Assembly: GCA_030044295.1 (NCBI GenBank)
Contig: JASHWB010000242.1
Coordinates: 1 to 28,758 of the forward strand
DNA from: Candidatus Acidiferrales bacterium
GTDB lineage: Bacteria; Acidobacteriota; Terriglobia; Acidiferrales; UBA7541
Reading direction: 5' to 3'
Length of the DNA stretch: 28,758 bases
Shown here: positions 1 to 28,758 of the stretch, piece by piece
How positions within the stretch are numbered: the first letter of the stretch is position 1
Layout: every line of letters starts with the position of its first letter
Made by a program: the position numbers and the translations under genes
Notes under the pieces: model-generated
What the model saw: the letters and a program-made list of their open reading frames with translations, nothing else
Databases searched by the model: none
Told to the model about the DNA's origin: nothing

Positions 1-580
1 GCACAGTCTCTTGCTGCGAATCCTCCTGTTTGATATGGAGCATCAGGGCGGCGAATGCCTGGCTATCCGCGCGACGCGTTTCCGCTGATACAGTTGAGAG
101 AATCTCGAGTGGGGTTCCGTCGATCGACTTGGCTCGAGGAAAGCGATTGGGATCTGATTTCACCCATGACGGCGCGTAGTTGGAAAAGCCATTCTTCCAG
201 CTTCCGAACCAGAGCAATACCAGATGCATCTGGTGTTGCCGCGCCGTTTCGATCCAATGGTCGAGGAGCGCAAACTCGAAGCTACCCTCTTGGGGCTCCA
301 CATCCTCCCAGCTAACGGGCATAAGGATGGTATTGAAGTGCATCGCGGCGAGCTTTGGAACGATGGCGTCAGCCTGCGCAGCGGTTTCCGCGGAGGAGTT
401 GCCGAGCTCGCCGCCGAGGATCAGAAACGGGCGTCCGTTCACGATCAGCTGCCCGGCCCCGTTTTCAAACCGCACGTGCGGCAAATCGACCGCGGATAGA
501 CAGGACGGCACAAGAACGAAAGCGGCGATAACGGCTAGAGAGGTAGCCGCGAGCCAGAGGCTACGCACTGCATTTTTCAA
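1..580 (-). CDS. Secreted GH35/GH-A clan beta-galactosidase-like glycoside hydrolase (DUF5597-associated type), 5' part; truncated by the left window edge
   Basis: Not in the ORF track; translated by hand from TTG at 580 (GGGGG RBS 5 nt upstream): MKNAVRSLWLAATSLAVIAAFVLVPSCLSA (signal-like) VDLPHVRFENGAGQLIVNGRPFLILGGELGNSS...VSWEDVEPQEGSFEF...LVLLWFGSWKNGFSNYAPSWVKSDPNRFPRA...EILS. The frame is open to position 2. GGELGNSS, WExxEPxEG and LLWFGSWKN are characteristic of this family. Confidence 0.85.
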   Translation of the reverse strand, partial: MKNAVRSLWLAATSLAVIAAFVLVPSCLSAVDLPHVRFENGAGQLIVNGRPFLILGGELGNSSAETAAQADAIVPKLAAMHFNTILMPVSWEDVEPQEGSFEFALLDHWIETARQHQMHLVLLWFGSWKNGFSNYAPSWVKSDPNRFPRAKSIDGTPLEILSTVSAETRRADSQAFAALMLHIKQEDSQQETV

Positions 581-802
581 AGTTTCCCCCGGGCGGGATT
601 ATTCCCGAAATTCGCTTATTTAGGAACACGAATCCATGGAATTCCGGGCGGGGACTCTGATTCGTCCAATTTCACGAACGCTGTTGAAGTTTGAGGCTTT
701 GGCGGATAGGATTTCACAGCCAATGAAGGCTGGCTACGATATGCGAAGCGCGGGTCGCGCCCCCGTCGGTAAGAATTAAAGACGCGCCCGGAGGAGATTC
801 CC

Positions 803-1261
803 ATGAAGAAAATATGCACAGCTGTAGTTGCAGTAGCCGCCGCGCTGCTTCTCGTGAGCGCCGCACACGCGCAAGTGTCGCTGAATGCGGCACGAATCGG
901 GGCGCAGGATCAGGAGGCGCTGGCGAAATTTTACGAGGCCGCGTTCGGAATGCAGGAGGTGAATCGCATTGGCGCGCCTGGAGGAGCGGAGATTTTCTTG
1001 AACTTCGGCGCCACGGTCGATGAAGCCAAGGCCAATAAGAGCGTGCCGATCGTGATCATGCATCGCGCGTCGAATGACTTGAAGGATCCCGTTCCACACC
1101 TGGTCCTCACTGTGAAGGATATGGCGAAAACCGTTGCCGCAATCAAGTCAGCTGGAGGTTCGATGGAAGGCGAACCTCGCGCGTTCGGCAATACCGGCAT
1201 CATGATCGGCATCGCGGTTGATTCGGCTGGTAATCGCCTGGAAATGATTCAGCGCCCGTAA
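803..1261 (+). CDS. VOC (glyoxalase/bleomycin-resistance fold) protein with N-terminal Sec signal peptide
   Basis: GGAGGAG RBS before the ATG. Signal peptide MKKICTAVVAVAAALLLVSAAHA|Q. VOC motifs LAKFYEAAFGM, PHLVLTVKDM and DSAGNRLEMIQ. Confidence 0.85.
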   Translation: MKKICTAVVAVAAALLLVSAAHAQVSLNAARIGAQDQEALAKFYEAAFGMQEVNRIGAPGGAEIFLNFGATVDEAKANKSVPIVIMHRASNDLKDPVPHLVLTVKDMAKTVAAIKSAGGSMEGEPRAFGNTGIMIGIAVDSAGNRLEMIQRP

Positions 1262-1301
1262 AATCGGCCGTATATTTTAGTTTTCCCTTGGAACGCGGGC
1301 T

Positions 1302-2969
1302 CTACGGACGGCCTGACTTGGGCCGAAACGTCACGTTAACTGCTGAAGTCCAGTTCGTTTGTGCCGACGACGCGAGAATCGGCGCAAACCATCGTTCGTA
1401 CTGGACTGAGGTGGTGATACTCATCTCATCGGTCAACCGCCACTTGAACTGTGCGGACATGTCGTTCACTGATTCGCCGTTTGGAATGAAGTCTTTTGAG
1501 ACGGTCACGTGCCGATAGCCAAGTTGGATGCTATCTTTCGCGCCAGCCCAGTACGTCAACCATGATTGAAATCCAGTTCCTTCCCGCCCTATCCAACTTC
1601 CAATGAGATTTCCCTTATTCGTGTACAGGTCATGGTAGAAGCTGTCGAAGTAGACGTAGTGTCCGCCGACCTCGCCGTTTGGCGCGTCGGTATAGACGGC
1701 CTCCGCGCGCAGGTCTATTTTGGGTAGGCCGGGGAGCCGCGCCATATAGAATCCAGTGCTGAGAGCCGCACGTGAGGGGTTCGCGAGCGGCGAAGGATCG
1801 TCATCTGAAAGAGAATCGCCGTACACTGTCAACCAGTCGCGAAGGAATGGAACACGATAGGAGGCATCAAAGCCGCCAGTGCGCTTTCCGGGATTCTGAT
1901 TAGGCGGCTCGCCAGCGCCAGACGTAAACATCGTGTAGCTGCGGAACAGCGAAAGGAACGTGAGCGGACGCCCAACGCCGCTGAATTCAGAAGTTCGACT
2001 AAATCCCAGCTCGAGATTCGGGGTCGGTTTGAATGTAATTTTCTCGCCGTGAACTAGGGGCCTCGGCGGAAATCCATTCCCCGAAAGCTTGCCGAAAAAA
2101 GCATCGATCTTTGCCGGTCCGAGGCGGTGGAGCAGCCACGGCAACTCGAATGGGACAGTACGGCTGGCTCGGAACATATATATTGGTTCAGCGTTATCGC
2201 TAACCAAGAGCGCACCACCGTCGTCCGGCGCCCACCATAGACTCTGTTTTCCAAACGACAACTGCCATCCAGCAAGGTTCAAGCCGACGTACGTATCGAG
2301 CAGCCGGAATTCGTTGGCGCTTGGGACTGGTGCGGGCGGCTGAAGAGGATCGTCGTCAATTGCAGCCATGAACTGGCGCAATGAGAGCGGATAGGCTGCC
2401 GCAGATGGAGCGTGTTGAAACTCCTCGCGCGTGTAAATTACGAATCTCCCGGCTGTGAGGTAGGCGGAGAAGCCGTCGAAGCTATTGAAGCCTTCCTGAT
2501 AGGGCCGGCCGAAATCATTGATGATCGTCTGCCCAAAATGATAACTGTCGTTCAATGGCTGGCCGCTTATGGCAGTCACGTCTGTGTAAATCGACTCGAT
2601 TTGCGGCGAAACTCTTGGAGATCCGGCAATCTCCGGCTGAAACTCTGCGAGTAACGCGGAGTAAAGTTGCCGAACTTCGAGAGGCGAATCGCCAGAAATG
2701 CTTTTGCCAGCTTCAGAAACGAAGCCGGCGCACTCGACGCGCGTCCATGGCCGTTGTCCGAGAAATGCGGTGTGAATGTAACCAAGAGCGGCCAAACGCT
2801 CAATCGACGGATAAATCCAGCTATCCAACTCGACGAATGGCGATCCCACACCGGATGCGGTCACTTCTTCGGGTGGATCTACGAGTCTGTTTCGCCCTTG
2901 CGAATACGCGTTCGAGGCGCTCGAGAGAAGGCAGGCAAGCAGGAGTAGAGCTATTTCACAGCTATTCAA
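1302..2969 (-). CDS. wzi: Capsule assembly Wzi-family outer-membrane beta-barrel protein
   Basis: 555 aa with a signal peptide. Motifs WIYPSIERLAALGYI...RPWTRVEC, LSFGKQSLWWAP, SDNAEPIYMFR and GEKITFKPTPNLELGFSR; alternating C-terminal beta-strands. Last gene of a polysaccharide cluster; its TTG start overlaps the upstream stop by 8 nt. Confidence 0.85.
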   Translation of the reverse strand: MNSCEIALLLLACLLSSASNAYSQGRNRLVDPPEEVTASGVGSPFVELDSWIYPSIERLAALGYIHTAFLGQRPWTRVECAGFVSEAGKSISGDSPLEVRQLYSALLAEFQPEIAGSPRVSPQIESIYTDVTAISGQPLNDSYHFGQTIINDFGRPYQEGFNSFDGFSAYLTAGRFVIYTREEFQHAPSAAAYPLSLRQFMAAIDDDPLQPPAPVPSANEFRLLDTYVGLNLAGWQLSFGKQSLWWAPDDGGALLVSDNAEPIYMFRASRTVPFELPWLLHRLGPAKIDAFFGKLSGNGFPPRPLVHGEKITFKPTPNLELGFSRTSEFSGVGRPLTFLSLFRSYTMFTSGAGEPPNQNPGKRTGGFDASYRVPFLRDWLTVYGDSLSDDDPSPLANPSRAALSTGFYMARLPGLPKIDLRAEAVYTDAPNGEVGGHYVYFDSFYHDLYTNKGNLIGSWIGREGTGFQSWLTYWAGAKDSIQLGYRHVTVSKDFIPNGESVNDMSAQFKWRLTDEMSITTSVQYERWFAPILASSAQTNWTSAVNVTFRPKSGRP

Positions 2970-3726
2970 CCGATTCGATCTCCAGCGACATGGCTATTCC
3001 GTCCTGCTCAGCGATCCTAACCGGAAGGCGAAGCGAAATTTGACGCGTTGTTCTGAGTCGCCGCAACGGGCTCGGAGCGATACATGAGGCGGCGGTTTTC
3101 CAGATGACGATCACATCGGAAAAGAAGGATGCTCTATGCATGTACCAACGATCGAGTCTAGCTTTCAGGGGTTTGACCTCGGCGTCGTAAAATGCACTGA
3201 GCTCGTGCGCGGGAACGTTTCCAAGCAACTCTTCTTCGTGCCGAAAGGCCAGTGTCGCCAATCCCGTAATGCCTGGGCGATACTGCCAATCGCTTGCGAC
3301 GGAATATTCCGGCGATTTCGGACGCGGACCAACCAAGCTCATATCGCCACGCAAGACGTTGTAGAACTGCGGTATCTCATCGAATTTCAATTTGCGAAGA
3401 ATCTTGCCAACTTTTGTCAGGCGGACATCGCCATCGCGGGTGAGTCCAACGCCCCCGCTATTCGCCAGCATTGTGCGGAACTTGTAAAGCGTGAACAGTT
3501 CGCCGTTAAGACCTACACGCCGCTGGCAAAACAGCGCCGGGCCCTTCGACGTCATCTTCACTAGGGCGCATACGATCGCGCCCATCACGATAGTTACGGA
3601 AAGCAGAGCGGCAGACACCATCATGTCGAACGCGCGTTTCTGCAAAGACTTACTCCAGTAATGTGTTCGCACGGGTCCTTCCATCTGCAAAGAGCTGCTT
3701 TTGCTCGTTCTCCGGGGAACGTACAT
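2962..3726 (-). CDS. Priming phosphoglycosyltransferase (bacterial sugar transferase domain only; small WcaJ/PglC-like type)
   Basis: KRAFDMMVS, LFCQRRVGLNGELFTLYKFRTM, RLTKVGKILRKLKFDEIPQFYNVLRGDMSLVGPRP and RPGITGLA are hallmark Bac_transf motifs. Alternative start ATG at 3684. Confidence 0.92.
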   Translation of the reverse strand: MYVPRRTSKSSSLQMEGPVRTHYWSKSLQKRAFDMMVSAALLSVTIVMGAIVCALVKMTSKGPALFCQRRVGLNGELFTLYKFRTMLANSGGVGLTRDGDVRLTKVGKILRKLKFDEIPQFYNVLRGDMSLVGPRPKSPEYSVASDWQYRPGITGLATLAFRHEEELLGNVPAHELSAFYDAEVKPLKARLDRWYMHRASFFSDVIVIWKTAASCIAPSPLRRLRTTRQISLRLPVRIAEQDGIAMSLEIESVE

Positions 3727-3926
3727 TGCTCGAATAACCGCTCAAGAAAACGCACCCAAAGACGTCCTCGCGGAATTAGGGCCGAAATCCCCCGGACAAC
3801 GCTCCAGTGAACGCAGCCGGGCTGTGAGAGATCGTTCTCGACTAGTAACGTTCCGAAACGCAAACGAAGTCTCGGCACGTCTTCGCTTGGCATTGCACAT
3901 TCGACTCCAAACGCTTTCTTCGCAAA

Positions 3927-3956
3927 ATTAGAGAGAACTGCTGAAAATGTGTGCAA
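3927..3956 (-). promoter_or_regulatory. Putative sigma70-type promoter for the priming transferase-wzi unit
   Basis: The minus strand reads TTGCAC (3956-3951), N18, TCTAAT (3932-3927), inside the 352-bp gap of the cluster. Motif match only. Confidence 0.35.
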
Positions 3957-4012
3957 AACGGAGGGTTACTGCGCGCTCAAGACGCTCTATGCTCGGTGAG
4001 AAAATTGAAGGT

Positions 4013-4046
4013 TCCCGAATCGGACCTGCATTGTGCCGAGTCGGGA
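4013..4046 (-). terminator. Putative hairpin/terminator downstream of the export gene
   Basis: Minus strand TCCCGACTCGG-N12-CCGATTCGGGA (11-bp stem, one mismatch), followed by ACCTTCAATTTT, about 30 nt after the stop at 4079. Confidence 0.35.
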
Positions 4047-4078
4047 TGGGGCGAAAGGACGGAAACCGAACGGAGGGT

Positions 4079-6517
4079 TTAGTGCACCGCGATTACGGCT
4101 GCACCAACCGCAGCTTGTGATGCGACGGTAGCCCAGTCCCTGATGGCCTTCGCGGTACCGCCAACCTGAAGCTTCGGTGGAATAACGATTACGTCGCCAG
4201 GCAGCACGTCAAGTGATTTCACGCTCCTGCTCCACCAGCCGTATTCGCGGACGGATCCGCTCAAAACCGATCCGTTCGCGCGGACAAGGAACACGTGCTT
4301 CATGTCGGCATTTCGATCGCCATTGCCCGACTGTTGCAGGTAATAATCAACCGTTGCATTTCTGCGGTACACGAAAGAGCTTTGATTGAATACAGATCCG
4401 ACCACGCTGACAACTTGGCTTTTGGGTGGAATGAAGAGTCGATCCCCATCCTCAAGAATGATCGGCGGGATCATCGCTGGCGAATCATCTGTTGGCCTCA
4501 ATGCCAGTACCACGCGACCGGTAGCCTTCGCCGTTTGCAAATCGCGGACCAAGGCTTCCCGGGCTTGTGATTGAGCGGCGAGCGACGCAGCCTCATCGGG
4601 ATTCGATCGGGCATTCGCGATGGATTGCTCTCGAACTTGCTCCTCCAATTCTCTAGCTGTCCTGTCGAGGGCCGCTTGTTGATCGGTCCGAGCCGATTCG
4701 CGGCTGAACTGTGCTCCATACAAATACGCGTTTGGAGTGAGGCCGCCGGCCATCTTCAAGAGATCGCGCAGCGTCTGACCATGCTGTACGCGATAAACGC
4801 CAGGTGCGTTTACCTCACCCTCGATGCGTACGAAAAGCGTTTGCTTTGCCTGCGATACAGCCATGTCTCTTTGCGAGAAGATCGTTACGACGTCATCCGG
4901 TTCAAGGGAAAGATTGGCATCTGGATCGTGCTCCAGCACGGCTTTCCGCAGCGAGAACGGGATCAAGTGAGTGGACAAATCGACCGGGTCGAGGCGCTGG
5001 ATCACGGCGTAATCCCAGTTAATTTCGGGCGCCCCCAGCTTTACTTCCGTGCGTAAGCGGGAACCAGTTATCCCGGTCTGTGCGGTCGGAGTCCCTTCTT
5101 GCTGTAATGCCAAAGGCTTCGCTTGTTCCGGTGTTGCATCATTGACCGCCGAATTGGCGAGACCGGGTTCTGTCCCAGGTTCCTTCACCAGTCGGTTTTC
5201 AGCTTGCCAGTAGCTTCTCGTTAGGAGCATCTGCTTGTCAGGGATGAGGTCGCAAATTTTCATCCCCGGGTGCCACGGGTACCTGCCTGGATTCGCCACA
5301 TTGCCACGAAGCGTAACTGCGTTGTCGAACTTTGGAACTATAGGGAGCGCGTCAACCACGTCGCCCCCTTTAACTCGCTCAGTTTCGGCATCTTTGAATG
5401 AATACTCCGTGACGCTGCGGACCTCATGGTTATCGATTCGCTCGACCGTTAACCTGGTCGCATCGGCGACTTCGTTCAATCCGCCCGCTAAGGAAATGGC
5501 GTCGGCCAGCGAGGCCGTATCGCCTCTAAGCTCATAGATGGCTGGCACGTTGACACTGCCGGCGATCGCCACCTGTGCGCCGACCCTCGGAATGTAAATG
5601 ACATCGCCTGGCAGCAATTGCACGTCATTCGACTTGTCTCCCTTCAACAAAAGGTCGTACATATCGAAGTCACTGATCACCTTGCCGTTGCGTTCAACTT
5701 CGATATGTCGCATGGACCCGGCGGATGATGGCCCGCCCGTGGCAAATACAGCGTTCACGAGGGTGCTGAGCGAACTGATCGTGTAACGGCCCGGAGCGCG
5801 TGCGTCTCCGGTGACGTAGATATCGATCGCCCGCAGTTTGCCGAGCGTCACGGTAATATCAAAGTTGCGGTAGATCCGCGCGATTCGCTGACGAAGAAAT
5901 CCACTGAGATCACCATACTGAACACCGGCGACCGTGATGCTCCCTAGCTTCGGAATGTAAATTGCGCCATCACGGTCAACGGAAGCGTGTAGCTCCACAT
6001 TGACTTGCCCCCAAATCTGGATGTACAGCTCATCGCCCGGCCCGATTACGTAAGTTGCGGGCACTGGCACATTCAACAGCGGCGCAAAAGTGCTCGGTGA
6101 TTTCCGAAACAAGCTGCTGCCGTAGATCGGCAACATTCGGCCAACCGAATCGGCCACCATCAGCTGAAATTCCGTAGGCGGCTGAGATGGGGCGCTCTGC
6201 CGAGATCCAACGTTGCTCGGTTGTTCGGCCGCCGGACTCGGGCCGGTACTGATTGAAGGCGGAGGATTCATGCTATTGGGGAGCGCTGTCTGCTGAACCG
6301 AGAGGGCGGAGGCATTTCTGAGCGATTGATCGCATCCCGGCGTATTTGGATTGGCCGCGCACTGTTCGGCTGTAGGAACTATCGGCGCCTGCTGGGGAGC
6401 TGGGTATTGCAATTGGGTTTGTCCGGTGCTGGTGACCTGCGCGCACAAGAAACGTGGCGTAAGGGCGACAATGAACAGCAGCGTCCCGGTTCCGATCACT
6501 TTACGCGGTGCTCTCAT
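4079..6517 (-). CDS. wza: Polysaccharide export (OPX) protein: Poly_export domain plus multiple SLBB domains; large KpsD/OtnA-like type
   Basis: 812 aa with signal peptide. YVIGPGDELYIQIWG...VDRDGAIYIPKLGSITVAG (Poly_export). Repeated SLBB units: IYVTGDARAPGRY, VAIAGSVNVPAIYEL, VTLRGNVANPGRY, VRIEGEVNAPGVY, VSVVGSVFNQ. C-terminal amphipathic helix. Confidence 0.9.
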   Translation of the reverse strand: MRAPRKVIGTGTLLFIVALTPRFLCAQVTSTGQTQLQYPAPQQAPIVPTAEQCAANPNTPGCDQSLRNASALSVQQTALPNSMNPPPSISTGPSPAAEQPSNVGSRQSAPSQPPTEFQLMVADSVGRMLPIYGSSLFRKSPSTFAPLLNVPVPATYVIGPGDELYIQIWGQVNVELHASVDRDGAIYIPKLGSITVAGVQYGDLSGFLRQRIARIYRNFDITVTLGKLRAIDIYVTGDARAPGRYTISSLSTLVNAVFATGGPSSAGSMRHIEVERNGKVISDFDMYDLLLKGDKSNDVQLLPGDVIYIPRVGAQVAIAGSVNVPAIYELRGDTASLADAISLAGGLNEVADATRLTVERIDNHEVRSVTEYSFKDAETERVKGGDVVDALPIVPKFDNAVTLRGNVANPGRYPWHPGMKICDLIPDKQMLLTRSYWQAENRLVKEPGTEPGLANSAVNDATPEQAKPLALQQEGTPTAQTGITGSRLRTEVKLGAPEINWDYAVIQRLDPVDLSTHLIPFSLRKAVLEHDPDANLSLEPDDVVTIFSQRDMAVSQAKQTLFVRIEGEVNAPGVYRVQHGQTLRDLLKMAGGLTPNAYLYGAQFSRESARTDQQAALDRTARELEEQVREQSIANARSNPDEAASLAAQSQAREALVRDLQTAKATGRVVLALRPTDDSPAMIPPIILEDGDRLFIPPKSQVVSVVGSVFNQSSFVYRRNATVDYYLQQSGNGDRNADMKHVFLVRANGSVLSGSVREYGWWSRSVKSLDVLPGDVIVIPPKLQVGGTAKAIRDWATVASQAAVGAAVIAVH

Positions 6518-6552
6518 ATTTCATCCTTCCGAATTCGCGGTTCCGATCACTT
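6487..6552. repeat. 15-bp exact direct repeat CGGTTCCGATCACTT (6487-6501 and 6538-6552) across the wzx/wza junction
   Basis: Read directly from the sequence; period 51 bp. It encodes VIGT in both the Wzx C-terminus and the export-protein N-terminus. Confidence 0.8.
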
Positions 6553-7900
6553 CCGCCCCGTTGTCGATCTCCCAAGACTGAAATCTTCTAACTGCCAGCG
6601 CTACTCCGATGACTCCCGTGCAGAGGAGAAAGACGAACGCAAGCCCAGTGCTGCCCCATGCGCCCACCACCGCAAACGAAAACAGCAGAGTCAGTGCGGC
6701 GACGACGATCGATTGCACAAGGAATGGCTCGCGCTTAAACGACCGCAGATAGATCGCCATGGTTTGCACGGCGAAGCGCCCACACGCCGCAAGAATCAGC
6801 AATGCGAAAATCCACGGAGTCACCATTCGTTCGGCCAACCAGGGAAAGGCATAGTGCAGTCCGACTACGCCGGCCTCGCACGCCACCGACATTGCAGCCA
6901 GCACAGCCGAGGACTGACGGAATGTCCGGAAGAAATAGCTGCGCAACTCCGCGATGCGCCTGCCGCTCACCATCTGCCCAAAGGGAGCCGCTTTTGTTGA
7001 CGTCCACGACAGCGCGAGCGTGGAAAGATAACCGGTAATGCTTAGAGACAAGCCCATCTGTCCGGCCTCCACCGGCCCCCGAAACGCGAACAGCAAGGGC
7101 GTGAAAACCTGCATCGTGAAATACGCACACAGCCAGCTCACCGCAATTTGCCATTGAAACGACCAAATCTCACGCCGCCACGAGATACTGTGCTCCGCAG
7201 TCTTGTGGCGCACGAGCCCGAGCAGCAGCCGCCGTCGCGTCCAAACGAAAGCGGCCGCCACGCCCGCATATCCCAGCATCACGATCGCCGGAGCATATAA
7301 ACCATGGTGCGTTGCCAGAGAACTCCACGACGCAGCGATGACCGCTACCGATTGCCAGAACCTTGCGGCGGCCACCTCTCGCACCTGTCCACACCCCTCA
7401 AGGAACGAGAAGATCGGGTCCATCAGGAACATCGTGACGCATGCACACACCGCCACAACCCACGGACCAGTCCATGCGACATGCGTTCCGTGGTCGCGGA
7501 ACGAAAAGAAAACCATCCCGCCGGGCAGCAGCACGATCCACATCACCGCGGCGGCAGCCGCGTACCAGCGCAGCGTCTTCTGCAGAATCGATGCCAACCG
7601 GGCGTGCGCGACTGGGTCGCCATCAATCGTGCCGTCGGCGTGTAGTATCAAATGAATGCGTTCGTGCGCGGCCATTTGCAGCACTACGAACGAAAAGCCC
7701 AGCTCGAAAACCGCCTGCAGCGCCACCAAAGCGAAGATCGTGTAGTAGTAGCCCTGTTCCACCGGATTCAGGAAATGGATGATCAGCAGCACTGTGCCCA
7801 CGCTGCCCACCATATTGAACAGACGGGCAAGCACCGTGTAGGCGACGGCGCCATCGAGGCCGAGAAGATGTCTTACCTGCGCTATGCCGTTTTTGAGCAC
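6521..7900 (-). CDS. wzx: Wzx-type polysaccharide repeat-unit flippase
   Basis: 459 aa polytopic membrane protein. FLNPVEQGYYYTIFALVALQAVFELGFS and FTPLLFAFRGPVEAGQMGLSLS are typical of O-antigen flippases. Context between glycosyltransferases and the exporter. Confidence 0.8.
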   Translation of the reverse strand: MLKNGIAQVRHLLGLDGAVAYTVLARLFNMVGSVGTVLLIIHFLNPVEQGYYYTIFALVALQAVFELGFSFVVLQMAAHERIHLILHADGTIDGDPVAHARLASILQKTLRWYAAAAAVMWIVLLPGGMVFFSFRDHGTHVAWTGPWVVAVCACVTMFLMDPIFSFLEGCGQVREVAAARFWQSVAVIAASWSSLATHHGLYAPAIVMLGYAGVAAAFVWTRRRLLLGLVRHKTAEHSISWRREIWSFQWQIAVSWLCAYFTMQVFTPLLFAFRGPVEAGQMGLSLSITGYLSTLALSWTSTKAAPFGQMVSGRRIAELRSYFFRTFRQSSAVLAAMSVACEAGVVGLHYAFPWLAERMVTPWIFALLILAACGRFAVQTMAIYLRSFKREPFLVQSIVVAALTLLFSFAVVGAWGSTGLAFVFLLCTGVIGVALAVRRFQSWEIDNGAEVIGTANSEG

Positions 7901-8721
7901 GGAGACGTGGCTTCCTGCCGTAAGAATTTCCGATAAACGATTGGTCTTAGCAGCGCGGGCATGACCCGGACTGGGATCCTAACTAGAACGCTCAGCGCGA
8001 ACTCAGGTGCTGAGATGAACCCAATGTTTTGAAATTGGCGGTAAAGCCGAAGCTCGCTTCTTGCGTATGCGAGGCCGCCGCGCCTTTTCGCCATTCCACT
8101 CCCGCACCTCGCCAGAACCAAAATTTCAGGCAGATTTCGGATTTCCATTCCGCGAGCGAGCATCCGAACCCAGAGGTCATAATCCTCCAGGCCAGGAAAA
8201 TCGCGGTAGCCGCCGGCAGCCAGGACGGCCGATCTGCGGAAGATCACAGTCATATGGTTCAGCGGATTTCTGAATTTCGCGAAACGTCGGACGCGCGCGC
8301 TTTCGCAGGGTGGGCGTCGAATGGCCGCGATCGTGCCCGGATCATCGGTGAACTCGCCGATTGCCGTGCCCACAACGGCGACGTGCGGGTTAGATTCAAG
8401 GAATGCAAGTTGTCTTTCGAATCGCTGAGGCAGGCAAATGTCGTCCGAGTCCATTCGCGCTACGATTTCATTGCCGCAAGCTGAGAGACCGGCCCTCAGG
8501 GCAGGCCCGAGACCCCGGCGCTGCTCCAACTGCACAGTCGTGATCGGCAGGACATCGCCGTAAGACTCAAGCATTGACTCCAAATTCTTCTTAAGTGGAC
8601 CATCCTTGACGACGACGACCTGATCCGCCCGCAAATTTTGCGCAGCCAAGCTATCCAGCGACTGGCGCAGAAATTCAGGCTGCTCTCCGTCGTATATGGA
8701 CATAAGCACTGAATAATTCAT
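7882..8721 (-). CDS. GT2 glycosyltransferase, AmsE/WbbD-like
   Basis: MNYSVLMSIYDGEQPEFLRQSLDS, VVVKDGPL, GLGPALRAGL, VARMDSDDI (DxD), NPLNHMTV and EDYDLWVRM. Confidence 0.9.
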   Translation of the reverse strand: MNYSVLMSIYDGEQPEFLRQSLDSLAAQNLRADQVVVVKDGPLKKNLESMLESYGDVLPITTVQLEQRRGLGPALRAGLSACGNEIVARMDSDDICLPQRFERQLAFLESNPHVAVVGTAIGEFTDDPGTIAAIRRPPCESARVRRFAKFRNPLNHMTVIFRRSAVLAAGGYRDFPGLEDYDLWVRMLARGMEIRNLPEILVLARCGSGMAKRRGGLAYARSELRLYRQFQNIGFISAPEFALSVLVRIPVRVMPALLRPIVYRKFLRQEATSPCSKTA

Positions 8722-9839
8722 ATTCGTACGCCAGAGGCGCAGTCGTAGAGAGCCTGGTATTGCTCGGACATGCGTCTTGAGGAAATCAGGGCGCGGGATG
8801 ATTCGCAGATGGCGAATGGTTCGCGATGTCTACGGACGTACTGGTCTAAAGCGCGCGCTATACTGTCTGCACAACGATAGTCAAACAAAACCACCTGATT
8901 GGGAAACAGCTCGAACATTCGGCTGTGGAACGGGATCGAAGAAGCCAACACTAGCAATCCCGACGCGCAGGCCTCGGTCACCGATAAGCCGAAGCCTTCC
9001 GAAGAAGAAGCAGAAATCGCCACATCCGCCGCAGCCATCAGCCGAGAAACATCCGGGCGATCGCCCAGGAACACCACGTTACGAGCTCCACCCGCCACTT
9101 TCTCGCAAGTAGAACGCAGGGGGCCATCCCCGGCCAATACTAGAATCCCTCGGCGCGAGAGTTGTGAGCGCAGGAATCCACGTACGACTTGCGCCACGCG
9201 CTTGCCGCTGACTAACTGCCCGGCGTGGAGTACGACCACCTTATCGAGCGGCCACTCGAGTTGCGCGCGCAATTGATCAATCGCCTGACGGCTCTGCGGA
9301 GGACGATAGATATCGAGGTCTACTCCGTTTTCGATCGTTATCGCGCGAATTCCGTGTCGCGTTGCTCGTTGCCTCACGGCGTCTGAAACGGCCGCAACTG
9401 AGTGGAAACTGTGCAGGGCAGCGAAGTGCGAAAGCGCCATCAGCCGTGCTGCTAGAGATCCGTATCGAAGGGCATAATCCACCGGCAGGTCCGAATGGAT
9501 TGTGGAGACTGACGGCGCGGACGTTCTGGCTAACGCCACGAACAAATCCGGCCTAATCCCGTGACAGTGGACGATATCGGCGCCGATCGAGTTGTGTGTT
9601 CTTCGAATGCCGCCGATTACGGCCGGAATCGTCCACCGAGCTCTGTTTAGTGCGAAAAGCGGAACGCCAAGCGCTTGGAACTTGGGTGCATCGCTTTCTG
9701 CTGGTTCAGGCGAAAGAGTCAGGATCGCTGCTTGGTACCGCTCCGCATCAAGGTGTTTGACGACACCGAAAATGACCGCGACCGGACCGCAGCGCTTCAG
9801 CGTCGAGACGATAATAAGCAGGCGCCGGGCCATCGCCAT
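8718..9839 (-). CDS. GT4 (GT-B fold) glycosyltransferase
   Basis: DIVHCHG, IENGVD, FLGDRPDVSRLMAAADVAISASSSEGFGLSVTEACASG. Start refined to the ATG at 9839, which overlaps the upstream TAA (TAATG); the ORF track begins at 9872. Confidence 0.9.
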   Translation of the reverse strand: MAMARRLLIIVSTLKRCGPVAVIFGVVKHLDAERYQAAILTLSPEPAESDAPKFQALGVPLFALNRARWTIPAVIGGIRRTHNSIGADIVHCHGIRPDLFVALARTSAPSVSTIHSDLPVDYALRYGSLAARLMALSHFAALHSFHSVAAVSDAVRQRATRHGIRAITIENGVDLDIYRPPQSRQAIDQLRAQLEWPLDKVVVLHAGQLVSGKRVAQVVRGFLRSQLSRRGILVLAGDGPLRSTCEKVAGGARNVVFLGDRPDVSRLMAAADVAISASSSEGFGLSVTEACASGLLVLASSIPFHSRMFELFPNQVVLFDYRCADSIARALDQYVRRHREPFAICESSRALISSRRMSEQYQALYDCASGVRI

Positions 9840-10774
9840 TACGCTCCCGAAGACCTCAGTGCGAATCGCCATCGCAGGCGTTTGAGGAAGTACCGCGCGT
9901 ATTCCGGTGAAACCATAGCGATGAGAGCAAAATAGAAGAAGCGCCTTGCAACGCTAGGTTTGGCGAACGCCGCACGTTTTAGAAAACTGGCGATCCTGTA
10001 GCTCGCGGATTCTATCCGGCCTGTCGAAATCGCACGCTCGTATCGCGAACGCGAGAACGTATCAAACCCATACTTTAGCCTCTCCCGATAGAGCCGCTGT
10101 ATGTAGCGGTGAGCCTTCCTCTGCTCTAGAGGTGCCCGGTCGCTGATGCTATTGCTTCGGATGCGCGTGCACATCAGAGGCTCAGGGAGGTTCGCCAACC
10201 GGAACCCGGCTGTCACCGCTCGTAACAGGAAGTCGTAGTCCTCGGCGGGAGTCATATCGCGGTAACCGCCGAGATCGTCGTACACTTCGCGACGGGCCAT
10301 CCAACTGTGCGGGATTGGGGTAGATAGCTCCAAGCACGCGGCGATTGCTTTTGCGCCGATGGGAACTGGCGATTGCCCGACGCGCTCTCCTCTTTCGTTA
10401 ATCGTGATCGTAGGGCTTCCGACCAAAGCGATTTCTGGATGAGACTCGAGAAATTGAAGCTGCTTTTCAAGCCGATGTGGCAGGGCGATATCGTCACCAT
10501 CGATGCGCGCGATGTAGCGCGCCCGGCACGAACGCAAGCCCGTGTTCGAGGCGCGAACGATCCCGGCATTGGTATCGAGTTTGACGGCGGCGACTCGTTC
10601 ATCCGTGGCTGCGATTTGCGCCAAAATGGCGGACGTTCCATCCGTTGACCCGTCGTCGACGACAATCACTTCGATATCGCGCAGGCTCTGCTGCAAAATG
10701 CTGCGCAACGCCTCGGCTATGTAAGGCTCGACGTTGAATGCGGGTAGCAAAACGCTGACTAGAGGTTGAGTCAT
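9839..10774 (-). CDS. GT2 glycosyltransferase
   Basis: VSVLLPAFNVEPYIAEALRSIL, VVDDGSTDGT, ARIDGDD, AEDYDFLLR. ATGA overlap with wzy. Confidence 0.92.
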   Translation of the reverse strand: MTQPLVSVLLPAFNVEPYIAEALRSILQQSLRDIEVIVVDDGSTDGTSAILAQIAATDERVAAVKLDTNAGIVRASNTGLRSCRARYIARIDGDDIALPHRLEKQLQFLESHPEIALVGSPTITINERGERVGQSPVPIGAKAIAACLELSTPIPHSWMARREVYDDLGGYRDMTPAEDYDFLLRAVTAGFRLANLPEPLMCTRIRSNSISDRAPLEQRKAHRYIQRLYRERLKYGFDTFSRSRYERAISTGRIESASYRIASFLKRAAFAKPSVARRFFYFALIAMVSPEYARYFLKRLRWRFALRSSGA

Positions 10775-12012
10775 TGCTGATCCTTAATCGCTCCAAGCAG
10801 CCCCAGCGCTATGTAGAAATAAGGAATAGACGTATCGATTGCGGCGAAGCCTGCGATCAACACGGGAACAAGCAGCAGATATACTGCGCGGCTCGAGCCC
10901 TTCGACAAGAGCCAAACGTAGGCGGCGATCAAAAGCGATCCCAGCAAGCCGAGCTCCAACGCAAGCACGGCGATCACATCGTGAGCAGCGATGCCGAGCA
11001 GACCTTGGGTATTTCCGGAGCCAATCCCGGCGAGCCTTTGCACGATGTCCGCGTTGGAGAAAAGGCCGATCATGCCCTGAAGTATCAGGAATTTGCTCGC
11101 GAGGCTGGGGTCAATCTCGCGGAATGCTTCCGGCCCCGCGGACATGTAGATACGAAGAAGGCAAAAGACGGCGATCGGGCACGTCACAACGAGCGTCGCG
11201 AGAATGAACTTTCGCCGTCGCCACAACTTGTAGATCAAGAATTGACACGCGGCGGCCAAGATGGCGGCGCGCGAAAGAGTAGCCACTATCAGGGCATAAC
11301 CAAGGAAAACCTTCCGGGTACGGATCGAGTTGCGGAAGGAGAGCATGATCGCCGTCAGACACAAAAGCGCGAGTCCGGTATAGTTGGAGTCCGAGAAGAA
11401 GACGCTCATTTTGTAGCGATAGATCCAATCCACGGTTCCCGACGGAAGATCGTTGTACGCTGCGTATAGCGCCGTTCGAACGAACGGGGAAAACGCGTAC
11501 CGGGTCACGCATTCGAGACAAAAGAAAACCAGCAGCGCGTCGACGATCTTCGCGACGTATTTTCCTCTTGTTTGAATATCCAAGCGATTTGCCAGCGAGT
11601 ACGCAACGCAACCGGCTAGCAGAAAAAATGGAAACGCCAGCGGCATGACGTAGTTTTTAGGGTCTGCCTGATTGTGCGTCACAGCGAGAATTTGCAGCAC
11701 TGCGATGCAGACGCAAAGCACGGCGGCACACCCTGTGTTCCAGGACAGTTTCACGTACCCTATGGCGAATATCAGTAGAGATAGTCCGATTAGTAATATC
11801 TGCGTGGAACTCTGAGTGATCCGCTGAGCAACGTTGTGTTGCAAGTTCAGATAGTCGAAGCCAAGAGTCAGCGGTACGAACGAAAGGAGAACGATCACAG
11901 CGAAGATCAGCTTCGCGTTGACGGGGCGATTCAACGTGTCGAGCGCAAGGCTTACGGGGTGCGGGCGTGGCTTCGCCAAAGCCGCATATATTGCTCTGGA
12001 CGCGGTGCTCAC
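10771..12012 (-). CDS. wzy: Probable Wzy polysaccharide polymerase
   Basis: 413 aa with many hydrophobic segments. FFSDSNYTG, LSRAA and a periplasmic loop ending in GIGSGN...AHD...LELG, resembling Wzy_C. GTGA overlap with the upstream gene; lies between the co-polymerase and the GTs. Confidence 0.7.
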   Translation of the reverse strand: MSTASRAIYAALAKPRPHPVSLALDTLNRPVNAKLIFAVIVLLSFVPLTLGFDYLNLQHNVAQRITQSSTQILLIGLSLLIFAIGYVKLSWNTGCAAVLCVCIAVLQILAVTHNQADPKNYVMPLAFPFFLLAGCVAYSLANRLDIQTRGKYVAKIVDALLVFFCLECVTRYAFSPFVRTALYAAYNDLPSGTVDWIYRYKMSVFFSDSNYTGLALLCLTAIMLSFRNSIRTRKVFLGYALIVATLSRAAILAAACQFLIYKLWRRRKFILATLVVTCPIAVFCLLRIYMSAGPEAFREIDPSLASKFLILQGMIGLFSNADIVQRLAGIGSGNTQGLLGIAAHDVIAVLALELGLLGSLLIAAYVWLLSKGSSRAVYLLLVPVLIAGFAAIDTSIPYFYIALGLLGAIKDQQ

Positions 12013-13196
12013 GTCAGGAGCCTCGTCCTAATTTGTTCCGCGCCGTCGGCGACCAGTACCCAAATGCTGGTCAGAAATAGGCCGGAGAAAAACCCGCCGG
12101 AGGCGATTAGCAGGCGCGGCGGACTCGATTTCTTGTCCGGCTTAACGGCCGGATCGACCACCTGAATAACCGATCCCTCTTTCGCTTCGTCGATTTTGGC
12201 CAATTCATATTGCGTTTCTAGGAAACTGAAGATCGTTTCTTCGTATTTGGCGTCACGCAGTCTGCGGGCGTACTCGAGAGCTGCCTGGGGAACCGTGCCC
12301 TTTGGCATCAGTAAGTCCCCCGATCGCGTGTTGGTATCCGCGCCCAACTGCGCGATTTGCTGCTGCAGGGCGGTCAACTCCTGTTCGGCAAGTTGCAAAT
12401 CCGGATTCTCATCGGCCGCAAATTTTCGCATCGCGTCGATCTGAACCTCTTTGGCGGCTATTTGAGAGCGCAAGGCTGCTACGGACTCTATAACTGCGGT
12501 CGCTTGACCTTGCGGTTCGATTAAACCTGTTTGCTGCTCGACTGTTGCGAGTGCCTCTTCCGCGTTGGCCAGCTTGCCGCTTTCTTTCGTGAGTTCCTGC
12601 TCGAAGAAAAGCCGCCTTTGGGCCGCCTCCGAAACGGCGAGCTCACCCGAAAGCTTTCGATAGCTGGCAACGTAGGCGTTCGCCAACTGTGCTGCGCGCT
12701 CAGCGTCCTCATCTGTCACCGAAATGCGTATTAGCCCGTCCTTCAGCCCGCTGTCGATGCTGGTGTTGCGTTCTAATTCCTTACGAGCGTCGGATTCCCG
12801 TTTGTCACCATAGATATCCTGGAGGTTGAACCGCTGAATGAGGGCATCCTCAACGGTACGGCTATCGATCAACGCTACTTGCATGTCGTTGGGGTTCTTA
12901 AGCCCGAGTGTTTGTTGCGCCAGCGAGCCCAGCATCCCCAGGCCGCTGCTCGCCTGAGAAAGCAAAGCCGCTTCCATCGAATGATCCTGCTGGGGTGGCA
13001 GTATTATGGTCGTGGCAGTGTAAAGATTGGGCAGAAGGAATGCCGTCATTACAGCGCATATTGTGAATGCAGCTGTCCCGATCGCGACGGTCCTGCGCCG
13101 TTCGATAAGCAGCCGCAGTAGGTCGATTATGGAAATCTCAGTCTTTGGTTCGGCAGTGCCGATCGTCGATTCATTTCGATTCTCGGAGTCATTCAT
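12009..13196 (-). CDS. Polysaccharide co-polymerase/chain-length determinant (Wzz/GumC-like, no kinase domain)
   Basis: Two TM segments (TVAIGTAAFTICAVMTAFLLPNLYTAT..ILPP; VVDPAVKPDKKSSPPRLLI) flank a long coiled-coil region; no Walker A/B domain. Likely start is the ATG at 13196; the ORF track extends to 13316. Confidence 0.85.
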   Translation of the reverse strand: MNDSENRNESTIGTAEPKTEISIIDLLRLLIERRRTVAIGTAAFTICAVMTAFLLPNLYTATTIILPPQQDHSMEAALLSQASSGLGMLGSLAQQTLGLKNPNDMQVALIDSRTVEDALIQRFNLQDIYGDKRESDARKELERNTSIDSGLKDGLIRISVTDEDAERAAQLANAYVASYRKLSGELAVSEAAQRRLFFEQELTKESGKLANAEEALATVEQQTGLIEPQGQATAVIESVAALRSQIAAKEVQIDAMRKFAADENPDLQLAEQELTALQQQIAQLGADTNTRSGDLLMPKGTVPQAALEYARRLRDAKYEETIFSFLETQYELAKIDEAKEGSVIQVVDPAVKPDKKSSPPRLLIASGGFFSGLFLTSIWVLVADGAEQIRTRLLT

Positions 13197-13577
13197 CTGC
13201 CAGTGATTCGCTTCGAGGGTCAGACTTGCAAGCGGAATGCCGAATATCCTCCGGGTAATGGCCGCTGAGGAGAAACGTGTTACCGGTTTAGCCCCTCGGA
13301 AGCCCAGCTGAAACACTGGTTGATCGTGCTGATCTCTCCCGTAACGGAACTAGTTGGTCGGAAATATGGTTCGTTTTGAACCTCGCACGGCGCCTCACAC
13401 CTCGCATCAAAGAGCCCACCGAGGCCAGCAGTACCTTCGTTCCATCCGCCTGGCAGGAACGGCCTATACAATCCCGCACCCCAGTTCTTCAGAATTTTCA
13501 CTGAACAGGTGTGGCGCGAAGATCGAGAGTGGCCTGTCCATGTTCCGAGATAAAGCTTTCGTGCTCTGAGGGATCCC

Positions 13578-14411
13578 GTGTCGATGCCGTTGGTGGAAGT
13601 CCGCGATCTGTCGGTTAGTTATCACCTGAGCTCGGGTGATCCCTTTGCCGCAGTGCAGGGGGTCTCGTTTCATATCCGGCCGGGAGAAACTCTCGGACTC
13701 ATGGGCGAATCGGGCTGCGGCAAGAGCAGCATTGCCCTAGCGCTGATGCAACTCCTGCCAAAGCGCCAGGCGCGCGTTGCTGGGTCGGTCCTCTTTCGCG
13801 GCGCGAACATGCTCGCGCTTGGCGAGAGGGACCTTCAAACGATTCGCGGTGCGGCAATCTCTATCGTTTATCAGGAACCCGAGATCGCGCTCAGTCCGGT
13901 GATGCGCGTCGGTGATCAAGTAGCCGAAGTCATTCGGGCCCACCGTCCATTGCCGTGGCAACAGTGCCGCTCTTGTGCGCGCGACGTGATCGGCCGCGTG
14001 GGCTTCGCGCAAGTCGAGCGCATTTACAAAGCGTATCCCCATCAATTGAGCGGTGGCCAGCGCCAACGAATTTGCCTTGCCCAAGCCTTGGCTTGCGATC
14101 CCGCACTCCTGATAGCTGACGAGCCTACAGCCCATTTGGACGCCCGCAGCCAGTCGGAGCTTCTCGATGTGTTGCAATCGCTTAAGCGCGATTCTGGGCT
14201 TGCCGTACTTCTCATCAGCCACGCGCCCGAAGTTCAGGAGCGCATGGCAGAGCGCCTGCTTGTTATGAGTGCGGGCCACATCGTGGATCAGGGGCGCTTT
14301 GGCCAACTCGCTGGTAATTCGCACCACCCCTATACCCGCGCGGTTCTTGGTTCGGCGATGCTTCGCGACCGCTGGACCGACCGCGTACTTGAAGAGGCGC
14401 CTGCCGGATGA
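13578..14411 (+). CDS. Peptide/nickel (Opp/Dpp) ABC transporter ATP-binding subunit, OppD-like
   Basis: GESGCGKS, YPHQLSGGQRQR, LIADEPT and HPYT. GAGGGA RBS; GTG 13578 or ATG 13584. Confidence 0.93.
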   Translation: MSMPLVEVRDLSVSYHLSSGDPFAAVQGVSFHIRPGETLGLMGESGCGKSSIALALMQLLPKRQARVAGSVLFRGANMLALGERDLQTIRGAAISIVYQEPEIALSPVMRVGDQVAEVIRAHRPLPWQQCRSCARDVIGRVGFAQVERIYKAYPHQLSGGQRQRICLAQALACDPALLIADEPTAHLDARSQSELLDVLQSLKRDSGLAVLLISHAPEVQERMAERLLVMSAGHIVDQGRFGQLAGNSHHPYTRAVLGSAMLRDRWTDRVLEEAPAG

Positions 14412-15244
14412 CAACCCTCGCGCCGGACACACTCGTCTCTATTCGCGATCTCACCAAAACTTACGTCCAGAGGCGCGCGTTCAGCGGAACTCAATTCACG
14501 ATCGAGGCCCTTCGCGGGTTAAACCTGGAGATCCGCCGCGCCTCCACTCTTGCCCTCGTCGGCGAATCAGGCGCGGGAAAGTCAACGCTGGCGCGTTGCC
14601 TAGGCCTTTTGGAAAGGCCGTCTGCGGGCGAAATCTGGTTTGATCGTGTAAACGTTCTGGCTCTAGATCGCAGGCAGCTATTCCCCGTTCGGCGGCGCAT
14701 CCAGCTCGTTTTCCAGGACCCTGCGTCCGCGCTGAATTCTGGCATGACCGCTGCTGAAATTCTCGAAGAGCCGCTTCTCATCCAGTACGACTTGACGAAA
14801 GCTGAACGCCATCGGCGCGCACTGGATCTGCTGGACGAGGTCGAACTGCCGGCCTCGTCCGCTGAGAAACGCCCGCTCGATTTCAGCGGCGGACAGCGTC
14901 AGCGCCTGGCAATTGCGCGTGCGTTGATGCTCCGCCCCGAGCTCCTAATCCTCGATGAAGCTCTTTCGAATCTCGACCTTGCCACGCGCGATTCCATCGT
15001 AGATCTGCTCGACGCGCTACAAGCCGAGCAGGGGCTCACCTTGGTTCACGTCCTGCACGAGCTCCGCCTGGCGTCCCAACTCGCCTCCGATGTCGCAGTA
15101 ATGTTCGATGGGCAAATTGTCGAGCACGGAAGCGCGGACCGCCTGTTCTCCCGCCCAGAGCATCCCTGCACGCGTGCGCTCCTGCGAGGCTTTCGGAGCA
15201 GCCAGGAAGCGCCCGAAGCCATGCACGTCGAGGCGCTCGGATGA
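14408..15244 (+). CDS. Peptide ABC transporter ATP-binding subunit, OppF-like
   Basis: GESGAGKS, IQLVFQDP, FSGGQRQRLAIARAL, ILDEALSNLD and HPCT. ATGA overlap with the upstream gene. Confidence 0.93.
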   Translation: MTTLAPDTLVSIRDLTKTYVQRRAFSGTQFTIEALRGLNLEIRRASTLALVGESGAGKSTLARCLGLLERPSAGEIWFDRVNVLALDRRQLFPVRRRIQLVFQDPASALNSGMTAAEILEEPLLIQYDLTKAERHRRALDLLDEVELPASSAEKRPLDFSGGQRQRLAIARALMLRPELLILDEALSNLDLATRDSIVDLLDALQAEQGLTLVHVLHELRLASQLASDVAVMFDGQIVEHGSADRLFSRPEHPCTRALLRGFRSSQEAPEAMHVEALG

Positions 15245-16203
15245 AATTCCTCGGCCGGCGTTTACTCCATTCCGGTGTCATCCTGCTCGCGATTTCGTTT
15301 TTCGCTTTTCTCTTGCTCCGGTCCGCTCCCGGCGACTACTTCGATGCCATGCGCATGAACCCACGTGTTTCCGCGGAGACAGTCGAAAATCTCCGCGCGC
15401 AATACGGAATGAACCATTCTTTTCTAGTTCGCTATGCTGATTGGATGGGTTCTCTAGCCAAAGGCGACATGGGCATCTCTTTGGCCTATGGCACCCCTGT
15501 TGGCCCGCTGCTTTGGCCGCGCGCGCGCAACACACTTATGCTGACCGGTTCGGCGATGATTCTTTCATGGATGCTCGCGGTCCCTCTGGGAGTCTGGTCC
15601 GCTGCGGCGAAAGGTGGATGGCTTGATCGCATCTGTTCCTTATTCACTTCCACGCTGCTAGTGATTCCCGACCTTCTTGTTTTTTTGCTCCTGCTTCTGA
15701 TGGCCGTGCGTACCGGATGGCTTCCATCGGGAGGAATGACCTCCGGGAATTTCGCTGACTTGGCTGTATGGCAGAAAGCCGGTGACCTAGCGCTCCACTT
15801 TGCGTTGCCCGCCCTTGGTCTCGCAATCGTTTCGCTGCCGTTATTGCTGCGCCACGTGCGTTCAGCGATGGTTGAGGTTCTGGATTCACCCTTCATCCGC
15901 GCCGCACGAGGGCACGGCATTCCGCGGTCGCGTATCCTCTGGCGCTTTGCTCTTCCGGCCGCATCGAATCCGCTGATTTCGCTTTTTGGGCTGTCCATCG
16001 CCACCATGCTGAGCGCATCGCTGATTGTCGAAGTGATTCTCAGCTGGCCGGGACTGGGCCCCCTGATAATTCAGGCCATTTTGTCTCGCGATCTGAACGT
16101 CGTCATCGGCGTGGTTATGCTCTCATCTGTCTTTCTAATCGCCGGGAATTTGATTGCCGACGTGCTGCTGTTCGTTAGCGATCCGCGGATTCGAGTCGAA
16201 TGA
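15241..16203 (+). CDS. Peptide ABC transporter permease, OppB-like
   Basis: LRSAPGD, GDMGISL, EAA-loop region (PFIRAARGHGIPRSRILWRFAL), VEVILSWPGLG and ADVLLFVSDPRIR. ATGA overlap. Confidence 0.93.
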   Translation: MKFLGRRLLHSGVILLAISFFAFLLLRSAPGDYFDAMRMNPRVSAETVENLRAQYGMNHSFLVRYADWMGSLAKGDMGISLAYGTPVGPLLWPRARNTLMLTGSAMILSWMLAVPLGVWSAAAKGGWLDRICSLFTSTLLVIPDLLVFLLLLLMAVRTGWLPSGGMTSGNFADLAVWQKAGDLALHFALPALGLAIVSLPLLLRHVRSAMVEVLDSPFIRAARGHGIPRSRILWRFALPAASNPLISLFGLSIATMLSASLIVEVILSWPGLGPLIIQAILSRDLNVVIGVVMLSSVFLIAGNLIADVLLFVSDPRIRVE

Positions 16204-16204
16204 A

Positions 16205-17236
16205 ATGAATCGCCGCTACACATTTTGGGGTGTGGTTATCCTGCTCGCCGCTTTTCATCTCGTCATTCTGTCTGCTGGTTTCTTCTCTCCGTACAGCTAC
16301 TCGGAGCAGCATCGCGATTTGCCTTACGCCCCGCCGTCCCGAATTCACTTCATCGACTCACAAGGCCATTTTCACGTTCGCCCGTTCGTATACGGCTGGA
16401 AGTACGACGCCCACTCGCCTGGCTCATACGTCGCCGATCTGGCAACGCCCTATCCGGTTCACGTGTTCGCCTTCGGTTCGGCCTACAAAATCGCCGGTCT
16501 GATTCCTTCGCGCATTCACTTGTTCGGTGTAGACCCGCCTGGATCCATCTTCCTGATGGGCACGGACGGCTACGGCCGCGATCAATTCACGCGCTTCCTC
16601 TATGGCGGGCAGATTTCGCTGGCTGCCGGGCTGATTGCCGCGGCGCTATCGCTGGCCTTGGGGCTCGTCGTTGGCTCGATCGCGGGATTCTACGGCGGCT
16701 GGCTTGATAACGCGCTGATGCGCGGTGGCGATGTCTTTATGGCACTGCCGTGGCTCTATCTGCTGTTCGCGGTTCGCGCGGCGCTGCCTCTTCACGTGCC
16801 GCAAGGCCAGATTTTCTTGCTCATCGTCGCGGTGATTGGATTAATCGGCTGGGCCAGGCCCGCCCGCCTGATCCGAGGAGTGGTGCTAAGCGCGAAGGAG
16901 CGCAATTTCGTTCTGGCGGCGCGCGGCTTTGGGGCCTCCGATTTTCACCTCCTCCGCCGCCACATTCTGCCGCGCACCTACAACATCGTCCTCACTCAAA
17001 TGACGTTGCTCATTCCCCAGTACATACTTGCCGAAGTGACATTGAGCTTCCTCGGCCTCGGTATCGGTCAGCCGCTTCCGAGCTGGGGCAGCCTTTTGTC
17101 CGCGTTGCAGGAGTACTACGTTTTGGCTTCTTACTGGTGGATGTACTTGCCCGCCATCCTGTTAGTTCCTGTTTTTCTCGCTTATTCCCAAATCGCCAAT
17201 GCCTTGCAGGAACTCTTTTCACCCGTCGCGCTGTAA
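16205..17236 (+). CDS. Peptide ABC transporter permease, OppC-like
   Basis: MGTDGYGRDQFTRFLYGGQISL, WARPARLIRG, FVLAARGFGAS, RHILP, AEVTLSFLGLG and PSWG. Start refined to the ATG at 16205, 1 nt after the upstream stop. Confidence 0.93.
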   Translation: MNRRYTFWGVVILLAAFHLVILSAGFFSPYSYSEQHRDLPYAPPSRIHFIDSQGHFHVRPFVYGWKYDAHSPGSYVADLATPYPVHVFAFGSAYKIAGLIPSRIHLFGVDPPGSIFLMGTDGYGRDQFTRFLYGGQISLAAGLIAAALSLALGLVVGSIAGFYGGWLDNALMRGGDVFMALPWLYLLFAVRAALPLHVPQGQIFLLIVAVIGLIGWARPARLIRGVVLSAKERNFVLAARGFGASDFHLLRRHILPRTYNIVLTQMTLLIPQYILAEVTLSFLGLGIGQPLPSWGSLLSALQEYYVLASYWWMYLPAILLVPVFLAYSQIANALQELFSPVAL

Positions 17237-17266
17237 AACCATGCTCGGCTCTGTGACAATTTCGCC

Positions 17267-19006
17267 ATGCGCCCGATCGCGTTCTCACGCACCGCCGCGG
17301 CCGTTTGCGTGCTTTTAGCTGCCGCGGCGCTTTCGGTGCTGGCTCAGCCGGCGCAGAATGCCTCGCCCGCCCAGCAGGCAATTGGCAAGCGCGGCGGCAC
17401 TCTTACGGTCGCGCTCCGTTCCGAGCCCAAAACCCTCAATCCCGCTCTTGCCACTGACCAATCATCTCAGGACGTGATCTATTGCATGAACGCCGATCTG
17501 ATTCACATCAATCGCCTGTCCCAGCGAACCGAGCCCGACCTTGCCGAGTCCTGGACCGTCTCACGTGACGGCAAAGCGTACACGCTGCATCTCCGCCGGG
17601 GCTTGCGCTTTTCCGACGGCCAACCATTTACAGCCGACGACGTCGTTTTCAGCTTCCGCGTCTACCTTGACGATAAAGTCGGATCGCCTCAGCGCGATCT
17701 CTTAATCATTGGCGGAAAGCCACTCTCCGTCCAGAAGATCGACTCCTACACCGTGCGTTTCGTCCTCTCTCAACCGTATGCCGCTGCTGAGCGCCTGTTC
17801 GATGGCTTTCCCATTCTCCCGCGCCATTTGCTCGAAAGAGCATACCGTAGCGGCGACTTCTCGAAATCCTGGACGGTTTCGAGTGCGCCCAGCCAGCTCG
17901 CCGGAATGGGCCCTTTTCGTCTCGCTGAATACGTTCCTGGTCAGCGCATCGTCCTGGACCGCAATCCATACTACTGGAAACGTGACGGCGCCGGTCAGCA
18001 GCTGCCCTATCTTGATAAATTGGTTTTTCTCTTCGTGCCGAGCGAGGACGCACAGGTAATTCGTTTTCTGTCCGGCGATACGGACGTACTCAGCCGCTTC
18101 AGCTCCGAGAACTATTCGGTCCTCAAGGCCCAAGCGGCCGTCAAGCGTTTTCACCTGGACGATCTCGGCCCTAGCCTCGAATACAACTTTCTCTTCTTTA
18201 ATCTCAACGATTTGCGCGGCAAGAATCTTCCGCAGATCGCCGAGAAACAAAGCTGGTTTCGCGACCTTCCCTTCCGCCAGGCCGTCTCCCAGGCGATCGA
18301 CCGCACCGCTATCGTTCGCCTCGTCTATCAAGGTCGCGCGGCAGCCCTTGCCGCACAAGTGACCCCTGGAAACAAGCTCTGGCTAGATCCCGCGATTCAA
18401 CCCCCGGTTCAATCCATCGATCGCGCCCGGCAACTTCTCAAATCCGCCGGATTTTCGTGGCGTTCGGATGGCTCGCTCGTTGATTCGCGTGGAAAGTCCG
18501 TCGAATTTTCCATCCTTACCAGTTCCTCGAACGCGCAGCGCACCAAGATTGCCACTCTGATCCAAAGCGATCTGAGCGCGCTTGGAATGAATGTTCACGT
18601 TGTCTCGCTTGATTTCGGAGCCATGGTCGACCGCCTGCTCAATTCCTTCGACTACGAAGCCGCCATCATGGGCCTTGCGGATGGCGACGCCGATCCCAAC
18701 ACGGAAATGAATGTCTGGCTTTCCTCTGGTGGCATGCACATCTGGCACTTGAACGAAACCGGGCCGGCGAATCCTTGGGAGTCGGACCTCGATCATCTGA
18801 TGAACCAGCAACTCGTCACGCTCGATTACGCTAAGCGGCGCCGGCTATACGACCAGGTGCAGCAAATTGTGGCGCGGCAGCTGCCCATCATTTGCCTGGC
18901 CAGTCCGGACGTCCTCGTCGGCGCGAAAGATCGCGTCGGCAATTTCAGTCCGGCAATCCTCGAACCCTACGTGCTCTGGAACGTAGATCGAATCTATGGC
19001 CACTGA
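17267..19006 (+). CDS. Family 5 (OppA/DppA-like) ABC substrate-binding protein, Sec-exported with no lipobox
   Basis: Signal peptide ending LSVLA|Q. EPKTLNP, LAESWTVS, LRRGLRFSDGQPFTADDVVFS, GMGPFRL, RNPYYWK and FRQAVSQAIDR. Confidence 0.93.
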   Translation: MRPIAFSRTAAAVCVLLAAAALSVLAQPAQNASPAQQAIGKRGGTLTVALRSEPKTLNPALATDQSSQDVIYCMNADLIHINRLSQRTEPDLAESWTVSRDGKAYTLHLRRGLRFSDGQPFTADDVVFSFRVYLDDKVGSPQRDLLIIGGKPLSVQKIDSYTVRFVLSQPYAAAERLFDGFPILPRHLLERAYRSGDFSKSWTVSSAPSQLAGMGPFRLAEYVPGQRIVLDRNPYYWKRDGAGQQLPYLDKLVFLFVPSEDAQVIRFLSGDTDVLSRFSSENYSVLKAQAAVKRFHLDDLGPSLEYNFLFFNLNDLRGKNLPQIAEKQSWFRDLPFRQAVSQAIDRTAIVRLVYQGRAAALAAQVTPGNKLWLDPAIQPPVQSIDRARQLLKSAGFSWRSDGSLVDSRGKSVEFSILTSSSNAQRTKIATLIQSDLSALGMNVHVVSLDFGAMVDRLLNSFDYEAAIMGLADGDADPNTEMNVWLSSGGMHIWHLNETGPANPWESDLDHLMNQQLVTLDYAKRRRLYDQVQQIVARQLPIICLASPDVLVGAKDRVGNFSPAILEPYVLWNVDRIYGH

Positions 19007-19607
19007 GACGACTCTCGCTCCTGCTGAATCGCCGCAGCCAAAAAGCCTGCGAGACGACGCGGAGCTCGTTCGCGAGTGCCTCCGCGGCAACCAGGACGCC
19101 TGGTCCGCGGTCATCGAGAAATATAAAAATCTCATCTATTCCGTGCCCGTCAAATACGGCTTCTCGCCTGACGACGCGACCGACATTTTTCAGGCTGTCT
19201 GCCTCGAAATGCTTTCGGAACTCCCGAAGCTGCGCAAGCCGAAAGCGCTGCCGAAGTGGATCATCCAAGTTACCGTACACAAATGTTTTCACCACAAGCG
19301 CCAGCTTCTGCGCGTCAGCACCGCGGGATCGTCCGAAGATATGACCGAAAACGTGGTCGAGCGCAGCACATCTCCAGTTGCTGAGATGATCTTGCGCGAG
19401 GCCGAAGAAGAGCAGAGTTTCCGCAACGCGATCGCCAGCCTGGCTCCGCGCTGTCAACGCCTCATCCACATGCTCTTCTTTGAAGAACCCGCGCGTCCGT
19501 ACCAGGAAATCGCTGCTGAGCTTGGCTTGGCTCCAGGATCGATCGGCTTCATTCGTCAGCGTTGTCTGGATAAGCTGCGCACGAAACTGGAGCAGGCGGG
19601 TTTCTAG
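18996..19607 (+). CDS. ECF sigma-70 factor, resembling group ECF54
   Basis: Region 2 DAWSAVIEKYKNLIYSV...DATDIFQAVCL...ALPKWI; region 4 LAPRCQRLIHML...YQEIAAELGLAPGSIGFIRQRCLDKLR. The CQRL and GSIG..R.RCL.KLR signature plus the CHAT/subtilase neighbourhood match what I recall of ECF54; the group assignment needs an HMM check. Confidence 0.9.
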   Translation: MATETTLAPAESPQPKSLRDDAELVRECLRGNQDAWSAVIEKYKNLIYSVPVKYGFSPDDATDIFQAVCLEMLSELPKLRKPKALPKWIIQVTVHKCFHHKRQLLRVSTAGSSEDMTENVVERSTSPVAEMILREAEEEQSFRNAIASLAPRCQRLIHMLFFEEPARPYQEIAAELGLAPGSIGFIRQRCLDKLRTKLEQAGF

Positions 19608-22474
19608 TGGGCGCTGCCGCAAAAAAGAAGGCGATTTCTGCTGCCGTCTTGCGAAAGCTCGGATCGTTTACAGACGATGCCAGTCGCGAGCGCTATCTTA
19701 AAAGCCGCCCGGAACTTCTGCGGAAGGCTGCTGCTCTTCAGCTGAACGAACTCGTGCGCTCGAAGCTGCGCGCCGATACGCGTCAGGCTCTTTCCCTTGC
19801 CGAGTCCGCAATTGCCATCGCGCGGCGCGTCCGCAGCCGAGAGGCCTTGGCGCGGAGCCTTCGTTCGAAAGCAAATGCACTCTACATGCTCGGAGAAAAC
19901 AAAGGTGCGCTGGATTTTCACGCCGAGGCGCTGCGGATCTTCCGAGAGCTCGCCGACGGTCGCGAGCAGGCACGCACGCTGATCCCGACAATTCAGCCGC
20001 TGATCCTGCTGGGCGAATATCAACGCGCTTTCGATGTCGCGGCGGAAGCAAAACACATTCTGGAGCAGATCGGAGACGCGCAGCGCCTCGGCCATCTCGA
20101 AATCAACATAGGCAACATCTACCATCGCCAGGACCGTTTCGAGGAAGCTCTCGCGTGCTACGAGCGCTCTTACGAATCCCTGTTACCCTTCCGTGACTCG
20201 GAAGGCCTCGCCGTCGCCCTCTACAACATGGCCGTCTGCCTGATTTCGCTCAACGACTTTCCGCGCGCACTCGCCTCATATCAGCGCGCCCGCGAAATGT
20301 GCGTCCAGCATGGCATGACGCTTCTCGTCATTCAGGCGGACTACAACATCGCCTATCTCTACTATCTCCGCGGCGAATACAGCCGCGCCATTGAGATGTT
20401 GCGCGCCACACGGCAGAAATCCGAGGAAAATGGTGACGCACACATCCTCGCGCTTTGCTATCTCGATCTCTCGGACATTTATCTCGAACTCAATCTCAGC
20501 GCCGAAGCTCGCGAAGTCGCTCACGAAGGCTGGGAACGTTTCAGAAAGCTCGGAATGGGTTACGAAGAGGCGAAATGCCAGGCCAACGAAGCCATGGCGC
20601 TCAGCCAGCTCGGCAAAGCCATCCACGCTCTCGAGTTGTTCGATCGTGCGCGGGCCAAGTTTGTTCAAGAAAAGAATCTCGTCTGGCCTTGGCTGATCGA
20701 CTTATATCGCGCGCTGGTTCTGTTCAACGAAGGGCGCTATTTCGAGGCCCGCCGTTTTTGCGATCAGGCCGCAAAGTTCTTCGACACGTCGAATCTTCCT
20801 AACAAAGCTGTCTTATGCCATTTGCTGCTCGCCCGGCTGTCTTTTCGCACTGCCGACCTTTCGACGGCAAAAGATGAATGCGCGCGCGCTGGCGAGCGCC
20901 TTTCCGCGGTCGAAACTCCCTCCCTGCGCTTTCAAGCTGAATTTCTTGCTGGACAAGTTGCCGAAGCTTCCGGTTCGCTTCCCGATGCGTACCAGTCATT
21001 CCAGCGCGCCCGCGAAGCGCTCGAAACCCTTCGCAGCAGTCTTCATGGCGAAGAGCTGAAAATCTCGTTCATGAAGAATAGGCTCGAAGTATACGAATGC
21101 CTCGTCGACATCTGCACGAAGCGCCCGCAGACATCGGACGCGGCCGGAGAAACGTTCAGCTACATGGAAATGGCCAAATCGCGCAGCTTGGCGGAGCTCC
21201 TGGTTCACCACGCGCAGGCCTTGCCCGAGGCTCCGTCCGGACAGAGTGGTCTCGTTCGTAAAATTCGCGAAATGCGCGAGGAATTGAATTGGTATTATCG
21301 GCGGCTCGAAATCGAACAGTTGCAGACGGAAATGCCGTCTCCCGAACGCATCGAGGCATTGCGCCAAAAAGCAGCTGCTCATGAAACCAATCTTCTTCGC
21401 GCCCTTCGCGAGCTGCCTCAAGCAGAAATCGGCAGTCCAGACGTCGCGCCCGAGTCCATCCAGAGCATTCGTGGTGCGCTGTCCCAGGGAGCTGCTCTGA
21501 TCGAGTATTTCAGCGCGAAAGGCCATTTCCTGGCCGCCGTCCTCACGCATAGCTCGCTCGAAATCGTGCCTCTCACGCCGGTTTCGCGAATCGTTAGCCT
21601 GATGCGGATGCTGGAGTTCCAAATTTCAAAGTTCCGTCTCGGCGGCGACTACACACGCCAGTTTGAAAAGACGCTTTTGGAAGCCGCCCGGGCGCATCTC
21701 CGCAATCTCTTCGTCGAGATCTTCGCCCCATTACGCTCGCGGCTTTCTGCTGCGGATTTGATCGTCATTCCGCATGGCGTTCTGCACTACTTGCCGTTTC
21801 AGGCCTTGCTCGATGGGGATCGCTATCTGATCGACGATTTCTCGATCGCTTATGCGCCGAGTGCCGCAACATTCGCTCTTTGCCAGAGGAATTCCAGTGA
21901 ATGTGATGGCCCACCGCTCGTTCTGGGAATCCCTGACGCGCAAGCGCCGTTCATCGACGATGAAGTCCGGGCAATCGCCAAAATCTTACCCGGTGCCACC
22001 TTGCTGCTCGGACGCGAAGCCAACGAGGCGAACCTCCGTGCGCAAGGTCGCGGCAGCCGGGCGATTCACATCGCCACGCACGGTACGTTTCGTCAGGACA
22101 ATCCCATGTTTTCCAGCATTCGCCTCGGCGAAGGAAATCTGGCGTTGTACGACCTTTATCAGCTCAAGTTGGATTGTGAGTTGATGACCCTCAGCGGTTG
22201 CGCAACCGGCCTCAACGTCGTCACCGCCGGCGATGAACTTCTGGGCCTCGTTCGCGGTCTTCTTTTCGCCGGAGCTCGCTCGCTTTTGCTTTCGCTTTGG
22301 GACGTACACGATCGCACTACAGCGGACTTTATGACCGTCTTCTATGAACGGCTTGGTTCGGCGAGGTCTAAACCAACGGCGCTGCAACAAGCCATGATCG
22401 AGATGCGTGACCGCCACCCGCACCCTTACTTCTGGGCTCCGTTTACCCTCACTGGCAAGATCAGCGTCCCCTAA
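19607..22474 (+). CDS. TPR-CHAT protein: N-terminal TPR-like helical repeats plus C-terminal caspase-like CHAT protease domain
   Basis: 955 aa. Repeated TPR-like units (KANALYMLG..ALDFH; IGNIYHRQDRFEEALACYE; MAVCLISLNDFPRALASYQ; IAYLYYLRGEYSRAIE). CHAT motifs LIVIPHGVLHYLPF, IHIATHG (His825), LMTLSGC (Cys865), LSLWDVHD and HPYFWAPF. GTG overlaps the sigma stop by 1 nt. Confidence 0.93.
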   Translation: MGAAAKKKAISAAVLRKLGSFTDDASRERYLKSRPELLRKAAALQLNELVRSKLRADTRQALSLAESAIAIARRVRSREALARSLRSKANALYMLGENKGALDFHAEALRIFRELADGREQARTLIPTIQPLILLGEYQRAFDVAAEAKHILEQIGDAQRLGHLEINIGNIYHRQDRFEEALACYERSYESLLPFRDSEGLAVALYNMAVCLISLNDFPRALASYQRAREMCVQHGMTLLVIQADYNIAYLYYLRGEYSRAIEMLRATRQKSEENGDAHILALCYLDLSDIYLELNLSAEAREVAHEGWERFRKLGMGYEEAKCQANEAMALSQLGKAIHALELFDRARAKFVQEKNLVWPWLIDLYRALVLFNEGRYFEARRFCDQAAKFFDTSNLPNKAVLCHLLLARLSFRTADLSTAKDECARAGERLSAVETPSLRFQAEFLAGQVAEASGSLPDAYQSFQRAREALETLRSSLHGEELKISFMKNRLEVYECLVDICTKRPQTSDAAGETFSYMEMAKSRSLAELLVHHAQALPEAPSGQSGLVRKIREMREELNWYYRRLEIEQLQTEMPSPERIEALRQKAAAHETNLLRALRELPQAEIGSPDVAPESIQSIRGALSQGAALIEYFSAKGHFLAAVLTHSSLEIVPLTPVSRIVSLMRMLEFQISKFRLGGDYTRQFEKTLLEAARAHLRNLFVEIFAPLRSRLSAADLIVIPHGVLHYLPFQALLDGDRYLIDDFSIAYAPSAATFALCQRNSSECDGPPLVLGIPDAQAPFIDDEVRAIAKILPGATLLLGREANEANLRAQGRGSRAIHIATHGTFRQDNPMFSSIRLGEGNLALYDLYQLKLDCELMTLSGCATGLNVVTAGDELLGLVRGLLFAGARSLLLSLWDVHDRTTADFMTVFYERLGSARSKPTALQQAMIEMRDRHPHPYFWAPFTLTGKISVP

Positions 22475-22605
22475 CTCGCAACTAAAAATTCCGGGTTCTG
22501 GCTATATTTTTCGGTCGCCTACGTACCCTTATGGACAGGCGTGGATGGTAGGGGCAGGAGCGGCCTTTCTTGGATCGGCCGCAATTTATGGCATGGGGAG
22601 AGGAA

Positions 22606-23310
22606 ATGCGACATTTTTCGTCAGAGCGATGGGCAGGCTACGTTAGGAAGACATTGAAACCAAAGGACATGCAGGAAATGCAGGTTCACCTTCAAACGGG
22701 ATGTCGGGAGTGCGAAGCCGATCTAGCTGCTTGGATGCACATCAAAGAAATGGCCGCTCGTGAGAAGGCGTACCAGCCGCCAGCTGCGGCCGTGAAGATG
22801 GCCAAGGCGGCGTCGAAGCTCCACGGCGAACCTGCGCGACCATCAATTGCCAGACTCCTCTTCGACAGCTTTCACACACCGGTTGTCGCCGGTGTTCGCT
22901 CATCTCCCACCTCCGGCCAGCCCCGACAAGTGCTCTACGGGTTCGATAAGTATCGCGTGGACTTGCGCTTCGAGCCGAATTTCAACGCGGACGAGGTCCT
23001 CCTGGTTGGCCAAGTTTTGAACACTGCGGAATCCACCGAGAGTCTGGGACCAATCACGATTGCCTTAACGCGTGGTGGGCAAGTCCTCGGAACCGCGCGA
23101 ACCAACGAATTCGGCGAATTTCAGCTGGAATGCGATCTAGGCGGGCGCCTTGAGCTGCAACTTACGTTGCCAGGTGGTGCCACCGTGAAGATACCCATGG
23201 TTGAGCCTTCCGCCAGCCACGACGCCAAGGAACCCTCGCAACCCGCTGTTGCTAAAAGACTTGCTTCAAGGCTTAAGGCAAAGAAAAAAAGTACTAGGAA
23301 GAAGGTCTAG
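22606..23310 (+). CDS. Soluble putative anti-sigma factor: N-terminal zinc-binding (ZAS/zf-HC2-like) motif plus C-terminal carboxypeptidase-regulatory-like beta-sandwich
   Basis: GGAGAGG RBS before ATG 22606 (ORF track starts at 22570). H3-x24-H28-x4-C33-x2-C36 (HLQTGCREC). Linker LLFDSF..AGVRS; beta-rich RQVLY..VDLRF..LVGQV..TNEFGEF. No TM segment. Confidence 0.7.
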   Translation: MRHFSSERWAGYVRKTLKPKDMQEMQVHLQTGCRECEADLAAWMHIKEMAAREKAYQPPAAAVKMAKAASKLHGEPARPSIARLLFDSFHTPVVAGVRSSPTSGQPRQVLYGFDKYRVDLRFEPNFNADEVLLVGQVLNTAESTESLGPITIALTRGGQVLGTARTNEFGEFQLECDLGGRLELQLTLPGGATVKIPMVEPSASHDAKEPSQPAVAKRLASRLKAKKKSTRKKV

Positions 23311-23327
23311 TTCCAAGGAGCCTAAAA

Positions 23328-24809
23328 ATGGCCTCGCGTACCATGGAGAGAACAACTTCACCGAGCGATTCTCTCTCTTCATTTAGTTCACAAACGGGAA
23401 AGGGACCACTCGCGATTATGAAACGTCTTAGTTGCCTAATCGTTTTATTCCTTGCATTTACCGCTCGCCCCGTGAAAGCCCAGGGCCTGCTTGGCGGCCT
23501 GCTCGGAGGAGTCACTCAGACCCTTTCGAACACGGTGGGCGGCGTCACAAACCTTGTCGGTGATTTGCTCAGCCCTCCGCAGACCGTAATCGTCCAGACC
23601 ACCCTTGGTCTCTCGGGGTTGCAGCGCGAGTGCCAACTGAACGGCTGCACCGTCGTGCGAGGCCTGGATGGCGTGGAAGGCCAGGTGTTTCTCGTTCAGC
23701 CACAGCAGGGTCTGCTTCCAGATGTCCTTGCCGGTGTGCTGCGGCTCCTGACGGGTATTCTCGACGCCGAGCCGGATCAGCTCGTAATCATTCCGCCCAA
23801 CATCAGCTCTGGCGCGGTCCAGACCACAGTCCCGTCGAACTTATACCAAGAGACGCCCGTCAGCTACTATGGCAGCACCGTCTGGTACGGATACGCCTAT
23901 CAGCCCGCAGCGTCGATCATTCAGTCCGCTCAAGCGCAGAGAGCTTTCCACGTGACTGGCAACGCAATCGTCGCCGACATCGATACCGGCGTTGATCCCA
24001 ATCATCCGGCGCTGAAGCCGTTCTTGCTCACCGGATACAACTTCATAACCAATCAGCCTGGCGCTTCGGAATTGACTGACTTAAACGGTGCGACCGGCTC
24101 GGCCTGCAGTAGCTGCCAGGCCGCCTTCGTCGATCAGCACACTGCTGCAATGCTCGATCAGCACACTGCGGCGATGCTCGACGGATCCCAATATGCCGAT
24201 TTCGGACACGGCACGGAAGTTCTGGGAATGGTCCATCTGGTTGCTCCTACAGCCAAGCTGCTGCCCCTGAAGGCATTCAACTCCGACGGCAGCGGCGATC
24301 TCTCAAACATCCTGGCGGCGCTTTATTACGCCGTCCAGAATCACGCCAACGTCATCAATATGAGTTTTGAGCTTTCGTCCAGTTCGACCGCTCTGACCAA
24401 CGCGATCAACTACGCCAACGCTAACTCGGTGACTTTGGTCGCGTCTGCGGGCAACGACGGACAGGACGAAATGGTCTATCCGGCTGGCCTGTCGAACGTG
24501 ATCGGCGTCGCTTCAACGAATGATTACGACCAGCGGTCGAGCTTCTCGAACTACGGCGACCAGGTGGTTTGGGTTGCCGCGCCGGGCGAAAACGTCGTAA
24601 CAACGTATCCATTCGGCACGTATTCAGTGACGTCTGGCACGTCATTTACTTCGCCAATGGTTGCCGGCACAGCGGCGTTGCTGCTGAACCTCCAACCGAA
24701 CTTGAGTCCTTCTGCCGTAGCGAAGGCCATCTCGAACGCGCAGTGGATTGGACCCAATATGGGCTACGGCGAGCTCAACGTCGATTGGGCGCTCCAGTCG
24801 CTCTACTAG
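23328..24809 (+). CDS. Secreted S8 subtilisin-like serine protease (pre-pro form)
   Basis: Catalytic Asp in IDTG (23982), His in HGT (24207), oxyanion Asn in ASAGNDG, Ser in SGTSF (24642). Signal peptide MKRLSCLIVLFLAFTARPVKA from ATG 23418; the upstream ATG 23328 has an AAGGAG RBS. Confidence 0.93.
   Translation: MASRTMERTTSPSDSLSSFSSQTGKGPLAIMKRLSCLIVLFLAFTARPVKAQGLLGGLLGGVTQTLSNTVGGVTNLVGDLLSPPQTVIVQTTLGLSGLQRECQLNGCTVVRGLDGVEGQVFLVQPQQGLLPDVLAGVLRLLTGILDAEPDQLVIIPPNISSGAVQTTVPSNLYQETPVSYYGSTVWYGYAYQPAASIIQSAQAQRAFHVTGNAIVADIDTGVDPNHPALKPFLLTGYNFITNQPGASELTDLNGATGSACSSCQAAFVDQHTAAMLDQHTAAMLDGSQYADFGHGTEVLGMVHLVAPTAKLLPLKAFNSDGSGDLSNILAALYYAVQNHANVINMSFELSSSSTALTNAINYANANSVTLVASAGNDGQDEMVYPAGLSNVIGVASTNDYDQRSSFSNYGDQVVWVAAPGENVVTTYPFGTYSVTSGTSFTSPMVAGTAALLLNLQPNLSPSAVAKAISNAQWIGPNMGYGELNVDWALQSLY
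24132..24179 (+). repeat. In-frame 24-bp tandem repeat (2 copies) encoding DQHTAAML-DQHTAAML inside the S8 catalytic domain
   Basis: GATCAGCACACTGCTGCAATGCTC / GATCAGCACACTGCGGCGATGCTC: two differences, both synonymous Ala codons. Followed by a third Asp (GAC). Confidence 0.95.
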
Positions 24810-24824
24810 AAAAATAAGTTGACG

Positions 24825-25580
24825 ATGGGTACGATCGCACGCATCGCGGAGAAGGAACTCGGGACAGGTCGCCACGGCGATCTGTCCCTTCCTTTCGATT
24901 CGCCCTGGCGAGTCGCTGCTTCGCAATCCGGTTCCACTGACTCTGGCACCGCTCCTCTGCAACTGAAGGTGGCGCAAGAGGAAATCTCCGCCCTGCGCAC
25001 AGCCGTGGTTTGCTCGCTCAACCAGCTGCTCGACCTAAAAGACTTGAATACGGGCGTTCATAGCACGCGGCTGGCTGAATGGGCGCTTCATGTGGCGGGC
25101 GAAATTGGCCTCGACGAAACGGCGTTTCCAGACATCGAGGTCGCGGCGTTGCTTCACGACATCGGCAAGATTGGCATCCCGGATGCGATCCTAAACAAGC
25201 CAGGTCGCCTGACTGGCGACGAGTACGATCTGATGAAAAAACATCCGGAATACGGTTGGATCGTGCTGCGCAGCTTGCCGGGATTCGAGCGCGTCAGCCT
25301 GCTGATCCTGCACCACCACGAAAGTTTCGACGGCAAAGGCTATCCAGGCGGTTTGGCCGGTGACGAAATTCCCATGGGCTCGCGCATCGTCTCGGTCATC
25401 GACGCATTTGATGCCATGGTTTCGTCACGCCCCTACCGGCAAGGCCTGCCGCTCGAAGAAGCAACGCGCAGGCTGATCCAAGCGAGTGGGACGCAATTCG
25501 ATCCGCGCGTTGTGGAACGCTTCCTGCCGCTGGCGCAGGCCGAAATGCCATCCGTTCTCGCAGCCGTCGGCGCAGGGTAG
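24825..25580 (+). CDS. Stand-alone HD-GYP domain phosphodiesterase (cyclic dinucleotide, probably c-di-GMP)
   Basis: TGVHSTRL, LLHDIGKIGIPDAILNKPGRLT, KHPEYG, HHHESFDGKGYP, RIVSVIDAFDAM and RPYR. ATG 24825 (TTG 24819 in frame), 15 nt after the S8 stop. Confidence 0.92.
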   Translation: MGTIARIAEKELGTGRHGDLSLPFDSPWRVAASQSGSTDSGTAPLQLKVAQEEISALRTAVVCSLNQLLDLKDLNTGVHSTRLAEWALHVAGEIGLDETAFPDIEVAALLHDIGKIGIPDAILNKPGRLTGDEYDLMKKHPEYGWIVLRSLPGFERVSLLILHHHESFDGKGYPGGLAGDEIPMGSRIVSVIDAFDAMVSSRPYRQGLPLEEATRRLIQASGTQFDPRVVERFLPLAQAEMPSVLAAVGAG

Positions 25581-25981
25581 CCGCAAGCGCGATTCGATTT
25601 GACGTTAATCCTGCCGGACGTTCTTTTGTCCTTCCCGGATGTTTCGCAATTCTCTCCACCAAAGCTCGCAATCCTTCGGGAAAGACGAACCCGATTCCGG
25701 ACCTGAGTTAAAGCTCGCTGGAATTACGGCCTCCCCTGGCATTGCTTTGGACAGCCGACGAACTGCTGACATCGCGATACTCTTAGCTTCCAGCTCCACC
25801 AGTTTTGTTACCCGCCAGGGAGTCGCTCGCGGATAGTCGTTTTCCTCGCTAGGGATGGCAATCAATGAGGCGCTCCTGGGCCGAAGCGGTTATCATCCGA
25901 ACCCAGCCGCCCGGGGCAAGCCGCACCGCGGCAAGACGGTCCGTAAATGACCAGCGATTGCCATAACCGACCGGCAGTTTG

Positions 25982-27334
25982 ATGAGCGAAACACCTAGCA
26001 CTGAAAACCACGTGCCCGTGGCGCAGTCCGGCTCGCCATCTGCGGATGGATCACGGCGCTCGGGCCTCGCCGAAAAGATTGGACATTATCGCTGGACCAT
26101 CTGTGCGATGGTTTTTTTCGCCACCACGATCAACTACATGGACCGGCAAGTCCTCGGCTTGCTGAATCCATTGCTGCAAACCAAAATCGGCTGGAACGAC
26201 ATTCAGTACGGCTACATCGTTGACGCCTTCGTCGCCGCGTATGCCATCGGCTTTCTCTTCATGGGCAGGCTGATCGACCGCGTGGGCACGAGAATAGGAT
26301 ATGGAATATCAATCGGGATTTGGAGCCTGGCAGCCATGTCGCACGCCCTGGTGCGCACGGCGTTCGGCTTTGGGGCCGCGAGATTCGCGCTAGGACTGGG
26401 AGAATCGGGAAACTTTCCCGCGGGCGTCAAGACCGTCGCCGAATGGTTTCCACGGAAGGAACGCGCTCTCGCGACCGGAATTTTCAATTGCGGCACGAAT
26501 GTCGGCGCCACCATCGCGCCTTTCGTGGTCCCATGGATCGCTATCAAATGGGGCTGGCAATTTGGCTTTCTATTTACCGGATTCTTCAGCGCAGTCTGGG
26601 TAGTTGCCTGGTTCAAGGTTTATCGCAAGCCGCAGGATCATCCAAAGCTCTCCGCTGCGGAGCTGGCCTACATCCAGCGCGATCCAGTGGAACCCGTCGC
26701 CAAAGTTGCCTGGTCTACGTTGCTGCCGCACAAGCAAACGTGGGCATTCATCATCGGCAAGTTTTTGACCGACCCGATCTGGTGGTTCTATCTCTATTGG
26801 CTGCCCACCTACTTCACCACCAAGCATGGACTCTCGCTCACAGGTCTTGGTCTTCCGCTGCTCGTCATCTACAACGCGGCTTCGGTCGGCAGTATCTTCG
26901 GCGGTTGGCTCGCAGCCCGGTTTCTCAAGGCTGGTTGGAGTGCCAACCGCGCCCGGAAAACAGCCATGCTGATCTGCGCGGCGTCCGTGTCTCCGATCAT
27001 CCTGGCCGCGCGAACGCATGGCCTCTGGGAAACCGTGGCTCTGATCAGCATAGCCGTTGCGGCGCATCAAGGCTGGTCGGCAAATCTGTTTACCTTGGCG
27101 TCGGACATGTTTCCTGCGCGAGCTGTGGCCAGCGTTGTGGGAATCGGCGGATTTGGAGGGGCGATCGGCGGCATGTTGATCGCGACGTTCACAGGTTTTC
27201 TGCTGCAGCTCACGGGAAGCTACGTCCCGATTTTCGTGATTTCCGGTTCCGTCTACCTGGTCGCGCTGCTGGTCATCCAGATTTTGACGCCGCGACTGAT
27301 TCCGGCAGAGATTCAGGGCGACGCATTGGCATAG
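25982..27334 (+). CDS. exuT: MFS transporter, ExuT/hexuronate (ACS family) type
   Basis: YRWTICAMVFFATTINYMDRQVL, GRLIDRVG, LGESGNFPAGVKTVAEWFPRKERALATGIFN, DPIWWFYLYWLP and AAHQGWSANLFT. Confidence 0.88.
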   Translation: MSETPSTENHVPVAQSGSPSADGSRRSGLAEKIGHYRWTICAMVFFATTINYMDRQVLGLLNPLLQTKIGWNDIQYGYIVDAFVAAYAIGFLFMGRLIDRVGTRIGYGISIGIWSLAAMSHALVRTAFGFGAARFALGLGESGNFPAGVKTVAEWFPRKERALATGIFNCGTNVGATIAPFVVPWIAIKWGWQFGFLFTGFFSAVWVVAWFKVYRKPQDHPKLSAAELAYIQRDPVEPVAKVAWSTLLPHKQTWAFIIGKFLTDPIWWFYLYWLPTYFTTKHGLSLTGLGLPLLVIYNAASVGSIFGGWLAARFLKAGWSANRARKTAMLICAASVSPIILAARTHGLWETVALISIAVAAHQGWSANLFTLASDMFPARAVASVVGIGGFGGAIGGMLIATFTGFLLQLTGSYVPIFVISGSVYLVALLVIQILTPRLIPAEIQGDALA

Positions 27335-27370
27335 CTCGCGCGGCATCCAAGCGCCGCGATAGGCAATCCT

Positions 27371-27417
27371 TGCAGCCCGCGTGCCAGGTACGCTCTGTAC
27401 CTCATGTCGCCGAGTTG
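27371..27417. repeat. Degenerate 25-bp-period direct repeat next to the tRNA 3' end; possible decayed IS-end remnant
   Basis: TGCAGCCCGCGT-GCCAGGT (27371) versus TGTACCTCATGTCGCCGAGT (27396). From memory it resembles the TGTAACCCATGTCTCCG-type iterated ends of IS481-like elements; no transposase is present. Confidence 0.3.
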
Positions 27418-27430
27418 GATAGGGAGAAAG

Positions 27431-27508
27431 TGGTCGGGGCGAGTGGATTTGAACCACCGACCTCCTGGTCCCGAACCAGGCGCTCTAGCCAGGCTGAGCC
27501 ACGCCCCG
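27431..27508 (-). tRNA. tRNA-Pro (anticodon CGG)
   Basis: Minus strand CGGGGCG TG GCTC AGCCTGGCTA GAGC G CCTGG TTCGGGA CCAGG AGGTC GGTGG TTCAAAT CCACT CGCCCCG A CCA: full cloverleaf, C1:G72, A73 and encoded CCA. Confidence 0.98.
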
Positions 27509-27529
27509 ATGTGATTGCGGTTGCACACC

Positions 27530-27558
27530 AGTTTACTGTGCATCGCGCCGGACCGCAA
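27530..27558 (-). promoter_or_regulatory. Sigma70 promoter of tRNA-Pro
   Basis: TTGCGG (27558-27553), N17, TAAACT (27535-27530), ending 21 nt upstream of the tRNA 5' end. Confidence 0.7.
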
Positions 27559-27590
27559 CGGTCGCGAATAGGAGACAACGGGGCAGAAAT

Positions 27591-28758
27591 TCACGCGCTC
27601 TCCGAAATTGAAGGCCCGGCGTCATCTTCTGAATCCGGTGCGTCCGCTTCGTTTTCAGCCGCGGATGCGATTGGCGTAACGCGGCGCATCTGAAAGCCGT
27701 GCGCGGTATCAGCGAAGCCGGCTTGCTCCAAGAACGGCGCAAGGAAATGTTCGCGGCCAGGAGCGCCATTGACCGTTTCGATCAATAGGCCGGAACCGCG
27801 ACTTTGGCGGCGCACCGCAATTTCGGCAAATTTCTGAGCTAGCGCGCGGGCGAAGGCGCTGCGCTCGGGATCGGCGTCTGGCAGCAAAACGCGAACGGCC
27901 GGGTTGCGGCGCCGGAAAAACGCCGCGAGCCGCCCGTTGATCAGGATCACGGAAGCGCCGCGAACGCGCGCCATCATCGCTTTCTCTGATGAGTCTTCCT
28001 GGCGCGGCCACGGCCGTACGGCGCCGTAAGGATTCGCCGGGTCGGATGCCGCGAGGTGGATCGCTTCCGGCGCGGACGGATCGGCACGCAGCGAACGAAG
28101 CGTTTCAACGGCTGCAGGCACCGCGAATTGCGATGCACCGAGAGACGCCACGAACATGCCGCGGCGGATGCGTCCGCTCTCTTCCATCAATCTCAGCGCG
28201 GGATAGATTGTCTGATAGCCGCCGGGAATATTTTCGGAAAGCGCGGTTTCGCGGACAACGATGCCGTGCCGAAGCAACAGTTGTTGCGCCAAATTCGCGC
28301 TCCATTCGGTCGGAGTTGCGGAGGCAGCGATCCGCGATTCGATGAGCGACCAACGGCCCTGTCCCGGTCCGCCCGCGGAACCGCGGGAGCGTAAGCGCCG
28401 CAAATATTCGGGCGAGCCGGGCAGCGCGCCAGCGACTTCGGAATGGCTGATCCGCGTCGAATCCGGAGGGCGCATCCAGTGCCTCAGGGCATCGAGCGAA
28501 TCGTTGGTCAGCAAACCGGACCAGACGACCTCCCAAAGAGCGTCCAGGGTGTCGCCGGGAAAACCGCCGCCGCAAGCGGCATGAATTTCGGAGAAAAACG
28601 AAGCGCCGCGCTGCTCGAGAAACGAAACAAGACGCTGAGCACGTTCGGAGAGTGCCGAGCGATTCTGGCGGAGGTCGCGCGGAGGATACAGCCGCGCCAG
28701 CGAAGCCGTGTGATAGAGCGCGATGCGGCCGTCGCGTTCGCCGATGCGCTCGATGCCT
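27591..28758 (-). CDS. lhr: Lhr-family large helicase-related protein, C-terminal part; gene starts beyond the right edge
   Basis: The frame stays open from 28757: GRIALY...RGASFFSEI...DALWEVVWSGLLTNDSLDALR, then GRWSL, LLLRHGIVVRE, GGYQTIYPALRLMEESGRIRRGMFVASLGASQFA and LAASDPANPYGA, all typical Lhr C-terminal motifs. Confidence 0.9.
   Translation of the reverse strand, partial: GIERIGERDGRIALYHTASLARLYPPRDLRQNRSALSERAQRLVSFLEQRGASFFSEIHAACGGGFPGDTLDALWEVVWSGLLTNDSLDALRHWMRPPDSTRISHSEVAGALPGSPEYLRRLRSRGSAGGPGQGRWSLIESRIAASATPTEWSANLAQQLLLRHGIVVRETALSENIPGGYQTIYPALRLMEESGRIRRGMFVASLGASQFAVPAAVETLRSLRADPSAPEAIHLAASDPANPYGAVRPWPRQEDSSEKAMMARVRGASVILINGRLAAFFRRRNPAVRVLLPDADPERSAFARALAQKFAEIAVRRQSRGSGLLIETVNGAPGREHFLAPFLEQAGFADTAHGFQMRRVTPIASAAENEADAPDSEDDAGPSISESA

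What the first reader, a model, noticed from the sequence alone, without database searches (positions are those of the whole stretch)
13578..25580. Candidate peptide-sensing proteolytic signalling system: Opp transporter + ECF sigma + TPR-CHAT + zinc anti-sigma + secreted subtilase + HD-GYP
Seen: ten co-directional genes, mostly overlapping or a few nt apart. They encode a complete peptide importer, an ECF sigma, a catalytically intact TPR-CHAT protease, a soluble zinc-finger anti-sigma-like protein, an exported S8 protease and an HD-GYP enzyme. Established: RRNPP receptors bind Opp-imported peptides through TPR domains, and in type III-E CRISPR the TPR-CHAT Csx29 cleaves Csx30, which sequesters an ECF sigma. 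An ECF/CHAT/small carboxypeptidase-like/subtilase neighbourhood is, from memory, the ECF54 context in Actinobacteria, with unresolved mechanism. Inference: the subtilase generates or processes an extracellular peptide, Opp imports it, the TPR array binds it and activates CHAT, CHAT cuts the anti-sigma, and sigma is released. This would be a quorum-sensing-like caspase cascade. I do not recall the Opp and HD-GYP additions being described with this module.
Basis: partly seen in the sequence, partly recalled or inferred. Interest (0 to 1): 0.9.

Follow-up and report, generated by a model that had tools for sequence, protein, structure and literature searches.

The report
Peptide-linked protease-gated sigma factor operon
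A soil acidobacterium carries a conserved ten-gene operon in which a peptide importer, a sigma factor, its hidden zinc-type inhibitor, a caspase-like protease, a secreted protease bearing repeated octapeptides and a c-di-GMP-degrading enzyme travel together. It most likely forms an untested peptide-triggered gene switch.

Summary
Ten co-directional genes at 13578-25580 encode a five-part Opp/Dpp-family ABC importer, an ECF sigma, a cytoplasmic TPR-CHAT protease with an invariant His/Cys dyad, a small soluble protein, a secreted S8 subtilase and an HD-GYP enzyme.

The core (sigma, small protein, CHAT, S8) is the published but uncharacterised ECF54-type neighbourhood. I found it in Acidobacteriota, Chloroflexota and Actinomycetota.

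New here:
- The small protein is a ZAS-like anti-sigma, supported by profile hits to RsiW, DdvA and RslA. The modelled sigma complex scores 0.80 against a best control of 0.27.
- The importer stays linked to the module across Terriglobia even when gene order is rearranged.
- A two-block promoter motif travels with the anti-sigma gene across three phyla. This makes anti-sigma, S8 and HD-GYP a sigma-dependent output unit.
- Only importer-linked S8 genes carry 2-5 octapeptide units (QHTAAML here). The units are identical in protein but diverged at synonymous sites.

Genomic coupling and the anti-sigma assignment hold. CHAT cleavage, peptide release, import and sensing remain inferred.

This scan has flagged the cassette on other DNA many times, including this acidobacterial variant (e1-2854859).

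The parts
13430..13470 (+). Clade-specific conserved element upstream of the first ABC gene: TAGTAC-N4-GTNCC, then CCTATAC about 20 nt later. It may be an operator or promoter of the sensor unit. It differs from the sigma-type motif.
   Evidence: Conserved in the closest Acidiferrales loci only. It is the only exact match of AGTACNNNNGNNCC in the window. The sigma-type motif is not enriched here.
13578..14411 (+). ABC ATPase 1 (OppD/NikD-like, 277 aa)
   Evidence: Pfam ABC_tran 3.2e-27. NCBIfam best hits are YejF, NikD and OppD, all below cut-off.
14408..15244 (+). ABC ATPase 2 (DppF/NikE-like, 278 aa)
   Evidence: Pfam ABC_tran 1.6e-30; NCBIfam.
15241..16203 (+). ABC permease B
   Evidence: BPD_transp_1 plus BPD_transp_1_N.
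16205..17236 (+). ABC permease C
   Evidence: BPD_transp_1. The ATG is at 16205. Homologues are 342-343 aa.
17267..19006 (+). Periplasmic substrate-binding protein, family 5 (Opp/Dpp/App-like)
   Evidence: SBP_bac_5 1.5e-86. Signal peptide. Nearest solved relatives are Lmo0135, the nonapeptide binder AppA, HbpA and DppA. Of the ABC genes, it is the one most constantly next to sigma.
18996..19607 (+). ECF sigma factor (203 aa, regions 2 and 4 only)
   Evidence: Pfam r2 and r4. TIGR02937 at 73 bits, above its cut-off of 42.9.
19607..22474 (+). Cytoplasmic TPR-CHAT caspase-like protease (955 aa), dyad His825/Cys865
   Evidence: CHAT 2.9e-60. The dyad is invariant in 15 diverse homologues. The AF2 model has pLDDT 82.8. 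Best folds are separase, Csx29 and DdvA.
22500..22534 (+). Predicted sigma-dependent promoter: CTATATTTTT-N14-CCCTTAT, about 25 nt after the CHAT stop and 106 nt before the anti-sigma ATG
   Evidence: Present at a fixed position in about 28 of 30 loci with this gene order. It is the only strong hit in the whole 3.0-Mb assembly: 37 bits against 18.7 for the next. It has the same spacing as the GTATTTTT-N13-CNCTGTT motif in sigma-to-small gaps of three phyla. It follows the small gene in rearranged loci.
22606..23310 (+). Soluble two-domain anti-sigma candidate (234 aa). It has an N-terminal ZAS-like four-helix domain (His3, His28, Cys33, Cys36). A conserved flexible loop follows: LLFDS-x3-P-x3-G-x-R98-S. 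Then come a beta-sandwich and a basic tail.
   Evidence: Alignments. AF2. Profile hits to RsiW, DdvA and RslA anti-sigma domains. Modelled complex with sigma 0.80 against a best control of 0.27. The gene sits directly after sigma in the ancestral order.
23328..24809 (+). Secreted S8 subtilase (probable start 23418); triad Asp219, His294, Ser439 in ORF numbering
   Evidence: Peptidase_S8 1.1e-37. Signal peptide seen in the translation. Triad motifs located.
24132..24179 (+). Two tandem octapeptide units, DQHTAAML twice, inserted just before the catalytic His of S8. This is the candidate embedded signal peptide.
   Evidence: TRF finds period 24, 2.2 copies. The two copies differ at 2 synonymous sites. 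Homologous, lineage-specific units occur in 41 of 45 SBP-linked loci. All 25 S8 genes from loci with small before CHAT and no SBP lack them.
24819..25580 (+). Stand-alone HD-GYP c-di-GMP phosphodiesterase-type protein (253 aa)
   Evidence: HD_5 3.2e-41. HD and GYP motifs present. It follows S8 in 27 of 44 loci with this gene order and in none of the 30 with the other order.

Best explanation
This is an ECF54-type, protease-gated ECF sigma switch. In class Terriglobia it has been coupled to a dedicated Opp/Dpp-family importer and to a subtilase that carries its own octapeptide cassettes.

Proposed working:
1. The first transcription unit supplies the sensing parts: importer, sigma and cytoplasmic TPR-CHAT protease.
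2. The small protein holds the sigma inactive through an N-terminal zinc-type anti-sigma domain clamped between sigma regions 2 and 4.
3. On a signal, CHAT cuts the anti-sigma in its conserved flexible loop, probably after the invariant Arg98, and the sigma is freed.
4. The sigma then reads the CTATATTTTT-N14-CCCTTAT promoter in front of the anti-sigma gene. This raises three products: the anti-sigma (negative feedback), the secreted S8 and the HD-GYP enzyme (lower c-di-GMP).
5. The most likely signal is an octapeptide (core QHTAAML) released outside the cell from the loop before the catalytic His of S8. It would be captured by the periplasmic binding protein, imported, and bound by the TPR array. 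That would close an autoinduction loop.

Shown by computation: gene content, conserved linkage, anti-sigma homology with a modelled sigma complex, the promoter motif and its positions, and selection on the repeats.

Inferred: cleavage by CHAT, the Arg98 site, peptide release, import, TPR binding and c-di-GMP output.
For: Gene content.

The block is a conserved unit with unrelated flanks:
- 6 of 6 metagenomic loci.
- Of 80 named species loci, 44 have CHAT before small. Of these, 39 include the SBP, 32 have all five ABC genes and 27 have HD-GYP. 29 loci are in the exact 9-gene order.

Linkage survives rearrangement:
- L073 has the ABC genes after HD-GYP.
- L080 has CHAT-small-S8-ABC.
- L040 has small-S8-ABC-sigma.
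- L086, L087 and L098 keep only SBP-sigma-CHAT.

Anti-sigma:
- His/Cys ligands are invariant, with spacing that I recall as ChrR-like plus one extra residue before the first Cys (from memory, not measured).
- The family profile hits RsiW (2.4e-6), DdvA (3e-4) and RslA (2e-3).
- AF2 gives a four-helix domain plus a beta-sandwich.
- ChrR-SigE is Foldseek rank 2.
- The modelled complex scores 0.80 against a best control of 0.27. That mark was reached by 51 of 78 solved complexes and 2 of 108 mismatched pairs. The interface lies on sigma regions 2 and 4.
- The gene lies directly after sigma in Chloroflexota, Actinomycetota and other Acidobacteriota.

CHAT: the dyad is invariant and the fold is separase/Csx29/DdvA-like. 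The candidate site has an invariant Arg in a loop with pLDDT below 50.

Promoter:
- 32 of 44 sigma-to-small gaps score above all 200 shuffles in a leave-one-out test.
- 63 sites in 2.17 Mb against 2 in about 1 Mb of shuffled sequence. They cluster before small, before S8 and before secreted-protein genes.
- There is a single strong site in the own genome.
- The motif follows small in rearranged loci.

Peptide:
- Repeats occur in 41 of 45 SBP-linked loci. They are absent from 25 of 29 loci without an SBP.
- 75 within-gene pairs of identical 7-residue units differ at 269 nucleotides. Only 2 pairs are identical in DNA.
- SBP relatives include the nonapeptide binder AppA.
Against: - There is no experimental or expression evidence. 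No RNA run was listed.
- A pass in the complex test may only reflect likeness to solved sigma/anti-sigma complexes.
- The zinc motif has one residue more than the canonical HxxxCxxC. Pfam zf-HC2 did not hit. The ligands are lost in Rubrobacter and Oscillochloris homologues.
- The ABC substrate is not established. The ATPases are short like NikD/NikE, and no equivalog cut-off is reached.
- The repeats sit inside the catalytic domain between Asp and His, so their release would cut the enzyme. They could instead be a structural or autoinhibitory loop.
- The same QHTAAML unit is shared by loci whose permeases are only 67% identical, so it is not a fine-scale pherotype.
- A test of co-variation of the peptide with SBP or TPR was inconclusive, with only 11 independent pairs.
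- Loci L076 and L100 have repeats but no importer within 10 kb.
- The counts across related genomes are not independent.
Confidence: 0.5

Rival explanations
1. Protein-feeding operon. The sigma/anti-sigma/CHAT switch responds to some intracellular cue such as starvation and turns on a secreted protease. The ABC importer simply takes up the resulting peptides as food. The repeats in S8 are a structural or autoinhibitory loop, and the importer has no signalling role.
For: - S8 and other secreted hydrolases (GH9 with CBM3, a lactonase-like protein, Calx-beta/DUF4214 proteins) lie behind the same promoter motif in loci without an importer. The regulon therefore looks like a secretome.
- The SBP belongs to a broad nutrient-uptake family.
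- An earlier follow-up on other DNA read the core cassette as control of protein feeding (e1-967983; unchecked).
Against: - The importer genes are not behind the sigma motif but upstream with sigma and CHAT. That is the position of sensing parts, not of co-induced outputs.
- In some loci the SBP alone stays glued to sigma without permeases nearby: L086, L087, L098.
- The repeats co-occur with the importer and are kept identical by selection while synonymous sites diverge. A plain loop does not explain this.
Confidence: 0.25
2. The published ECF54 idea: there is no anti-sigma factor. The CHAT, subtilase or carboxypeptidase-like proteins keep the system off by degrading the sigma itself. The small protein is then an accessory or substrate adaptor.
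For: The review PMC8999054 proposes proteolytic control without an anti-sigma for ECF54. Casas-Pastor et al. state that ECF54 has no putative anti-sigma.
Against: - The N-terminal domain of the small protein is homologous to solved anti-sigma domains.
- It is modelled between sigma regions 2 and 4 well above controls.
- It occupies the classic position right after sigma.
- S8 is exported, so it cannot meet a cytoplasmic sigma.
Confidence: 0.08
3. The binding protein, or the whole module, senses foreign proteolysis or another extracellular cue. The exposed repeats on S8 act as bait that competitors' proteases clip, so the imported fragments report enemy activity rather than own cell density.
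For: The repeats lie in what should be a surface loop next to the active site (inference from subtilisin architecture). The unit is shared over wide phylogenetic distance, which suits a generic reporter better than a private pheromone.
Against: Nothing distinguishes self-processing from foreign processing here. S8 keeps an intact triad, which makes self-processing the simpler reading.
Confidence: 0.07
4. A CRISPR-independent anti-phage (abortive-infection-like) module, analogous to Craspase or DdvA/DdvS, in which CHAT is triggered by infection.
For: The TPR-CHAT fold matches Csx29 and DdvA. Both known CHAT/anti-sigma systems are defence-linked (PMC10028731, PMC11506125).
Against: - There are no defence-family hits beyond a generic TPR and a subtilase (PADLOC).
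- There is no CRISPR or other RNA family in the window.
- Flanks are housekeeping and variable.
- The predicted regulon is secreted enzymes.
- The cassette is vertically conserved in a whole class.
Confidence: 0.04

Closest known systems
ECF54-type neighbourhood (Huang et al. 2015, J Bacteriol 197:2517, not readable here; Casas-Pastor et al. 2021, PMC7826278; review PMC8999054)
   Same: An ECF sigma sits next to a carboxypeptidase-regulatory-like protein, a CHAT protein and a subtilase. I recovered the same four genes in order in 9 of 9 actinobacterial loci and in Chloroflexota and Acidobacteriota.
   Different: The literature reports no anti-sigma and proposes degradation of the sigma. Here the carboxypeptidase-like protein carries a ZAS-like anti-sigma domain. 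In this window the gene order is sigma-CHAT-small-S8. A five-gene importer and an HD-GYP gene are attached, and S8 carries octapeptide repeats. The organism is an acidobacterium, not an actinobacterium.
Type III-E Craspase: Cas7-11 / Csx29 (TPR-CHAT) / Csx30 / CASP-sigma (PMC10028731, PMC9825189)
   Same: A TPR-CHAT protease is paired with a protein that holds an ECF-type sigma. Proteolysis releases the sigma. The fold match is E about 5e-12.
   Different: There is no Cas7-11, crRNA or CRISPR array. The Csx29 NCBIfam model scores 31 bits against a cut-off of 300. Activation cannot be RNA-guided. The substrate candidate is a ZAS plus beta-sandwich protein, not Csx30.
DdvA/DdvS of Myxococcus xanthus (PMC11506125)
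   Same: A zinc-type anti-sigma domain and a TPR-CHAT module act in one ECF pathway. The family profile hits the DdvA N-terminal domain (3e-4) and the CHAT model hits DdvA (6.6e-12).
   Different: DdvA is one transmembrane protein with a periplasmic TPR-CHAT that lacks three helices. Here CHAT and the anti-sigma are separate soluble cytoplasmic proteins, and no RseP step is implied.
RRNPP peptide quorum sensing of Firmicutes (Rap/NprR/PlcR/PrgX with Opp import); from general knowledge
   Same: The proposed logic is the same. A secreted, processed oligopeptide is re-imported by an Opp-type transporter and read in the cytoplasm by a TPR protein.
   Different: The TPR is fused to a caspase-like protease, not to an HTH or a phosphatase. 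The peptide is not a small pro-peptide gene but cassettes inside a subtilase. The host is a diderm acidobacterium. Similarity to RapJ is only generic (E 3.3e-4).
Separase-securin (eukaryotes)
   Same: These are the best structural matches of the TPR-CHAT model (E 4e-13). As I recall it, separase is an Arg-specific clan CD protease held by a pseudo-substrate partner.
   Different: There is no sequence-level relationship beyond the fold, and the biology differs.

Membership tests
ECF54-type ECF sigma module | ECF sigma with regions 2 and 4 only | tested here: met
   Pfam r2 and r4; TIGR02937 above cut-off.
ECF54-type ECF sigma module | Conserved neighbourhood of a CHAT protein, a carboxypeptidase-regulatory-like protein and a subtilase | tested here: met
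   The same cassette is in Actinomycetota, 9 of 9 loci. The published description is in PMC8999054.
ECF54-type ECF sigma module | Placement of the sigma in the ECF54 clade by the ECF Hub models | not testable with these tools
   No ECF Hub HMMs are available. Huang 2015 and the supplements are not held.
ECF54-type ECF sigma module | No anti-sigma factor in the context (as published) | tested here: not met
   The small protein has an anti-sigma domain. This revises the family description rather than excluding membership.
ZAS (zinc-binding anti-sigma) domain proteins | N-terminal helical anti-sigma domain homologous to known ones | tested here: met
   The profile hits RsiW 2.4e-6, DdvA 3e-4 and RslA 2e-3. 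AF2 gives four helices at residues 5-71.
ZAS (zinc-binding anti-sigma) domain proteins | H-x3-C-x2-C motif with an upstream His or Cys ligand | tested here: inconclusive
   Here the pattern is His3...His28-x4-Cys33-x2-Cys36, one residue longer. Relatives mix x3 and x4. Pfam zf-HC2 did not hit. Zinc binding cannot be tested here.
ZAS (zinc-binding anti-sigma) domain proteins | Binds its sigma between regions 2 and 4 | tested here: inconclusive
   In silico only. The score is 0.80 against a best control of 0.27, with the interface on sigma residues 28-73 and 138-203. This supports binding but does not show it.
Type III-E Craspase | Cas7-11 effector and a CRISPR array next to the TPR-CHAT gene | tested here: not met
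   There is no such gene among the ORFs and no CRISPR RNA family. The Csx29 model scores 31 bits against a cut-off of 300.
DdvA-type anti-sigma | One polypeptide: ZAS domain, transmembrane helix and periplasmic TPR-CHAT | tested here: not met
   The ZAS and TPR-CHAT parts are separate genes. Neither has a signal peptide or a hydrophobic helix.
RRNPP receptors | TPR peptide receptor fused to an HTH or phosphatase effector, with a cognate small pro-peptide gene | tested here: not met
   The TPR is fused to CHAT. There is no small pro-peptide gene; the candidate peptide is inside S8. The resemblance is functional only.
Opp/Dpp/Nik (PepT, SBP family 5) ABC importers | Two ATPases, two permeases and one family-5 binding protein | tested here: met
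Opp/Dpp/Nik (PepT, SBP family 5) ABC importers | Oligopeptide substrate | tested here: inconclusive
   No equivalog cut-off is reached. The nearest solved relatives are peptide binders, with nickel binders weaker. The ATPases lack the usual C-terminal extension (277 and 278 aa).
HD-GYP phosphodiesterases | HD_5 domain with HD and GYP motifs | tested here: met
   HD_5 3.2e-41. HD is at residue 113 and GYP at 174. Activity was not tested.
S8 subtilases | Asp/His/Ser triad in order | tested here: met
   The DTG, HGT and GTS motifs are at residues 219, 294 and 437-439. Pfam 1.1e-37.

The most novel reading that the evidence does not exclude
This would be a peptide autoinduction (quorum-sensing-like) circuit of diderm soil Acidobacteria. 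The pheromone is encoded as 2-5 identical octapeptide cassettes inside the catalytic domain of a secreted subtilase. A dedicated Opp-type transporter re-imports it, and the TPR array of a caspase-like CHAT protease reads it. CHAT then cleaves a zinc-type anti-sigma at an invariant Arg to free an ECF sigma. The sigma drives the pheromone precursor (positive feedback), its own inhibitor (negative feedback) and an HD-GYP enzyme that lowers c-di-GMP.
Probability: 0.3. Interest if true: 0.92.

Novelty: new variant of a known kind. Interest (0 to 1): 0.8.

Why it matters
ECF54-type sigma factors are listed in the field's own classification as having no known regulator. This work gives a concrete, testable model for them: a hidden anti-sigma, a candidate cleavage loop, a promoter motif and a predicted regulon.

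The Terriglobia variant adds an importer and selected peptide cassettes. If the model holds, it would be the first caspase-like protease used as a peptide receptor. It would also be a peptide-based signalling system in Acidobacteria, a dominant but poorly understood soil phylum. It would directly link extracellular proteolysis, ECF sigma control and c-di-GMP.

All parts are small enough to reconstitute in E. coli.

Tried and rejected
- The search for related loci with the small-protein alignment failed because it had no conserved 7-10-column stretch. I used the genome search and the CHAT alignment instead.
- Huang et al. 2015 and the supplements of Casas-Pastor et al. are not held. The ECF54 context therefore rests on the review PMC8999054.
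- No RNA-seq run holds the locus, so co-transcription is untested. The DNA holders are peat and soil metagenomes.
- The sigma-70 promoter and terminator scan was uninformative: 0 promoters, and terminators at chance level.
- The idea that the region upstream of the first ABC gene carries the same sigma motif was tested and rejected. Scores equalled those of shuffles.
- I considered a sigma-54 reading of that upstream element by eye and dropped it, because the GG/GC spacing does not fit.
- My first motif search converged on the conserved 3' coding end of sigma. I redid it on trimmed gaps. A few gaps were over-trimmed, so 32 of 44 is a lower bound.
- Foldseek of the small-protein model gave no hit at E <= 1e-3. 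The anti-sigma assignment rests on the sequence profile and the complex model.
- Co-variation of peptide type with SBP or TPR identity gave only 11 independent pairs and is confounded with overall divergence, so it was inconclusive.
- PADLOC and Rfam gave nothing that supports a defence system or an RNA element.
- The count of 43 of 401 Actinomycetota genomes includes the unpublished genome G491, which has only a partial N-terminal hit. No claim here rests on it.

Full report
**1. Observation**

The window has GC 0.54-0.62. By its closest relatives it comes from an uncultured member of Candidatus Acidiferrales/Acidoferrum (Acidobacteriota, class Terriglobia). The DNA is held in peat metagenomes.

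Ten co-directional ORFs fill 13578-25580. Pfam and NCBIfam give:
- two ABC ATPases;
- two permeases;
- a family-5 substrate-binding protein;
- an ECF sigma;
- a TPR-CHAT protein;
- a small protein with only a sub-threshold CarboxypepD_reg hit;
- an S8 subtilase;
- an HD-GYP protein.

The binding protein and S8 have Sec signal peptides. Sigma, CHAT and the small protein have none.

Flanks are unrelated: an exopolysaccharide cluster on the other strand upstream and an MFS transporter downstream.

**2. The core is a known but uncharacterised cassette**

The review PMC8999054 states that ECF54 sigma factors have carboxypeptidase, subtilase and CHAT proteins in their context, and that proteolysis without an anti-sigma has been proposed. 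Casas-Pastor et al. say ECF54 has no putative anti-sigma.

Using a profile of the small protein and then of the CHAT protein, I found the order sigma, small, CHAT, S8 in:
- other Acidobacteriota (Blastocatellia, Pyrinomonadaceae);
- Chloroflexota;
- an Eiseniibacteriota MAG;
- Rubrobacter taiwanensis;
- 9 of 9 further loci fetched from Actinomycetota.

I could not run the ECF Hub models, so clade membership of the sigma is not formally tested.

**3. The small protein is an anti-sigma factor**

Homologues (365 hits, all annotated as hypothetical) share several features (native numbering):
- His3, His28, Cys33 and Cys36;
- a loop LLFDS-x3-P-x3-G-x-Arg98-Ser;
- a beta-sandwich.

Across 26 sequences from several phyla, Arg98 is invariant and the zinc ligands are nearly so.

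AF2 gives four helices, a strand, a low-confidence loop containing Arg98, a beta-sandwich and a disordered basic tail.

A profile of the family hits solved anti-sigma domains by sequence: RsiW 2.4e-6, DdvA 3e-4, RslA 2e-3. ChrR-SigE is the second Foldseek match, at a weak E of 1.9e-3.

The modelled complex of the sigma with residues 2-103 scores 0.80 in three runs, against a best control of 0.27. That mark was reached by 51 of 78 solved complexes and 2 of 108 mismatched pairs. Contacts lie on sigma regions 2 and 4. This supports binding but does not show it, and it may partly reflect memory of solved sigma/anti-sigma pairs.

In the widespread gene order, the small gene lies directly after sigma, the classic position.

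**4. The protease**

His825 and Cys865 are invariant in 15 homologues down to 30% identity. The AF2 model (pLDDT 82.8) has about eleven TPR pairs, a helical linker and the CHAT fold. Its best structural matches are separase, Csx29 and DdvA.

That CHAT cuts the anti-sigma at the Arg98 loop is inference. It rests on three things: the strict co-occurrence of the two genes, the conserved but flexible loop, and the Arg/Lys/Asp preference of many clan CD proteases (established knowledge).

**5. The importer belongs to the module in Terriglobia**

Six of six metagenomic loci of small-protein homologues (40-60% identity) show the same ten genes with different flanks on both sides.

Among 80 named species-level loci:
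- 44 have CHAT before small. Of these, 39 contain the binding protein, 32 have all five ABC genes, 43 have S8 and 27 have HD-GYP.
- 29 are in the exact nine-gene order, and 22 of them add HD-GYP.
- The five without an importer comprise three cut contigs and two loci outside Terriglobia.

The linkage survives rearrangement:
- L073: ABC genes after HD-GYP.
- L080: ABC genes after S8.
- L040: small-S8-ABC-sigma.
- L086, L087, L098: the binding-protein gene alone stays fixed upstream of sigma.
- L106: permeases divergent.

The 30 loci with small before CHAT have no HD-GYP, and only two have a distant binding-protein gene on the other strand.

The substrate is not established. The nearest solved relatives are peptide binders, including the nonapeptide binder AppA. 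But no equivalog threshold is reached, and the ATPases are as short as NikD/NikE.

**6. A promoter motif defines the output unit**

About 25 nt after the CHAT stop, and 106 nt before the anti-sigma ATG, lies CTATATTTTT-N14-CCCTTAT (22500-22534). It is found at the same place in about 28 of 30 loci with this gene order.

It is the only strong match in the 3.0-Mb assembly, which is 73% complete: 37 bits against 18.7 for the next.

In loci with the other gene order, the sigma-to-small gap carries GATGTATTTTT-N13-C(A/T)CTGTT with the same spacing. Leave-one-out scores exceed all 200 shuffles in 32 of 44 gaps.

A scan of all these loci gives 63 sites in 2.17 Mb, against 2 in about 1 Mb of shuffled sequence. 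The sites lie before the small gene, before S8, after S8 and divergently upstream of sigma. The genes behind the extra sites encode secreted proteins: GH9 with CBM3, Calx-beta/DUF4214, a lactonase-like protein and DUF7467.

In rearranged loci the motif stays 60-110 nt upstream of the small gene.

I read this as the sigma's own target promoter. In the window it makes anti-sigma, S8 and HD-GYP a sigma-dependent unit. The importer, sigma and CHAT sit behind a different upstream region that lacks the motif and carries a clade-specific element.

**7. The subtilase carries selected octapeptide cassettes**

Importer-linked genes have an interval of 73-99 residues with 2-5 units of the form x-Q-[HSRE]-[TS]-x-x-x-[LVI]. 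Examples:
- QHTAAML here;
- QSTAAVL, QSSAAIL and QRTVAVL;
- QSTAAVV, four copies;
- QSTTSIL, five copies;
- QETTPIL, five copies.

Genes from the 25 loci with small before CHAT and no binding-protein gene have 39-66 residues and no repeat.

Repeats occur in 41 of 45 loci with the binding protein and are absent in 25 of 29 without it. Related genomes are not independent, so the Fisher value is not a probability.

Within genes, 75 non-redundant pairs of identical seven-residue units differ at 269 nucleotides, about 3.6 per 21. Only two pairs are identical in DNA. Identity is therefore kept by selection on the peptide, not by recent duplication or conversion. In the window the array is 24132-24179.

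This is what a multi-copy signal precursor would look like, and it appears only where an Opp-type importer is attached.

Caveats:
- The cassettes lie inside the catalytic domain.
- The same unit is shared by fairly distant loci.
- Release has not been shown.

**8. Mechanism and rivals**

The best-supported model is a protease-gated ECF switch with a ZAS-like anti-sigma. In Terriglobia it is coupled to import of an S8-derived octapeptide that activates CHAT through its TPR array, with positive feedback through S8 and negative feedback through the anti-sigma, and with c-di-GMP hydrolysis as an added output in a subclade.

My estimates for the individual steps:
- anti-sigma function: about 0.85;
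- CHAT cleavage of the anti-sigma: about 0.55;
- the peptide loop: about 0.35.

The main rival is a nutritional reading, in which the importer only feeds on protease products. The position of the importer genes outside the sigma-dependent unit and the selected repeats argue against it, but it is not excluded. Degradation of the sigma itself, a bait function of the repeats, and an anti-phage role are less likely.

**9. Comparison and novelty**

The system works like Craspase and DdvA/DdvS in using a TPR-CHAT protease with an anti-sigma and an ECF sigma. It works like RRNPP systems in using Opp import and a TPR reader. It fails the defining features of all three families (see the membership table).

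It fits the ECF54-type context, whose published description (no anti-sigma) it revises. I found no paper describing the importer, the peptide cassettes or HD-GYP with this module. [quoted passage not shown]

This scan has noted the cassette 102 times in at least 95 genomes, including the acidobacterial variant. Those notes were leads that I tested here, not evidence.

Verdict: a new variant of a known kind, with interest 0.8.

Noticed in passing
window 13430-13470: Upstream of the first ABC gene, the closest Acidiferrales loci share TAGTAC-N4-GTAC(C/T)(A)GTAAC-like half-sites followed by (C/G)CTATCGAC (CCTATAC in the window). It looks like an operator or a promoter for another regulator. It is absent in more distant loci with the same operon.
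   Followed up: partly
window 23284-23307: The anti-sigma candidate ends in a disordered basic tail...KKSTRKKV. The tail is conserved in Acidiferrales homologues but missing in all distant relatives. Its function is unknown; it could be a degron, or bind membrane or DNA.
   Followed up: no
L105:15694, L056:4305(-), L057:8697, L124:14977, L133:15030: In loci without the importer, the same promoter motif precedes genes for secreted proteins: a GH9 cellulase with CBM3, Calx-beta/DUF4214 proteins and a lactonase-like beta-propeller. The sigma's regulon there looks like a small secretome.
   Followed up: partly
G291 (several contigs; L044, L047, L048, L050, L051, L053, L054): One acidobacterial genome has seven matches to the small-protein profile. 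Most of the fetched stretches show a paralogous module nearby (sigma, CHAT and sometimes S8); L048 shows only the small gene.
   Followed up: no
L069, L089, L063, L091: Loci with the full acidobacterial operon (CHAT 46-66% identical to the window's) sit in MAGs labelled Methylomirabilota, Verrucomicrobiia, Candidatus Aquilonibacter and Candidatus Cybelea. Either the contigs were mis-binned or the operon moved horizontally.
   Followed up: no
L039:7599-9420, L082:12835-14680, L086:12730-18350: Some Terriglobia loci have extra genes inserted between CHAT and the anti-sigma gene. In L039 and L082 the insert is preceded by a further copy of the promoter motif (none was found in L086). In L039 the insert begins like a response-regulator receiver domain.
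   Followed up: no
3' end of the sigma genes in L041-L161 (the equivalent in the window is about 19540-19600): The last part of sigma region 4 (...GSIGPTRARCL...) is so conserved at the DNA level across phyla that a motif search locked onto it.
   Followed up: no
window 4079-13316 (- strand): An exopolysaccharide biosynthesis and export cluster is transcribed divergently from the operon. It includes Poly_export/SLBB, GT2 and GT4 glycosyltransferases and a Wzz/GNVR chain-length determinant. It is not conserved next to the operon elsewhere.
   Followed up: partly
window 27434-27508 (- strand): A tRNA gene (Rfam RF00005, 63.5 bits) overlaps long mechanical ORFs on both strands, which are therefore not genes.
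   Followed up: no

What the first reader, a model, noticed from the sequence alone, without database searches (positions are those of the whole stretch)
24099..24209. Tandem octapeptide DQHTAAML x2 inserted just before the catalytic His of the subtilase: a possible embedded signal peptide
Seen: ...GSACSSCQAAFV-DQHTAAML-DQHTAAML-DGSQYADFG-H(cat). The two 24-nt copies differ only at synonymous sites, and a CxxC precedes them. Established: the Asp-to-His interval of subtilases tolerates surface-loop insertions, and multi-copy pheromones are encoded as tandem repeats in precursors (e.g. fungal alpha-factor). Inference: the loop may be excised (after Leu/Met, compatible with subtilisin P1 preference) to release identical peptides of Opp-importable size. 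These would be natural ligand candidates for the OppA and TPR domain of the same operon. Alternatively it is an autoinhibitory bait loop. Two synonymous changes are only weak evidence of selection.
Basis: partly seen in the sequence, partly recalled or inferred. Interest (0 to 1): 0.78.

Follow-up and report, generated by a model that had tools for sequence, protein, structure and literature searches.

The report
Protease-embedded peptide matched to TPR sensor
A secreted subtilisin-type protease of a soil acidobacterium carries two selection-maintained copies of one octapeptide between its catalytic Asp and His. Across relatives the peptide changes together with one groove segment of the neighbouring cytoplasmic TPR-CHAT protease, which points to an undescribed peptide-signalling circuit.

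Summary
Residues 269-284 of the S8 subtilase (window 24132-24179) are two copies of DQHTAAML that differ only at two silent sites, nine residues before catalytic His294.

It is not a local oddity. All 120 closest homologues carry the same peptide in 2-3 copies. 45 units from 22 loci have 44 different DNA versions but one amino-acid sequence, so selection, not gene conversion, keeps the copies alike.

A much larger S8 subfamily carries 1 to about 12 such octads. They are near-identical within a protein (7.1 of 8) and different between proteins (4.5 of 8).

The gene sits in a conserved cluster: Opp-type ABC importer, ECF sigma, TPR-CHAT protease, anti-sigma-like protein, S8, HD-GYP. The cluster is kept across at least 11 peptide types.

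The decisive result is covariation. Peptide type tracks TPR-CHAT residues 141-300 and no other part of the six proteins. Four groove positions match four peptide positions, and all 13 phylogenetically independent contrasts agree.

Excision, import and binding are inferred, not shown. OppA shows no clear covariation.

No paper describing this was found. The scan had noted the same device in two other genomes.

The parts
23328..24809 (+). Pre-pro-subtilase (S8), 493 aa as the longest ORF; probable start Met31 at 23418
   Evidence: Pfam PF00082 E = 1e-37. The model's best Foldseek matches are pro-subtilisin E and pro-Tk-subtilisin. Many homologues are 457-470 aa and match from about residue 30.
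23418..23483 (+). Signal-peptide-like N-terminus (MKRLSCLIVLFLAFTARPVKAQ)
   Evidence: Read directly from the translation. The call as a signal peptide is inferred from its hydrophobic core and the AxA-like end.
23586..23792 (+). I9-like propeptide (residues about 87-155, beta-alpha-beta-beta-alpha-beta)
   Evidence: AF2 secondary structure with pLDDT above 95; Foldseek matches to unautoprocessed pro-subtilisins.
23982..23984 (+). Catalytic Asp219
   Evidence: DIDTG motif; nearly invariant in alignment A1.
24105..24116 (+). CxxC (Cys260, Cys263) in the upstream part of the loop; clade-specific
   Evidence: Absent from the SEWLDV-type cluster relatives.
24111..24134 (+). Degenerate leading unit SCQAAFVD, which supplies the first phi-V-D junction
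   Evidence: every array is preceded by phi-[LV]-[ND].
24135..24158 (+).
24159..24182 (+).
24207..24209 (+). Catalytic His294
   Evidence: FGHGT motif, invariant.
24642..24644 (+). Catalytic Ser439 (GTSF); oxyanion Asn376 lies at 24453-24455
   Evidence: nearly invariant columns.
19607..22474 (+). TPR-CHAT protease, 955 aa, with no signal peptide; CHAT dyad His825/Cys865 invariant
   Evidence: Pfam CHAT E = 3e-60 plus TPR families; invariant H825 and C865 in alignment A2; N-terminus read.
20027..20506 (+). TPR-CHAT residues 141-300, the segment that co-varies with peptide type. It holds specificity positions I166, V210, I280 and Y285, and the invariant Asn/Asp ladder N167/N170, N207, N247, D287.
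   Evidence: AF2 model with pLDDT 96.5. Nearest folds are the LGN/Pins and OGT TPR domains.
22570..23310 (+). 246-aa anti-sigma-like protein (Cys/His motif plus a beta-sandwich), conserved between the TPR-CHAT and S8 genes
   Evidence: Conserved position in the loci. Only a weak CarboxypepD_reg match. The role is inferred.
18996..19607 (+). ECF sigma factor
   Evidence: Pfam Sigma70_r2 and r4.
17267..19006 (+). OppA/DppA-type solute-binding protein with a signal peptide
   Evidence: Pfam SBP_bac_5 E = 1.5e-86; N-terminus read.
13578..17236 (+). Two ABC ATPases and two permeases of the peptide-type importer
   Evidence: Pfam ABC_tran and BPD_transp_1. Conserved in loci with enough flank.
24819..25580 (+). 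HD-GYP domain protein downstream of the S8 gene
   Evidence: Pfam HD_5 E = 3e-41. Conserved.

Best explanation
The tandem octapeptide is the signal cargo of a conserved peptide-sensing cassette.

Proposed sequence of events:
1. The subtilase is made as a pre-pro-enzyme and exported.
2. Its Asp-to-His loop carries two exact copies of QHTAAML(D), plus a degenerate leading copy. Each copy is bounded by the same junction, hydrophobic-[Leu/Val]-[Asp/Asn].
3. The loop is cut at these junctions, by the enzyme itself or by another protease. This releases identical peptides of 7-8 residues.
4. The adjacent Opp-type ABC importer takes the peptides up.
5. In the cytoplasm they lie in the concave groove of the TPR domain (residues about 141-300) of the TPR-CHAT protease.
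6. Ligand binding then switches the caspase-like CHAT domain. Its likely substrate is the anti-sigma-like protein encoded next to it, and cleavage would free the ECF sigma factor.

Shown here:
- the repeat itself;
- amino-acid-level purifying selection on each copy;
- lockstep change of copies within a protein;
- conserved gene linkage;
- localised, residue-level covariation between peptide and TPR groove.

Inferred: export, excision, import, binding, CHAT activation and sigma release.
For: 1. Conservation. All 120 nearest homologues (64-83% identity) carry DQHTAAML twice or three times.

2. Selection rather than gene conversion. 45 units have 44 DNA versions and one peptide. Copies within a gene differ at 3.7 of 8 codons, the same as between genes at 3.8-4.1.

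3. Family pattern. 105 of 151 proteins examined (150 representatives plus the window protein) have at least 2 units. Identity is 7.1 of 8 within proteins against 4.5 of 8 between them, and copy number runs from 2 to 10 or more.

4. Uniform junctions. The position two residues before each array is Leu or Val in 120 of 138 arrays. The position just before it is Asn or Asp in 103 of 138. The trailing Asp/Glu/Asn is kept in 136 of 138.

5. Linkage. SBP5, ECF, TPR-CHAT, the 246-aa protein, S8 and HD-GYP are kept in 18 of 20 genome loci, including one labelled Dormiibacterota. They are also kept across at least 11 peptide types in metagenome loci. 36 of 44 S8 loci with enough flank have TPR-CHAT just upstream.

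6. Covariation by protein. Partial correlation of protein distance with peptide distance is 0.41 for the TPR region. It is 0.06 for SBP5, -0.01 for ECF, -0.18 for CHAT, -0.10 for the 246-aa protein and 0.02 for HD-GYP.

7. Covariation by window. 40-residue windows within TPR-CHAT 141-260 reach 0.46-0.63. Only the S8 windows that hold the peptide match this, and every other window is at most 0.31. The signal persists without the QHTAAML clade.

8. Conservation pattern. The segment is more conserved than the rest of the protein in same-peptide pairs (ratio about 0.6) and more diverged in different-peptide pairs (1.0-1.5). L056 and L058 differ by 8% elsewhere but by 31% in the segment. Among the sharpest nucleotide-identity dips between these two loci are the TPR segment and the S8 loop, which lie 3.5 kb apart.

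9. Residue matches.
   - Peptide position 6 Ile goes with TPR 166 Asn/Ser (5 of 5 independent contrasts).
   - Position 2 His/Ser/Arg/Gln goes with residue 280 Ile-or-Val/His/Gln/Arg, a one-to-one mapping (3 of 3).
   - Position 3 Ser goes with 210 Ile/Met (3 of 3).
   - Position 4 Val goes with 285 Asp/Asn (2 of 2).
   - Only 3-8 of about 2550 columns separate each trait perfectly.

10. Structure. The TPR model has pLDDT 96.5. The four positions lie in alternate helices that also carry an invariant Asn ladder at a 40-residue period. The nearest solved folds are the LGN/Pins and OGT TPR domains, several of them solved as complexes with partner proteins or peptides.

11. Topology. S8 and SBP5 have signal peptides. 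TPR-CHAT, the sigma factor and the 246-aa protein do not.
Against: - No evidence of cleavage, of a free peptide, of import or of binding. The complex prediction with a 33-residue loop fragment gave no verdict.
- The loop is modelled with moderate confidence and partial secondary structure (pLDDT 62-80). It is not plainly disordered.
- Cutting between the catalytic Asp and His would nick the enzyme core.
- SBP5 shows no overall covariation.
- The covariation rests on about 41 loci, with 2-5 independent contrasts per position. The best possible p is 0.06 per site, and the sites were chosen after seeing the data.
Confidence: 0.55

Rival explanations
1. The TPR domain recognises the repeat while it is still part of the S8 polypeptide. 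For example, the unexported precursor could be a substrate, an anchor or a decoy of the cytoplasmic TPR-CHAT protease. No free peptide is released or imported.
For: The covariation shows recognition but not the form of the ligand. LGN-type TPR domains, the nearest folds, are often solved in complex with larger partner proteins.
Against: S8 has a signal peptide and a classical propeptide, while TPR-CHAT has none, so the two should sit in different compartments. A complete peptide-type ABC importer is conserved in the same operon. Multiple identical copies with uniform junctions fit a multi-copy precursor better than a docking site.
Confidence: 0.15
2. The repeats are pseudo-substrate or bait segments for the subtilase itself. 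They would act as an autoinhibitory plug or as autolysis sites that time activation, and the TPR covariation would be indirect.
For: The units end in Ala-Ala-Met-Leu, which resembles subtilisin P4-P1 preferences (own knowledge). The loop adjoins the active-site His. The S8 core shows a modest partial correlation of 0.22 with peptide type.
Against: The residue aligned to pocket residue Leu126 (Phe347) is nearly invariant while the peptide varies. No S8 window outside the loop exceeds 0.38. The one perfectly separating S8 column outside the loop (residue 341) aligns with a surface position of BPN' (own mapping). This reading gives no reason for a distant TPR groove to track the peptide residue by residue.
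Confidence: 0.12
3. The insert is a purely structural or stabilising surface element of this subtilase subfamily and has no signalling role.
For: Asp-to-His loop insertions are common in subtilases (own knowledge). Part of the loop is modelled as strand and helix.
Against: A structural loop would not need exact copies that change in lockstep. It would not vary in copy number from 1 to about 12. It would not co-vary with a protein of another compartment.
Confidence: 0.05
4. The CxxC and the two His residues of the repeats form a Cys2His2 metal site.
For: The spacing C-x2-C-x7-H-x7-H is seen in the window protein.
Against: Related cluster-linked enzymes have CxxC with His-free units such as QSTAAVL, or have no Cys at all. 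The protein is exported, which favours a disulfide.
Confidence: 0.03

Closest known systems
RRNPPA peptide quorum sensing of Bacillota (Rap-Phr, NprR-NprX, PlcR-PapR, PrgX), including tandemly duplicated Phr propeptides (PMC11343458; PMC9765709)
   Same: A short unmodified peptide is made outside the cell, imported by an Opp-type ABC system and read by a cytoplasmic TPR receptor. Peptide and receptor diversify together into specificity types. Some precursors hold several pheromone copies, and S8 proteases mature Phr peptides (own knowledge).
   Different: The receptor carries a CHAT caspase-like protease instead of an HTH or phosphatase output. The peptides lie inside the catalytic domain of the protease rather than in a small propeptide gene. 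The hosts are diderm Acidobacteriota or Dormiibacterota. The nearest TPR folds are LGN/OGT-type, not RRNPPA.
Craspase module of type III-E CRISPR: TPR-CHAT (Csx29) cleaving Csx30 to release or control an ECF sigma factor; likewise CalpL-CalpT-CalpS (own knowledge; context in PMC11506125 and 10.1101/2023.06.23.546230)
   Same: A TPR-CHAT protease with an intact His/Cys dyad is encoded beside an ECF sigma factor and a small partner protein. The logic is a protease freeing a sigma factor in the cytoplasm.
   Different: None of the 21 window ORFs scanned against Pfam matched a Cas family, and Tandem Repeats Finder reported no CRISPR-like array. The proposed trigger is a peptide in the TPR groove, not an RNA-guided effector.
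Multi-copy peptide precursors cut by subtilases (yeast alpha-factor with Kex2; cyanobactin PatE with PatA/PatG)
   Same: Tandem identical peptide units are separated by uniform processing junctions, and a subtilase is associated.
   Different: Here the precursor and the subtilase are one polypeptide, and the units sit between the catalytic Asp and His. There are no modification enzymes.
LGN/Pins and O-GlcNAc transferase TPR domains
   Same: A 40-residue TPR superhelix. An Asn ladder in alternate helices holds extended peptides in the inner groove (fold match; ladder from own knowledge).
   Different: These are eukaryotic scaffold or enzyme domains. Sequence identity is 16-18% and there is no protease fusion.

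Membership tests
Peptidase S8 (subtilase) | Asp-His-Ser triad in that order, with an oxyanion Asn, and a match to the family profile above threshold | tested here: met
   PF00082 scores 130 bits against a cut-off of 21.8. D219, H294, N376 and S439 are conserved. Subtilisin fold with TM up to 0.92 by target.
Peptidase S8 (subtilase) | N-terminal I9-type propeptide | tested here: inconclusive
   No Pfam match for residues 1-215. However, the model's residues 87-155 match pro-subtilisin E and pro-Tk-subtilisin.
Mycosin, QhpE and PatA/PatG subfamilies | Score above the NCBIfam curated cut-off | tested here: not met
   136 against 279 bits, 98 against 165, and 78 against 421.
RRNPPA quorum-sensing systems | Cytoplasmic TPR receptor whose groove co-evolves with the peptide | tested here: met
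   No signal peptide. TPR model with pLDDT 96.5. Covariation.
RRNPPA quorum-sensing systems | Receptor output is an HTH DNA-binding domain or a Rap-type phosphatase/antagonist domain | tested here: not met
   The C-terminal domain is CHAT.
RRNPPA quorum-sensing systems | Small secreted propeptide gene next to the receptor | tested here: not met
   The peptide units lie inside the 493-aa S8 enzyme.
RRNPPA quorum-sensing systems | Peptide import by oligopeptide permease | not testable with these tools
   A full SBP5-type ABC importer is encoded in the operon and is conserved. Transport was not tested, and SBP5 shows no covariation.
Type III-E Craspase (Csx29 TPR-CHAT) | TPR-CHAT with a His/Cys dyad | tested here: met
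   H825 and C865 are invariant in 40 sequences. Pfam CHAT E = 3e-60.
Type III-E Craspase (Csx29 TPR-CHAT) | Association with Cas7-11 and a CRISPR array | tested here: not met
   None of the 21 scanned ORFs of the window matched a Cas family. Tandem Repeats Finder reported no CRISPR-like array.
Multi-copy peptide precursor | Tandem identical units bounded by uniform processing junctions | tested here: met
   junction statistics; identical peptide with scrambled codons. Actual processing was not tested.

The most novel reading that the evidence does not exclude
Diderm soil bacteria (Acidobacteriota and a Dormiibacterota relative) run a peptide cell-cell signalling circuit of a new build. The pheromone is stored as tandem copies inside the catalytic domain of its own secreted subtilase. 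After release it is imported by a dedicated Opp system. A cytoplasmic TPR-CHAT caspase-like protease reads it and answers by cutting an anti-sigma protein to free an ECF sigma factor. Peptide and groove diversify into pherotypes.
Probability: 0.45. Interest if true: 0.9.

Novelty: new variant of a known kind. Interest (0 to 1): 0.82.

Why it matters
Peptide signalling read by an intracellular TPR receptor is regarded as a trait of Bacillota and their phages.

If this cassette works as proposed, abundant but hard-to-culture soil Acidobacteriota have an analogous and independently built system. It would have two unprecedented features. The signal would be stored inside an enzyme's catalytic domain. 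The output would be a caspase-like protease acting on a sigma/anti-sigma pair.

It also gives concrete hypotheses that are cheap to test:
- a defined peptide, QHTAAML(D);
- a defined receptor segment;
- four predicted specificity pairs, for example peptide Met/Val to Ile at position 6 with receptor Ile166 to Asn.

Finally, it would give CRISPR-independent TPR-CHAT proteases a ligand.

Tried and rejected
- Complex prediction of TPR 60-420 with the S8 loop 258-290: no verdict (score 0.02). This is not evidence either way.
- Gene conversion as the cause of identical copies: rejected. Within-gene and between-gene codon differences are equal.
- Cys2His2 metal site: rejected, because His and Cys are each dispensable in relatives.
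- Similarity between the propeptide cleavage region and the repeat: the GILDAEPDQ stretch is the usual last strand of an I9 propeptide and does not track peptide type.
- SBP5 as a co-varying receptor: overall partial r is 0.06. A few windows reach about 0.3 and three messy columns separate traits. Not convincing.
- Full-text search for the motif strings and for ECF/CHAT/S8/RRNPPA combinations found no description of this system.
- Phylum-wide genome search was inefficient: 4 of 401 genomes matched at E <= 1e-50, with only 3 candidates scored per genome. The metagenome loci were used instead.
- Link to the neighbouring exopolysaccharide cluster: its Wzz-like gene is 0.5 Mb from the cassette on the one shared contig that could be checked, and no adjacency was seen in the other three relatives searched, so there is no evidence of a conserved link.
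- Model coordinates are not exposed by the tools. Loop exposure and groove geometry could not be measured.
Full report
**The feature**

The ORF at window 23328-24809 (+) encodes a 493-aa subtilase. Pfam Peptidase_S8 matches at E = 1e-37. It falls below the curated cut-offs of the mycosin, QhpE and PatA/PatG subfamilies.

Many homologues are 457-470 aa and match from about residue 30. The real start is therefore probably Met31, which is followed by a signal-peptide-like segment.

An AlphaFold2 model built on 105 sequences has mean pLDDT 84.8. It shows an I9-like propeptide (residues about 87-155) and a subtilisin core. Its best Foldseek matches are unautoprocessed pro-subtilisin E and pro-Tk-subtilisin.

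The catalytic residues are Asp219, His294, Asn376 and Ser439, all conserved.

The Asp-to-His interval is 75 residues. Near its end it holds a CxxC (Cys260/Cys263), then two copies of DQHTAAML (24132-24179), then DGSQYADFG and His294.

Tandem Repeats Finder reports a 24-nt period with 2.2 copies and 92% matches. The copies differ only at two silent Ala positions.

**Conservation and selection**

- All 120 closest proteins in the 5.8-billion-protein collection (64-83% identity, mostly labelled Candidatus Acidiferrales or Acidoferrum) carry the same peptide. 115 have two copies and five have three. The only variation seen was Asp/Asn at the first residue and three single substitutions.
- In 20 genome loci the codons of the copies are scrambled at silent sites.
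- Over 22 loci, 45 QHTAAMLD units have 44 distinct DNA versions and a single peptide sequence. Copies within one gene differ at 3.7 of 8 codons, the same as copies from different genes at 3.8-4.1.
- The duplication is therefore old. Each copy is held by purifying selection on the amino-acid sequence, and gene conversion is excluded.

**The wider family**

An exhaustive profile search of 1.84 billion cluster representatives shows that this is one case of a large S8 subfamily.

- Between Asp and His these enzymes carry 1 to about 12 octads of the form Q-[S/H/E]-[T/S]-x-x-[I/V/M]-[L/V]-[D/E/N].
- The octads are often arranged as two pairs around a short linker.
- Within a protein the units are nearly identical (7.1 of 8). 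Between proteins the consensus differs (4.5 of 8).
- A register test shows that the evolutionary unit begins with Gln and ends with the acidic or amide residue. The trailing residue is kept in 136 of 138 arrays, while the residue before the first Gln matches it in only 23 of 138.
- Every array is preceded by hydrophobic-[Leu/Val]-[Asn/Asp]. An array of n units therefore has n+1 uniform junctions, as expected of processing sites.
- In the window protein, SCQAAFVD is a degenerate leading unit that supplies the first junction.

**Gene context**

The S8 gene is the ninth of ten co-directional genes:

1. two ABC ATPases;
2. two permeases;
3. an SBP_bac_5 (OppA/DppA-type) binding protein;
4. an ECF sigma factor;
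5. a 955-aa TPR-CHAT protein;
6. a 246-aa protein without a firm family;
7. the S8 subtilase;
8. an HD-GYP protein.

SBP5, ECF, TPR-CHAT, the 246-aa protein, S8 and HD-GYP are in the same order in 18 of 20 genome loci, including one labelled Candidatus Dormiibacterota with units NQSSAAIL/DQSSAAIL.

Among 80 metagenome loci the full cluster recurs with at least 11 peptide types. Of 44 S8 loci with at least 4.8 kb of upstream sequence, 36 have TPR-CHAT directly upstream. The rest are solo paralogues. In L043 the solo and cluster copies share the same peptide type.

S8 and SBP5 have signal peptides. TPR-CHAT, the sigma factor and the 246-aa protein do not.

**Covariation test**

I used 41 non-redundant loci with full-length TPR-CHAT. 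For all pairs of loci I compared protein distances with peptide Hamming distance, controlling for the mean distance of the other proteins.

| Protein or region | Partial correlation |
|---|---|
| TPR region (1-690) | 0.41 |
| S8 core | 0.22 |
| SBP5 | 0.06 |
| HD-GYP | 0.02 |
| ECF | -0.01 |
| 246-aa protein | -0.10 |
| CHAT domain | -0.18 |

Further results:

- Sliding 40-residue windows localise the signal. The peak is within TPR-CHAT residues 141-260 (0.46-0.63), with values of 0.35-0.36 extending to residue 300. Only the S8 windows that contain the peptide itself reach this level (0.65-0.73), and no other window in any protein exceeds 0.31.
- The signal remains when the whole QHTAAML clade is removed (0.34-0.55).
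- At equal divergence of the rest of the protein, the segment is more conserved than the rest in same-peptide pairs (ratio about 0.6). It is more diverged in different-peptide pairs (ratio 1.0-1.5).
- L056 (QSSAAVL) and L058 (QSSVAIL) differ by 8% outside the segment and by 31% inside it.
- At the DNA level, among the sharpest dips in identity between these two loci are the TPR segment and the S8 loop, 3.5 kb apart. Lesser dips occur at gene ends and intergenic stretches.

**Residue-level matches**

Across about 2550 alignment columns of six proteins, only 3-8 columns separate each of four peptide-position traits perfectly. Apart from the peptide columns themselves, each trait has exactly one such column in TPR-CHAT, and all four lie in residues 141-300.

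| Peptide position (Q-register) | Peptide residue | TPR-CHAT position | TPR residue | Independent contrasts |
|---|---|---|---|---|
| 6 | Ile (vs Val/Met) | 166 | Asn/Ser (vs Ile) | 5 of 5 |
| 2 | His, Ser, Arg, Gln | 280 | Ile/Val, His, Gln, Arg | 3 of 3 |
| 3 | Ser | 210 | Ile/Met | 3 of 3 |
| 4 | Val | 285 | Asp/Asn | 2 of 2 |

The contrasts were counted on a tree built from TPR-CHAT residues 301-955, that is, without the segment. All contrasts agree. However, 5 pairs cannot give p below 0.06, and the sites were picked after inspection.

**The TPR domain**

An AlphaFold2 model of residues 61-430 is very confident (pLDDT 96.5). It is a regular array of 40-residue helix-turn-helix repeats.

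The four specificity positions lie in alternate helices (protein residues 158-174, 198-214 and 278-294). The 198-214 and 278-294 helices, and the alternate helix 238-254 between them, also carry invariant Asn207, Asn247 and Asp287 at a 40-residue period. The first helix carries Asn167 and Asn170.

The nearest solved folds are the LGN/Pins TPR domain, in complexes with Inscuteable, NuMA and Frmpd4, and the OGT TPR domain. To my knowledge both hold extended peptides in the inner groove through an Asn ladder.

Coordinates are not exposed by the tools. Groove exposure of the four positions is therefore inferred from helix register.

**Reading**

The shown facts are:

- a peptide kept identical in every copy by selection;
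- uniform junctions around each unit;
- an exported carrier enzyme;
- a conserved peptide importer in the same operon;
- a cytoplasmic TPR groove that tracks the peptide residue by residue.

These are best explained by release of the units, import, and binding to the TPR domain of the CHAT protease. By analogy with Craspase Csx29/Csx30 and CalpL/CalpT (own knowledge; context in PMC11506125), the protease would then act on the adjacent anti-sigma-like protein and free the ECF sigma factor.

The logic resembles RRNPPA systems, including multi-copy Phr precursors (PMC11343458). The system fails three membership features: receptor output domain, separate propeptide gene, and host range. It works like RRNPPA but is not a member.

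Which protease cuts is open, and so is where it cuts. A cut after Leu/Val would serve all n+1 junctions. A cut before Gln would give exactly identical units with a possible pyroGlu N-terminus.

**Limits**

- Nothing here shows cleavage, a free peptide, transport or binding.
- The single complex prediction gave no verdict.
- SBP5 does not co-vary. This fits a sequence-tolerant OppA but is not positive evidence.
- A cut between the catalytic Asp and His would nick the enzyme. Whether the enzyme survives, or is spent, is unknown.
- The main rival is that the TPR domain reads the loop on the intact precursor. It is disfavoured by the compartment mismatch and by the conserved importer.

**Prior notes**

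Earlier notes of this scan describe the same kind of cassette in two other genomes (e1-3830005, e1-3901971). Their claims of lockstep copies, of importer/sensor linkage and of a matching sensor segment were re-derived here on independent loci. I found no paper describing the device.

Noticed in passing
window 1302-13316 (- strand): A divergently transcribed exopolysaccharide or capsule cluster lies directly upstream of the cassette: Wzz/GNVR chain-length protein, four glycosyltransferases, a Poly_export/SLBB exporter, a sugar transferase and Wzi. In the relative behind L009 the Wzz-like gene is 0.5 Mb from the cassette on the same contig, and no adjacency was seen in three others, so the adjacency looks local.
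   Followed up: partly
window 24861-24888 (+): A strong 12-bp stem-loop followed by a T-rich tail lies just after the S8 stop and inside the annotated 5' end of the HD-GYP ORF. Most HD-GYP homologues align only from about residue 47. This may be an intergenic terminator or attenuator between S8 and HD-GYP.
   Followed up: no
L043:8055 and L043:10385: One metagenome contig carries two octad-bearing S8 genes, one inside the cluster and one after HD-GYP. Both have the same unit, QSTAAVL. Eight further 'solo' S8 paralogues (CxxC type) lack an adjacent TPR-CHAT.
   Followed up: partly
L019:5084-7523: In one MAG the permease gene runs directly into the S8 gene at residue 233. Only one QHTAAML unit is left, and SBP5, ECF, TPR-CHAT and the 246-aa gene are missing. 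This is either a deletion or an assembly join.
   Followed up: no
L056 vs L058 (metagenome loci): Two loci are 80-88% identical in DNA across the cassette but carry different peptide types. Among the sharpest divergence islands are the TPR segment and the S8 loop, a pherotype-like pattern.
   Followed up: yes
window 22570-23310 (+): The 246-aa protein between TPR-CHAT and S8 has no firm family, only a weak CarboxypepD_reg-like match at E = 0.006. It is the fastest-evolving member of the cassette, at 29-64% identity.
   Followed up: partly
window 17267-19006 (SBP5 residues 161, 292, 416): Three variable columns of the binding protein separate peptide traits perfectly, but with heterogeneous residue sets. 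This may be chance or a weak specificity signal.
   Followed up: no
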